A stretch of 40,363 nt of DNA, taken from a virus. Within the stretch, counting starts at the first letter, position 1; every line of letters begins with the position of its first letter. Below are positions 1 through 40,363 of this stretch, piece after piece. The translations under genes were made by a program, and so were the position numbers. Below the pieces are notes generated by a model. That model did not search any database. It saw only the letters and a list, made by a program, of their open reading frames with translations, and was not told the DNA's origin. The DNA lies in IMG/VR virus record IMGVR_UViG_3300017691_000004, positions 1-40,363 of that record. One strand, 5' to 3'.

Positions 1-123
1 ACGCTTGGCGAGGGACACGTTCAAGGCGCCAAACTTGCCGCCGACCACAGCAGCGGTGCCGCCGGTCGCACGCTTGCTCATCACGTTGTCAATGAGCGCC
101 AGCGAGGTCGCCATGTTGTTGGA
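1..123. repeat. Terminal overlap, copy 1 (identical to 40241-40363)
   Basis: Direct comparison of both ends: acgcttggcgagggacacgttcaagg...ccatgttgttgga occurs at both ends. Confidence 0.97.
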
Positions 124-663
124 CGAGGTGTTGCTCTTGGAGCCACCCGCCAGCACGCGGTCATTGTTGTTAGCCAGCCAGGCGTTACGCTGAGCGGCCG
201 TCGCAGCAGCGAAGGGCACCGACACGTTGCCGTTGGCGGTGATGTTGCCCATGGCGCCGATAACGTCAGCGCGCATCTTCTCCAGCGACCAGACCTGGAG
301 CGAGTCACGGGCCGCGTCACGCAGGTCAATGACCGACTTCTGCTCGTCCCAGTCCGACACCGCCACGGCATGGCGAATCACGCCCACCGGCAGGGTCATA
401 GAGCGCGCGTTCAGCAGCTCCTCGTTACCCTCAAGGATCTGGTTACCGGTCACGCCGGCACCGATTAGACGGCGCACGGTCGGGAACACAACCCGGTCAC
501 CACGCTGGCGGGTCAGGTCTTCCTTGACCTGGATCATGTCCGTCATGCGAGTGCCCATATACTGGGCAAACTGGTTCTCGCGGACGTATTCCACCCAGAA
601 CTTGCTGTCCCAGATGGTAGGCGTAAGACCGGCGCGTGCCGGAGTGATGTTCATATCGGCCAC
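1..663 (-). CDS. Major capsid protein, N4-gp56/DUF4043-type, 5' part; continues across the junction into 40363..39740 (about 387 aa in total)
   Basis: Absent from the ORF track because it runs off the window edge. The minus frame is open from GTG 663-661 (AGGAG 8 nt upstream; next ATG at 654) to base 1: (VAD)MNITPARAGLTPTIWDSKFWVEYVRENQFAQYMGTRMTDMIQVKEDLTRQRGDRVVFPTVRRLIGAGVTGNQILEGNEELL. It is in the same frame as ORF 39740..40354 through the overlap. The W..K.W.E...F..fMG ... GD.v.F ... G.GVTG...LEGNEE pattern is typical of this capsid family. Confidence 0.85.
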   Translation of the reverse strand, partial: MADMNITPARAGLTPTIWDSKFWVEYVRENQFAQYMGTRMTDMIQVKEDLTRQRGDRVVFPTVRRLIGAGVTGNQILEGNEELLNARSMTLPVGVIRHAVAVSDWDEQKSVIDLRDAARDSLQVWSLEKMRADVIGAMGNITANGNVSVPFAAATAAQRNAWLANNNDRVLAGGSKSNTSSNNMATSLALIDNVMSKRATGGTAAVVGGKFGALNVSLAKR

Positions 664-847
664 TGATGCGGCTCCTAGCTATGATTGCGGGGATGCTTTG
701 CGATTGACTGCTCAGCGCCCGATCACGGCTCGGCGGCGGCCCAGTGCTTGTAACGCCAGCACCAACACGATGCGCCCGTTGACCCCGGCGACAGGTTGTA
801 GAAGGTGACGCGCTATTAACGCGCCACCGGTATGCACGTTATACTAA
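664..847 (-). promoter_or_regulatory. Long untranslated scaffold-capsid spacer with promoter-like hexamers, a stem-loop and one copy of the head-module repeat motif
   Basis: On the minus sense: TTGGCA (864-859), a 15-nt spacer, then TATAAC (843-838). A stem-loop ggtggcgcg/cgcgtcacc sits at 828-804, followed by TTCT. The motif gcgcccgttgaccccggcgacagg is at 772-795. This is one of the few gaps over 150 nt in the genome. Confidence 0.35.
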
Positions 848-1597
848 CTAGTCGCGATTGCCAAATACATCATTGACATGCGGCGTGCCAGTAAAGGTCG
901 GCGCACTACGCGGCGCTGCCGAACGGGCCTTGGCAAGACTTGGCGCCATGGTCGGAATTGACGGAGTGACTTGGGTCGGAACCTGCGGGGCCACGGCATT
1001 ACCAGCCATCTCGGCTTCGATCTCGGCACGGATGCGGGCGCGGTAGGCGGCCGGGTCCTCACCGATCTCCTTGCGCAGCCGCAGAGCCTCAGTCTCCTGC
1101 GCCAGCCACTTATACGGGTCCTGCTGGGCATAGAGCTTCTGCATCAGCGTCGGGTCAGCCTCGGCAGCCTGCTTGAACTCGGCCACCACGGCGTCAACCT
1201 TCTCGGACCCCATCTCACGCCGCAGCAGCATCTCGGACGTGTTCAGCCGCTCGTTCAGAAAGAGCTGCTGCACCCGCTCGTGGTACTCAGCCGGCTGCTC
1301 GGCGGGATTGACCCAAGGCTGCTGGGCAACGGACTGGGGCTGCTGCTGCTTGCGGTACTGCTCCAGCTGCCGCTCAAACTCCTGCCGCTTGGTCCGCTCT
1401 GCTTCCAGCGCCGCGAGGGGCACCATGCGGCCATTGGCGGGGGCAGCGGGTTCAGCCGGCGTCTCAGCTGGGGCAGGCTCAGCAGGCGTCTCAGGTTCCG
1501 GCGGCGTCTCGGCAACAGGCTCTTCAACCTGCGGCTCGGGCTGCGGCTCTTCTTCAGGCTTGCCGCCGTTAAGGAAGGCGTTCAGGTCGTCACTCAT
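848..1597 (-). CDS. Scaffolding protein (putative)
   Basis: Lies between portal and capsid. The likely start is the ATG at 1597 (GGAG 7 nt upstream), not 1612. It has an acidic Pro/Glu-rich N-terminus (EEPQPEPQVEEPVAETPPEPETPAEP) followed by a long charged helical region. Confidence 0.6.
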   Translation of the reverse strand: MSDDLNAFLNGGKPEEEPQPEPQVEEPVAETPPEPETPAEPAPAETPAEPAAPANGRMVPLAALEAERTKRQEFERQLEQYRKQQQPQSVAQQPWVNPAEQPAEYHERVQQLFLNERLNTSEMLLRREMGSEKVDAVVAEFKQAAEADPTLMQKLYAQQDPYKWLAQETEALRLRKEIGEDPAAYRARIRAEIEAEMAGNAVAPQVPTQVTPSIPTMAPSLAKARSAAPRSAPTFTGTPHVNDVFGNRD

Positions 1598-1793
1598 GGC
1601 GCCACTCCGCAACCCAAGTATGCTTGTCAGAAGTCCCGGCCTCCACCATTGACGGAAGCTTGGTCTTATCCGTTAATCCGTTCTTCACGTAGTTAAAGGC
1701 CTGCTCCACCTGCTCCAAGGTGTAAAGCATACCGATTCCTGGCTGGTGAAGCAGAGCGATCAACTCCAGCCTCAGTTCTTGGTCGTCAGTCAT
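1590..1793 (-). CDS. Hypothetical small head-module protein
   Basis: ORF track 1590..1802. The ATG at 1793 has GGAG 9 nt upstream. Its stop overlaps the scaffold gene start. Confidence 0.5.
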   Translation of the reverse strand: MTDDQELRLELIALLHQPGIGMLYTLEQVEQAFNYVKNGLTDKTKLPSMVEAGTSDKHTWVAEWRHE

Positions 1794-1807
1794 ATCAACC
1801 ACTCCAT

Positions 1808-1859
1808 GCGCCCGATTGAGACCCGGCGACGGTCTAGCGCCCGTTAAGCCCGGCGACGG
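1808..1859. repeat. Two tandem copies of a 23-25 nt intergenic motif (third copy at 772-795)
   Basis: Copy 1808-1832 is gcgcccgattgagacccggcgacgg and copy 1837-1859 is gcgcccgttaagcccggcgacgg. They share the flanks gcgcccg and cccggcgac(a)gg. Confidence 0.8.
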
Positions 1860-2393
1860 CTACCTCGGATTCCGAACCATGGTTTCCGAAATGCTGAGGT
1901 CTCTCGACCTTCCCTTGTTTGGCACGAAACCAAACCGGCTGTAAAACTGCTTCAGCCGATTAACATTGCCTCCAAACGAAGCATCTGGCGTGAGAGCAAC
2001 GGGAACACCGTTTTCGTCGGCAAACCGGGTTATATCTTCCATGATAGAAGAACCGACGCCTTGCCCTCTCATCTCTGCCGGGACAACCACCTGAGAAAGC
2101 CGGACATGACCGGCCCCACTGCCACCAGACTCAACCCAAATCTTTGTTTCTGGATAAGCAGCCGCGAGAGCAGACCGCAAAGGCCCCACATTCACCGTGG
2201 CCGGACTCATTGCCATGCCATTCACAATGGCAGCCTGAGATCTCTCGGCAGGCGTTTGAGGATTCCTCAAGCGCTCCATGTGCTCCATCAGAGTATTTCC
2301 AACTGGCGGCACCAACCCAGCAGTTGGCATGGTTAGCTGCGGCCCAAGGCTATTCATCATAGGCTGACCATCAATTGGGCTGATCTGCCCCAT
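1860..2393 (-). CDS. GNAT-fold acetyltransferase-like protein encoded between portal and scaffold
   Basis: The C-terminal half reads VRLSQVVVPAEMRGQGVGSSIMEDITRFADENGVPVALTP...LKQFYSRFGFV, which fits the R/Q-x-x-G-x-G/A acetyl-CoA loop plus following helix of GNAT enzymes. The start is taken as the ATG at 2393, just after the portal stop; the track ORF extends to 2600 inside the portal gene. Confidence 0.55.
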   Translation of the reverse strand: MGQISPIDGQPMMNSLGPQLTMPTAGLVPPVGNTLMEHMERLRNPQTPAERSQAAIVNGMAMSPATVNVGPLRSALAAAYPETKIWVESGGSGAGHVRLSQVVVPAEMRGQGVGSSIMEDITRFADENGVPVALTPDASFGGNVNRLKQFYSRFGFVPNKGRSRDLSISETMVRNPR

Positions 2394-2415
2394 CAGGCGA
2401 TTATACCCCCAACTG

Positions 2416-4446
2416 TCAGCCACCGCCGTTCTCCATTCCCTCCGGCTGCAATCCCGGCCCATCGACAGGAAGCACTGTGCTTTCCGCCGCCGCCTTGTGA
2501 ACTGCCGCAATCTTGGCCACAGCGCCATGCGTGCGCTCGGCCGCCAACGCCTCATTGGCCGCAGCCTGGGCGTTCTTGCCACGAATGTCAGCCTGCGCAT
2601 TGGCCTGCATCAGCGGCGCCTGCTGCTGAGCCTGTGCCGCCGCAGCCTTCTCGGCCTCGGCCAGCGTCTCCAGCAGCTTGGACTTATCCTTGAGGTTGCT
2701 GGCCGCGATGAGCGTCTTCCACGCCGGAAGCTGCATCTGCGGCGGCATGGCCGGCACCATCTGCGACAGGGTGTTGAACTGCTCAGCCTGCATGGCCGGC
2801 ACATCCTGCCCTTCCTCAATCACGATATCAACGTCAAGGTCGCCAATCTCGTTCTCAGTGCGAACCACTTGCATCAGGCGCGGATCGTTCGGCACTAGTT
2901 GGAGCTGCTGCATCTGCATGGCGCGCTGATCCTCAGGCAGTGCCATCAGATCCTCAACCAGCGTCACCGGCCGGTTGATCGGCAGCCACTTGGACTTGCC
3001 CTCATCATCCGTAATGCGCAGGAACTTCTGTTCGGTCCAGAACTGGCGGGCGGCCATCCATGCCATCTCGAACACCCGGCGCTTCCACTGGCGCAGGCTA
3101 TCGGCCAACGGCTCATTAGCAGCGGCGCCCCCGGCCTGCTGAGCGAGGATGGCCCGGCCCGACTGGTCACGCGGGTCGTTGCCGCTCATGGCGGCGTTCG
3201 GACCCTGAACGTCCATCTCGGCCGTGGCGTGGCGCAGCATCTCCATCTGACCCAGCGCCAGATCACGTCCGTTGTCGATCTCTAGTTCAAAGCCCTGATT
3301 CTTGGTGATCCAGCCATCCGGCCGGGCGATCTCCCGCCGGGCCTTCTCCTCGTCATCAACGGCACCCTGCTCGGCGATGACCCGGTTGACGCTCAGCAGG
3401 TGCAGCGCCTTGGACCGGCGCTTGTTGATCTCGTCCTGTAGGCCAATCAGCCCACGCACCATGCCGTACCGGTTGTTCTCCCGGTCGATGTAGGCACTCA
3501 TCAGCACCAGCGGGCAGGCGGGGCGGCCCTTACGATCCATGAACGGCGACTTGGACGGCTCGGCCAAGAACCCGGCCCGGCTGATCGTCGCAGACCACCA
3601 CTCGCCCCCCTCGGTCCAGTAGACCTGCACGATACGGACACGCTTGCGGTTGGTGTCCTGCCACTTCACCGTGCCAGGCCGGTCCTCATAGGTGCCAGAC
3701 TGCACAGAGAAGCTGGTGTCCAGCGTGTCGGTAGCGTCGGGGAACATGTCCTCAAGCTGATCCCGGTCCATCCACAGCACCAAGCCGAGATAGCGGGCGT
3801 CGCTGAAGTCCCGGTTGCGGGCATGAGGATCGCGCCACAGACGTTCCCAGCCGACGTGGGTAATGGTGATGTCCACCCCACCCTTGCCGTCGTCCTCCAG
3901 CCCCAGCTCTGCCCCGCCAAGACCCTCAACGAGCATGTTCTCATACACGTCCGACGTGACCATCGGCATGTTGTTCTCATCCGCGATGAAGCGGAGCGCC
4001 TGCGTGGCAGCGTCGGCCCGCTCTTCCTCGGACGGCGTGCGCGGGTAGGCCTTGGGGTCAGACCGGGCCTTACGCTCAAGCCCGCACAGCAAACCCACCT
4101 TCTGGGCAATCTTGTTGATCGTGATCTCGGGCTGGTTGCGCTTCTTCAGCGCCGCGACCTCAGCCGCCGTCCACTGGATATGGTTCACATAGTCACGGTC
4201 ACGCTCGGACGCCTCCCGCTCGTCCATGCTGGCACGCTCGGACGCCTCGAACCACTGCACCAGTTTGGTGTGCAGGGTCATGAGATCGCGCGGGTAGGCG
4301 TTGGGGTCCGGGGCAGGCTGCCCACCCTCAACCGGCACCATCAAGGCCGGGTCAACGTAAGCCTCACCCTGCATGGCCTGCTGGGCTTCGATAGGACCGC
4401 CCTGGGTTTCCCGAGCGAGGAAGTCGTTAAGGGCGGACCCGGACAT
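2416..4446 (-). CDS. Portal protein
   Basis: A 676-aa ORF whose start shares base 4446 with the terL stop codon (TGATG-type 1-nt overlap). Size and position are typical. The C-terminal tail is Ala/Gln-rich and helical. Confidence 0.75.
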   Translation of the reverse strand: MSGSALNDFLARETQGGPIEAQQAMQGEAYVDPALMVPVEGGQPAPDPNAYPRDLMTLHTKLVQWFEASERASMDEREASERDRDYVNHIQWTAAEVAALKKRNQPEITINKIAQKVGLLCGLERKARSDPKAYPRTPSEEERADAATQALRFIADENNMPMVTSDVYENMLVEGLGGAELGLEDDGKGGVDITITHVGWERLWRDPHARNRDFSDARYLGLVLWMDRDQLEDMFPDATDTLDTSFSVQSGTYEDRPGTVKWQDTNRKRVRIVQVYWTEGGEWWSATISRAGFLAEPSKSPFMDRKGRPACPLVLMSAYIDRENNRYGMVRGLIGLQDEINKRRSKALHLLSVNRVIAEQGAVDDEEKARREIARPDGWITKNQGFELEIDNGRDLALGQMEMLRHATAEMDVQGPNAAMSGNDPRDQSGRAILAQQAGGAAANEPLADSLRQWKRRVFEMAWMAARQFWTEQKFLRITDDEGKSKWLPINRPVTLVEDLMALPEDQRAMQMQQLQLVPNDPRLMQVVRTENEIGDLDVDIVIEEGQDVPAMQAEQFNTLSQMVPAMPPQMQLPAWKTLIAASNLKDKSKLLETLAEAEKAAAAQAQQQAPLMQANAQADIRGKNAQAAANEALAAERTHGAVAKIAAVHKAAAESTVLPVDGPGLQPEGMENGGG

Positions 4447-5912
4447 TATGCGACTCTCCAGCTATCAGTCTCTTCCACTTCGCCAAACGCACGATCCCAA
4501 GACGTTAGATGCCTCGGCTTGGCCTGAGGCTTCACACCGGCAATCATCTTGTCCAGCAACTGGCCAATAAGGCCCAGCGCGTCCACCTGATCGTCATGCT
4601 TGCCAGCCGGGAAGCTCATCAATTCCGCCTCTAGATCCTTACGCCACGGCGCGTTCTGGTCGTAATACAACCCGCCAAGCGCCATTCTACCACGAATTGA
4701 TTGCGCTCGGACAGACTTGTCACCACCACGGGTTGGGAACGCCTCACGGGCCACAAAAGCCCTGCTCTCTCGCATTTGCCGGGTCAGGAACGGCCCAACG
4801 CCCGACTTGATCTGCCCGGTTTCCTCAGCCCACCCGATAGGCTTCCACTGCTTCACCATGTCGCAGAAAGTCTGGACCCATACATCAGACGATGTCTGAG
4901 CACGCCAGAGGTCCAGCAGCCACAGCCGGCCGGTCGTATCCATGCCAATCACCGCATGAACCGTCCAATCGCCCTTACCCTCGGATACGGCGTAATCAGA
5001 GCCGCCATAGAGCCGCATGGTCGTGACAGGCGGGATGCTGGCAGACGGTACAGGATGCAACCAGTCAGCCTTGAAGTAGTCGCCGCTGTCAGGCGCCGGC
5101 CGCTGCTGGTAGAGGGCCGACCACGTACGGGTGTCAGCCGTCTCAGCCTTCAACCGCATGTCAGCGGCATAGCCATAAGCATCATCGCCCCACAGCCAGT
5201 CGCCAGGATTGCGCCCCAGCGGGTCGTCGGGGGACTCAGCCTGCGCTGGTAGGGTAATGACCTTCCACCGCCCTGGCTGGGCTTCCAAAAGCCTGCCTGC
5301 CAGGTCATCCTCATGCCACCGCGTCTGCACCAACACGACAGAGGCGCCAGGCTTGAGACGGGTCGTGAGGTCATCCTGGAACCACTCCCACGTCTTCTGG
5401 CGCTGGCGCTCTGAGTCCGCTTCCTCGCGAGACTTCACGGGGTCATCGATAATGGCCAGATCGGCACGCAAGCCCGTGATGACGCCGCCGACACCGGCCG
5501 CGCGGTACTGGCACCCATTGTCCGTGGTCCACAGATCCACAGCCTCATCCTTGGTGCCAATGCCCAAGGTCAAGGCGTGTTCCCTCACCCGGCCACGCGC
5601 ACGGCGGGAAAAGGACTCAGCAAGGGTGGCTGTGTTGGAGGCGCCAATGATGGCCCGGTTGGGCTTCTGCGCCATCCACCACGCCGGAAACAAATCGCTG
5701 GCATAGGTGGACTTGGCTGAGCCGGGGGGCAGGAACAGCATGAGACGGCTGCCTGGCGTAGCAGCCACATGCTCCAGCTCTTGGATCAAGAGGCGATGGT
5801 GGGCAGCGGGGGTGAAGCCCTGAGGTGCCAGTGCGTGTTCGCACCATGCCTGGAAGCTAGAGCGTATGCGGCGCCGCTTTTGGAGTTCCAGAGCGGCGTC
5901 CAGCGGTGTCAT
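4446..5912 (-). CDS. terL: Terminase large subunit
   Basis: Walker A is LFLPPGSAKST, Walker B is DLAIIDDP, the coupling motif is VQTRWHEDDLAGRL, and the C-terminal nuclease region reads GGSDYAVS...DDQVDAL. Confidence 0.92.
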   Translation of the reverse strand: MTPLDAALELQKRRRIRSSFQAWCEHALAPQGFTPAAHHRLLIQELEHVAATPGSRLMLFLPPGSAKSTYASDLFPAWWMAQKPNRAIIGASNTATLAESFSRRARGRVREHALTLGIGTKDEAVDLWTTDNGCQYRAAGVGGVITGLRADLAIIDDPVKSREEADSERQRQKTWEWFQDDLTTRLKPGASVVLVQTRWHEDDLAGRLLEAQPGRWKVITLPAQAESPDDPLGRNPGDWLWGDDAYGYAADMRLKAETADTRTWSALYQQRPAPDSGDYFKADWLHPVPSASIPPVTTMRLYGGSDYAVSEGKGDWTVHAVIGMDTTGRLWLLDLWRAQTSSDVWVQTFCDMVKQWKPIGWAEETGQIKSGVGPFLTRQMRESRAFVAREAFPTRGGDKSVRAQSIRGRMALGGLYYDQNAPWRKDLEAELMSFPAGKHDDQVDALGLIGQLLDKMIAGVKPQAKPRHLTSWDRAFGEVEETDSWRVA

Positions 5913-6313
5913 TCGGACTTTTGCAGCTTGGCAATATGCATCGCCAGTTCATCGTCTGTCATGGCGTCGGCGCTGCGGGTGACATGGGCATCAACCTGCA
6001 TACGGTCGCCGTAGACCTTGGGGGCCATCTTCGAGGCGTACCACTTGCGGGCATCATAAGCGAGGCGGCCTAGAGCGGCGTCCTTGGCAGCGGCAGCCTC
6101 GTCCAGCGCCATCTCAGCCAGGGCGTGGGCCTGGTCTTCGCGCGCACGCGCGTATTGCTCTGCAAACGATGGCATATCATTCCGCCACTTCAGTACGGTC
6201 TGAAACGCTGGCATTCCCTCTTCAGCACAAATCGACCGAAGGCTATTGCCCTCGGCCAACTTGGTGCAGATGTCCTCTGCCAACGCATCGCTGTAAAGGC
6301 TTGGGCGACCCAC
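5909..6313 (-). CDS. terS: Terminase small subunit (HTH type)
   Basis: GRPSLYSDALAEDICTKLAEGNSLRSICAEEGMPAFQTVLKWRNDMPSFAEQYARAREDQA is the widespread terS N-terminal HTH signature. It has a GTG start with GAGG upstream and overlaps the terL start. Confidence 0.8.
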   Translation of the reverse strand: MGRPSLYSDALAEDICTKLAEGNSLRSICAEEGMPAFQTVLKWRNDMPSFAEQYARAREDQAHALAEMALDEAAAAKDAALGRLAYDARKWYASKMAPKVYGDRMQVDAHVTRSADAMTDDELAMHIAKLQKSE

Positions 6314-6367
6314 GCTAACCTCAATTCAGGTATAATTGCCTTAATTGTGGGCAAACATTCTCAAATG
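6314..6367 (-). promoter_or_regulatory. AT-rich spacer upstream of terS; candidate late/packaging promoter
   Basis: This is a local AT island in a GC-rich genome. On the minus sense there is TTGACA (6371-6366), then TTGCCC and TATACC. No hexamer pair has ideal spacing, so this is only a candidate. Confidence 0.25.
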
Positions 6368-6535
6368 TCAATCAAATGCTCGGCCCTGCATCTTGGCTGC
6401 ATATCGAGCCAGAGCAAGCCGAATGGCCTGCTGAATCCAGACGGTAAGCCTGAGGCTCTCCATCTCTTTTCGCTTGTCTTCCTGTTCTTTAGCCCACTGA
6501 GCCATCTCGCGGGCTTCATCTTCAGTACGTTGCAT
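6368..6535 (-). CDS. Hypothetical 55-aa protein (below ORF-track cutoff)
   Basis: Sequence MQRTEDEAREMAQWAKEQEDKRKEMESLRLTVWIQQAIRLALARYAAKMQGRAFD. Its ATG shares one base with the upstream stop (TGATG at 6533-6537). Confidence 0.4.
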   Translation of the reverse strand: MQRTEDEAREMAQWAKEQEDKRKEMESLRLTVWIQQAIRLALARYAAKMQGRAFD

Positions 6536-6762
6536 CACTCATCTCCCCTCGGCGCATCCTTGCTCAGCGCCTGCTTGATCGTCTTGGCGAGCCATTGCTG
6601 AGCACGGAGGCGGCCTTTGATCTGGGGCAGTATCTGAGACTTAGCGGCTTCGGCCCTTGTCTCATACCCCGTCAATTCCTTGATCCGATCCTCCGCCACA
6701 GCCAACCGATTCTCCAGTTCCCATGTAAACCCGAGAGCGTGGGGGGTGGGTTCCTCAGCCAC
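6535..6762 (-). CDS. Hypothetical protein
   Basis: ORF track entry with a GTG start, coupled to both neighbours. Confidence 0.5.
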   Translation of the reverse strand: MAEEPTPHALGFTWELENRLAVAEDRIKELTGYETRAEAAKSQILPQIKGRLRAQQWLAKTIKQALSKDAPRGDE

Positions 6763-6943
6763 GCGGATTCTCCCCCCGAAACGCCACGAACTCGACCATG
6801 CGCCGGTTCAGGTCATCCTGCCAGGCGTTCTGGGCGAGGATGGCGGCGCGGGCTATCTCGGCATTGCTCACCCACGCATTCAAACGATTCTTCTTGATGG
6901 ACTGCACCACCGCCTCAACCAGACCCTCTGGAATATCGTCCAT
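6755..6943 (-). CDS. Hypothetical protein
   Basis: The ATG at 6943 is preceded by AAGGAGAG and shares one base with the upstream stop. The track ORF extends to 6970. Confidence 0.5.
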   Translation of the reverse strand: MDDIPEGLVEAVVQSIKKNRLNAWVSNAEIARAAILAQNAWQDDLNRRMVEFVAFRGENPRG

Positions 6944-7455
6944 CACACTCTCCTTCCCTTCACCACCCACAACCCACCCAATCCCACCAGAAACAGCGCC
7001 AAGCTCATCGGCTCTGGAACCGGTGTCGGCTTATCACGCCCCGGAGTATCTCCCACAGGCGTTACCGTATCGTAAACCGTCCGGTCGTAATCGCCCACAG
7101 GAAAGACGGACACCGGAGCGGCGCTAGCGACAAGGAACGGAATCTCACCGTATCCACCCGCAGGCACCCCCGCAAACGCCCCAGGATGGCCGTACAGCGG
7201 GCTTTCATATCCAGGCCATCCCACAAGCGGACCAACGTCAGAAGGCCATAGCGGCACATCGTAGCAGACTGGACCGCCCTGTCTGATACCGGCGGGCCGG
7301 TGGGGTGCCGGATGGCGTGGGGCTGCGATGGCATGCAGCTCACCCCGGCCAGGCGCCAGCCCGATCTGCGCCAAGATAGCGCGATCCTGCGCGGCATAGA
7401 TACCGCCTCCGACCACGGCTGCGGCGGGAAGGCAGATGGTTAGGAAGCGGAGCAT
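6943..7455 (-). CDS. Secreted Pro/Gly-rich protein with a PEP-CTERM sorting signal
   Basis: The N-terminal signal peptide is MLRFLTICLPAAAVVGGGIYAAQD. The extreme C-terminus is PTPVPEPMSLALFLVGLGGLWVVKGRRV, which gives a VPEP motif, a hydrophobic helix and a basic tail. The ATG at 7455 has GGAG upstream. Confidence 0.6.
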   Translation of the reverse strand: MLRFLTICLPAAAVVGGGIYAAQDRAILAQIGLAPGRGELHAIAAPRHPAPHRPAGIRQGGPVCYDVPLWPSDVGPLVGWPGYESPLYGHPGAFAGVPAGGYGEIPFLVASAAPVSVFPVGDYDRTVYDTVTPVGDTPGRDKPTPVPEPMSLALFLVGLGGLWVVKGRRV

Positions 7456-7688
7456 GGGGTGGACTCCGGAGGTGTTGGGATATAGCCAAGCCCTGAGCAG
7501 TGCCGGCAATCAATATCCACCTCATCAAACATGAGGTGTTTTGGCAATACCTCATCTACCCCGCCATTAAGCACGCGGTTGAGGTTTTCTTCCTCCCACT
7601 GCTTCAACCTTGGGTCAAAGGGCGAGAAAACCTTGGGTCGAACGGTCTTACCGCGCCCACTCCCCCAGCATTTCTTGCAAATGGTCAT
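7440..7688 (-). CDS. Small protein with two DnaJ-type CxxCxGxG zinc-finger motifs
   Basis: MTICKKCWGSGRG...CRHCSGLGY. There is an ATGA overlap with the upstream gene at 7685-7688. Confidence 0.55.
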   Translation of the reverse strand: MTICKKCWGSGRGKTVRPKVFSPFDPRLKQWEEENLNRVLNGGVDEVLPKHLMFDEVDIDCRHCSGLGYIPTPPESTPCSAS

Positions 7689-8104
7689 GGCTGGGCTCCG
7701 GGGCGGGCGGCGACCATGGCGCGGTAGATCTTGTCGAAGCTGCCGGTCGTTACCTGAACCGTCGCAGGCCCTGGCATAGCCGGATGGTCCGGCAACAGCG
7801 CCTCCTGGCCCGCGAACGTCTGCTTCAGTGTCGGGACTGGCGGCACCAACACCCAACCGGCGGCTTTGATCTCGTTCAGAATGTCCTGCATCTCATCGAT
7901 CTGGGCCACGTGCTTGGGGCCAATGACGGCGAACCCCTGCGCCTCGATGGCGTCGAGGGCGGCGATGGCATCCTTGATGCGGTCCTGCCAGCGATATCGC
8001 GTGTATCTACCGCCGCCCTCGGTTGGATAGTCGGCAACCACCGCATCCGGGCGCTTAACCATGGCCCGCGCCACAGCCTCCACCAGCTTCAGATCGTGCG
8101 TCAT
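7685..8104 (-). CDS. Hypothetical protein
   Basis: ORF track entry, translationally coupled on both sides. Confidence 0.55.
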   Translation of the reverse strand: MTHDLKLVEAVARAMVKRPDAVVADYPTEGGGRYTRYRWQDRIKDAIAALDAIEAQGFAVIGPKHVAQIDEMQDILNEIKAAGWVLVPPVPTLKQTFAGQEALLPDHPAMPGPATVQVTTGSFDKIYRAMVAARPGAQP

Positions 8105-8325
8105 GCCCCAGCCCCCTTCTTCGACGGCTCAATAGGGCGCACAATCACCTCATGCGTCTTGGCGCACTCGTCACAGATCACGGCCCAGTCGCCCACGCGG
8201 TCGGGGCGCATTGCGGGCCAGAGCCGGTGCCCCTGCGGCGTAGGCTCATAGTCCACATTGGCGTCGTAGAACGTCTTGCAGGTGCAGAGGTCACACAGGC
8301 GATAATCAGCGGCGGCCATCCTCAA
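8101..8325 (-). CDS. Hypothetical Cys-rich small protein
   Basis: CDLCTC...CDEC spacing suggests a zinc ribbon. It is coupled to its neighbours. Confidence 0.5.
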   Translation of the reverse strand: MRMAAADYRLCDLCTCKTFYDANVDYEPTPQGHRLWPAMRPDRVGDWAVICDECAKTHEVIVRPIEPSKKGAGA

Positions 8326-8744
8326 CCCTCCTTCGACGGCGGCGGCGGGAGGGGCTGCCAGTGGGTTGGATCATCTCCTTCGACCTGGGCGTATTGGCTC
8401 CGCTCGCTGGTGCCCGAGTAGTACCAGCGGTTCTGTAGAAAGCGGCCAAAGCGAACCCAACGCTTTTCGTCATGTCCGCATGTGATTTGCGTCCCATCCC
8501 TCGGCGCCGTCTCGATGGGCTGCCACCCCCTGCTGTCTGCGGGACGCGGCGGGAGGGGGAGTGCGCGGATGGCGGCGGCTAGAGAGTTCCGATTATCCCA
8601 CTCATTGCCAGGGAAACTGCATGTTTCCCCGGTGGTAGTAGCGCAGGTGATGGTACGGCCGGCCTCAACAAAGCGAGCCACAATTTCCTTGATGTCCAAC
8701 CCCTCTGGGTTGAGGGGCAGGGCGGCTTGGGCGGATCGGGCCAT
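8322..8744 (-). CDS. Hypothetical protein with a WxPIETAPRDGT ... THWxPLP motif (DUF551-like)
   Basis: GWQPIETAPRDGTQI...DDPTHWQPLPPPP. The start is taken at 8744 (TGATG overlap). Confidence 0.45.
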   Translation of the reverse strand: MARSAQAALPLNPEGLDIKEIVARFVEAGRTITCATTTGETCSFPGNEWDNRNSLAAAIRALPLPPRPADSRGWQPIETAPRDGTQITCGHDEKRWVRFGRFLQNRWYYSGTSERSQYAQVEGDDPTHWQPLPPPPSKEG

Positions 8745-8926
8745 CAGTGCCTCACTGGATTTGGGACGGACCACATGGCGTCAAGCTCAGCGTCCTCTGC
8801 GCCAAGACGCCACGCCTGATATCGTTCGAATTCGTCTCGCTCGCATTGCTCACAGCGGCGCTCGTAGTAGTGGCGCTCCTCGTCCGTCAGGACACGGCCA
8901 CAGTCAGAGCAAATGAATTGGCTCAT
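8744..8926 (-). CDS. Small zinc-ribbon-like protein
   Basis: MSQFICSDCGRVL...RRCEQCERDE, a CxxC...CxxC arrangement. Confidence 0.5.
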   Translation of the reverse strand: MSQFICSDCGRVLTDEERHYYERRCEQCERDEFERYQAWRLGAEDAELDAMWSVPNPVRH

Positions 8927-9735
8927 GGGTTCGGCTCCGGACCATCACCACCGTCCCGGATCAATCTCCACCTCTGCCCTCCAAGGGCGGAGGGGTATTC
9001 GCGGATGGTATCCAATGCCTGTTGAGCCATTTTGCGCATGAGATAACCGCATCCTGGATCGTTCAACGATGCGATTTTTTGCAAAGCCACCACCGCTTCG
9101 GTATTGCTCACCAGTGATGCGCTTGCCCGACGAATACAGTCCTGAGTGATAGGAAGAAGACGCCCCAGCCTGGTTTCTGACTTCGGGTCCGTCTCGATTA
9201 ATGCATCCTCGACGTCTTGCAGGACTTCAAGGACATTCGCCCCAGCCTCCCACCCGCTGCTGGGGGGCAGGGCGGTGAGGGCAAGCAGGCCGCGCTCCGC
9301 AAGAAGATCGACCACCTGATCGACCACGCTTTCAGGGACTTTGTTTATTCGCGTATTGAGGTCGAAATTGATCTCGTCTTTGAGATCAGCCTTCAGGCGC
9401 TCCACCTCCCCCGTTTCAGCGGGGGTGCTCATCGAGATGATCTGCTCCGCAGCGTCACGGTAGATCGCCTTCTCGCTCTCGGCTTCCCAGCCCATGTGAT
9501 GACTAGGCGCAAAGCGGTGCCAAAGGGCTATGGCGGCGGCATCGTTACCGCTGGCCGTTTCAGCGGGGGTGCGAGGGGCGGCATAAAGCGGCGTGGTGGT
9601 CACCGGCCGGCTGGCATCGAATGGGCTGGTCGCGGTCCTGGTGACTTCCTCGAAGTTGCAATCGCCGTCCATGTGCAGCGTGTGCAGGTAGGCGATGGGC
9701 TCCAGCGCCACAGCCGGGCTGCTATCGATGGTCAT
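8923..9735 (-). CDS. Hypothetical protein
   Basis: A 270-aa ORF with ATGA overlaps at both ends. Confidence 0.55.
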   Translation of the reverse strand: MTIDSSPAVALEPIAYLHTLHMDGDCNFEEVTRTATSPFDASRPVTTTPLYAAPRTPAETASGNDAAAIALWHRFAPSHHMGWEAESEKAIYRDAAEQIISMSTPAETGEVERLKADLKDEINFDLNTRINKVPESVVDQVVDLLAERGLLALTALPPSSGWEAGANVLEVLQDVEDALIETDPKSETRLGRLLPITQDCIRRASASLVSNTEAVVALQKIASLNDPGCGYLMRKMAQQALDTIREYPSALGGQRWRLIRDGGDGPEPNP

Positions 9736-10121
9736 GCGCCCTGCTCCGGCTCAATGCTCACGAACTCGTATTCAACCGGCTGCGGCACCACGGGCTTGGC
9801 GCGGTATTCGAGGCCGAAGGCGGCTAGTATTTCTTGAAACGCTTCCAGGCGGTCGTCTTCCGTGAGGGATCGACTGGCGTAGGCGATCCCTGTCAACCGC
9901 ACCACCTCCGCCTTCGCCAAGGTCAGCGCCGGGTGTTCGGTGGGGGTGGCGGGTTCTAGATCGGACTCGCTGATCCACTGATTGGCGTTTTTCACCTTAA
10001 CGGTCTGATCATTTTCATCGACCATCATGACAACCGTCTCAGTCCCCACATCAAGCCAATGGATGATTTTCTCACCTCTGCTTACGACCCGCACCCGATC
10101 CCCAACCTTAAACTTCGCCAT
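9732..10121 (-). CDS. Hypothetical protein
   Basis: The ATG at 10121 has GGAGGG 7 nt upstream. The N-terminus MAKFKVGDRVRVV... looks like a small beta-barrel. Confidence 0.55.
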   Translation of the reverse strand: MAKFKVGDRVRVVSRGEKIIHWLDVGTETVVMMVDENDQTVKVKNANQWISESDLEPATPTEHPALTLAKAEVVRLTGIAYASRSLTEDDRLEAFQEILAAFGLEYRAKPVVPQPVEYEFVSIEPEQGA

Positions 10122-10139
10122 CACTTCACCCTCCGTGGT

Positions 10140-10172
10140 GCAGGCACGGACTTCGCCTGCTGTGTTGTTATT
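10140..10172 (+). terminator. Hairpin plus T-rich tract oriented for the plus strand, antisense to the surrounding operon
   Basis: gcaggc-acggacttc-gcctgc (10140-10160) is followed by tgtgttgttatt. On the minus sense there is no U tract after the stem. Confidence 0.35.
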
Positions 10173-10320
10173 GAGAAGGCCGCTGAGTGCGGATCATCTC
10201 GTTAAGCATGTGAATGATCTGGGCATTCAGACTGCGGCTTTGGCGCTCAGCCTCCGCCTCCAACTCACCCTTCATCCAAGCCGGAAGACGTAGCTTAAAA
10301 TCCAACCGATCTGCGTTCAT
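10168..10320 (-). CDS. Arc/MetJ-type ribbon-helix-helix DNA-binding protein
   Basis: MNADRLDFKLRLPAWMKGELEAEAERQSRSLNAQIIHMLNEMI fits the beta-strand plus two-helix pattern of Arc-like repressors. The ATG at 10320 has GGAGG upstream. Confidence 0.65.
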   Translation of the reverse strand: MNADRLDFKLRLPAWMKGELEAEAERQSRSLNAQIIHMLNEMIRTQRPSQ

Positions 10321-10343
10321 CCGAACCTCCGTTGCGATAACCC

Positions 10344-10373
10344 ATAATGGGATCAATCCCACTTTGGCGTCAA
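10344..10373 (-). promoter_or_regulatory. Candidate sigma70-type promoter with an inverted-repeat operator, upstream of the Arc-like gene
   Basis: On the minus sense: TTGACG (10373-10368), an 18-nt spacer, then CATTAT (10349-10344). The inverted repeat GGGAT-nn-ATCCC (10349-10360) lies in the spacer. Confidence 0.4.
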
Positions 10374-10376
10374 CAC

Positions 10377-10658
10377 CTAAAACGGAATCACATCCCGCCC
10401 CTGCATCGGCTTCCGCCTGCCACCCGGCTTGACCACCTCCGGGTAATGCCCCGGCGTCACCGCAGTCGGCGCCATGCCATCGGGGGCGATCACAATCAGT
10501 TCAAAGAACTTACCGCGCGGCCCTTCCGCCACCGTTCCTTCGATCTGATAGACGACGCCCGCGATGCAGATTTCGCCAACGTAGGGCGGATCTGCGGGAC
10601 CGGCGGTGCGGTTTTTTGTGAGGATTCCGGTCATTTCCGGCTGTTCGAGATCGGTCAT
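10377..10658 (-). CDS. Hypothetical protein ending in an SSB-tip-like DVIPF; start uncertain
   Basis: The track ORF runs to 10748, but that stretch holds the heptamer repeats. Internal ATGs at 10658 and 10634 are the likelier starts. The C-terminus is ...KPMQGRDVIPF. Confidence 0.45.
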   Translation of the reverse strand: MTDLEQPEMTGILTKNRTAGPADPPYVGEICIAGVVYQIEGTVAEGPRGKFFELIVIAPDGMAPTAVTPGHYPEVVKPGGRRKPMQGRDVIPF

Positions 10659-10676
10659 GTTGCGAATATTCTCAAA

Positions 10677-10789
10677 CGGGACAAATCGGGATTGTACCGG
10701 GACATGCACGGGACGTACCGCTGCGGAAGGTCCTTGACAACGGGACACTGTGGGGGCAAGGGTCTTTAGACCCTTCCCCCCTTGTCCCG
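10677..10789. repeat. Array of CGGGAC(A/G) heptamers (4 direct, 1 inverted) flanking a GC-rich hairpin; candidate iterons/origin or operator set
   Basis: cgggaca occurs at 10677-10683, 10698-10704 and 10741-10747, and cgggacg at 10709-10715. The inverted copy tgtcccg is at 10783-10789. Spacings between direct copies are 21, 11 and 32 bp. The hairpin ggggg-c-aagggtc ttta gaccctt ccccc is at 10752-10780. Confidence 0.45.
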
Positions 10790-10802
10790 GGGGACCGGGG
10801 CC

Positions 10803-11951
10803 TCACCAAGCAATCCAAATCCGGCCTGCATTCGAGGCGATAGCCTTGCGGTTGGAGAGTTGAGCGACAGCGCGGGCAAAGGCTTTCTTCTTCGAATCCT
10901 GCGCCATGCCCGGCTTGGCCCGCTGATAGTATTTCTGGCGAAACTCAGCTTCCGTGACGCTCATGGCCCCGTTGGCCACTCCGACCATGCCAGGGCGCCC
11001 AACCTCCAACAGCAGGTCCTGTAGGATCTCGAAAGCCTCCCTGGCATCGCCGCTGAGGCTATGGGACTTAGGCTTGTTAGAGGGTTCCTTCTCAGGAACA
11101 TCAGCCATTTCCACCACGCAGGTGGTCACAGCCTCTCCATGCCGGTTCTCGCCCAGCTCCACGACAGTCAGGGTGAAGGCGAACACGTCACCCTTCTTCA
11201 GTTCACGCTGCTTAACCATGGTCGCCTGCTTCACGTCGGAATCCTCCTGAACACACACTTCAATCTCCGTATCGATGGCAGCCCTGAGCAGGCTGTGACC
11301 TCTGGCGCCCTTGGCGGCGTCCTTGCCTGAGTGATGGATGAACAGCACGCAGCAGCCGATGGCGTGCCTGATGGCGTCCATGTTCTTCACCAAGGCCCCC
11401 ATGTCCTCTGGTGAGTTCTCATTACCGCCAGCCAAGGCGCGGCTGAGGGTATCGATCACCACCAGCTTGGGTTGTCCCCGGTCATCCGAGACCTGGCGCA
11501 GTGTTTCCACCAGTCTCGGCGTGTCTGCCTCAGGGTCCAGCAGGTTGAGGCTGGCTTGGATGGACGCGAAGGGAATGGAGGCGTCCTCCATGCCGTGATG
11601 GTCCCGCCAAGCTGACACTCGGTTCTGGAAGCCGATGCCGCCTTCCAAGGCGCAATAGATCACGGGACCGCCGTCCACCCGCCGGCCGTTCCATTCCTTC
11701 CCTGCTGCGACATGGAGCGCCATGTCCGTGGCCCAGAAGGTCTTGCCAGCGTTACTCTCGCCATAGATCACGGCGGCGGATTGCTCGACCAGCACCCCTT
11801 GGATGAAGTCGAGGGCATCGGTATTCGGCTTGATATCCTCAAACCACGTCAGGCCGAAGGCTTCGGGCTTCAGCTTGGGTGGTGGTCCGTCTGTGTGACG
11901 CTTGGCGGCGAAGTCGAGGATCTTGCCAACCTCAATCGGCTCCTCATCCAT
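10803..11951 (-). CDS. Replicative helicase, RecA-fold AAA_25/RepA-DnaB-like
   Basis: Walker A is IYGESNAGKTFWA and Walker B is KLVVIDTLSRAL. LFIHHSGKDAAKGARGHS is typical of AAA_25 helicases that follow a prim-pol gene. Confidence 0.85.
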   Translation of the reverse strand: MDEEPIEVGKILDFAAKRHTDGPPPKLKPEAFGLTWFEDIKPNTDALDFIQGVLVEQSAAVIYGESNAGKTFWATDMALHVAAGKEWNGRRVDGGPVIYCALEGGIGFQNRVSAWRDHHGMEDASIPFASIQASLNLLDPEADTPRLVETLRQVSDDRGQPKLVVIDTLSRALAGGNENSPEDMGALVKNMDAIRHAIGCCVLFIHHSGKDAAKGARGHSLLRAAIDTEIEVCVQEDSDVKQATMVKQRELKKGDVFAFTLTVVELGENRHGEAVTTCVVEMADVPEKEPSNKPKSHSLSGDAREAFEILQDLLLEVGRPGMVGVANGAMSVTEAEFRQKYYQRAKPGMAQDSKKKAFARAVAQLSNRKAIASNAGRIWIAW

Positions 11952-12789
11952 GGCCTGCCCCCTTGATGGGCATTTTCATCCCTCCCTCTATTCCCGATTT
12001 GATGGTGGCGCGGCTTTCGTGGTCATCCAAGCGGATGTATCGGGCCGCGTCATACAGCGCGCAGATGGCCTCCCGCTCATCCAACAGCCCCCCACCGATC
12101 AGTCCACCGACCGTGAAACTGGCTTCGTTAAGCGTTGAGTTACGCTTGCCGGGACCAGCGTTCAGCACGCGGTTGACCTCTCGCTCTAGGAGCGATTGGG
12201 CGCGGCTGGTGCTGATGATGGTGGGGCGTGGTGGGCGAGGAGGCTGTGGTGGTGGTGCGACGAGTTTGAGAAGCCAGTCAGGCGCGATGGGTGGCGCCAG
12301 TTCCCATGGCGCCGCAGCCCAACGGTAAGAACCCAGGTCGTTGCGACTGGGCGAGATCGTGAAGGCGTTGCGACCACCCTTGGGGTCAAGGCCTGGCTCT
12401 GGATGACCTGACTTGCTGTTGATCGGATGGCCGGCATCCTGAAACACCATGAGATGCCCGCCGCTACCCGAACGCCCATGGGGCCGCTCAGGAATGGCGC
12501 CATGGCGTTCCACCAGCAGCTTAAGGACCGCGACACCATCGTCCTTGTGATCGCGGCTTGGTACATCGACATCCAGCGCCCACACGCCAGAGCCGGAAGG
12601 TATCACCTTCCAGTTGCAGCGCGGATACGCAAAGGACCAGCGGTCAAGCTGGTCCAGATCTGTGGTTGCCGCATCGATGTATCCGACCCAGAAGCCCTTC
12701 TTGCTCCGTGTCGCAGGCACGCAGCGCCACCCAAGAAGGGCGACACGCTCAATGTCTGGATGGAGTCTTGATTGCAGAGCGGCGCTCAC
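11944..12789 (-). CDS. Bifunctional primase-polymerase (prim-pol) domain protein
   Basis: GVWALDVDVP...DDGVAVLKLLVERHGAIPERPHGRSGSGGHLMVFQ matches the catalytic DxD and GGxH motifs of the prim-pol N-terminal domain. It overlaps the helicase gene start. Confidence 0.8.
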   Translation of the reverse strand: MSAALQSRLHPDIERVALLGWRCVPATRSKKGFWVGYIDAATTDLDQLDRWSFAYPRCNWKVIPSGSGVWALDVDVPSRDHKDDGVAVLKLLVERHGAIPERPHGRSGSGGHLMVFQDAGHPINSKSGHPEPGLDPKGGRNAFTISPSRNDLGSYRWAAAPWELAPPIAPDWLLKLVAPPPQPPRPPRPTIISTSRAQSLLEREVNRVLNAGPGKRNSTLNEASFTVGGLIGGGLLDEREAICALYDAARYIRLDDHESRATIKSGIEGGMKMPIKGAGHG

Positions 12790-12983
12790 TGGCGCACCGG
12801 GAAATACTTCCGGTGAATGCGCAGCACCCTCTTGGCTAAGCGGCGGTCAATCAGATCGCCCATGCGCTGATGCGCCAGATTAGTAATCGTCCTGGCATCC
12901 GCCATCGAAACTTCGATTTGATCGGCGCTCCACAAATCATAAGCGCACTCAATGGCCCGAACGCGAAGCTCATATACTTGCAT
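12786..12983 (-). CDS. Hypothetical protein
   Basis: ORF track entry with an ATGA-type overlap with the prim-pol gene. Confidence 0.5.
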   Translation of the reverse strand: MQVYELRVRAIECAYDLWSADQIEVSMADARTITNLAHQRMGDLIDRRLAKRVLRIHRKYFPVRQ

Positions 12984-13000
12984 TATTCACGTCTCCACCG

Positions 13001-13107
13001 TTGATGGAGCCGGAAAGGCATGGCATATTGCGGGCGTTACCCCGACTGATGCCGCCGTCACGGCTAGGTTGTGCGCCCGGTCTGGTCCCCACCAGCCGGG
13101 CGCTTTT
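13001..13107 (+). ncRNA. Candidate small RNA unit, about 70 nt, on the strand opposite the operon: promoter plus intrinsic terminator
   Basis: TTGATG (13001-13006), a 17-nt spacer, then CATATT (13024-13029). The stem is gcgcccgg(t)ctggt / accagccgggcgc (13073-13103) with loop cccc, followed by TTTTCATTT. No ORF fits in the interval. Confidence 0.35.
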
Positions 13108-13334
13108 CATTTAGCCTCAGTTGTCCCGTTCTGTCCACCTTTGATCGGGACGAACATCGTAACCTTTCGGTATCCAACCTGACGCGCAACAACGTCGGGG
13201 ATCTCCTTGGCGCCATTCATGATCTGGCTGATCATGGCGCCCGAGTATCCCGTCTTCGCCGCCAGCTTGGCCTGCCCACCTCGTGGCGCGCAGTAGTCCA
13301 GTAGCAGTACGTACATTTGCGCCTTCGTGATCAT
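13107..13334 (-). CDS. Cro/YdaS-like helix-turn-helix DNA-binding protein
   Basis: MITKAQMYVLLLDYCAPRGGQAKLAAKTGYSGAMISQIMNGAKEIPDVVARQV is an HTH with the typical ...S..vSqw..G.r.iP tail. There is an ATGA overlap with the resolvase gene. Confidence 0.6.
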   Translation of the reverse strand: MITKAQMYVLLLDYCAPRGGQAKLAAKTGYSGAMISQIMNGAKEIPDVVARQVGYRKVTMFVPIKGGQNGTTEAK

Positions 13335-13816
13335 GCAATCCTCCCCATGATGCCAATGCCCCACGATCCAATCAGCGCCGCCTCTGCACGACCATCGTCC
13401 TTGACGCGGGCAAACCGCGTAGCGTGAGAGGGAAAGCACTGCATGGCGCGGGTGCGAGACACGCCCTTGTCTCCCTTGGCCGGCATCTGCATCCCACGTT
13501 TCCACACGTCTGGGCGCACCAGAGTGTAAGGGATGGCGAGTGCGGCCAAGATGCCTTCAATGGTGCCGAATCCACGTCCGAAGCTGAAAGCGCCAACAGC
13601 TCCTTCGCCTGGCCGCGTCGCCACTTCCTCCAGAAAGACGTGAACCGGACGGTTATCGATCAGCATCCGGGCCAAGGCAGCACCAGCAAGACGCTTGCGC
13701 ATGGTCTTGCCAACCTTGACTTCGTTCATCGGCAGATCTTCGACGCTGCACAGCTCGCCATTATCAGCAAGCCATGCGATGGCGCCTGATACGCCGGGGT
13801 CAATGGAGGCGATCAC
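13331..13816 (-). CDS. RuvC-like Holliday-junction resolvase
   Basis: MIASIDPGVSGAIAWL (catalytic Asp), FLEEVATRPGEG (Glu), FGRGFGTIEGILAALAIPYTLVRPDVWKR, and DDGRAEAALIG (C-terminal acidic pair). Confidence 0.85.
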   Translation of the reverse strand: MIASIDPGVSGAIAWLADNGELCSVEDLPMNEVKVGKTMRKRLAGAALARMLIDNRPVHVFLEEVATRPGEGAVGAFSFGRGFGTIEGILAALAIPYTLVRPDVWKRGMQMPAKGDKGVSRTRAMQCFPSHATRFARVKDDGRAEAALIGSWGIGIMGRIA

Positions 13817-14346
13817 CGCTTCCCCCTCGCCACCGCCGCCGGATCAACGGTGCGGTTCATGATGCCGATGTAGGGCTGTGAGGTGGGTTTGGGCTTGGCG
13901 ACGACGGGTGCGGGAACCGCCGCGACTGGCGCAGGAACAAAAACTGGCCGTGTTCTAACCGACAGCCATAGCGGCATATTCACCAGCAACACTCCATCCT
14001 TGATGGTATGCTGCATAGGCTTTGCGGGTTTAACGCCAGTTATCCTTGCTTCGCTAAGCTTCATCTCCACAACACCGCGCGTGTGATTGCCGCGCAGCAC
14101 TGACCTGCCATCCGTGTTGCGAACCAGAACGATCTGGTTGGATAGATAATCCAAGCGCACATTGACTCTATCTTTGGGTAGCCAATCCATCTTTTTCATA
14201 AGCGTTCCATTAACGCTGATGCAGAGACAAAGCCTGCCTCCCCAACCCATGCGCCAAGCCACCGAAGCGGAGGCCGGCAGCGGGCTAAAGTTCTTCTGGC
14301 GCGGGAACGCCCCAAACAGCTTAACAATCCGCTCCTGCGTCTGCAT
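13813..14346 (-). CDS. Hypothetical protein
   Basis: The start is taken at the ATG at 14346 (MQTQERIV), which shares one base with the upstream stop. Confidence 0.5.
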   Translation of the reverse strand: MQTQERIVKLFGAFPRQKNFSPLPASASVAWRMGWGGRLCLCISVNGTLMKKMDWLPKDRVNVRLDYLSNQIVLVRNTDGRSVLRGNHTRGVVEMKLSEARITGVKPAKPMQHTIKDGVLLVNMPLWLSVRTRPVFVPAPVAAVPAPVVAKPKPTSQPYIGIMNRTVDPAAVARGKR

Positions 14347-14438
14347 CACTTCGTCCTCCACAGATAAACACCACAAGCGGTGCACCAGGCGATGGTGACG
14401 AGCAGGGTGGCGGCGGTGAGGGTGTAGAGGGCGATCAT
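14346..14438 (-). CDS. 30-aa single-pass membrane peptide (below ORF-track cutoff as a separate gene)
   Basis: MIALYTLTAATLLVTIAWCTACGVYLWRTK. It has an ATGA overlap upstream and a TGATG overlap downstream, so it fits exactly into the coupled gene chain. Confidence 0.35.
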   Translation of the reverse strand: MIALYTLTAATLLVTIAWCTACGVYLWRTK

Positions 14439-14746
14439 GACAGTGCGTCCAGTGCGCGCTGAGCGCGGGTGCGTTCGGTGGTGCAGAGGCCGGGATCGTT
14501 GGCCAGTTCGCGGAGGCTGGTGCGAACGGGGTCTAGGGGGTCGGGGATGACGGGCGGCCATGCGAGGCCGGCTGCGGTATAGATGGCGCGGCAAACAGAC
14601 TGGATTTTTTCTGGGGCAATCCGAAAGCCGGCATCCCGCGTCCTGAGATAGACGTTCCCCGCCCATTGAGAACCACCAGAATAACCTTCGACACGGAGAA
14701 TATCATCATCAGAGTCTTTAAGGATCTCTTCGAAATAATCACTCAC
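14435..14746 (-). CDS. Hypothetical protein
   Basis: The GTG at 14746 has AAGGAG 8 nt upstream and a GTGA overlap with the upstream stop. The product starts (M)SDYFEEILKDSDDDILRVEGYSGGSQW. The remainder of track ORF 14435..14983 overlaps the HTH gene in another frame. Confidence 0.5.
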   Translation of the reverse strand: MSDYFEEILKDSDDDILRVEGYSGGSQWAGNVYLRTRDAGFRIAPEKIQSVCRAIYTAAGLAWPPVIPDPLDPVRTSLRELANDPGLCTTERTRAQRALDALS

Positions 14747-14952
14747 TTCCCACTCTCCTTCTTCCCAGACTGTTCCAAAACTTCCAGCGTCACCCCGGCG
14801 CGCTTGGCCTGGGGCATACGGGAGATGGCGGGCCAGTAGATGGCGGGGATGATCCCGCGCATCCGCCACTTGTCGATAGCCGGACGCTTGGCGCCGAGCT
14901 GGTCCGCCATGGCTTGCGAGCCGATGGTGTTGATGATGTCGCGGGCGGTCAC
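14743..14952 (-). CDS. Cro-like HTH DNA-binding protein
   Basis: MTARDIINTIGSQAMADQLGAKRPAIDKWRMRGIIPAIYW shows the typical HTH plus W..rg.IP motif of phage Cro/YdaS-type regulators. Confidence 0.55.
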   Translation of the reverse strand: MTARDIINTIGSQAMADQLGAKRPAIDKWRMRGIIPAIYWPAISRMPQAKRAGVTLEVLEQSGKKESGK

Positions 14953-15284
14953 TTGGAGCGAGCCTTGAGCATGGCGTCCGCAACCAGATAGGCGGTTGTC
15001 GCCAATTCTTCCGCTGAAGCAGCGCTCATCACGTAATCTTCTTCATCAGTAAAATCTATAGCTCCACTCATCGCCAGCCCGGCGAAGTGGTCGCGCAGGG
15101 TCATGGCGCCAATACCCACGGGAAGTACCGGATATGAATGGGCCGTGCCTTGATCCAGTCCTTCCAAAGCATCCTTTGCCTGAACCAAGGTTACGTTCCG
15201 CTCGTTGCGGAAAATCTTGATCGCGTCGATGCGATTGCCGTCGCGCCACATAGCAAGCAGGTCCTGATCGGTATGCGCCATCAT
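14949..15284 (-). CDS. First gene of the leftward early operon; N-terminal segment resembles the ribosomal L7/L12 C-terminal domain
   Basis: The ATG at 15284 has AGGAGAG upstream. GNRIDAIKIFRNERNVTLVQAKDALEG resembles N-K-(I/V)-x-(A/V)-IK-x-(I/V)-R...L-x-EAKD-x-VE of L7/L12. The C-terminal half, TLRDHFAGLAMSG...ELATTAYLVADAMLKAR, is a common phage small-protein motif. Confidence 0.5.
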   Translation of the reverse strand: MMAHTDQDLLAMWRDGNRIDAIKIFRNERNVTLVQAKDALEGLDQGTAHSYPVLPVGIGAMTLRDHFAGLAMSGAIDFTDEEDYVMSAASAEELATTAYLVADAMLKARSK

Positions 15285-15314
15285 CTCTCTCCTATCCGAC
15301 GCCCTCTGCGTCTG

Positions 15315-15389
15315 GACATCTTGTCGCACAGATGAATCCCCGCCGCAAGACATTTTGTCCTTGACCGTCGCGCGACGCGCCCATACTCT
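15315..15389. promoter_or_regulatory. Divergent early control region: two GACAT-n-TTGTC operator-like inverted repeats and a rightward promoter with a palindromic spacer
   Basis: gacatcttgtc lies at 15315-15325 and gacattttgtc at 15349-15359. On the plus strand: TTGACC (15361-15366), a 17-nt spacer, then TACTCT (15384-15389). The spacer begins with the perfect palindrome gtcgcgcgac (15367-15376). Confidence 0.45.
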
Positions 15390-15436
15390 CCCATCACCAA
15401 AGCGGCACGGGGTCGCGGCGGGAAGGAGAGAGTGGG

Positions 15437-15640
15437 ATGCGTCTGGAGCCAACCGAACTTGTGACCTTCAACCCCCGCCACGCCATCGCGCGACACCTGA
15501 ACTTCGCGTTCGGGTTCACGCGCCTGGCGTCCAAGCGGAATGGGTATGACCGCACGGAGGCGAAGGAAGAAGCGATGCTGCGGCTGAACATGGCGCGGAT
15601 GATCCGCACGCAGGGTGTTGGGAAGGAGTGGGTGGTATGA
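15437..15640 (+). CDS. Hypothetical early protein
   Basis: First plus-strand ORF, with GGAAGGAGAG upstream of the ATG. Confidence 0.55.
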   Translation: MRLEPTELVTFNPRHAIARHLNFAFGFTRLASKRNGYDRTEAKEEAMLRLNMARMIRTQGVGKEWVV

Positions 15641-15837
15641 CGCAGGTGCTGGAGTGCCCGCGAGTGATCGTCATGGAGGTGTTTCGCAACATGGAGGTGA
15701 ACGGCCAGCAGATGTTTGGCCGCAGCTTTAACCTCCGCTCGATCCAGAGCATGAAGCGCCAAGTGAACAGCGCTTACAACCGCGATATCCGCATCGTTGA
15801 AGTGCCAGAGGGTTATCTGGCTTGGAGGAAGGCATGA
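15637..15837 (+). CDS. Hypothetical early protein
   Basis: ATGA overlap at 15637-15640, with AGGAG upstream. Confidence 0.5.
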   Translation: MTQVLECPRVIVMEVFRNMEVNGQQMFGRSFNLRSIQSMKRQVNSAYNRDIRIVEVPEGYLAWRKA

Positions 15838-16067
15838 GCGCTCTTACAGGCAAAGTGACGTTCACACGCTTTCGGCAAGTCCTATTGGACGGTGTGAAGG
15901 TTGGTCAGATCACTGACCTTGGCTCCCATCGCCCCCTGCGCTGGCAACTGCGCTGGAACAGCAAAGCGGGTCGGCCCATACCGACAACAGTTCATGCGTA
16001 TCTTTATGAAGCGCGCAACGCCGCTCAGTGGGAATTCAATTCGTCGAACTCCGGGTCTGCGGCATGA
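15834..16067 (+). CDS. Hypothetical early protein
   Basis: ATGA overlap at 15834-15837, with GGAGGAAGG upstream. Confidence 0.5.
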   Translation: MSALTGKVTFTRFRQVLLDGVKVGQITDLGSHRPLRWQLRWNSKAGRPIPTTVHAYLYEARNAAQWEFNSSNSGSAA

Positions 16068-16267
16068 CCCTCGAAACCCGCACCATCGCGCTGACGCCTG
16101 AGCAGTGGCGGCATGTGGAGGCGCTGATTGAGGAAGATCACGCTAGCGCGGCAAAAACCGCAGCCTCTATCGACAGTGAGCTATTTCCTGATTCAGCGAT
16201 GACCTATCACATGGACGCAGCTTTCAACATTGCCATCCTCACCGCCATCAGGAGCGCCACCCCATGA
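16064..16267 (+). CDS. Hypothetical early protein
   Basis: ATGA overlap at 16064-16067. Confidence 0.5.
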   Translation: MTLETRTIALTPEQWRHVEALIEEDHASAAKTAASIDSELFPDSAMTYHMDAAFNIAILTAIRSATP

Positions 16268-16362
16268 CCGAACGCCGCGATCCATCCCACATCCGCTTCT
16301 TTCAAGGGCTGCTGTTTGCAGTCGCTGTTATGGTGGTGATCGGCGCCTTTGTGTTCGGATAG
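16264..16362 (+). CDS. 32-aa membrane peptide (below ORF-track cutoff)
   Basis: MTERRDPSHIRFFQGLLFAVAVMVVIGAFVFG, with an ATGA overlap at 16264-16267. Confidence 0.3.
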   Translation: MTERRDPSHIRFFQGLLFAVAVMVVIGAFVFG

Positions 16363-16365
16363 GTG

Positions 16366-16394
16366 TTGCGCGCCGGGCGCGCGCCCTATATAAA
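16366..16394 (+). promoter_or_regulatory. Candidate internal promoter
   Basis: TTGCGC (16366-16371), a 17-nt GC-palindromic spacer (gccgggcgcgcgc), then TATAAA (16389-16394). It lies in a 65-nt gap before the HTH gene. Confidence 0.3.
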
Positions 16395-16427
16395 AACAGC
16401 GGGCGGGGAAGCCCGAAGGAGAAAAGA

Positions 16428-16628
16428 GTGACGCCCGAAAAGGTTGAGTCCCTGTTGCGCAGGGCAGCAAAGCGAGGCGTTGGCGTCAGGGAAACCTGCC
16501 GTCGCGCCGGTATCAATTACTCCACTGTGAAGCGGTGGAAGGCCGGCACCATGGAAGCCTCAGCGCCGAATTTCTTTCGGCTACGTCGTGCGGTGCTGGC
16601 GATGGAGGGTAAGACTGATGGCCAGTAA
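16428..16628 (+). CDS. Small HTH DNA-binding protein
   Basis: The GTG at 16428 has AAGGAG 7 nt upstream. GVGVRETCRRAGINYSTVKRWKAG is a helix-turn-helix. Confidence 0.5.
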   Translation: MTPEKVESLLRRAAKRGVGVRETCRRAGINYSTVKRWKAGTMEASAPNFFRLRRAVLAMEGKTDGQ

Positions 16629-17502
16629 GTTGAAGGCGGTAGCCCCGAAGGCTGCCGAGCCGTCGCGTCCGAAGATCCTGATCTATGGAAAGCCTGGCGC
16701 GGGCAAGACCTGGGCGGCAATTGACTTTCCGTCCGTCTACTACATCGATACGGAAGGCGGCGCTAACCTGAGCCACTACACGGACAAGCTGGCCGCCGCT
16801 GGTGGCATGTATATGGGGCCTGAGCAGGGCGCCAACTCGCTCGATGTGATCATCGATCAGATCAAGGCGCTGACCACCGAGAAGCACGACTTTCGCACGC
16901 TGGTCATCGACAGCATCACCAAGGCGTTCGATACCGAGATTGCTAACGAAGCCGAGCGGCTGGGCGATAAAGCTGTCTATGGCGCAGAGAAGAAGTCGGC
17001 CGTATCGAAGATGCGCCAGATCGTGGCGAAGCTCGACAAGCTCGACATGAACGTGATCCTCGTGGCGCAGGCCAAGGATGAATACGGCATCGATGCCAAG
17101 GGCAACCGCGAAGTTATTGGCGAGACGTTCGCGTGCTGGGATCGGCTGGAATACGAGCTGCACGTCTGCCTGAACGTGGTGCGCCAGACCGCGACCAGCC
17201 GCAAGGCGAAGATCCGTAAGAGCCGGCTGAAGGAGTTTCCTGAGATGGAGACGATGCCGTGGTCTTACGAAGAGTTCGCCAAGCGGTTTGGGCGTGATCG
17301 CTTGGAGAAGCCTGCCGAGGCGGTGGCGCTGGCCACCGAGGATCAGGTCAAGGAAGTGAAGCGGCTTGTGGAATTCGTGAAGCTGCCGGAAGGGCAGGAA
17401 GCCAAGTGGTTCACGGCTGCTGGCGTGGATAGCTATGACGAGATGAGCGCCGAGGTAATCGGCAAGGTTATTGACCATCTGAAGGGGAAGATCGCAGCAT
17501 GA
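16618..17502 (+). CDS. AAA_24-family (Sak4-like) RecA-fold ATPase, recombination/annealing protein
   Basis: KILIYGKPGAGKTWAAIDFPSVYYIDTEGG and TLVIDSITK are the Walker A and B of the phage AAA_24 family. The ATG at 16618 has GGAGGG upstream. Confidence 0.85.
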   Translation: MASKLKAVAPKAAEPSRPKILIYGKPGAGKTWAAIDFPSVYYIDTEGGANLSHYTDKLAAAGGMYMGPEQGANSLDVIIDQIKALTTEKHDFRTLVIDSITKAFDTEIANEAERLGDKAVYGAEKKSAVSKMRQIVAKLDKLDMNVILVAQAKDEYGIDAKGNREVIGETFACWDRLEYELHVCLNVVRQTATSRKAKIRKSRLKEFPEMETMPWSYEEFAKRFGRDRLEKPAEAVALATEDQVKEVKRLVEFVKLPEGQEAKWFTAAGVDSYDEMSAEVIGKVIDHLKGKIAA

Positions 17503-17966
17503 AGTTCACTCCGAAGTCCGAAGAGCAGATGCAGCGCGAAGAGCAGGAGGCCAAGAACCGCTTCCTGTGGCAGCCGCAGGAATGCGATTTCGAGATTCTT
17601 GAGGCCGAGGACTACACCAGCTCTAAGGGGAAGCAGTCCATCAAGTGCACCATCAAGATCTATAATGATGAGGGGCGCGATCAGCGTGTCTACGTTTACC
17701 TGACACCAAACTATATGCGCCTGTTCAAGAGCGCCTGTGACGCCTGCGGTCTGACCGAGCAATACGAGGCAGGCGAGATCGAAGCCAACATGTTTGAAGG
17801 CAAGTCTGGCCGCTGCAAGATCAAGATCGATAAGAGCAACGACCCTCAGTATGCGGATAAAAACGCGATTGATATTTTTGTGGGGACTGGCGCCAAGCCG
17901 ACTACCAAGCGAAGCGGCCCGGTGGATCTTGGGGATGACATTCCGTTCGCTCCTGAGTTCCGATAA
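17499..17966 (+). CDS. DUF669-like putative ssDNA-binding protein
   Basis: It immediately follows the AAA_24 gene with an ATGA overlap, the usual partner position. The C-terminal region PVDLGDDIPFAPEFR resembles the acidic DDDIPF SSB tail. Confidence 0.55.
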   Translation: MKFTPKSEEQMQREEQEAKNRFLWQPQECDFEILEAEDYTSSKGKQSIKCTIKIYNDEGRDQRVYVYLTPNYMRLFKSACDACGLTEQYEAGEIEANMFEGKSGRCKIKIDKSNDPQYADKNAIDIFVGTGAKPTTKRSGPVDLGDDIPFAPEFR

Positions 17967-17986
17967 CCTCACACAACCTTACTATG

Positions 17987-18015
17987 CCCCCGCCACCGTG
18001 CGGGGGTAGCTTTGG
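17987..18015 (+). terminator. Candidate intrinsic terminator after the SSB-like gene
   Basis: cccccgc-caccgt-gcggggg (17987-18006) is followed by tagcttt. Confidence 0.4.
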
Positions 18016-18038
18016 GACGGTTAGCAAGGAGAGTGGAG

Positions 18039-18137
18039 ATGATTCGGAAGATCATGGAGTGGTTGGGCGTGTGGGATAAGCCGCATGTGTGGACCACCGA
18101 GGACTACAGCTCGAAGCATGGGGAGCGCTTCCGGTGA
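18039..18137 (+). CDS. Possible 32-aa ORF (below ORF-track cutoff)
   Basis: MIRKIMEWLGVWDKPHVWTTEDYSSKHGERFR, with AAGGAGAGTGGAG upstream. Its stop forms a GTGA overlap with the next gene's candidate start. Confidence 0.25.
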   Translation: MIRKIMEWLGVWDKPHVWTTEDYSSKHGERFR

Positions 18138-18544
18138 ACGACACACCCACGGCGCGCGCTCCAGTGACGGATACGATCTATGAGACGATCCGCGAGTTTC
18201 GTCTCACCAACATGCGCGATGAGGATGGCTGTGACTACCCGTTGGTCGATGCGATGACCCGCAACGGCCGGAGCATCGCGGATGGTGAAGAACAGATGCG
18301 GGATTTGGCCTATGCCATCTCTCAGGCCCTCGCCGCCGCCCCACCCCCGCCCGCGATTATCGGAGGCGATAGCCCGAGTGAGCGGGAGAAGGCGTTGAGG
18401 GAGGCTCTGGAAACCTTTCAGTCTTACGGCTGCCCGGCTTGCGGCGGCGACTGCGCATCTGCCAACCCGCCAGTCTATTGCTGCCCTCTGCAGGAAGCCC
18501 GCGCCGCCCTGCTCGCCACGCCGGCGGAGGGAGGCGGGACATGA
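18134..18544 (+). CDS. Hypothetical Cys-rich protein
   Basis: Track ORF 18089..18544. The candidate start is the GTG at 18134. It contains YGCPACGGDCASANPPVYCCP. Confidence 0.5.
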   Translation: MNDTPTARAPVTDTIYETIREFRLTNMRDEDGCDYPLVDAMTRNGRSIADGEEQMRDLAYAISQALAAAPPPPAIIGGDSPSEREKALREALETFQSYGCPACGGDCASANPPVYCCPLQEARAALLATPAEGGGT

Positions 18545-19347
18545 CCACGATGCAGGCTGAGATCATCAAGGACAGCGTGGGTCCGTCCAGCAAGCGAATC
18601 ACCACGTTTCAGCTTCGCTATCCACGCTTCATCCATGCCGAGTTCATGACACATCGGATGTTCAGCCGGAATGCGTCCAGCAGCCGTGCGGTGCCGGTGG
18701 CGCGTATGATTGCGGATGTGGAGGCTGATCCGGTCGTGCCGCTGTTCTGGGGGAAGAATCAGCCGGGGATGCAGGCGCGGGAGGAGCTATCATCTACCCC
18801 AAGAGATTTCTGCTGGCTTGAATGGAACACTGCAATGCATGCGGCGATCAATGCCGCTTATAAAATGGCGCGTATTGGCGCCCACAAACAAATCATCAAC
18901 CGAATCCTCGAACCCTACTCGCACATCAACGTCGTCTGCACCGCAACCGAGTGGGACAATTTCTTCGCCCTTCGCATGCATGAGGATGCGGAACCGCATA
19001 TCAACCTGCTGGCCACCATCATGCACCAGGCCATGCGGGACAGCACGCCGCAGCCGCTCCAGGCTGGCGAATGGCATCTGCCCTATGTGGATAAGGACAT
19101 GCCGCTAGAGACGGCTCTGAAGGTCAGCACGTCCCGTTGTGCACGTGTGTCCTACATGACGCATGACCAGCAGCCTTCCACCGTGGAGAAGGATGTGGCG
19201 CTGGCTGAGAAGCTGATGGCGCAAGTGCCGATGCATGCATCTCCGATGGAGCATCAGGCTATGGCGTGGAGAGTTGATCAGCAATTTTCTAACTTCAGAG
19301 GGTTTCAGTCTTATCGCAACCGCCTTGAGTGGAGTGGACTCGCATGA
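18541..19347 (+). CDS. thyX: FAD-dependent thymidylate synthase ThyX
   Basis: FIHAEFMTHRMFSRNASSSRAVP fits the ThyX (R/T)HR-x2-S-x4-S-x-R signature. It has an ATGA overlap at 18541-18544, and the size of 268 aa fits. Confidence 0.75.
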   Translation: MTTMQAEIIKDSVGPSSKRITTFQLRYPRFIHAEFMTHRMFSRNASSSRAVPVARMIADVEADPVVPLFWGKNQPGMQAREELSSTPRDFCWLEWNTAMHAAINAAYKMARIGAHKQIINRILEPYSHINVVCTATEWDNFFALRMHEDAEPHINLLATIMHQAMRDSTPQPLQAGEWHLPYVDKDMPLETALKVSTSRCARVSYMTHDQQPSTVEKDVALAEKLMAQVPMHASPMEHQAMAWRVDQQFSNFRGFQSYRNRLEWSGLA

Positions 19348-19541
19348 CCATCGAAGGCAACCGCGAACGCATGATGCGCCTACTGGATGATGCCATTGGC
19401 GCCATGAGGGTTTTGGCAGATCAAGCGAATGTCTGCCGCGAGCATGGGCTGATGCGAGATGCCGACACAACAGCTCTGGACTTCAAGGCTTGGCGGCAGG
19501 ATCTGAATCGTTGGGCCGTCGAGGATGCCAATGCCGAATGA
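19344..19541 (+). CDS. Hypothetical protein
   Basis: ATGA overlap at 19344-19347. Confidence 0.45.
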   Translation: MTIEGNRERMMRLLDDAIGAMRVLADQANVCREHGLMRDADTTALDFKAWRQDLNRWAVEDANAE

Positions 19542-19983
19542 CCGCCAATACCTCCGCCTTGCTGAATCTGTCGCCACCATCTTCAGCAAGGAAGGCACCA
19601 AGGTTGGCGCGGTCGTCCTGGGCGATTATCCCAACCAGCTGGCTATCGGCTACAACGGCTTGCCGCCTGGCATCGCTGATGACGACCGTCGCCTAGACCG
19701 CGCATGGCGCCTGCCACGGATGCGCCATGCCGAAGCTAACGCTCTGTCCAACGTCTCCGGGTTCATGCCCCAGACGATCTACAGCACCCACTACCCCTGC
19801 CTTCAGTGCGCCATGGCGATCCTGTCCAGCCGCACTGTGCGCCGGGTGGTGACGTGCCAGCCCATGGGGCAGTATGCCGAGCGGTGGGGCGCGGAGTGCG
19901 AGGCATCCAAGGCTGCGTTTGCTGAAGCAGGCGTGGCGGTTGATCTGATTGACACGCGGGAGAGGGGAGAGTTCTGGTCGTGA
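19525..19983 (+). CDS. dCMP (deoxycytidylate) deaminase
   Basis: The zinc motifs are RHAEANAL (H-A-E) and HYPCLQCAMAI (P-C-x-x-C). GYNGLPPG is typical of dCMP deaminases. Confidence 0.85.
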   Translation: MPMPNDRQYLRLAESVATIFSKEGTKVGAVVLGDYPNQLAIGYNGLPPGIADDDRRLDRAWRLPRMRHAEANALSNVSGFMPQTIYSTHYPCLQCAMAILSSRTVRRVVTCQPMGQYAERWGAECEASKAAFAEAGVAVDLIDTRERGEFWS

Positions 19984-20198
19984 TCCAAGGCACGAAAGAC
20001 ACCATCATCGAGGAAATCCGCAAGGATCTGTTGGACCGCAGCACACGCGGTATCGGCAAGTATGGCGTGACCCTCGACAGGTCAGACTTGGACCTAGAGG
20101 CGTGGCTTCAGCACGGATACGAGGAAGCCTTGGACATGGCGGCGTATCTCAAGCGGGCTATTCGGGAACAGCGTGAGAAGAAGGAGGGTGTACGGTGA
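19980..20198 (+). CDS. Hypothetical helical protein between the deaminase and dUTPase genes (possibly a MazG-like NTP-pyrophosphohydrolase fold, weak)
   Basis: It has a GTG start. GIGKYGVTLDRSDLDLEAWLQHGYEEALDMAAYL contains an E-x-x-D acidic helix. There is no firm match by eye. Confidence 0.4.
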   Translation: MIQGTKDTIIEEIRKDLLDRSTRGIGKYGVTLDRSDLDLEAWLQHGYEEALDMAAYLKRAIREQREKKEGVR

Positions 20199-20623
20199 CC
20201 CGCCCCCTCCTCATCCACCGTCTCACCCCCGAAGCCATCCTGCCCACACGGGGGAGCGCACAGGCGGCGGGGTATGATCTGCATACGCCGTTGATCGCGG
20301 TCATCCAGCCGGGGCAGCGTCTGTTAATCCAGACTGGCATCGCCATCGCCATTCCGCCAGGTCACTACGGACGCATCGCGCCACGCTCTGGCCATGCCCT
20401 GAAGCTGGGGCTGGATATCATGGCCGGGGTCATAGATGAGGACTACCGGGGCGAGATCGGCGTTTTAGCGTTGAACCTTGGCGCCGAAGCCATTTACCTA
20501 TCAGCCGGTGCCAAGATTGCTCAGCTTATCCTTGAGCGAATCAGCACGCCGGATGTTGTCGAGGTCACAGCACTGCCCAGCACGGAGCGGGGCGGCTTGG
20601 GATATGGGAGTACGGGGCTATGA
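20195..20623 (+). CDS. dut: dUTP diphosphatase (trimeric dUTPase)
   Basis: Motifs AAGYDL, GRIAPRSG, GVIDEDYRGEIGV and ERGGLGYGSTG. Confidence 0.92.
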   Translation: MTRPLLIHRLTPEAILPTRGSAQAAGYDLHTPLIAVIQPGQRLLIQTGIAIAIPPGHYGRIAPRSGHALKLGLDIMAGVIDEDYRGEIGVLALNLGAEAIYLSAGAKIAQLILERISTPDVVEVTALPSTERGGLGYGSTGL

Positions 20624-20781
20624 CCATGTATGTTCTTCTCGTCTGGATCTGCACCGTTGCTTCGTGCGAGCAGCGCCCAGAGATCGGACCATGGGATTCG
20701 CGCGCCGCGTGTGAGCGCGCCATGGTGGTTCTGGCGCGGCTGCCGAACCGGGTGGTGCGGTGTGACGTGATCCACGACTGA
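20620..20781 (+). CDS. 53-aa putative lipoprotein (below ORF-track cutoff)
   Basis: MTMYVLLVWICTVASC|EQRPEIGPW... has a hydrophobic leader ending in the lipobox-like V-A-S-C. There is an ATGA overlap with the dut stop. Confidence 0.4.
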   Translation: MTMYVLLVWICTVASCEQRPEIGPWDSRAACERAMVVLARLPNRVVRCDVIHD

Positions 20782-20791
20782 CAAACGATAA

Positions 20792-20819
20792 CCGCCCGGC
20801 TCAATTAAGAACCGGGCGG
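20792..20819. terminator. Hairpin between the convergent plus and minus blocks
   Basis: ccgcccgg (20792-20799) pairs with ccgggcgg (20812-20819). On the minus sense it is followed by ttatcgtttgt. Confidence 0.45.
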
Positions 20820-20875
20820 CTTCGCGGGGGAGGGATCGGTCCAGGAGTGCGGAGAGTGAGGCCGCAGGACAGATA

Positions 20876-21361
20876 TTAGGGAACCTGAGTGGCTGACACA
20901 AGGGTAGACATTGCCCGCCGGCTCCATCCCAGACCATATTTTGCCCAACCAGACAATGAAGCGTAGTGCAGCATCCGAATAGCCTGGATCTCTGCCGCCA
21001 GTTTCACCGGATCAACACGGCCCACAGCCGCCAGCGTCATGGGGCCAATCTGACCATCGGCGGTGACGCCAGCCGCACGTTGTAGGAACTTGGCGGCAGC
21101 GCCCACGCCTTGGTTTACGCCGGCATCGAACACCACCAGAGCCACAGCCCAGGGCATGGAACCACAGCGGAGCTTGTCCCAATAGTCACGGCGGTAGATG
21201 CCCAGCGCATCGGCATGGGTCAGGGTCTTGATGTTCAGGCTGGGATAAGCGCGCTTCGAGATGCCCCACTGCGTTTCGCCGCCGGGGTCGTCCTTGTCGT
21301 TCACGTAGCCGCCCTCATGGGCGATGATGAGCGCTGCGGCAGCGGGGTAGAAGTCGGTCAT
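20876..21361 (-). CDS. Endolysin, glycoside hydrolase family 108 with a PG_binding_3-type C-terminal domain
   Basis: IIAHEGGYVNDKDDPGGETQWGISKRAYP is the GH108 signature. FDAGVNQGVGAAAKFLQRAAGVTADGQIGPMTL is the peptidoglycan-binding repeat. Confidence 0.9.
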   Translation of the reverse strand: MTDFYPAAAALIIAHEGGYVNDKDDPGGETQWGISKRAYPSLNIKTLTHADALGIYRRDYWDKLRCGSMPWAVALVVFDAGVNQGVGAAAKFLQRAAGVTADGQIGPMTLAAVGRVDPVKLAAEIQAIRMLHYASLSGWAKYGLGWSRRAMSTLVSATQVP

Positions 21362-21705
21362 GCCACGCCCGCCTTCTGCCGCGCCACCTCTTCCTGAATG
21401 GCGTTCACCAGCCCCGGCATCGTAGAACCGGAGTTTTGCATGGCCTGCGGCTTGGAAGCGGCGATCTCCTTGGCTGCCGTGATGGCGCTGATCGTCGGAC
21501 TGGCCGGGTCAAGGATCTGTGCAGCCTTGGCCTTCACAGACACCTCAAGCCGGTTTACAGCAGAGGTGGTGATCTTCTCGGCCAGCCACTGGCGCGCCAC
21601 GGGTAGCAGCAGGGTCACGCCATAACCGGCGACGCCCATGACGCCAACGGCGAACGTGCGAAGCAGCAAGTCCAGCCCCATGCGAATCTCGTCCCAGCTC
21701 TCCAT
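21358..21705 (-). CDS. Membrane protein of the lysis cassette (holin candidate)
   Basis: It has a hydrophobic segment LLLRTFAVGVMGVAGYGVTLLLPV and overlaps the endolysin start (ATGA). Confidence 0.45.
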   Translation of the reverse strand: MESWDEIRMGLDLLLRTFAVGVMGVAGYGVTLLLPVARQWLAEKITTSAVNRLEVSVKAKAAQILDPASPTISAITAAKEIAASKPQAMQNSGSTMPGLVNAIQEEVARQKAGVA

Positions 21706-21706
21706 C

Positions 21707-21946
21707 TTAGTTCTCTCTCGGTTTAGGTGGTGGGGGAAGCGGCGGAGGTTGATTCCATATCACACCATAGTCCCTGCGATCATCGGGGAACCCTCGCAGG
21801 CGGCAACGCCGGGGCACCTGGCGCGCCGCGAAGGCCGGTGATGGAACGAACGTCAGACCTAAATTCTTGGAAGTCGCCCCGCAGGCTGCCGATGCTGTCG
21901 GCAATACGCCCCATACGGTCATCTTGCGACTCGTTCGCCTTCTCAA
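21707..21946 (-). CDS. Possible o-spanin-like Pro-rich lipoprotein in an overlapped frame (tentative)
   Basis: MRRRTSRKMTVWGVLPTASAAC|GATSK...NQPPPLPPPPKPREN. It begins inside the 3' end of the upstream gene in another frame and ends 1 nt before the next ATG, filling an otherwise 75-nt gap. The lipobox is imperfect (S at -3). The composition is also what a GC-rich off-frame would give. Confidence 0.3.
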   Translation of the reverse strand: MRRRTSRKMTVWGVLPTASAACGATSKNLGLTFVPSPAFAARQVPRRCRLRGFPDDRRDYGVIWNQPPPLPPPPKPREN

Positions 21947-22181
21947 CGGCTAGAAGCCGGCGCTCTACATTGGCCTGATCGGCCACGAGGCGCGGGATGG
22001 CGGATGTTTCTGCCCTGATGCCTGAGATCATGGCCTGCACTTCGCTCAGCTTGTTGCTCAGATTGGTGGAATTGACCTGGCCCTGCACGGCCCAGGCAAT
22101 CACCAACACGCAACCCGTCACGACCGGCCACCACCCGAGATAGTCACTCGGTCTGAATGGGCGGGGTTGGCTATCTGGCAT
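21780..22181 (-). CDS. N-terminally anchored coiled-coil membrane protein (i-spanin candidate)
   Basis: The TM segment YLGWWPVVTGCVLVIAWAV is followed by a long heptad-like region. The ATG at 22181 has GAGGA 9 nt upstream. Confidence 0.45.
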   Translation of the reverse strand: MPDSQPRPFRPSDYLGWWPVVTGCVLVIAWAVQGQVNSTNLSNKLSEVQAMISGIRAETSAIPRLVADQANVERRLLAVEKANESQDDRMGRIADSIGSLRGDFQEFRSDVRSITGLRGAPGAPALPPARVPR

Positions 22182-22250
22182 TACGCCCATTCCTCATGGT
22201 TGTTGATATATATTACACAACCTTTGAGATGGTTGGGAGTGGCAAGAAAT

Positions 22251-22278
22251 GTGGGGCCGGAAGCAGATGCCGCCGGCC
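22251..22278 (-). terminator. Hairpin after the 1270-aa spike gene
   Basis: ggggccgg pairs with ccggcccc (8 bp). On the minus sense it is followed by acatttctt. An AT-rich tract gtgtaatatatatcaac (22204-22220, quoted on the minus sense) follows, before the lysis genes. Confidence 0.4.
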
Positions 22279-22287
22279 CCGAAGACA

Positions 22288-25200
22288 TTAAAGCCCGTAT
22301 TTCTGGCGCATGTTCGCCAAGATCGTGCCGACGTTCGCCTTGGTCGGGTTCTTCAGCAGCACGCCCTCGACAAACTGGCCGGCGATGGCATCCTGGTTGC
22401 CTTCACCACGGTTGCCGATATGCAGTGCACCCGCACCGAAGGTCGCCGTAAAGCCCCCGGCGCCGTCAGTCACCACGCCTGCGGCATTGATGAACACATT
22501 GCCATCCGTCGTGTAACCAACGCCCGCCGCAAGCATGGCGTTCGCGGTAAAGGGTGCCCCTTCCACCTGCTGGAACTGCCCAGCCTTGGAGCGCAGGGTG
22601 GACACCCGATAGGTCATGGCGATCAGGCCGGCGCTGGTTTCATTGTCGTAGTCATGGGTCTGGCCGGTGGCCAGAAACGTCACCATGCGCTGAGCGGAGT
22701 TGGACCCGTACTGCGACAGAAACACGCCTACGAAACCGAGGCCGCGGGAATTGATGTTCAGCCCCGGAACCAGCAGCTTCTGCGTGCCGTTGAAGTCCAC
22801 CGCCACGAAACCATCCAGCTTCGACAGAAGCGCCTGGTTCTGGATCACCCGCCCGGCATCCGCATAGGGCGTTGTTGCGTGCAGCCCGTTGAACTGGCCG
22901 GTCACGCGCACCGGCTTAGCCACGAACTTGGTGCCGGCAGCAGCCAAATAAGCGTCTCGGCTGGCCACGCCATCGGTCATCATCACCGGGATCGGCGTCT
23001 CAGCGTCCTGCTGCAACCGGGCGATCTCGCCGTTCGCAGCATAGGCCGTGGTCAGCCGGCGGTTGAAGGACCACCCCTCAACGATATCGCCATCATCGAT
23101 GCCGAAAATATTGGTCCCCGGCGTCACCACCGCTGTCGAAACGGTGACGGACAGGTTGACCACCGCGCTGGTGCCGGCGGCATTGGTCAACGATACCGGC
23201 ACCACCTGCGTGCCCGGCGCCTGGCCGGAGAGATCGGTCTTGGGGTAGAGGACGTTGCCGTTGCGGATCTCGTACACGTTCGCATAGGGCGAGCCAACGG
23301 TACCGTATGCAGGCGCACCGCCGGTGTAGGCGATGGTCTTGATCGCATCGGAAGAAGTGGCGCTGGTGGACGCCGATGCGGTCTGCCCGCTGGTCACCAC
23401 CGGTGCGGTCAGCGCGGCCGCCCGGGTCTGGCCATAGCGGACAATCGAGAAGTCCACGTCGTTCCGCAGCGTGTTGTTGTCGGTATACGTCTTGCCACGC
23501 GGCCAACCAGCGATGATCGACAGAGCGGTCTCCACGCCACTCGTCGGCAGGCCGAAGGTCTCGCAGAGATTGCGATATTCGTACATCAGGGCGAGCAAGC
23601 GGAGCGGGTAATCGTTGCCCACATCCACCGCCACGTTCGCGAAGTTGTCGCCGCGCGTCGTGATGCCGCCGCCACCGTTATAGGAGCCCAGCGCCGCATA
23701 GGTGCTGGTCCAGGTGCCGGCAGTCAGCGGAGCCCCGGTCGGGCCGCCGGGCGTCGCGAACCGCAGGTTATACTGCGACACGTCGGCGCCGAACCAGCCC
23801 GTCTGGTTCTGCATCAGCCGGATGAACATCTCGCAGATGCGCTGGGCGTTCTCGACTGCGCCCTCGTACTTCATGAAGGCGCCACGGACACGCATCTGCG
23901 CGTCCATCATCATCTGCCACGGCGCGCCCTGCCCGCCCTGATCGCCGTAGACCCACTCCTCGCAAGCGCCGGCCAGAACCGGACCCTGGGCTGCCGACAG
24001 CTGCGCCCACCGGGCATTGTGTCGGCGAAAGGAGGCTTCGGAGATGATCTGATGAAGACCGCCGTACTGCTCGGCCGCCGGAGCGAGCGCACCGACATTC
24101 TGATGCTGGCGACGCTTCCAGGCCTGGCCGCGCACCTGGTTGCCACGGACGATGTTGGCACCCTCGCCCAACTCGGCCAGCTTGGCACGCCGGGCGGCCT
24201 TGCCAGCCGGCGTGTCGGAGCCATTCCCGGCGGCCTGGGCGAGGTCGCCGCGCTCGCTGCCGTTGGGTGCCGCCTTCATCACGCCATAGGACGCCTGCCC
24301 CAGCAGGCCATCCAGGAACGAACGGCGGCCGGTGAAGGCATAGGGCACGGTGAAGCTGTCGGGCCAGTGGCCTTCTTCCACAACCCAGTCGCCATACGAG
24401 TAGTCAATCTGGCCATCCGTGTATTTCCGGCGGCCGTTGCTCTCAATGAAATCCGGGTCCTGATAGAACAGCCGGCTGTAGGGTCGGTCGATCGGGTTGA
24501 CCCACTGGCCGTTGGCAAAGTCGAAGCAATGCTGGGGGATGCCAAGCGCCGCTTCTGCCTGGCCGATGGCATAGGCGCGAGCGCGCTTGTCGCCGCTGAT
24601 CATCCATGCGGCGTTCGGCTGCGTCGTCTCGCCCACGTCGCCGCGCGCGCCGCTGAAGCCCATGTCCTTCTGAATGTCGCGGTTCGAATAGGGCGTGTTC
24701 CAGTCGGACTGGCCCATCTTGGAGGCATAGAACTGGAGCTTGCTCTCCAGGATGCCCAGGCCCTTGTCGTAGTTGGCGATGATGCCGGTGGGGGAGACGT
24801 ACTCCGGGTCCGGCTTCATGATCACCGCGTCATCGGTCACCGCCTGCCCCTGCGCATCCCACCGCGCGCGCAGCGGCACGGACGAGTAGAGCCAGGACCG
24901 GGTGATGGCCAAGGTCTTGGTGAACCCGTTGTCGCCCACGATCTTCAGCGTGAACGAGGCGTCGCCCATGTTCGGCACGAAGCAGCGCCGGTTCCAGGGA
25001 TTGGCTTCCAGCAGGATTGAGCCGTCCGAATAAGTGGCCAGATCAATCAGCACGTCCACGTTGGTATTGCCGCCCACTGCGGCGCGGGACGGCGAGAAGG
25101 TCTGCCGGGTCTGCGCGCAGAGCGGACCGCTGAACCAGCGGTTGCTGTCGAGCTGGGCCACGCAGTTGAAGGTCTCCGTGGTGGAACCATTGCTGATCTC

Positions 25201-26100
25201 CACCCGGGCAGTGCGGCCGGACAGGGCCGTGGCCATGTTGATCGGGGTGCCGGTCGCGGTGACGCCATCACGCCAGACGCTGGCACTGTTCAGCGCGCCG
25301 TTGGACAGCGCCGGCGCCGGGATGTGCAGCACCGCGTGACGAAAGCTGCCATCCGGCCAAGTGTTGCCCTTGTAGTCCACCTGCGTGGTGACCCGGGTGC
25401 CATTGGCCAAGCGGACGCTCAGCGCGTCGCCCGCATTCAGGTCGCCCTGGCGCATGGGCAGCCCGAAGGTGTGGACCGTGCCGGCCGGCGCGCCCGTGCC
25501 CTCCATCGGATAGGCGGCGAGTTGGCGAGCGGTGCCGGGGTCCACCGGGGTCACAACCTCGGTGATGGTCACCGGCAAGGTGGTGGTCACCGGATCAGCA
25601 CCAGGAAGCGTGTCGGTGAAGGTGAAATTGACGGTGCCGGGCGAGAACGCGATCCCGCCGCTCTCAATCACGGTCTGATTGCTGTTAGACCGATAGCGGG
25701 CGCGCCCATCGTTGGGAGAAAGCGCGGAACGCGTGGCGCCAGATTGAACGTTTGACACCACAAACAACGTGGTGCCTTCCGGCACCGCGTCGGCCACTTC
25801 ACTGCGGCTTGCTGGCGAGAACGTGGGGGGAACCAAGACGCCAGGCTCAGGAGTGGAGCCGCCACCGCCCGGCAAATAACCGCCATCGTCCAGAATTTGC
25901 TGCACCAGAGAACGCGCAGTGTCAGCATCGATCTTATTCGGCACCACGCCTTCCAGCGCGGCAACCCGCGCCGTGATTCCGGTCTTGGCCAGAATGGCCT
26001 CGGGAGACGTTTTCAGCGGTCCCTGCCCAACCTTGGCTACAGGAATAACATGCCCTGCATCCAGAACAGAAACCGGGGTTGCGTCAGTGATCTTTGCCAT
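22288..26100 (-). CDS. Large tail spike/fibre protein (1270 aa), putative glycan-degrading receptor-binding protein
   Basis: The N-terminus MAKITDATPVSVLDAGHVIPVAKVG has the common fibre/spike N-terminal pattern. The size and the position before the lysis cassette fit. The central region is rich in W/Y/H/D, as in carbohydrate-active domains. Confidence 0.7.
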   Translation of the reverse strand: MAKITDATPVSVLDAGHVIPVAKVGQGPLKTSPEAILAKTGITARVAALEGVVPNKIDADTARSLVQQILDDGGYLPGGGGSTPEPGVLVPPTFSPASRSEVADAVPEGTTLFVVSNVQSGATRSALSPNDGRARYRSNSNQTVIESGGIAFSPGTVNFTFTDTLPGADPVTTTLPVTITEVVTPVDPGTARQLAAYPMEGTGAPAGTVHTFGLPMRQGDLNAGDALSVRLANGTRVTTQVDYKGNTWPDGSFRHAVLHIPAPALSNGALNSASVWRDGVTATGTPINMATALSGRTARVEISNGSTTETFNCVAQLDSNRWFSGPLCAQTRQTFSPSRAAVGGNTNVDVLIDLATYSDGSILLEANPWNRRCFVPNMGDASFTLKIVGDNGFTKTLAITRSWLYSSVPLRARWDAQGQAVTDDAVIMKPDPEYVSPTGIIANYDKGLGILESKLQFYASKMGQSDWNTPYSNRDIQKDMGFSGARGDVGETTQPNAAWMISGDKRARAYAIGQAEAALGIPQHCFDFANGQWVNPIDRPYSRLFYQDPDFIESNGRRKYTDGQIDYSYGDWVVEEGHWPDSFTVPYAFTGRRSFLDGLLGQASYGVMKAAPNGSERGDLAQAAGNGSDTPAGKAARRAKLAELGEGANIVRGNQVRGQAWKRRQHQNVGALAPAAEQYGGLHQIISEASFRRHNARWAQLSAAQGPVLAGACEEWVYGDQGGQGAPWQMMMDAQMRVRGAFMKYEGAVENAQRICEMFIRLMQNQTGWFGADVSQYNLRFATPGGPTGAPLTAGTWTSTYAALGSYNGGGGITTRGDNFANVAVDVGNDYPLRLLALMYEYRNLCETFGLPTSGVETALSIIAGWPRGKTYTDNNTLRNDVDFSIVRYGQTRAAALTAPVVTSGQTASASTSATSSDAIKTIAYTGGAPAYGTVGSPYANVYEIRNGNVLYPKTDLSGQAPGTQVVPVSLTNAAGTSAVVNLSVTVSTAVVTPGTNIFGIDDGDIVEGWSFNRRLTTAYAANGEIARLQQDAETPIPVMMTDGVASRDAYLAAAGTKFVAKPVRVTGQFNGLHATTPYADAGRVIQNQALLSKLDGFVAVDFNGTQKLLVPGLNINSRGLGFVGVFLSQYGSNSAQRMVTFLATGQTHDYDNETSAGLIAMTYRVSTLRSKAGQFQQVEGAPFTANAMLAAGVGYTTDGNVFINAAGVVTDGAGGFTATFGAGALHIGNRGEGNQDAIAGQFVEGVLLKNPTKANVGTILANMRQKYGL

Positions 26101-26430
26101 TCAGCCGAACTCCACCAGGGAACCATCGTCCCATTGCAAAACGTTGGGTTGCAAATCAGCCAAAGCTTCGGCCACGGCCTGTCTCACAACATCAGCGATA
26201 TCGGTAATATCACCAATTAGCCCGCCTGGCGCTAGAACTTCATCTTCAGCAAGACCGCCCAATGGTGTTGAACCATCGGGCGTGTAGCCATCCGAGTTAT
26301 TGCCCTGTAAGTCCAGAAGCATCTTGGCTTCCAGACTTTGAGCGAGGGTCAGGCCTCCAGCGCCACGGGCAATCTTTTGCGCTTCGGTATCAAGCCTAAC
26401 CTGCGCCCCACGGCCTGGGTTTGGTGCCAT
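26101..26430 (-). CDS. Small protein, member B of the RGAQVRL-motif family
   Basis: MAPNPGRGAQVRLDTEAQKIARGAGG...DGYTPDGSTP. It lies immediately upstream of the 1270-aa gene and in the same frame, separated by one TGA. Confidence 0.6.
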   Translation of the reverse strand: MAPNPGRGAQVRLDTEAQKIARGAGGLTLAQSLEAKMLLDLQGNNSDGYTPDGSTPLGGLAEDEVLAPGGLIGDITDIADVVRQAVAEALADLQPNVLQWDDGSLVEFG

Positions 26431-26442
26431 ATCAGCAGCCTC

Positions 26443-27438
26443 CTAGCGGCCGTAGACGACGATGGTTACTGCGGTAGACGGCGCAGTCTCGAACGGACCC
26501 GCAGTCAACAGCAGCGTGCCCTTGGACCGCTTCACCAAGACAGTGCATCCGGTCAGAGTCTTAGCCGTGACGCCGCCACCCACATACTGATCGCTCACCC
26601 ACGTCGGGTTGATGCGAATGTCCAAGACCTCAGTAAAGGCGGATGAGAAGGTGAAGGTAGCGATGCCGCTGGTGTTGCTGGTGGCGGTGTAAATTTCGAT
26701 GCGAGTTGGAACGCCGGCAGGGCCTTGCGCACCAGTGGCGCCCGTCGCTCCCTGAGGGCCAGTGACACCCTGCGGGCCAGTGGCGCCCGTATCGCCTTTG
26801 GCGCCAGTAGCCCCGGCCGCTCCAGTGTCCCCCTTGGGACCAACAGCGCCTATCGCACCAACGTCACCCTTGGGACCGGTGGCGCCAACGGCGCCAGTCG
26901 CGCCCGTGTCGCCTTTTGGCCCAGTTGGTCCGACAGAGCCAGTAGCTCCGGTATCTCCCTTAGGGCCTGTAGCTCCAGCAGGACCGACAGCACCTGCTGC
27001 GCCAGTATCGCCTTTCGGGCCGGTGGGGCCAGCGGCTCCTGTCGCTCCGGTGTCGCCCTTTGGTCCAGTCGCACCAGTGGAGCCAGCGGGGCCGGTGGGG
27101 CCTACAGCGCCAGTATCACCTTTGGCACCAGCAGGTCCGGCAGCGCCAGTAGACCCGGTGTCACCTTTGGGACCAGTAGGACCAGCAGGGCCTTGGCTCC
27201 CAGCAATCCCTGTATCGCCCTTAGGTCCGGCAGGACCAGTCGCACCCGCCGGCCCCGGCACAGGCGCCTTCTGCTCCAACACCCCAACCCGATCCGTCAG
27301 CGCCAACCGCGCGTCACGACCGGTATTCAGTCGGTTCGTAACCTCGGCGAATGCAGCCGGGATCGGGTCCATATTGCCATGGGCAGCCTGCGCCGAGAGA
27401 ACGTCTACCGGCTTCACTTCATCAGGATTGTCGCTCAT
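26443..27438 (-). CDS. Collagen-like triple-helix-repeat fibre protein with a globular C-terminal domain
   Basis: About 60 uninterrupted G-X-Y triplets (aa 62-242), with the recurring unit GPKGDTG. The 90-aa C-terminus is beta-rich ([20 protein letters not shown]...). Confidence 0.9.
26713..27255. repeat. Coding tandem repeat (9-nt periodic G-X-Y region of the collagen-like gene)
   Basis: Repeated ggnccnaarggngayacngg-type units are visible on the minus sense. Confidence 0.85.
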
Positions 27439-27731
27439 GCCTGCCTCTGCTGAACGCCAGCCGTGTTGCGATAGAAGCCGCCGACAGGGACGCCAGCAGC
27501 CGCAGCCGCCGCGTCATTGGCCGCAATGGGGAACAGCGGCGTAATCAACGGGTCCAAATCAATCCCGCCATCAGGGTTCGGCTGACTGGGCGTTCCGTAG
27601 TTATCCAGCGTCGTCACGGCATTGCGAGCGTCCAGATTGCCCTCCTGCGAACCGCTCACCGCACCTCGCGCGGCAGCCTGTGCGACCCCTGACAGGACCA
27701 CTTGGGCGCCATGCCCACTATCGGATGCCAT
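27435..27731 (-). CDS. Small protein, member C of the RGAQVRL-motif family
   Basis: [27 protein letters not shown]...[11 protein letters not shown]. It has an ATGA overlap with the collagen-like gene. Confidence 0.6.
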
Positions 27732-27769
27732 TGCTGGATTCCTTTCGCGAAGATGAGTAAGCTAAGCCC

Positions 27770-27970
27770 ATGCCCGCCATGATCCTACAATGCGCCATGA
27801 CTTGCATCTTCTCTTTCGTCGGCTTCTGGTGGGCATACGATATGCCGAACACCGCAGCACGAACACTCGCCGCCGTTATAACAGGATTTGGCGGCATTTG
27901 GCTCACCATGTTTGCATGGGCATGGGTGCTGCACGGCTGGAAAGCCGCCCGCACCCTGTCCATGGACTAG
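27770..27970 (+). CDS. 66-aa two-TM membrane protein encoded antisense to the tail operon (moron-like)
   Basis: MPAMILQCAMTCIFSFVGFWWAYDMPNTAARTLAAVITGFGGIWLTMFAWAWVLHGWKAARTLSMD has two aromatic-belted hydrophobic helices. It occupies the 235-nt gap between two minus-strand genes. Confidence 0.45.
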   Translation: MPAMILQCAMTCIFSFVGFWWAYDMPNTAARTLAAVITGFGGIWLTMFAWAWVLHGWKAARTLSMD

Positions 27971-29703
27971 TCATTGATCTGCGCCAGCCCCTGCTGAGCG
28001 AGCAGGTTGTTCCGCAGGCCGGAGATGGCCTGGCGGGTGCCGGGGCGGACGGCCTGATTGCGCAGATAGGACTGCATCAGCGGGTTAACGTAGGCGGCGC
28101 GAGCAATGGCTGGCAAAGCCAGGCCACCAATGGCACCGACACCAGCACCAATCGGCCCGCCGATCATGGCGCCGACAGCCGAACCGCCAGCTGAGAACCC
28201 GCCGCCAGTCAAAAGCTGATTCATCTGCGTGCGGCCCGCCGTGCCGCTATCGGGTGGGGCACGAAGCACGCCCTGGCCAATACGCGCCAGCTCGTTTAGA
28301 TCACCCTGACCGCGCGCGTATCCTTGGCCGGTACTCTGGTTGACCGCGCTGCGGAGGGCCAGAGGACTGATATTGCCTTCAGCAGCCCCGGAACCAGCGC
28401 CGCCAACTGCTTTCTCAGCCACCATAAGGTTCGCATACTCACGCCGTGCTTGCTGCCACTCGGCCTGATCCGCCGGGCTGATGCTGTCGTCCATGGCAGT
28501 GCGCAGACGACCACGAATATCGCTCAAAGCCGACCGCAGGTCGCCGTTAGACGTGCTTCGGATATTCCGTCCAAGCTCACTATCAAGCTGACGGTAGGAA
28601 TAGCCAGGAACCGTTCCGATTACGCTATTTGGCGTGGTTACAGATCCAGTGGGGATCTGATTCGGAGTCATCATCCCACGAATCTGCTCAATCCGCGCGC
28701 GAATTGGACCACCCACCTCAGGCGTCAGAAAGCGCAAGCTGCCTTCGATATTCCGAAGGTCAGTATCTACACCAGAGGTGAAATTCATGGTGTTACGATT
28801 GGCCAAATCCCCAATCTGGCCGCCAATACGCGCTCGCTCCCGGTTCAACACGTCAGGGCCGGCATTGTCCGCCACAGCTCCCGCCCGACTGAGAACCGCA
28901 CGGTTAAATGCCTGCTGCTGCGTCTGAGCAAACGCCGCCTCAGCTCCAGACGTGCCGGGCAGCTGAGCAAACGATCCCTCCATGTTCTGAAGAACACGCG
29001 ATCCCGTCGCCTGCCCAGCGGACAGCGGAATGCCCTCCCGCTCAGCAGCCGCCACCAAGGCCGCCCGCGCCGGGCTGAGGGTGTTGGTCACAGGCGAGAT
29101 CAGCCGTGCCGCACCCGCAGCGCCAAAGGGCAGAGCTAGTGTAGCTGCTACACCAGCTAGCGGGCTATTCGTAGCTTCTCTTACTGCGCCGCCCAAGGCA
29201 CCACTAGCCAGCTGGACCACAGGCAGTGCGCTGAGAGAACTACCCACTCGTTCGAGAAGCCCCCCCGCCTGAGCATATCTGGACGCCCCAAGCGCGGGCA
29301 CCAAAGTCGCAGCCGCATCGACTGCGCCAGTCCCCGCCCCGTAGGCTGCCCGCTCCAAAGTCCCTTGAGGCTCAGGCGCCTTGCCGGTGATCCCACGGAT
29401 GCCACGTTGAATACTGGCCGAGCCACCAAACGCATCCTCTGGCACCGGCACGCCAATGGCGCGCAAGCCCTTGCCAGCCAGATCCACCGGAGCGCCCAGA
29501 ACATCAGACAAGCGGTCATTCACGCCAGCCGCAGCCTGCGTGGGAATCGCCATGGCCTGCTCTGCCAAGCCACGCTGTGGTGCAGCCTGCTCGGCCGGCA
29601 TGTTCTGCCGGAAGTATTTCAATACCTCATCCTGAGACGCCCCATCAGGCGCGGTGATGACGAACTTCCGGCCATCCGGTGCGGAGATTTCGAAATCAGG
29701 CAT
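27967..29703 (-). CDS. Putative internal virion / DNA-ejection protein
   Basis: A 578-aa ORF in a position analogous to the P22 ejection-protein genes. It has a Gly-rich hydrophobic C-terminal segment GGGFSAGGSAVGAMIGGPIGAGVGAIGGLALPAI. Confidence 0.45.
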   Translation of the reverse strand: MPDFEISAPDGRKFVITAPDGASQDEVLKYFRQNMPAEQAAPQRGLAEQAMAIPTQAAAGVNDRLSDVLGAPVDLAGKGLRAIGVPVPEDAFGGSASIQRGIRGITGKAPEPQGTLERAAYGAGTGAVDAAATLVPALGASRYAQAGGLLERVGSSLSALPVVQLASGALGGAVREATNSPLAGVAATLALPFGAAGAARLISPVTNTLSPARAALVAAAEREGIPLSAGQATGSRVLQNMEGSFAQLPGTSGAEAAFAQTQQQAFNRAVLSRAGAVADNAGPDVLNRERARIGGQIGDLANRNTMNFTSGVDTDLRNIEGSLRFLTPEVGGPIRARIEQIRGMMTPNQIPTGSVTTPNSVIGTVPGYSYRQLDSELGRNIRSTSNGDLRSALSDIRGRLRTAMDDSISPADQAEWQQARREYANLMVAEKAVGGAGSGAAEGNISPLALRSAVNQSTGQGYARGQGDLNELARIGQGVLRAPPDSGTAGRTQMNQLLTGGGFSAGGSAVGAMIGGPIGAGVGAIGGLALPAIARAAYVNPLMQSYLRNQAVRPGTRQAISGLRNNLLAQQGLAQIND

Positions 29704-31332
29704 TTACTGCACCGGGCGGATAGACCACCCGCCTCCCTGAGCGGAAGCTTGCGTGGTGGTCGTGGCTGGGGCCGGGCTGGATTCACCACCAGACCCGCGC
29801 CCCACCGAAGCCGGAACGTTGGTGAACGGCGACACGTCCGTTTCAGGCAGACCGTTCTCAGTGCGGCGCCGATTGATCAACTGCGTGCGGTAGCGAATCG
29901 CCCGCTCGTTCAACCGCTGCAATTCTTCCAAACGCTGCTTCACCACACCCGGTGAGTTGATGTTGTCCATCAGTTCAGCCGCCGCTCGCTGAGCATCGCC
30001 ATCCGTCTGCACGCCCTTGTTGAGGCGAAGGCTGTCATTGACAATGCGCGTCATGGTGGAGCGGTAAGACTGAAGGTTCCGGCTGTTCTCAGTGTCAGCG
30101 CCGAAGAAATTAGCGCCAGTATCGATGGCATTACTGACCAAGCCGAAGTTCAGCTTACCGCTATCGATCTGGCCACGCAGCGATGCCAAGTCGGACGAGA
30201 TGCCAGATGCCGTCTGAATGGCATCAATGTCCTCTTGCTCGGCCTTCTGAATGAAGGGCGGGATAGGAGCACCAGTCCGACGAGCAGACGCCATGGCGCG
30301 GGCCTGCTCAGGGTCAGCCGGGCCACCCGGAATTGCCTCAAGCCCACCTTCTGCGGTCGCCCGGTAACCCGGCGGAATACCTTCACGAGCCGCAGCGCGC
30401 CGCGCGGCCTCATCTTGGCGCTGAGCCGTCTGCTGCTGAAGCCGCAGCAACTCAGCCTGCCGAGCGTTGTCCGCAGCCCGATCAGCCGCCATGGAACTCT
30501 GCTGATTCATCTGCATCATCAGCCCCGGCACCGCACCAGGGTTGGTCTGAGCAGTCACAGCCAGAAGGCGGCGCTGTTCTGGCGTCAAGCCACCAGAAAC
30601 AGGCGCAGCGGCAGGCGGCGCTACGCCCTCATAGGCGCCATTGAAACCGGGATTAGCGCGGAAAGTCGTGCCAACTGGTTGCCCGGTCAAAGCACTGGCT
30701 CGCTGCATGCTAATCTGACGCATCGCCTCCTGCTTCTGCTCAGGAGTGAGGTTTGGATCTTCATTGATCCTATCACGCTCAGCACCAGCAGAAACGTTGT
30801 CGGCTCGCACTGCCTGACTACCGTTACCACCCTGATAGGTGCCGGGAGTAGCGGGGGTTACAGGTGCGGCGGATGGCATCGACACAGGCGTGTATCCCGG
30901 CGTCGCGCCACCCATAGATGCGCCACCAGCAGCAGGAACACCACCGAACAGGCCAGCCAACGCCTCGCTCTGGCGCCGCTTCTCTTCGATCTGCAACCGC
31001 TGAAACGTCGTCAGATCCGACGCCGCCACAGACTTCAGGCGCTCCAAGCCAGGGAACTGCTCGGGCAGATCACGGCCGAATCCGGCCGCCTGCAACCGCT
31101 GACGCTCCTGACCCCAAGCCGCTGCCGCCTGATCTTCTGGCATCCCGACCAGCTGGCGCGCCAAGCCAATGCGGGCCTCCGTATCCCGCTGATACGTCTG
31201 CTGCTGCTGGTCCTGCTGCGCGTTCTGCATCAGAAGCTGGTTGCGTTGAAAGCCTTGCACCTGAGCATCCACGCGCGCGGGATCGAACAGGATGTTGGGC
31301 GATGCAGACGCAATGGGGCCAAAGGTCGCCAT
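29704..31332 (-). CDS. Putative internal virion / DNA-ejection protein (Gln/Ala-rich)
   Basis: A 542-aa ORF with low-complexity Q/A/R-rich helices, coupled to both neighbours. Confidence 0.45.
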   Translation of the reverse strand: MATFGPIASASPNILFDPARVDAQVQGFQRNQLLMQNAQQDQQQQTYQRDTEARIGLARQLVGMPEDQAAAAWGQERQRLQAAGFGRDLPEQFPGLERLKSVAASDLTTFQRLQIEEKRRQSEALAGLFGGVPAAGGASMGGATPGYTPVSMPSAAPVTPATPGTYQGGNGSQAVRADNVSAGAERDRINEDPNLTPEQKQEAMRQISMQRASALTGQPVGTTFRANPGFNGAYEGVAPPAAAPVSGGLTPEQRRLLAVTAQTNPGAVPGLMMQMNQQSSMAADRAADNARQAELLRLQQQTAQRQDEAARRAAAREGIPPGYRATAEGGLEAIPGGPADPEQARAMASARRTGAPIPPFIQKAEQEDIDAIQTASGISSDLASLRGQIDSGKLNFGLVSNAIDTGANFFGADTENSRNLQSYRSTMTRIVNDSLRLNKGVQTDGDAQRAAAELMDNINSPGVVKQRLEELQRLNERAIRYRTQLINRRRTENGLPETDVSPFTNVPASVGRGSGGESSPAPATTTTQASAQGGGWSIRPVQ

Positions 31333-31988
31333 TAGTAGACGCCTCGCGTCTGGCTATAAGTCTGCGGCGCCAAAGCGTTCTGCTGCTGAAGGGCATCCGT
31401 CCGCTGCTGATACTGGTAGTTGTTCATCCCTTGCCCGATGGCGTTGCCGATGCCGGATGTGGTGTTGCCATAGATGCTGGCCTGCGCGCTTCCCAAGCTG
31501 GCTTCAGTCTGCGCGATACCGGCGGCCGCTTGTGCCCCAGCCGCCGCCGTGCCTGCCGCCGACGCCTGCCCAAGCTGGGTCATGCCCATCAGCCGGTTGT
31601 AGTAGGTCGTGAAGTCCTGATTGGCGAGGTTAGCGCCTAGCTTCTGCTCAGCCGCCAGCGTGGAGCCAGACCGCAGCAAACCACGCGCCGCAGCGCCTGT
31701 ATCGACAGCCTTAAGACCTTCCGATACCTGATAGCCATACCCAGGCGAGGACTGGAAATTGGCCATCGCCGTGTTAGCGGCTTCCTGCCCGTTCAGCCCC
31801 AGCAGGTTCTGAGCCGGGGCCAGAGCGTTGACGCCAGCCTGCGTGAATGGCGCCAGGTCAGCGCGCGTCTGGGCCTGTTGCCGCTCCTGTGCGGCAATCG
31901 ACTTGTCTGCGGCCTTGCTCGTGGCCTTGGACTGCAAAGCCCCACCCACAACGGTGGCAGCCCCTAGCGCGGCGGCGCCCCACGGCAT
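31332..31988 (-). CDS. Putative internal virion / DNA-ejection protein (Gly/Ala/Gln-rich)
   Basis: A 218-aa ORF with a hydrophobic N-terminus MPWGAAALGAATVVGGAL. Confidence 0.45.
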   Translation of the reverse strand: MPWGAAALGAATVVGGALQSKATSKAADKSIAAQERQQAQTRADLAPFTQAGVNALAPAQNLLGLNGQEAANTAMANFQSSPGYGYQVSEGLKAVDTGAAARGLLRSGSTLAAEQKLGANLANQDFTTYYNRLMGMTQLGQASAAGTAAAGAQAAAGIAQTEASLGSAQASIYGNTTSGIGNAIGQGMNNYQYQQRTDALQQQNALAPQTYSQTRGVY

Positions 31989-31991
31989 CTC

Positions 31992-32327
31992 TCAGCCCTC
32001 CATCTCAAGCTGGTGTTCTTCGTGAATATCCACGTCCTCGCCCTCAGCCATGGCGTGCAGGCAAAGCACCAGCGTGCCATCCACCAGCGTTTCGAAGCGA
32101 TGCTTGGCTCGCGCCGCGATCTGGACCGCACATGGAGCGGTGAACTCGCCCATGAACTCGCCGTCCTTCCAGATGGCGACAGCGCCAGCCGCCAGATAGG
32201 AGATGTGGTCGTAGGTGTGGGCGTGCTGAGGGATCACGGTGCCGGCCTTGGCGCTGAACATCTCCTTAACGAAGACGCCGCCATAAAGGTGGACGTTGCC
32301 GACAGGCTGTTGAGTGGCTTCCATCAT
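31992..32327 (-). CDS. Small cupin-fold protein
   Basis: GTVIPQHAHTYDHISYLAAGAVAIWKDGE...AKHRF fits the cupin motif 1 (H-x-H-x3-H/E) and motif 2 His. There is an ATGA overlap with the hydroxylase gene. Confidence 0.6.
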   Translation of the reverse strand: MMEATQQPVGNVHLYGGVFVKEMFSAKAGTVIPQHAHTYDHISYLAAGAVAIWKDGEFMGEFTAPCAVQIAARAKHRFETLVDGTLVLCLHAMAEGEDVDIHEEHQLEMEG

Positions 32328-32884
32328 GCTGCCGCATCCCTCAGAGTGATCACAAGATTAATCCTCTCCACATTACCAGCATTAGTGATGGAATGCGGCA
32401 CCAGATTATCGAATTCCCAGATTTCGCCCTCTCGGAACACCACTTCCTCATCCAAGGTCGTGTTGATGCACCGCACATTAGTCTGAAGCGGCACATAGAA
32501 CTTCCGATTGTAGTAACGCGCCGTCCAGGCGGCACCATCCGTGTGGGTCTTGATCTCGCCCCCTGCCGGAATGCGCGAGATGAGACAGGTTCCCAACTCG
32601 ACACCCCGAAACGTCGCCATGAGGTTGAAGGCAATCGGATGCACAGCCGATAAGGCGTGCCAGGCGTCATAAAACGCGCAATGACCCTCGCCCAGGTAAG
32701 ATTCCGGTCCAGTCAGCGTTTCGCGCGGGAAATACCGGAGCCAGATGTCCGATGTGCCCTGCATGGGGCCGTCATCCCGCTCCGTGCGCTCCCGATACTG
32801 GTCCCACAGCTCTGGCGCAGCGTTCAACTGCGCCATGATGGGCGAAACGTCCAGACCCTCATGCACACGGGCGAAATACTTCAT
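32324..32884 (-). CDS. Aspartyl/asparaginyl beta-hydroxylase-like (LpxO/ASPH family) 2OG-Fe(II) oxygenase
   Basis: ISRIPAGGEIKTHTDG...KFYVPLQTN...FREGEIWEFDNLVPHSITNAGNVERINLVITL parallels the family pattern L.PG..I.PH.g...rlr.HLgL...W.eG....FDds..H.v.N.....RliL. The start is at 32884 (TGATG overlap). Confidence 0.7.
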   Translation of the reverse strand: MKYFARVHEGLDVSPIMAQLNAAPELWDQYRERTERDDGPMQGTSDIWLRYFPRETLTGPESYLGEGHCAFYDAWHALSAVHPIAFNLMATFRGVELGTCLISRIPAGGEIKTHTDGAAWTARYYNRKFYVPLQTNVRCINTTLDEEVVFREGEIWEFDNLVPHSITNAGNVERINLVITLRDAAA

Positions 32885-33210
32885 CAGCCCAGCCTCACAT
32901 ACCACCGGACACCGCCTGCATCGGCCGCATTCGGTAGATTGAACGTCATGGAGCCGTCACCAGCGCCAAACGTCGTGCCGTAAAGCGAAAAAAGCCCCGG
33001 ATTGTCCTTCCGGCTCACAGCAGAACCGTCTGCACGCGCAAAAGCCTTGCCAGGATCTGACAGGCCTGCCGGAAATGGGTAAAAAGCGCCGACAGAGCCA
33101 AAAGAAGGATCGGATGCGACGCCCAATTGATCGAAAAACGCCGCCCAAGGCTCGGAAACGGTCTGTTTTCCTGACTCCGCCAGTGGTTCAATGGTGGGCG
33201 GGCGCAACAT
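32884..33210 (-). CDS. Short fibre with a phage tail-collar domain
   Basis: GAFYPFPAGLSDPGKAFARADGSAVSRKDNPGLFSLYGTTFGAGDGSMTFNLPN matches the tail-collar (MdpB-like) pattern P.G...cdG...s...yp.Lf..iG..yGgdg.ttF.lPd. Confidence 0.75.
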   Translation of the reverse strand: MLRPPTIEPLAESGKQTVSEPWAAFFDQLGVASDPSFGSVGAFYPFPAGLSDPGKAFARADGSAVSRKDNPGLFSLYGTTFGAGDGSMTFNLPNAADAGGVRWYVRLG

Positions 33211-34622
33211 CAGGACTCTCCAACCTGGATATCGGCATCTGCGCCATAGAACGTCACGATATCCTCAGCTTGCAAGCGCAAAACCCGCTGCCGAAAGCTA
33301 CCCATGCGCGTACTGAACACCCGCTTGCGGTGATCGCCAGACGCACCGCTGCTCATGAAGCGGGGTGTCGTGAAATCCCGCCCGCCGTTGTCCGACCAGT
33401 CCAACTGAATAGACGGATTGACTGCGAGAGTGCCGGAATCCAGCTCCACTTCGAAGCGGGACATGAACGCCCGCTTGGTATCAGCCCAGATCGGCGGGAA
33501 ACAGGCGATGCGTCGCAGCGTCACGCCCACGTCGTTGCGAGTTTGCGGGTCCAAGCCAAACACCACGGCGCTGAATCCATCGCCAAAGATCGCCGTGCCA
33601 CCGAACTGGGCTGAGCAATCTGCCCGCCACCGCCCCGCCCCACCCGCGCCACTGGCCCGCCGATGCCATTGCTTGGTGGCGGCATCGTAAACCCAAGTCC
33701 GACCCTCAGATCCATCAGCGCGCTGAAAGCTCAAGGCATAGAAGTAATGCCCCGTTTGAGAATACGCCAATCCAGAGGTAAACCGCACCTCGCCAAAGTC
33801 GCGAATCCATTCCTCAATGGCGTGCGTGCTGATCCTCTGGGCCGTGTACCCACTGGACCGATAGATGATACCGTTGGTGCCCAGCCAGACGAGCGAGTTA
33901 TCGAACTCCGCCACCGTCGCCGCATTGGACGTGCCAAATGGAATATCACCGCCAGACCGCCGCTCGAATGGAGCATTGGCGTTGCCGGTGACGAACCACA
34001 CCTCAACGCCCGTCTCACCGAACAGCCACAGCTCGCCACGATGGAACATGGCTCTCTTCAGCACATTCGGGCGCGCATCGGCACTGGCGAAGGACAGACC
34101 ATCATAGGTGTCAGCGTCCAGCAGGTTCGACCAGAAGAACTGATCGCTCCCGATATCATCGGCCGTGAACACCCAATACCCGGCGATGTAGGTCACGCTG
34201 GATGCGCCAGGGAACGGCTGATCCGAAGTTCCGGTAATCTGACGCAGAGTGGAAGATGCCGAGTGACTAGCCACCCAAGCATTCGGCGGAATACACACCA
34301 CCACCGTGGTTGGTCCCACAGCAATGGTGGGGCGTCCTGAACCGGTGACGGTGCCGATGGACACCGCCCCACCCTCGGCCGTGTAGCGGATGAACTGGTT
34401 TCCAGCCACGGCATAAAGCCTGCCGGGCTGGTCGGAATTCAAAGCCCGGATGGCGCCAGTCTCGAACGTGAAGACAGCCGCCAAGCCTGGCGTGCTCTTG
34501 ATGATGGCCTGCGAGCGCGCTTCCGGTGGGGCCTGCTCCACATAGAGATTGACCAGATCCTGCGCATCCGCCGGCAGGCTGTTCAACTCGTAGGTCTGGG
34601 TCGGGAACGGAATGCGCTGCAT
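33210..34622 (-). CDS. P22 gp10-like tail hub protein
   Basis: It is 470 aa (P22 gp10 is about 472 aa, recalled from memory). The N-terminus DLVNLYVEQAP...STPGL, the mid region ELWLFGETGVEVW and the C-terminal end RVLRLQAEDIVTFYGADADIQVGES parallel the gp10 layout as I remember it. Confidence 0.65.
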   Translation of the reverse strand: MQRIPFPTQTYELNSLPADAQDLVNLYVEQAPPEARSQAIIKSTPGLAAVFTFETGAIRALNSDQPGRLYAVAGNQFIRYTAEGGAVSIGTVTGSGRPTIAVGPTTVVVCIPPNAWVASHSASSTLRQITGTSDQPFPGASSVTYIAGYWVFTADDIGSDQFFWSNLLDADTYDGLSFASADARPNVLKRAMFHRGELWLFGETGVEVWFVTGNANAPFERRSGGDIPFGTSNAATVAEFDNSLVWLGTNGIIYRSSGYTAQRISTHAIEEWIRDFGEVRFTSGLAYSQTGHYFYALSFQRADGSEGRTWVYDAATKQWHRRASGAGGAGRWRADCSAQFGGTAIFGDGFSAVVFGLDPQTRNDVGVTLRRIACFPPIWADTKRAFMSRFEVELDSGTLAVNPSIQLDWSDNGGRDFTTPRFMSSGASGDHRKRVFSTRMGSFRQRVLRLQAEDIVTFYGADADIQVGES

Positions 34623-37156
34623 TACGGCTCCTGCGGACGCGTTGCCGCCTCCTCCAGCTCAGCCACACGGCGCCGCAGGCCCTGAACCACCGGCCACAGC
34701 AAGGCCAGCATCTCGTCAGAGCGAAGCCCCATCAGATCAGCCTCGGGGTCATGCACGAAGCCAGCGAAGTCCTCCGTGTCGATACCTTGCTCGTCCAGAA
34801 CGCGCTTCACATCCTGCGCCACGAAGCCGGTATGCAGGCGCTTGCCATCCTTCATGCGATAGGTGCTGGCGGGAATCGCGTCCACCAAGGCGCCAGCGGC
34901 ATTCTCAGAGAGAGGCGTAATGTCCCGCTTCTCCCGCTCATCCGACGTGTTGATGGTGCCAGAGGCTGCGTAAATCTGGGTCCATCGGAACGATGCCGCG
35001 CCGAGAGAGAAAGAGTTGTCGGTCTCAGGCAACAGCAACGCCGTCGTCGTGCGTGCCGCCGTCAGATGGATGGTGCCGGCGCCAGGCGTGCCATCGATAC
35101 CGCCATCCGCCGAGATACGGGCATCGTACAGGTTGCCATTGCCGCCCGTGCGGAAGTCAACGACACGGACGCCAGTGTCCTCGTTGCCTAGCGTCAGGTT
35201 GCCCTGAATGGCAGCATACTGCGCGTTGATAACGGCGTAGGGGAGGGCTGTCGTGCCGATGCTATACATACCAGCACCGAGAGGCAGCAGGTTCGGCGTG
35301 TTGATGCGCGCGGCTTCGACAGTCAGAGTACCAGCGCCAGGCTGGCCATTCGTGCCGCCACTGGCCAAGAGACGAACGTCATACTCGTTGTTGTTGCCGC
35401 CCGTGTGGAAATCCACGGCGCGCGGTCCCAAGTCAGCGGTGCCAATCTCCAAGTTACCCTGGATCGAGGCATACTGCGTGTTGATCTCAGAGTAAGGCAG
35501 GCTAGGCGTGCCGATAGTGGCTCCACCAGCGCTCACAGGCAGCAAGTTGCTGGTCGAGACGTTGCGCGCCTGAATCAGCAGGTTGCTACTGCCGGTCTGC
35601 CCCTGAGTGCCGCCGCTCGCCAGCAACCGTACATCGAAGTCGTTGTTCAAGCCGCCGACATGGAAATCGTAGTAAGAGCCGCCCTCGGCCGTGTTACCAG
35701 ACGAGAAGTTATCCGCCACTACAGAGCGGACATACAGCGTGTCAAAACGCGCCTGAGGCGATCCGATGCTATAGAAGTTGGTGGTGCCAGGCAGAATGTT
35801 GGTGGTGATCAAATTCCCAGCATTGAACACCATGTCGCCCAGGCCACTGGTGCCGTTCACACCACCCTGCACCTGAATGCGGGCATCGAAATCATTGGCA
35901 GCGAAACCGCTGCTGTGGAAATCGATGTAAGGCGTCGTCGCCAGATCGCGCCGGCCATGCTCAACATTGCCGTCCGCCGTGATGCGATAGGTCGGAAAGC
36001 CGTCCGGCCGGAACTCGAACGGCGTGCAGTTGACCTTTTCGACATACAGGCCGAACTCAGGCCCGGTGCCATAGTTCTCAATGCTGAAGCCCGCCCGCAC
36101 AGCGCCCTGGACGCGGAAGGCGTCATAATAGGGACCGCGCGAATAGTACCCCACCCACGAACCGAACGAGCCGAACGCCACGGCATCATAGGCCGTCAGG
36201 CGCGGATACTGGGTGGCAGGATCGAAGGGCGCTTGATCGTTGATCGTGCCAACCTCAAAGGCATGGCCAACCCGCGCCGTACTATTCGGGTACAGCGAGA
36301 CATTGGCGTTCATGGCCCAGACAGAGGTAATCACACCGACATTCGCCGCCACACCATTCGGCGGTATCTGCCCGGATGACGTGTTGCCGGTCTGATACCA
36401 CCCGGACACGTTAATCCGCCCGGCAGACCACCCCACAACACGCCCGCTGAACTTGGGCGAGTGCAAGGTATCGATGATCATCCCAAGCTTGAGCTTGGTG
36501 AAATCGATGGCATTGCTGAAGGACACGGAGGTGGCGGTGTAAGTGCTGCCAGCATCGGTCGTGTGAACCGGCGGCGGCGCGATGTTGTCCGCATACAGCG
36601 CCACGCTGTCGCGCTCGGTGTATTCAGCCATCTGCTGATCGCTGGTGAAGCCCAGCACACCAGCGCGCCGCTCAGGGTCGCCGTGCAGGCAAATTGCGTA
36701 ACCCGCCGCCTGATCGTAGGTGCCCCACGTCGTGCGGTTGCGCCGCTCAGACCGCAGCACAGTGCCGCGCAGCAGCCCTTCACCGCCCACGATGGTGGCG
36801 CCACTGACCATGTGCCAGTTGACCTGCCGCCCCTGGGTATCGACGGGCTGACTGATCGCATATGCGCCTTCCGGCACAACAACGTCCGTCGCCTCGTTGC
36901 AGGCCGCCTGGAACGCCGCAAAGTCATTCGTGCTGCCATCGCCAAGCGCGCCGTAGTCCTTCACGCTGACGGTATCTGACAGCTTATCCTGCACCGGCCG
37001 TGTGGTGCCAGAAACGACCAACTTATTCAGGACGTAGCCAGCAATCTGCGCCGGGCTAACCTTATAGGCGTGGGTTCCATCATCCAGCGGGATGGCGCCT
37101 GTATCTTGTAGATTGCCCGGATATGGATTCAGGTCCGGGATGCGAACATTAGTCAT
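34622..37156 (-). CDS. Tailspike: pectate-lyase-superfamily domain, four ~85-aa repeats, and a C-terminal S74 intramolecular-chaperone domain
   Basis: VSVKDYGALGDGSTNDFAAFQAA is the pectate_lyase_3 signature. TSDEREKRDITPL...HTGFVAQDV...LRSDEMLALL is the S74 self-cleaving chaperone signature. Confidence 0.85.
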   Translation of the reverse strand: MTNVRIPDLNPYPGNLQDTGAIPLDDGTHAYKVSPAQIAGYVLNKLVVSGTTRPVQDKLSDTVSVKDYGALGDGSTNDFAAFQAACNEATDVVVPEGAYAISQPVDTQGRQVNWHMVSGATIVGGEGLLRGTVLRSERRNRTTWGTYDQAAGYAICLHGDPERRAGVLGFTSDQQMAEYTERDSVALYADNIAPPPVHTTDAGSTYTATSVSFSNAIDFTKLKLGMIIDTLHSPKFSGRVVGWSAGRINVSGWYQTGNTSSGQIPPNGVAANVGVITSVWAMNANVSLYPNSTARVGHAFEVGTINDQAPFDPATQYPRLTAYDAVAFGSFGSWVGYYSRGPYYDAFRVQGAVRAGFSIENYGTGPEFGLYVEKVNCTPFEFRPDGFPTYRITADGNVEHGRRDLATTPYIDFHSSGFAANDFDARIQVQGGVNGTSGLGDMVFNAGNLITTNILPGTTNFYSIGSPQARFDTLYVRSVVADNFSSGNTAEGGSYYDFHVGGLNNDFDVRLLASGGTQGQTGSSNLLIQARNVSTSNLLPVSAGGATIGTPSLPYSEINTQYASIQGNLEIGTADLGPRAVDFHTGGNNNEYDVRLLASGGTNGQPGAGTLTVEAARINTPNLLPLGAGMYSIGTTALPYAVINAQYAAIQGNLTLGNEDTGVRVVDFRTGGNGNLYDARISADGGIDGTPGAGTIHLTAARTTTALLLPETDNSFSLGAASFRWTQIYAASGTINTSDEREKRDITPLSENAAGALVDAIPASTYRMKDGKRLHTGFVAQDVKRVLDEQGIDTEDFAGFVHDPEADLMGLRSDEMLALLWPVVQGLRRRVAELEEAATRPQEP
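34961..35926. repeat. Four tandem ~255-nt coding repeats inside the tailspike gene
   Basis: The repeats start at aa 411 (IDFHSSG), 497 (YDFHVGG), 581 (VDFHTGG) and 666 (VDFRTGG). Each has the form DFH.GG..N.(F/Y)D.R(L/I)...GG..G..G.G......A....T.NLLP......(S/T)(I/L)G.... Confidence 0.8.
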
Positions 37157-37184
37157 TGGACCTATACTCCACCAACGGGTTTGA

Positions 37185-37808
37185 TCATGCGTACTCTACA
37201 GTCTGGCCATCTTCCCACAACAGCACCGTCCCGTCATCCCAAAGCACAGTATTAGGGCCAACGATCACTTCGCCGTCGCCATCTCCCGGATCTTCCCCAC
37301 CGCCGTCCCCTGGGTCTTCACCACCACCACCATCGCCCGGACACGGCACGACAATAATGCCGCTGCCTGTGTCCAGATAATACCCATCGGACGTGGTAAG
37401 AGCGCAGCCAATGATGTCGTTTGTGCTGCTGAAGCGATGACCATAAGCCGCCATCACGTTGATGACGCCAAAGGCCACCACGGAAGCTTCTGAGGAATCA
37501 CCCAGCGTTACACGCCAAGGGATCTGCCCTCGGCCATCACGCGTCGTGAAGCCCATCATGTCAAAATAGAACTGCCCGGACTCAAAGGACAGAAATGTGC
37601 CGTCCCTCGAATACCCCCGGCCATCACCAAACGAGAAATACGCCGCCATACCCGACGTATTGAGCGGGGTCGTATCCCCATCCCGCTCATAGACGGTAAT
37701 GAGCAGCCGGACCTTCTCACCCGATGTGATGATGAAATTGCGCTGCGGCGGGGCTTCCAGCGGGCCGTAGGTGCGGCACACCGCGAACGGCAGGGTCCGG
37801 CCAGCCAT
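37185..37808 (-). CDS. Hypothetical virion protein with a short Gly/Asp-rich tandem repeat
   Basis: A 207-aa ORF containing PGDGGGGEDPGDGGGEDPGDGDGE near the C-terminus. It shares base 37808 with the upstream gene. Confidence 0.5.
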   Translation of the reverse strand: MAGRTLPFAVCRTYGPLEAPPQRNFIITSGEKVRLLITVYERDGDTTPLNTSGMAAYFSFGDGRGYSRDGTFLSFESGQFYFDMMGFTTRDGRGQIPWRVTLGDSSEASVVAFGVINVMAAYGHRFSSTNDIIGCALTTSDGYYLDTGSGIIVVPCPGDGGGGEDPGDGGGEDPGDGDGEVIVGPNTVLWDDGTVLLWEDGQTVEYA

Positions 37809-39376
37809 CAGAAGTATTCCACCCGCGTCATCTCGCCCGTGGTCGGCAGGACATTCTGCTGGATGATCATGCGCTCGCCAGCCACCCAGTCATTCGGGTT
37901 CGGCGCCTGCAATGCGACTGGCGCCATGAGAACCGTGGCCATCATCACATACGGTTCCTCAATGCCAGGCGGGATATCCACCAACAGCCAGCGCGTGCGA
38001 CGGCGTCCAGACAGATTGGTATGCACATCGCGGATCTTCTGCACGGCAATGGCCAGTCCCACTGGCCCACTCAAGATCATCAGACGGGCGGTCTTCATCG
38101 CGGCATCCATAGCCGCCGGGTCACGCGCGCCACCATACACGGGCGCCAGCTTGGCAACCGCGATGCTGGTGATGGCGTCACCATAGGCCGAAGGCGTCTG
38201 GTCAATAGGCCACGTTGCCAGACCCTGCGCCACCAGAGCGCTATAAGCCGATGCCACTTCTGCCTCAGCCTGCTCCTGTGCCTTACGTCCCTGCACGTTC
38301 ACACGGATGCGCTGCAAGGCAGCGGCATACAGATCCGGCGTTTCTGGCCGGCCCAGCATCGGACCAAGCTGCACGGCAGCGGCCGAGATCACATCGGCCG
38401 CCACGCTATAGGGCGTCGCATCCACCGGCCAATCCGCGACACCAGCATTGACCAGCGCATCATGCACGGAGCGGACTGCGTTGTAAGCCTCGATAGAACC
38501 ACGCTCGCCCAGCATCTGAGCCAGCCGAATCCGCTCTTCAGCAGCCCCAGCGTCCAGCTTCATGTCAGCGTTGTAGATCGGCGCCAGATAGGCAGCCACG
38601 ATCACCTCAACGTCGGCTGCAAACGCGGCAGGCACCACATCGGAGCTCCAATCCGCCAAGCCCCGCCGGGCCAGGGAGCTGTGAACCTCAGTGACCTTCG
38701 CCTCGGCCAAAGCCTGGCCACGGCCGCCGGTCAGCGCGACAGCGCGCGCCTCCTGCATGATCGCGGCATAATTCGAGAACTCGGACACCTTACCGAAGCT
38801 CGGCGCCAGCAGGTTGGCGGCCAGCATCTCATAATACTGCGCCATATAGCGCGGGGTCGTATCCACGGCCCAAGTGGCGATAGCGCCCGCTGTCAGACGC
38901 TCGTGAATGTCCACAATGGTCGTGAGTGCCGCATCTTGATCCACTGGAGAGGGGTTCTCATCCGATGCGATGATGCCTAGGCGCCGCAATGCTCGAGTGG
39001 CCAGCGCAGCCCCCGTCACGGTCGCCGTGGCCAAGCCAGGGGAAGCGGGATTCACGCCCACCATGCGCAGTGCGCGGGAAGCCACCTCAGCGCGCGAGAC
39101 AGGGGCACTCTGCGCGCCAGCCTGCTCAAACGGAACCGCCATGACGCCAAGGTGGCGCAGCACGGAGGCGCCCATCTCGGCCAGCGTCCGGGTGCCAGAC
39201 AGGCCAGCACGGTCGGACGGATCAACAACAGTCACGCCAAGGCGGCGCAGAGCCTGTGAGGCCATGCTCGCCTTGGTCGTCGTCCCGGCATCAGTCGGCC
39301 GGGATGTGCCCGCCACCAGCGATAGTCCCAGCCTTTGAAGAACTCGCTGGCCTAGAGTCTCGACGGTGACGGGCAT
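37808..39376 (-). CDS. P22 gp4-like tail adaptor with internally multiplied motifs (522 aa)
   Basis: There are five N-terminal ALRRLGV-type motifs: LQRLGLSLV, ALRRLGVTVV, VLRHLGVMAV, ALRMVGVNPA and ALRRLGIIAS. Five later modules end in LAP..G: LLAPSFG, YLAPIYN, QLGPMLG, KLAPVYG and LMAPVAL. P22 gp4 (about 166 aa, from memory) has one AALRKLGV and one RIAPDY. Confidence 0.55.
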   Translation of the reverse strand: MPVTVETLGQRVLQRLGLSLVAGTSRPTDAGTTTKASMASQALRRLGVTVVDPSDRAGLSGTRTLAEMGASVLRHLGVMAVPFEQAGAQSAPVSRAEVASRALRMVGVNPASPGLATATVTGAALATRALRRLGIIASDENPSPVDQDAALTTIVDIHERLTAGAIATWAVDTTPRYMAQYYEMLAANLLAPSFGKVSEFSNYAAIMQEARAVALTGGRGQALAEAKVTEVHSSLARRGLADWSSDVVPAAFAADVEVIVAAYLAPIYNADMKLDAGAAEERIRLAQMLGERGSIEAYNAVRSVHDALVNAGVADWPVDATPYSVAADVISAAAVQLGPMLGRPETPDLYAAALQRIRVNVQGRKAQEQAEAEVASAYSALVAQGLATWPIDQTPSAYGDAITSIAVAKLAPVYGGARDPAAMDAAMKTARLMILSGPVGLAIAVQKIRDVHTNLSGRRRTRWLLVDIPPGIEEPYVMMATVLMAPVALQAPNPNDWVAGERMIIQQNVLPTTGEMTRVEYF

Positions 39377-39382
39377 ACTCGG

Positions 39383-39733
39383 TTACTTCTTCGCTCGGGG
39401 AACGGTCTTGGCATCGCCCTCAGTGGCAGGCGGGTCCTTCGCGTCAACGCGCGTGGTGCCCTCCTCAGCCGGGGTCTTGCCACCCGCGTCAGCCTCAGTG
39501 GTCACAACCACATCAGCCGCCGGCTTGCCCGTCAGGGTGGAGCCATCCGGGGTGCTGCCATCGGCAACGGTCCCGTCCGCTTCCAGCGCCTTCTTGGCGA
39601 GGGTGTTTTCCTCGATATCGCCACCCATCCCACCGCGCGCGGCCATCTGGGCCTCGCCGGTCAGACGGACCTGGGCGCCACGGCTCGGAAGCCGCTCACC
39701 CTCAAGCTTGACCTTCGGTTCAGCCATTGTCAT
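39383..39733 (-). CDS. Small protein, member A of the RGAQVRL-motif family, directly downstream of the capsid gene
   Basis: ...LPSRGAQVRLTGEAQMAARGGMGG...DGSTPDGSTL. AAGGAGG lies upstream of the ATG. Confidence 0.6.
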   Translation of the reverse strand: MTMAEPKVKLEGERLPSRGAQVRLTGEAQMAARGGMGGDIEENTLAKKALEADGTVADGSTPDGSTLTGKPAADVVVTTEADAGGKTPAEEGTTRVDAKDPPATEGDAKTVPRAKK

Positions 39734-39739
39734 GCCTCC

Positions 39740-40363
39740 TTACGCGTCGCCAACGCTGGCGCCGAACATGGTGAAGATGCCCTGATCCACCGGGCTATCC
39801 GTGTCGTTCGTCGGGTCACGACCGAAGCGCAGCTTGTCGATGCCGCGCATCTCCTGAAGACCAACGCCGTGCATGAAGCCGTAGTCACGCATGTTAGTCG
39901 TGGTCTTGGTCTTCTGCGCCCACGCCACGCCGATAGCCTGAGCGCCGCAGAGGTAGCCCGCCGCAACGTCAATGCCACCAGCACCAGCGCCAGCGATCTT
40001 GCCCATCTCGGGGATCTCGCGGACGATCACCTGATCCCAGATCAGATCGCCACCCGTGAACAGGGGGTTATCCTCACCGCGAGCCGCCGCGAACTTCTGC
40101 GCCTCGTCAATGATCGGGTCAGACTTGAAATCGCGGAAACCGTCGCTGTTCAGGAACAGGACGAACCACTCTTCAGCGCTCTTGGTGCCGCGATTGCGGA
40201 CCTGAATCGGACGCAGGCGCGGGTTGGCGTTCTTGGCCAGACGCTTGGCGAGGGACACGTTCAAGGCGCCAAACTTGCCGCCGACCACAGCAGCGGTGCC
40301 GCCGGTCGCACGCTTGCTCATCACGTTGTCAATGAGCGCCAGCGAGGTCGCCATGTTGTTGGA
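39740..40363 (-). CDS. Major capsid protein, 3' part (continuation of 663..1)
   Basis: Track ORF 39740..40354 is the C-terminal 204 aa. The frame stays open to the window end and matches bases 1-123. Confidence 0.85.
   Translation of the reverse strand, partial: SNNMATSLALIDNVMSKRATGGTAAVVGGKFGALNVSLAKRLAKNANPRLRPIQVRNRGTKSAEEWFVLFLNSDGFRDFKSDPIIDEAQKFAAARGEDNPLFTGGDLIWDQVIVREIPEMGKIAGAGAGGIDVAAGYLCGAQAIGVAWAQKTKTTTNMRDYGFMHGVGLQEMRGIDKLRFGRDPTNDTDSPVDQGIFTMFGASVGDA
40241..40363. repeat. Terminal overlap, copy 2 (identical to 1-123)
   Basis: Direct comparison of the two ends. Confidence 0.97.

Follow-up and report, generated by a model that had tools for sequence, protein, structure and literature searches.

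Three small proteins encoded in one viral genome share a short RGAQVxL...ARG...DGxTPDGST module that, as far as homology and profile searches reach, is an undescribed family, and on balance we favor the interpretation that this module is a docking domain fixing exchangeable receptor-binding payloads to the virion. Judged from sequence, it is most likely a plug for interchangeable host-recognition proteins and not a holder or chaperone for the adjacent fibers. The module would act as a small autonomous docking domain in a clade of uncultured podophages whose portal, hub, and ejection proteins are of the P22 type. Every genome would carry one core, payload-less copy, which we call class I, encoded between the capsid and adaptor genes. 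It would also carry class N proteins, in numbers that differ between genomes; in these the module sits at the extreme N terminus and is followed by a payload ranging from nothing up to ~1850 residues of depolymerase, esterase, lectin, or fiber. A 114-aa protein would be the core class I copy of the window, as we call the whole 40,363-nucleotide stretch of DNA analyzed here, and the two other module proteins, small98 and small109, may serve as mini-appendages or site fillers at docking sites that are used by full spikes in sister phages.

A module common to three small genes

The window appears to represent an uncultured P22-like phage, and phages with the module probably infect Alphaproteobacteria or other high-GC bacteria of the phyllosphere or soil. 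Its major capsid gene is split over both ends, with the N-terminal part at positions 1-663, which makes the window a complete genome in circularly permuted form; parts of an intact 387-aa capsid gene in a relative (L027) match both window ends at 100% identity. The features considered here are the following.

22288..26100, minus strand: spike of 1270 aa with a PcRGLX-like (rhamnogalacturonan-lyase-like) domain, downstream of small109
26101..26430, minus strand: small109, class N, 109 aa, with the module at residues 7-64 (nt 26239-26412)
26443..27438, minus strand: collagen-like fiber of 331 aa, downstream of small98 (Pfam Collagen, E = 5.5e-29; PHROG tail-fiber families)
27435..27731, minus strand: small98, class N, 98 aa, with the first half of the module at residues ~7-40 (nt ~27612-27713)
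27438-27554, minus strand: C-terminal cap mini-domain of small98, '[28 protein letters not shown]', residues ~60-98
37808..39376, minus strand: P22 gp4-like head-to-tail adaptor of 522 aa, immediately downstream of the class I gene
39383..39727, minus strand: post-capsid class I gene, 114 aa, with an internal module at residues 16-73 (nt 39509-39682)
39740..40363, minus strand: C-terminal part of the major capsid gene (Phage_capsid_3; Pfam PF13252, phrog_334)

The 522-aa adaptor, which we presume to resemble the N terminus of P22 gp4, contains five ALRRLGV units, with three to five tandem gp4-like core repeats, and relatives, in which genes were called as same-strand longest ORFs, have homologues of 177-564 aa at this position.

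All three module ORFs are present at the coordinates given in the first-pass annotation, each on the minus strand, and a six-frame scan of the window finds exactly three copies of the GAQVxL...AQxxARG motif. The third ORF, annotated as 39383..39733, exists, with the correction that its start is most likely 39727 (MAEPKV..., 114 aa), which lies 7 nt after an AAGGAGG site and is where database homologues also begin; the alternative start at 39733 gives a 116-aa protein. The positions given for the 98-aa and 109-aa genes, upstream of fiber and spike genes, hold as well, but the post-capsid member precedes the gp4-like adaptor and not a fiber.

The proposal that the three proteins combine a shared N-terminal module with unrelated C-terminal halves is confirmed by pairwise comparison. 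BLASTP aligns the 109-aa protein with the 116-aa version of the class I protein at 50% identity over 62 aa (E = 6e-14) and with the 98-aa protein at E = 2e-6, and it pairs the 98-aa and 116-aa proteins at E = 3e-7. Over the N-terminal module, Smith-Waterman scores of the three pairs lie far above those of shuffled sequence (z = 16.5, 8.1, and 7.4, with 0 of 2000 shuffles reaching the observed score), and the C-terminal halves fall short of the mean shuffled score. The copies are also old, as had been suggested from their divergence, since the module DNA of the 109-aa and 114-aa genes is 52% identical overall and 29% identical at third codon positions. The module profile spans 58 positions (RGAQVxLxGxAQxAARGG...N..AK..LE..G..ADG.TPDGST.TG), and by this profile all three proteins belong to the family. 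The claim that each contains the module stands for the 109-aa and 114-aa proteins, but the 98-aa protein matches well over the first half only, clearly having just the first ~33-40 residues without the DGxTPDGST half. AF2 predicts a compact, confident fold for the module alone.

The first-pass statement that the motif belongs to no described family was correct. None of the three window proteins matched a Pfam, PHROG, or NCBIfam entry at E ≤ 0.01, and the module gave chance hits only when compared with PDB sequences and folds. Among cultured phages, tblastn with the 116-aa protein, the consensus module, and an 881-aa family member (P0126) found no N-terminal match, megablast of the 14-kb region gave no match, and a scan of genome contigs for prophage relatives found none.

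Two classes of module-bearing proteins

Homologues are found in large protein collections. A search of 1.84 billion representative proteins, in which small109 (P0001) scored E = 4e-23, recovered 157 clusters at 50% identity (E ≤ 1e-3), and a set of 5.8 billion proteins yielded 110 homologues, with small98 (P0006) and close homologues of the 114-aa protein both recovered. The module family always occurs with Phage_capsid_3, and with a P22-type portal wherever that gene is in view.

The members fall into two classes. In class N (125 of 223 members, 67-1917 aa), the start of the module falls in the first 10 residues, at about residue 7, and 60 of the 125 are at least 300 aa long. In class I (98 of 223), an N-terminal extension of 14-106 aa precedes the module, and all members are small, at 84-211 aa. 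The window encodes a single class I protein, of 114 aa, and its two class N proteins are minimal, at 98 and 109 aa, with modules that both start at residue 7. Pfam analysis of 61 large class N members found Pect-lyase_RHGA_epim in 12, Beta_helix in 8, Lipase_GDSL_2 in 7, NosD in 3, Laminin_G_3 in 2, and BNR_2, GH5, and SASA in 1 each, so that the payload types include pectate-lyase-like, lectin, sialidase, and sialate-esterase domains. GDSL esterase proteins of class N occur at three loci (L006, L008, and L019), the family member P0068 matches tail-fiber PHROGs, and P0126 matches the tail spike of Caulobacter phage Sansa.

An N-terminal module followed by a variable receptor-binding body is the classical tailspike layout, and this likeness argues for an anchor-like docking role. 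From the architecture of the N-terminal members, including those of 300-1917 aa with spike-type enzyme domains, we infer that the module docks to the virion, which lends support to the earlier proposal of a common virion site. Particle-binding anchors of podophages are exemplified by the head-binding domain of P22 gp9 and the N-terminal domain of T7 gp17. As in these systems, a conserved N-terminal domain of tens of residues precedes variable, exchanged receptor-binding or depolymerase bodies, and several bodies (beta-helix, esterase) occur on one anchor within a phage group. Unlike these anchors, to which it shows no sequence or fold similarity in Pfam, PHROG, NCBIfam, or PDB searches, the module is shorter (~58 aa), a core protein without payload, encoded beside the capsid gene, has it in an internal position, and anchor-only (72 aa) and anchor-plus-mini-tip (~100 aa) proteins exist as well. 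The payload-less copies, both the 72-aa module-only ORFs and class I, count against the docking interpretation, as they would have no obvious purpose if one type of site binds all members.

A different role had been raised as an alternative, in which the small proteins are assembly chaperones specific to the fibers encoded downstream. Their small size and the adjacency of their genes to fiber genes would suit such a function, but searches of Pfam, PHROGs, and NCBIfam gave no match to a chaperone family (Tfa, gp38, or Caudo_TAP), and 60 large proteins begin with this module, among them some that have enzyme domains of the spike type. The genes of known tail-fiber chaperones usually follow the fiber gene or lie within it, and the small genes lie upstream of the fibers. 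The class I copy adjoins capsid and adaptor genes rather than a fiber gene, and the 844-aa spike carries its own intramolecular chaperone, Peptidase_S74. With the family searches, the gene order, and the enzyme-bearing members all lending it no support, we regard a chaperone function as extremely unlikely.

The small class N genes and their neighbors

The two small class N genes are tightly coupled to the genes that follow them, the small98 stop overlapping the start of the collagen fiber (ATGA) and the TGA of small109 abutting the ATG of the 1270-aa spike in frame (TGAATG). The first-pass annotation envisaged an adaptor acting in trans, with the module docking and the C-terminal halves holding the downstream collagen fiber and 1270-aa spike, and several observations besides this coupling agree with it. 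Both the collagen fiber and the 1270-aa spike are without the module, and the small98-collagen gene pair is kept in L011 and L036-38. A "Rosetta-stone" hint comes from P0128, a module-bearing protein of 1917 aa with a body homologous to the 1270-aa spike (E = 4e-13), and the body of the 844-aa spike is likewise fused to the module in P0199, P0170, P0129, and P0151.

However, the expectation that homologues always lie beside fiber genes fails, as adjacency is not conserved. In L043, L045, and L046, 98-aa-type homologues lie between the portal and scaffold genes, with no adjacent fiber gene in the stretch covered, and in L042 such a homologue lies upstream of the scaffold gene, in a stretch that covers only the scaffold side. 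The C-terminal piece of small98 ('[18 protein letters not shown]...R.A') is an autonomous mini-domain from a family of at least 703 proteins; this cap stands at the extreme C terminus in 18 of 18 family carriers and in 17 further sequences read, and it also terminates 195-aa and 709-aa members of the module family, pointing to a general tip domain. Small98 would be described, in the docking interpretation, as an anchor with a ~30-aa C-terminal tip. Fusions of the module to collagen are absent among the large family members, and a homologue search with the C-terminal half of small109 found none. In the place of small109, relatives encode a class N spike of full length, and their homologue of the 1270-aa spike comes next as an independent gene. 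Finally, a conserved 72-aa module-only ORF precedes a gene encoding a Sec-type signal peptide, a feature that one would not expect in a partner within the virion. The general nature of the cap, the missing collagen fusion, and the slot and synteny evidence thus speak against C-terminal halves that hold neighboring fibers; an in-trans fiber-adaptor role is weakly supported, and we think it rather unlikely.

Systems with multiple tailspikes offer a partial parallel, among them the gp37-type adaptors of K1-5/SP6 and the tailspike-to-tailspike attachment of CBA120/G7C. The resemblance lies in several spikes per virion and in small or N-terminal modules attaching in trans. Unlike in those phages, T4 gp10-like branching domains were not detected here by Pfam, and the adjacency of small protein and fiber is not conserved. 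By eye, the 844-aa and 1270-aa spikes seemed to have a docking motif in common at their N termini, but the similarity is not significant (z = 0.0) and the idea was dropped. Recoding that fuses the small ORF to the fiber was rejected as the main reading, as relatives encode the 1270-aa spike homologue in a separate gene downstream, starting at an ATG of its own; readthrough of the in-frame small109 TGA is conceivable. No XXXYYYZ slippery heptamer is present in the 98-aa ORF or in the 72-aa ORF of L017, and the small109 ORF has one, near its 5' end (codons 3-5), with none near the junction. Promoter and terminator scans around the small genes revealed nothing above background.

The relatives also bear on whether small109 is functional. 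In all syntenic relatives its slot is occupied by complete module-bearing proteins of 490-902 aa, namely class N proteins of 743 and 490 aa in L006, 693 aa in L011, and 881-902 aa in L036-38. Small109 (and possibly small98) could be a nonfunctional remnant, an N-terminal stump with little or no function left after recombination removed or replaced the spike body. It is only 52% identical to the N termini of those proteins, its codon usage is atypical, with a GC3 of 0.50 versus 0.82 in the adjacent spike gene, its C-terminal half is unique, and it is the sole member of its 90%-identity cluster. However, the ORF is intact and has a strong ribosome-binding site (AGGAGG). AF2 gives pLDDT values of ~69-87 over residues 11-60 and places helices at 16-21, 29-41, and 78-92, the last an ordered C-terminal helix, and proteins of ~110 aa with a module and a helix recur independently (P0073, P0112, P0110, and a 113-aa protein of L049). 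Degeneration is also a poor fit for small98, the architecture of which is widespread; its identity is 100% in L036-38 and 82% in L011, and the dN/dS of 0.06 against the L011 homologue indicates strong purifying selection. We consider a remnant very unlikely. Under the docking interpretation, the unique helical tail of ~45 aa that follows the module would make small109 an anchor with a short helical tail, its gene apparently being the mosaic replacement product of a full-length module-bearing spike.

The capsid-adjacent copy and the docking site

The 114-aa protein is a small class I protein with an internal module, encoded between the capsid gene and the gp4-like adaptor. AF2 predicts a confident fold for the module only, with two helices, and disorder in the low-complexity tails that flank it at the N and C termini. 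A dN/dS of 0.13-0.16 against L002 and L003 indicates purifying selection, and a class I gene is present in 22 of 23 distinct capsid-to-adaptor intervals of relatives. The C-terminal sequence of the class I proteins of L015, L019, and L024 looks Ig-like by eye.

By capsid, the nearest cultured relatives are the cyanophages Pam1 and Pam5, of which Pam1 is the nearest that is structurally solved; capsid identity is 39% to Pam5, 37% to Pan3, and 33% to Pam1. In Pam1 and Pam5, the slot between capsid and adaptor encodes a cement protein (gp6), annotated from a cryo-EM structure (PMC9382816). The class I gene occupies the identical slot, capsid then adaptor, a likeness that applies to the 114-aa protein only, and class I proteins are similarly small (gp6 is 140-158 aa). 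Homology between them was rejected, with hhalign probabilities of 0.6% for Pam1 gp6 and 0.1% for Pam5 gp6, and the gp6 proteins look beta-rich and folded by sequence, unlike the two-helix module and disordered tails predicted for class I. The argument from the cement slot is, on this sequence comparison, a positional one, the cement proteins being nonhomologous to class I.

Conservation adds to the positional argument. Identity between the window and its relatives is 58-72% for the capsid, 56-73% for the portal, and 48-97% for the module, in contrast to 26-65% (mostly 30-37%) for the adaptor and 38-43% for the hub. Given the location of the class I gene in the cement slot, and given that the module matches capsid and portal in conservation and is less diverged than adaptor and hub, we infer that the favored docking site is the capsid or portal vertex rather than the tail hub. 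The conservation argument is soft, as a short domain may stay conserved for reasons unrelated to its partner. Classical spike anchors dock on tails, and capsid-anchored depolymerases would be unusual. Capsid-anchored display proteins are known from T4 (Hoc), phi29 (the head fiber gp8.5), and SPP1 (gp12), and if the module binds the capsid, Ig-like domains, fibers, and enzymes would similarly be displayed on the head surface. Enzymatic depolymerase payloads on heads are atypical of those systems, and capsid binding here is hypothetical.

How class I and class N proteins might relate at such a site invites two further readings. One is that class I is a virion-bound socket, held in the cement slot by its own N- and C-terminal tails, and that class N modules pair with the class I module by pseudo-homotypic oligomerization, so that the module joins family members and does not contact capsid or tail directly. 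Essentially every genome has one class I gene beside variable class N genes, which is consistent with this arrangement, as is the separate, ancient conservation of the two paralogues: the window class N module is up to 59-63% identical to class N modules of other phages versus 50% identical to its own class I. Moreover, the first half of the module (GAQVxL...ARGG...EN) alone is common to all class I proteins and the 98-aa protein. On the other hand, homologous domains in several proteins more often reflect a shared partner than mutual pairing, and no class N gene is seen in the 19 kb of L005 that the analysis covered. We view such pairing as doubtful, indeed rather improbable.

The second reading, possible though unlikely, is a universal plug-in centered on the head, with class I in the cement slot and its module recruiting class N proteins by pairing or by site sharing. 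A 40-kb P22-like phage would in that case display exchangeable depolymerases, esterases, Ig domains, and mini-fibers on its capsid or portal vertex, and the 98-aa and 109-aa proteins may be minimal "blank" or tip-only plugs that tune occupancy.

If the module is an attachment handle, as the docking interpretation holds, it would provide a sequence tag for the host-recognition and depolymerase genes of many uncultured podophages of soil and plant surfaces, and it would mark the exact breakpoint of spike-body swaps, the point at which the window and its sister phages differ. It would also be a compact (~58 aa) handle for engineering phage particles that display payloads. The presence of a core copy without payload between the capsid and adaptor genes suggests that these phages possibly hang their enzymes on the head rather than the tail, which would be unusual for podophages.

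Gene order of the window and its three module-bearing proteins

The window is a podophage genome with P22-like head-completion and ejection modules and a portal of P22 type (PF16510, E = 1.9e-120), for which no close cultured relative was found. As its capsid gene continues from one window end to the other, it is a complete, circularly permuted genome of ~40.4 kb; related locus L027 carries an intact 387-aa capsid gene, the parts of which are 100% identical to both window ends. Every gene of the region lies on the minus strand.

Genes of the region in transcription order, with database matches (dash, no entry)
39740-40363 + 1-663, minus, major capsid protein, split over window ends; Phage_capsid_3 / phrog_334
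39383-39733, minus, small ORF, third module-family member; –
37808-39376, minus, 522-aa protein, five ALRRLGV units and tandem gp4-like cores
37185-37808, minus, 207-aa protein; –
34622-37156, minus, 844-aa tailspike; N-terminal part pectate-lyase-like, C-terminus Peptidase_S74
33210-34622, minus, 470-aa hub, P22 gp10-like; phrog_578
32884-33210, minus, tail-collar protein; PF07484
32324-32905, minus, Asp/Asn beta-hydroxylase-like gene; Pfam PF05118, E = 3.8e-10
31992-32327, minus, cupin gene; Pfam
27967-31988, minus, three ejection-type proteins; PHROGs for two of three
27718-27963, minus, 81-aa ORF; –
27435-27731, minus, small98 (98 aa); –
26443-27438, minus, collagen-like fibre, 331 aa; Pfam Collagen
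26101-26430, minus, small109 (109 aa); –
22288-26100, minus, 1270-aa spike; PcRGLX-like
20876-22190, minus, two small ORFs, then endolysin; phrog_315 (endolysin)

The first-pass annotation described small109, small98 and the third small protein as an old family with a common N-terminal module and unrelated C-terminal halves, and this description stands with two amendments. The ~58-residue module (RGAQVxL...ARG...DGxTPDGST) of small109 matches that of the third protein, 116 aa with its upstream start, at a BLASTP E of 6e-14 (50% identity over 62 residues); small109 matches small98 at 2e-6, and small98 the 116-aa protein at 3e-7. By Smith-Waterman, the pairs score 16.5, 8.1 and 7.4 standard deviations over 2000 composition-preserving shuffles; their C-terminal halves fall short of the shuffle mean. 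A six-frame scan of the window finds exactly three copies. The first amendment is that small98 retains only the first half of the module; the second is that the start of the third protein most likely lies at 39727 rather than 39733, as judged from the ribosome-binding site and homologues, giving 114 aa. The paralogues are old, as module DNA of the small109 and 114-aa genes is 52% identical overall and 29% at third positions. Purifying selection acts on the small98 gene (dN/dS 0.06 against diverged orthologues) and the 114-aa gene (0.13-0.16). AlphaFold2, run with family alignments, predicts a compact module of two short helices and ordered loops (block-mean pLDDT ~69-87) and disordered tails for the 114-aa protein.

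Elsewhere in the region, the 522-aa gp4-like adaptor contains ALRRLGV units spaced ~30 aa apart as well as gp4-like core repeats of ~73 aa, three to five in number, and repeat number varies, since homologues in relatives span 177-564 aa. The beta-hydroxylase-like and cupin genes, within the tail/ejection module, are kept in relatives (L011, 74% identity; L047; cupin also in L059), which suggests post-translational modification of some virion protein; naming the DGxTPDGST stretch or the collagen-like fibre as target is pure speculation. A GNAT acetyltransferase-like ORF (1860-2600, minus) lies between the portal and scaffold genes, sharing ~185 nt with the portal ORF in the listed coordinates, and the structural module of Pseudanabaena phage Pam1 likewise includes an acetyltransferase.

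An undescribed domain family with two classes

A profile built from the three window proteins retrieved 110 metagenome proteins of 87-201 aa, none with a functional annotation and the named ones called only "hypothetical protein." A module-only profile, searched with no word index against 1.84 billion representatives, matched 157 clusters at E <= 1e-3, 98 of them at E <= 1e-10, with eight low-complexity false positives among the matches listed. The domain family, whose motif the first reading did not recognize from any described family, is undescribed and so far limited to uncultured phages: no match was found in Pfam, PHROGs, NCBIfam, PDB sequences, PDB folds, cultured phages or bacterial genomes.

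By local domain mapping, the 223 true members sort into two clean classes. In the 125 class N proteins the module begins at residue 10 or earlier, typically at residue 7 behind MASxxG or MPATATG; lengths run from 67 to 1917 aa, with 60 of the 125 at 300 aa or more. In class I (n = 98), a low-complexity extension of 14-106 residues precedes the module, and all proteins are small (84-211 aa). Of the three window proteins, the 114-aa one is the universal class I copy, and small98 and small109 are minimal members of class N.

The bodies of class N proteins are diverse. A Pfam scan of 61 large members found Pect-lyase_RHGA_epim in 12, Beta_helix in 8, Lipase_GDSL_2 in 7, NosD in 3, Laminin_G_3 and Cadherin in 2 each, and BNR_2, GH5 cellulase, SASA and Baseplate_J in 1 each; payload types in individual loci are consistent with this. 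One member (P0068) matches tail-fibre PHROGs and another (P0126) the tail spike of a Caulobacter phage. Several mini-domains recur at the ends of short class N members: the small98-type cap ("...R.A"), an "LPTTLPATxGVxWNNGGxL" cap, short coiled coils or "TFQDGSPVVF"-type strands. The small98 cap has no Pfam or PHROG family, yet occurs in at least 703 database proteins; the best 120 matches (P0238-P0357) come from other podophage types and are all very small, free-standing proteins (34-77 aa). In each sequence examined the cap forms the very C-terminus; it also terminates two larger module-family members (195 and 709 aa) and, in SU10-like podophages, is encoded within the tail-gene cluster. We read small98 as an anchor plus a tip-type mini-domain (27438-27554).

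A short motif, PNxVLxWDDGxxL, is common to the C-termini of small109 (26101-26145) and the 207-aa protein (37185-37260), with a Smith-Waterman z of 4.7 that 2 of 2000 shuffles reached. The end of the 207-aa protein, "LLWDDGxxLLWEDGxxVxY," is kept in L001 and L003, and similar "xFxDGSxxxF" strands terminate P0068, P0113 and P0116.

Class I genes occupy a constant position, being present in 22 of 23 distinct capsid-to-adaptor intervals; the exception is a frameshift-riddled assembly. The class I proteins of one clade lack the second half of the module, and some members seem, by eye, to have an Ig-like C-terminal domain. Among cultured phages, the closest capsid sequences belong to Pseudanabaena phages Pam5 (39% identity), Pan3 (37%) and Pam1 (33%). 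In Pam1 and Pam5 the same slot encodes a cement protein, which is not homologous to class I; its annotation in both phages derives from the Pam1 cryo-EM structure (PMC9382816).

Several relatives carry, directly after the major capsid gene, HNH-type homing-endonuclease-like ORFs with HNH-like C-terminal motifs, recognized by eye.

HNH-like ORFs in related loci
L013, 12617-13354
L015, 1885-2718
L022, 1035-2024
L043, 4473-5303

The small proteins and their neighbouring fibres

The first-pass annotation proposed that the C-terminal halves of small98 and small109 hold the downstream fibres in trans. Limited support for this comes from the coupling of small-protein and fibre genes and from one Rosetta-stone fusion, P0128, of the module to a 1270-like body. 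However, comparison with relatives contradicts it. Among 51 loci (IMG/VR, JGI/ENA metagenomes) mapped against the window proteins, sister phages L036-L038 share small98 at 100% identity and the collagen fibre at 84-91%, but fill the small109 slot with a single protein of 881-902 aa with the module at residue 7. A homologue of the 1270-aa spike comes next as a separate gene, its own ATG overlapping the stop before it. The slot holds a 693-aa class N protein in L011 and two, of 743 and 490 aa, in L006. Nor are homologues always next to fibre genes: module-plus-cap proteins of small98 architecture (102 aa) lie between portal and scaffold genes in L043, L045 and L046, just upstream of the scaffold gene in L042 and after the portal, at the contig end, in L044. 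Module-collagen fusions are absent from the family. Lastly, two lineages that have diverged from each other, L017 and P0142/L056, both keep a 72-aa module-only ORF, and as the next gene starts with a Sec-type signal peptide (encoding an arabinofuranosidase-like enzyme in L017), a virion partnership between the two is disfavored. Nothing supports the alternative that the small proteins are fibre-specific chaperones.

Large signal-peptide proteins occur inside the structural clusters of relatives (L017 9641-11572; L056 511-753; L058 7155-9221 and 9244-11400), with signals such as MMRIAGAALLAAVLAIASAVA|QG; the L017 protein includes a catalytic domain of arabinofuranosidase B. Such proteins may act as secreted rather than virion-bound enzymes.

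Judged by the class N proteins in its slot, small109 stands where relatives encode a full-length spike with the module, and its identity of only 52% to those large N-termini indicates mosaic exchange there. We read it as an anchor extended by a short helical tail whose sequence is unique; a search for homologues of the C-terminal half returned none. GC3 is 0.50 for each half of the gene, below the 0.82 of the neighbouring spike and the 0.63-0.80 of most structural genes, which suggests that small109 was acquired recently from a source of lower GC. That small109 is a remnant of a module-bearing spike is plausible given its unique C-terminal half, odd codon usage and large positional equivalents, although comparable short module-plus-helix proteins recur elsewhere and a strong ribosome-binding site precedes the ORF.

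The junctions are tight, with an in-frame TGAATG between small109 and the spike (26098-26103) and ATGA between small98 and the collagen gene. Low-level readthrough of the small109 TGA is conceivable and would yield a 1380-aa module-spike fusion resembling the fused proteins of sister phages, but nothing supports such recoding: slippery sites are absent near the junctions, and the downstream gene is independent in relatives.

Proposed docking to the virion

A conserved N-terminal domain followed by swappable bodies is the hallmark of the particle-binding anchor of receptor-binding proteins. The module family has this layout, with interchangeable polysaccharide-degrading, esterase, lectin or fibre bodies, and on this architecture we infer, in line with the first reading, that the module would be a virion-docking domain. 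Soft arguments favor the capsid or portal vertex as the docking site, since the core class I copy occupies the cement/decoration slot and module conservation matches that of capsid and portal (all about 50-70% identity between clades) rather than adaptor (about 30-35%) or hub (about 40%). In a variant reading, class I would be a socket with whose module class N modules pair. A head-centred plug-in display system is a conceivable, though improbable, form of such docking.

The design principle of a conserved anchor with exchangeable bodies is well known. What extends it beyond the textbook cases is the division between a class I gene that is universal, carries no payload and occupies the cement slot, and a variable class N complement, together with the existence of anchor-only proteins and of anchor-plus-tip mini-proteins.

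Follow-up and report, generated by a model that had tools for sequence, protein, structure and literature searches.

The closest characterized relatives of the phage oxygenase considered here are L-proline cis-4-hydroxylase (4p7w) and proline 3-hydroxylase (1e5r/1e5s), double-stranded beta-helix proteins of 280–290 aa that serve free amino-acid metabolism. Other points of comparison are human ASPH, which has a two-His iron site (H-T-G) and needs a TPR domain to hold its EGF-domain substrates, the lipid A-modifying enzyme LpxO, and virus-encoded 2-oxoglutarate (2OG) oxygenases that possibly act on virion proteins, such as the PBCV-1 prolyl 4-hydroxylase (5c5t) and mimivirus L230. Small metallo-cupins with three or four metal-binding histidines (TM1459, KdgF, 9bwf) are single barrels of about 110 residues with an HxH...H...H site; they are free-standing or secreted, have small-molecule or polysaccharide substrates, and none is paired with a 2OG oxygenase. 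For the genomic setting, the annotation of phages P22 and Xfas53 gives the order gp10 / slot / gp7 / gp20 / gp16, the slot being occupied in P22 by gene 14 (DUF2824, annotated 'head morphogenesis'), which follows the tail hub and needle genes and lies directly 5' of gp7, gp20 and gp16. To our knowledge, no enzymatic maturation step has been described for the ejection proteins of short-tailed phages, which are poorly understood, and the one review of these proteins that was checked mentions none.

Here we analyse a locus in a viral genome (the window, a stretch of 40,363 nucleotides) in which a minus-strand gene at 32324..32884 encodes a 186-aa 2OG/Fe(II) oxygenase, hereafter the hydroxylase. 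A preliminary description of this DNA had read this gene and the adjacent one as an oxygenase and a small cupin with a histidine metal site within the virion operon, together forming an unusual phage modification module; these readings are upheld. The hydroxylase matches PF05118 (Asp_Arg_Hydrox; E 4.1e-10, 40.2 bits against a gathering cut-off of 22.6), a family present in 23/23 close homologues and the sole one detected in the protein by a Pfam scan, with no P4Hc-type or 2OG-FeII_Oxy_3-type domain. The ORF list offers GTG at 32905 as an alternative start, but ATG at 32884 is favoured because the homologues all start MKYF. Predicted metal and co-substrate residues are H114, D116, H164 and R174, and the pattern H114-x-D116...H164...R174 is invariant among the 20–23 homologues aligned, down to 28% identity. 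The AlphaFold model is compact and globular (pLDDT 94.8), with Foldseek matches to 2OG oxygenases that include proline hydroxylases and ASPH, the top match being a proline hydroxylase (3.9e-10, TM 0.65). A profile search of the PDB gave 4p7w (6.4e-9) and 1e5r (1.1e-5) as best matches and aligned the ligand residues to the metal His and 2OG-binding Arg of 4p7w, 1e5r and ASPH. From ligands and fold, the protein is predicted to be a catalytically intact Fe(II)/2OG hydroxylase. It is under strong purifying selection (dN/dS 0.035 against its closest relative, locus L010) and is the most conserved protein of its neighbourhood: it is 75% identical to its counterpart in locus L004, compared with 41% and 67% for the tail hub and the first ejection protein, respectively.

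The hydroxylase shares the HxD...H...R spacing of the proline hydroxylases but is about 17% identical to them, and unlike them is always paired with a cupin or a GNAT acetyltransferase and placed in a virion operon. With ASPH it shares PF05118, a fold at TM about 0.6 and the aligned His, His and Arg positions, but it carries a full HxD triad (H-T-D) where ASPH has H-T-G, and it has no TPR domain and no evident EGF-like substrate, no EGF-like domain family being reported among ten neighbouring window proteins scanned. The preliminary description had assigned the protein an ASPH/LpxO-family layout, which holds for the Pfam family; the motif is that of proline hydroxylases and not the two-His site of ASPH. 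The nearest characterized relatives act on free amino acids, and a small-molecule substrate fits the hydroxylase equally well. Literature searches on family members returned genome-annotation mentions only.

The adjacent gene (31992..32327, minus strand) encodes a small metallo-cupin of 111 aa with an acidic, His-rich, disordered C-terminal tail. A Pfam match to Cupin_2 (PF07883), anticipated alongside that to PF05118, falls below threshold for the window protein (22.4 bits against 27.2), but the cut-off is passed by its relatives, including P0030 and P0033, fused domains (32–44 bits) and Xoo-sp2 gp02 (40 bits). Its AlphaFold model is a cupin barrel (pLDDT 82 overall, 83 to 97 for barrel residues). 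Residues H35, H37, H41, H76, C89 and H91 are invariant in homologue alignments, and H35/H37/H41/H76, which form HxH...H in motif 1 and H in motif 2, are the predicted metal ligands, so that the protein is predicted to be a four-histidine metal-binding cupin. Foldseek matches are a cellulose oxidative cupin enzyme (9bwf), KdgF, TM1459 and the MarH epimerase; identity to TM1459, KdgF and 9bwf is 13–21%. Purifying selection on the cupin is also strong (dN/dS 0.016 against L010). A general role in docking, or as a substrate, was weighed for the conserved C-terminal HEEHHLxxEG tail and rejected, since distant hydroxylase-linked cupins do not have this motif. The terminal Glu-Gly codons of the tail overlap the Shine–Dalgarno sequence of the next gene.

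All genes of the neighbourhood lie on the minus strand in a P22-like virion operon, and the hydroxylase and cupin genes are translationally coupled to their neighbours. Direct reading of the sequence confirmed the junctions and coupling described previously, namely TGATG (32886..32882) at the collar stop and hydroxylase start and ATGA (32327..32324) at the hydroxylase stop and cupin start. The cupin gene ends 3 nt ahead of the ejection-gene ATG at 31988, whose GGAGGG Shine–Dalgarno sequence (31996..32001, minus strand) falls within the final codons of the cupin (...E M E G stop). Downstream, again on the minus strand, the gene at 31332..31988 encodes a P22 gp7-like ejection protein of 218 aa with the N-terminus MPWGAAALGAATVVGG and the N-terminal tryptic peptide PWGAAALGAATVVGGALQSK; it matches phrog_598 ('DNA ejection') at 2.9e-28, and the profile of its homologues matches P22 gp7 at 1.3e-7 and also Xfas53 gp38, annotated 'similar to P22 gp7'. 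The gene at 29704..31332 (minus) occupies the P22 gp20 position and is assigned as a second ejection or internal virion protein by synteny with Xfas53 and P22; its product gave no family match in profile searches and belongs to a cluster shared with five loci. A third ejection protein (27967..29703, minus) stands in the gp16 position and matches phrog_26400 ('DNA ejection protein') at 3.6e-38. Upstream are a 108-aa tail-collar-domain protein (32884..33210, minus; PF07484 Collar, 9.7e-12) and a P22 gp10-like tail hub (33210..34622, minus; 'head closure Hc3'/Phage_stabilise, phrog_578 at 3.3e-97), whose homologues carry PF11134 and whose gp10 equivalence derives from the Xfas53 and P22 annotation. 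No promoter-like site and no excess of terminator-like sites were found in the virion-gene block (26000..40363), and there was no composition break across 26000..38000. With promoter and terminator signals not above chance, no composition break and coupling on both sides, we rejected the idea that the pair is a moron or horizontal insert.

This integration bears on the proposal, made in the preliminary description, that the pair remodels the host envelope, with the hydroxylase acting on lipid A or membrane lipids in the manner of LpxO or OlsC. The hydroxylase shares its Pfam family with LpxO and has a weak local match to the NCBIfam LpxO equivalog model NF033391 (E 5e-4), but it scores 19.1 bits there against a cut-off of 500. 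Its maximum 19-residue Kyte–Doolittle mean is 1.29, so that it has no transmembrane segment, and the protein is soluble and half the length of LpxO. Moreover, its obligate cupin or GNAT partner has no part in lipid A chemistry, and the module is built into the operon rather than moron-like. The envelope proposal is not supported, and we regard it as the least probable of the explanations considered.

A second proposal of the preliminary description was that the pair hydroxylates virion fibres, in particular Lys or Pro in the G-X-Y repeats of the collagen-like fibre encoded in the same strand block (26443..27438, minus; PF01391, 5.5e-29), which is otherwise context only. The fibre itself is as reported: in place of the estimated 60 or so triplets we counted 61 contiguous G-X-Y triplets with seven GPKGDTG units, Lys occurring ten times in Y and Asp ten times in X. 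Collagen lysyl hydroxylases use Lys in the Y position, and giant viruses encode collagen hydroxylases. However, the PBCV-1 and mimivirus enzymes are of the P4Hc type, PF05118 is not a family of collagen Pro/Lys hydroxylases, and the viral collagen hydroxylase appeared among the Foldseek results for our protein as a distant fold match at rank 28. Nor is co-occurrence with collagen-like genes conserved: a scan of up to 10 kb of flank per locus, in a subset of the pair's loci, found runs of at least eight G-X-Y triplets near only five of them (the window, L012 and L023, together with L021, where the run is short, and L008, where it has the minimal 8 triplets), and the window fibre gene has a cluster mate in just one other locus. 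The collar gene, which had been singled out as a neighbour, is real here but is not conserved either. It lies directly upstream in only seven of the fetched loci, representing six distinct sequences (the window, L004, L010, L012, L014 and L015), and is replaced by other genes in, for example, L006, L008 and L017; the constant neighbour is the gp7-like ejection gene. We therefore see only a slight chance that the collagen-like fibre or another tail fibre is the target.

Comparison across genomes ties the two genes to each other. About 25 phage or prophage loci contain the hydroxylase–cupin pair. The hydroxylase alignment retrieved 14 loci from IMG/VR, at identities down to 35%, and in all of these the cupin gene lies downstream, directly so except in one where a 1-kb insert separates the two genes; the same adjacency occurs in three bacterial-genome loci (Acidisoma, Aliidongia and a Pseudomonadota MAG). 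Scanning of bacterial genome contigs gave four bacterial loci with the cupin alignment and no confirmed match with the hydroxylase alignment (A3). Among GenBank phages, megablast of 31000..35000 gave no match and tblastn of the window cupin none at 1e-3, and a more distant cupin family member as query found 51 records. Fusions occur in both orders, hydroxylase–cupin in P0069 and P0120 and cupin–hydroxylase in P0080, P0093, P0133 and P0183; the GNAT domain is likewise fused either behind the hydroxylase (P0150, P0171 and P0176) or ahead of it (P0073 and P0075). In some phages a separate GNAT gene follows the hydroxylase gene, accompanying or replacing the cupin. Among the 150 best family members the fusion partners were only cupin, GNAT and one 220-aa domain. 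The N-terminal domain of P0177 gave a sulfotransferase-like match, but at 15.6 bits this is sub-threshold and the identity was not accepted. Clustered at 50% identity, the hydroxylase family falls into 118 groups when E is below 1e-30 and 723 when it is below 1e-10, and its members number roughly 2,600. Hydroxylase and cupin thus form an obligate pair.

The pair is also tied to a place in the genome. Its upstream neighbours vary (collar, a 56-aa protein, a 422-aa protein or an endolysin-like gene), whereas the downstream neighbour is nearly always gp7-like, or a protein with the same Ala/Gly-rich hydrophobic N-terminus, across different podovirus backbones; the cupin–hydroxylase fusion P0093 stands in a different context with no gp7-like neighbour. 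The module slot follows the tail hub or needle genes and precedes the gp7-like gene, the position held by gene 14 in P22, which makes the earlier expectation that only structural genes belong here too strong. We could detect no sequence similarity between the hydroxylase and P22 gp14, and the cupin has no significant homology to it (PF11039; hmmsearch E 0.6). A GNAT-like relationship of gp14 (DUF2824) to the hydroxylase's partners, suggested by visual inspection of the sequences, was also discarded, with no BLAST match, an hhalign probability of 0.7% and only a glyoxalase-like match in a phmmer search of the PDB. Since no homology to either partner was found, the analogy with gp14 is positional only. 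The module belongs to the ejection-protein gene block, with its equivalents of P22 gp7, gp20 and gp16, but position alone cannot distinguish between modification of the ejection proteins, packaging with them and a permissive insertion site.

More information comes from podoviruses that lack the hydroxylase. Nine such genomes (VvAW1, X14, RSK1, P26218, SnaR1, Amaethon and three Manatee Spring genomes) keep a cupin-like homologue in the slot (hmmsearch 1e-11 to 1e-19), and all four metal histidines are retained in 0/9 of these proteins, in contrast to all hydroxylase-linked cupins. The site is degenerate, either through Lys, Arg or Ala at position 35 together with Arg at position 76 or in some other way. 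The phrog_12032 and phrog_24280 proteins among them (VvAW1 gp04, RSK1 ORF13 and X14 gp38) overlap the start of the gp7-like gene and have no hydroxylase partner; they lack at least two of the four metal histidines and carry helical extensions or a SET domain. The SET domain (PF00856, 27 bits) is fused to two degenerate slot cupins, and SET is a protein lysine methyltransferase fold. The persistence of a non-catalytic relative in the slot, together with fusion partners that modify proteins, suggests a role concerned with the virion or ejection proteins rather than a metabolic one.

The same relatives raise the possibility that the cupin-like protein itself forms part of the virion or tail, with the hydroxylase modifying it or maturing its metal site. 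The family matches two PHROGs with tail-fibre labels, phrog_12032 ('short tail fiber protein'; window cupin 9.8e-6, the L017 member 7e-15, VvAW1 gp04 2.9e-42) and phrog_24280 ('tail fiber adhesin'; L017 member 5e-13), the fusions to the hydroxylase are compatible with an enzyme–substrate pair, and an active site could accommodate the disordered, conserved HEEHH tail. No experimental basis, proteomic or structural, was found for these labels, however: the original record notes inspected read 'putative phage protein' or 'unknown function structural gene', and the two papers on these phages that were checked, one of them the phage X14 genome paper, report no mass spectrometry. As the tail motif is absent from distant linked cupins and the invariant four-His site looks catalytic or metal-binding rather than merely structural, we consider this reading very improbable.

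A more substantial competitor is a small-molecule pathway, in which the hydroxylase would act on a free amino acid or metabolite, the cupin or GNAT would carry out the next step (isomerization, oxidation or acetylation) and placement in the late operon would serve only to secure strong expression late in infection. The best solved relatives of the hydroxylase are free L-proline and pipecolate hydroxylases, there is a weak match to TIGR04531 ('nonproteinogenic amino acid hydroxylase'), and the nearest folds of the cupin are the small-molecule or carbohydrate enzymes KdgF, MarH epimerase and TM1459. Sets of a hydroxylase, a cupin and a GNAT are, moreover, typical of small-molecule pathways, as in EctD/EctC/EctA for ectoine. 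Such a pathway does not readily explain why the module is fixed directly 5' of, and translationally coupled to, an ejection gene across unrelated backbones, nor why metal-less cupin homologues stay in the slot in many phages without the hydroxylase, which points to a non-catalytic role tied to the slot. In one group of slot proteins there is a fusion to a SET domain of the protein methyltransferase type, and no further pathway genes are nearby. On balance, we judge a metabolic function unlikely.

Alternatively, the hydroxylase and the cupin (or GNAT) may ride in the capsid with the ejection proteins and be injected to modify a host protein or disarm a defence. The module is part of the ejection-protein block, and related blocks carry enzymatic cargo: VvAW1 has a giant antirestriction protein that is DarB-like, and PfAn1, RSK1 and L006 have transglycosylase domains. 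However, no fusion of the hydroxylase to a long ejection protein was seen among the 150 best family members, and packaging would not be required because Fe(II), 2OG and O2 are present in the cytoplasm at any stage. Injected effectors are, in our estimation, quite improbable.

The explanation that we prefer, at about even confidence, is that the module modifies ejection proteins, with an N-terminal proline as the candidate site. Since the two genes stand together just ahead of the ejection genes, their products most likely act on an ejection protein and not on a fibre or lipid A. The candidate site comes from a comparison of loci: the downstream protein starts Met-Pro in 21/23 hydroxylase-positive loci against 1/11 hydroxylase-negative loci (Fisher p about 1e-5, calculated on 19/21 against 1/11 before two positives were added and ignoring phylogeny). 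The nearest solved relatives of the hydroxylase, which are cis-4- and cis-3-hydroxylases of free L-proline, likewise speak for proline. The exceptions are the ejection proteins of PfAn1 and DC33, which start MV and MG despite the presence of a hydroxylase, and Xfas53, which starts MPW without one. According to its annotation, P22 gp7 loses its first 20 residues to a host protease; if cleavage of this type also occurs here, a modified N-terminus would be absent from the virion.

For modification of ejection proteins, the steps would be as follows. The hydroxylase and cupin would be expressed late, from the virion operon, and would form a single functional unit with a common substrate in the infected cell's cytoplasm. 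We infer that this substrate is a protein, that the protein is an ejection protein and that the site is Pro2, the leading candidate being the N-terminal Pro of the gp7-like protein, bared once Met1 is removed. The hydroxylase would add a hydroxyl group and the cupin may carry out, or help with, a second reaction that depends on metal, or may dock the hydroxylase on its target, while in other phages a GNAT acetyltransferase would accompany or replace the cupin. Modification would take place post-translationally, before the ejection protein is packed into the procapsid. We also put forward, tentatively and as a proposal that is doubtful in its full extent, that P22-like podoviruses and their relatives reserve the slot before the ejection genes for enzymes that chemically modify ejection proteins. 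Here the two enzymes would hydroxylate, and maybe process further, the N-terminal Pro of the gp7-like protein, a change needed to assemble or fire the DNA-ejection conduit; elsewhere the slot would hold a GNAT, a SET methyltransferase or a dead cupin.

The pair represents a previously undescribed, widespread two-enzyme module that is genetically tied to the ejection-gene block. If its substrate is an ejection protein, this would be the first enzyme system described that modifies phage ejection proteins post-translationally and would give a handle on how these proteins are readied for packaging. It would also tie phage infectivity to the availability of O2, Fe and 2OG, and would account for the retention, in many cultured phages, of inactive cupin-like proteins that carry an unconfirmed 'tail fibre' label. 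If the substrate is instead a metabolite, the module would still be new, as a common auxiliary pathway of environmental podoviruses.

PHROG and Pfam scans place the gene pair in a late operon on the minus strand of a podovirus resembling P22. This operon runs from a capsid gene (PF13252), incomplete at the window end, through genes for 522-aa and 207-aa proteins to the tailspike gene (34622..37156; S74 chaperone domain), a tail hub similar to P22 gp10 (33210..34622; phrog_578, 3e-97) and a 108-aa Collar-domain protein (32884..33210). The hydroxylase (32324..32884, 186 aa) and cupin (31992..32327, 111 aa) genes follow in that order, and are succeeded by three ejection-protein genes (31332..31988, phrog_598; 29704..31332; 27967..29703, phrog_26400), two small ORFs, a collagen-like fibre (26443..27438) and a 1270-aa fibre or depolymerase (22288..26100), all on the minus strand, with the lysis cassette last. 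No promoter-like sites and no excess of terminator-like sites were detected in the virion-gene block (26000..40363), and there was no composition break across 26000..38000. The collar and hydroxylase genes are joined by TGATG and the hydroxylase and cupin genes by ATGA, while the ejection-gene ATG lies 3 nt past the cupin stop codon. The GGAGGG Shine–Dalgarno sequence of this ejection gene is located inside the final cupin codons (GAG ATG GAG GGC TGA; 31992..32003, minus strand), which may be the reason for the conserved C-terminal 'EG' of the cupin among close relatives.

In the tailspike (34622..37156), three ~90-aa internal repeats ('DFH.GG.NN.YDVRLLASGGT.GQ.G') are flanked by a pectate-lyase-like N-terminal part on one side and, at the C-terminus, by the S74 intramolecular chaperone domain. 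The product of 22288..26100 has a PcRGLX-like RIFT-barrel match (PF19501, 23.8 bits) and is probably a second depolymerase-type fibre, such that this phage may have two receptor-binding enzymes and a collagen-like fibre. Two small paralogue-like minus-strand genes, 39383..39733 (116 aa) and 26101..26430 (109 aa), have the common motifs 'RGAQVRL..EAQ..ARG' and 'DG.TPDGST' in their products. Each immediately precedes a large fibre or spike gene, and their cluster occurs in six loci. An 'L.WDDG..V' motif ends both 26101..26430 and 37185..37808 (minus strand), and these small motif-sharing proteins may be fibre adaptors or chaperones.

The preliminary description of an oxygenase and cupin pair within a virion operon was confirmed by a PF05118 match, a cupin fold and the gene junctions. 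The hydroxylase scores 40.2 bits against a PF05118 cut-off of 22.6, has a confident AlphaFold model (pLDDT 94.8, pTM 0.91) and has invariant H114, D116, H164 and R174 in alignments of 20–23 homologues with identities down to 28%. The cupin scores slightly under the Cupin_2 cut-off; its AlphaFold model is a cupin barrel, similar to the small metallo-cupins TM1459, KdgF and the cellulose oxidative enzyme 9bwf, and H35, H37, H41 and H76 (the 4-His site) plus C89 and H91 are invariant in alignments. Comparison with the closest relative, locus L010, gave dN/dS values of 0.035 for the hydroxylase and 0.016 for the cupin, with dS unsaturated.

The targets initially proposed for the pair, hydroxylation of the collagen-like fibre or remodelling of lipid A, both appear very improbable. 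G-X-Y runs (at least eight triplets) were found near only five of the loci whose flanks were scanned (the window, L012, L023, L021 with a short run and L008 with a minimal 8-triplet run), so that the fibre fails a comparative test; the fibre gene of the window clusters with just one other locus, and collagen hydroxylases belong to another enzyme family. For lipid A, the hydroxylase scores 19 bits with the LpxO equivalog model, whose cut-off is 500, and has no hydrophobic segment that could act as a membrane anchor. The folds closest to the hydroxylase are L-proline cis-4-hydroxylase, a ~170-aa nucleoside-antibiotic beta-hydroxylase, ASPH and proline 3-hydroxylase. Two free-proline hydroxylases were the top PDB sequences for the family profile (6.4e-9 and 1.1e-5), whereas ASPH was far lower (2e-3) and in the profile alignment has H-x-G where the phage enzyme has H-x-D. 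As the nearest characterized enzymes of both folds use small molecules, involvement of the pair in a small-molecule pathway is a serious alternative to a protein target, albeit one that we regard as unlikely.

Homologues are metagenomic and numerous, with an exhaustive profile search detecting 2,597 representatives at E ≤1e-3, 723 at ≤1e-10 and 118 at ≤1e-30. Querying with the hydroxylase recovered loci on 14 IMG/VR contigs and several long metagenomic contigs, and in Acidisoma silvae and two MAGs (Aliidongia and Pseudomonadota); in all of them, at identities as low as 35%, a cupin gene comes directly after the hydroxylase gene. The only split pair, L014, has a ~1-kb insertion (10558..11545) with two opposite-strand ORFs. 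L026, the fourth locus from a genome, has decayed to a remnant in which the cupin is kept and the hydroxylase lost. In this Acetobacteraceae MAG the 4-His cupin (9968..10543) reads through into ~85 residues resembling, by eye, the start of a GNAT domain, and is surrounded by non-phage hydrolase genes. A GNAT gene replaces the cupin gene after the hydroxylase in Pseudomonas phage PfAn1 and Limnohabitans phage DC33. Longer family members, checked by Pfam, included hydroxylase–cupin (P0069, P0120), cupin–hydroxylase (P0080, P0093; P0133 and P0183 as read from sequence), hydroxylase–GNAT (P0150, P0171, P0176) and GNAT–hydroxylase fusions (P0075; P0073, 43% identical, by homology). In L044 a GNAT–hydroxylase fusion is followed by a 4-His cupin and then the ejection gene. 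Fusion both ways round is unlikely as a sequencing error and indicates that the fused proteins are physical or pathway partners. Another member, P0177 (L028 793..2016), is fused to an uncharacterized ~220-aa N-terminal domain with only a sub-threshold Sulfotransfer_3 match, and is also directly 5' of an ejection-like gene starting MPW. The JGI contig of P0080 combines its fusion with a separate PF13640 (prolyl-4-hydroxylase-type) 2OG oxygenase and a Tlde1-domain protein in one structural block; some podoviruses thus carry several oxygenases among their virion genes.

Genes 5' of the module vary by phage (collar protein, 56-aa protein, 422-aa protein or endolysin-like gene). The 3' neighbour is nearly always a gp7-like ejection protein or a protein sharing its Ala/Gly-rich hydrophobic N-terminus, even in backbones with a different, SU10-type adaptor and non-homologous downstream proteins. 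The downstream-protein profile matches P22 gp7 at 1.3e-7, and annotation of Xfas53, which names equivalents of P22 gp10, gp7, gp20 and gp16, provides a reference frame for this slot; in the P22 record exactly this position is occupied by gene 14 ('head morphogenesis', DUF2824).

With a distant cupin as query, homologues were present in 51 cultured-phage records, all of which lack the hydroxylase. Nine of ten inspected records (VvAW1, X14, RSK1, P26218, SnaR1, Amaethon, MW202867, MW202674 and MW202744) have the homologue in the same slot, abutting or overlapping the gp7-like gene; eight of these are short-tailed phages, and the other is a metagenomic genome with the deposited name Myoviridae sp. 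The metal site is partly lost in all nine (Lys, Arg or Ala at position 35 and Arg at position 76), with Gln at position 37 and no position 76 in P26218 and MW202744. Both of these slot proteins join a metal-less cupin-like domain to a SET domain, the fold of protein lysine methyltransferases: MW202744 (L040 2444..3205; PF00856, 27 bits, above cut-off) is labelled 'PBCV-1 histone H3-Lys27 methyltransferase structure' in GenBank, and its homologue in Rhodoferax phage P26218, gp30 (L034 3932..4807; PF00856 sub-threshold), a hypothetical protein (RSK1 tail-fibre-like). Directly 5' of the MW202867 pseudo-cupin is a Cys-rich 135-aa protein (L035 1938..2345), annotated 'high potential iron-sulfur protein', which has no Pfam match. 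The sole inspected phage homologue with all four His residues and no hydroxylase, gp02 of the siphovirus Xoo-sp2, is in an unrelated early-gene context. Within the slot, therefore, a complete 4-His site accompanies the hydroxylase, and the same fold persists with an incomplete, putatively non-catalytic site when the hydroxylase is absent. This pattern argues that the fold has, beyond catalysis, a function linked to the slot and hence to ejection-protein or virion biology. PHROG names for the family ('short tail fiber protein', 'tail fiber adhesin') had no experimental basis that we could find in the literature, and a cupin that is itself a virion component modified by the hydroxylase seems highly unlikely.

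The downstream proteins start M-x-[W/F/V]-[G/A]-A-A-A. Of the 23 loci with the hydroxylase, 21 have Pro at position 2, including two fusion loci examined later as a check (L041, L044) and some with otherwise unrelated downstream proteins; of the 11 loci that lack it, 10 have Ser, Ala, Thr or Leu there (Fisher's exact test, p ~1e-5 for the first 32 loci, uncorrected for shared ancestry). Exceptions are the GNAT-carrying PfAn1 (MV) and DC33 (MG), Xfas53 (MPW, no hydroxylase) and the P0093 fusion, on a Mor-containing contig with no gp7-like neighbour. Methionine aminopeptidase removes Met before Pro, and the exposed N-terminal Pro would resemble free proline in having a free secondary amine. Free-proline hydroxylases are the enzyme's nearest relatives of solved structure, and on this basis we tentatively propose that the gp7-like protein is hydroxylated at its N-terminal Pro; this is the most specific hypothesis that these data allow, but one that we consider less likely than not. 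Annotation of P22 states that a host protease takes the first 20 residues off gp7, and similar removal here would put the purpose of this modification in doubt.

Related ejection blocks encode enzymes as cargo, among them DarB-like and transglycosylase domains; in Vibrio phage VvAW1 a giant DarB-like antirestriction protein (gp01; L030 7510..12363) occupies the third ejection-protein position. The hydroxylase and cupin could similarly be packaged effectors, but we consider this improbable.

Both folds and virus-encoded 2OG oxygenases were already known. Our searches of the literature found no description of an obligate hydroxylase–cupin (or GNAT) module, its fixed place heading the ejection-protein block, catalytically dead cupin relatives in cultured phages or co-variation of the module with the second residue of its neighbour. 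The view of this pair as an unusual enzyme module within a virion operon stands, and there is about an even chance that it serves the ejection-protein block.
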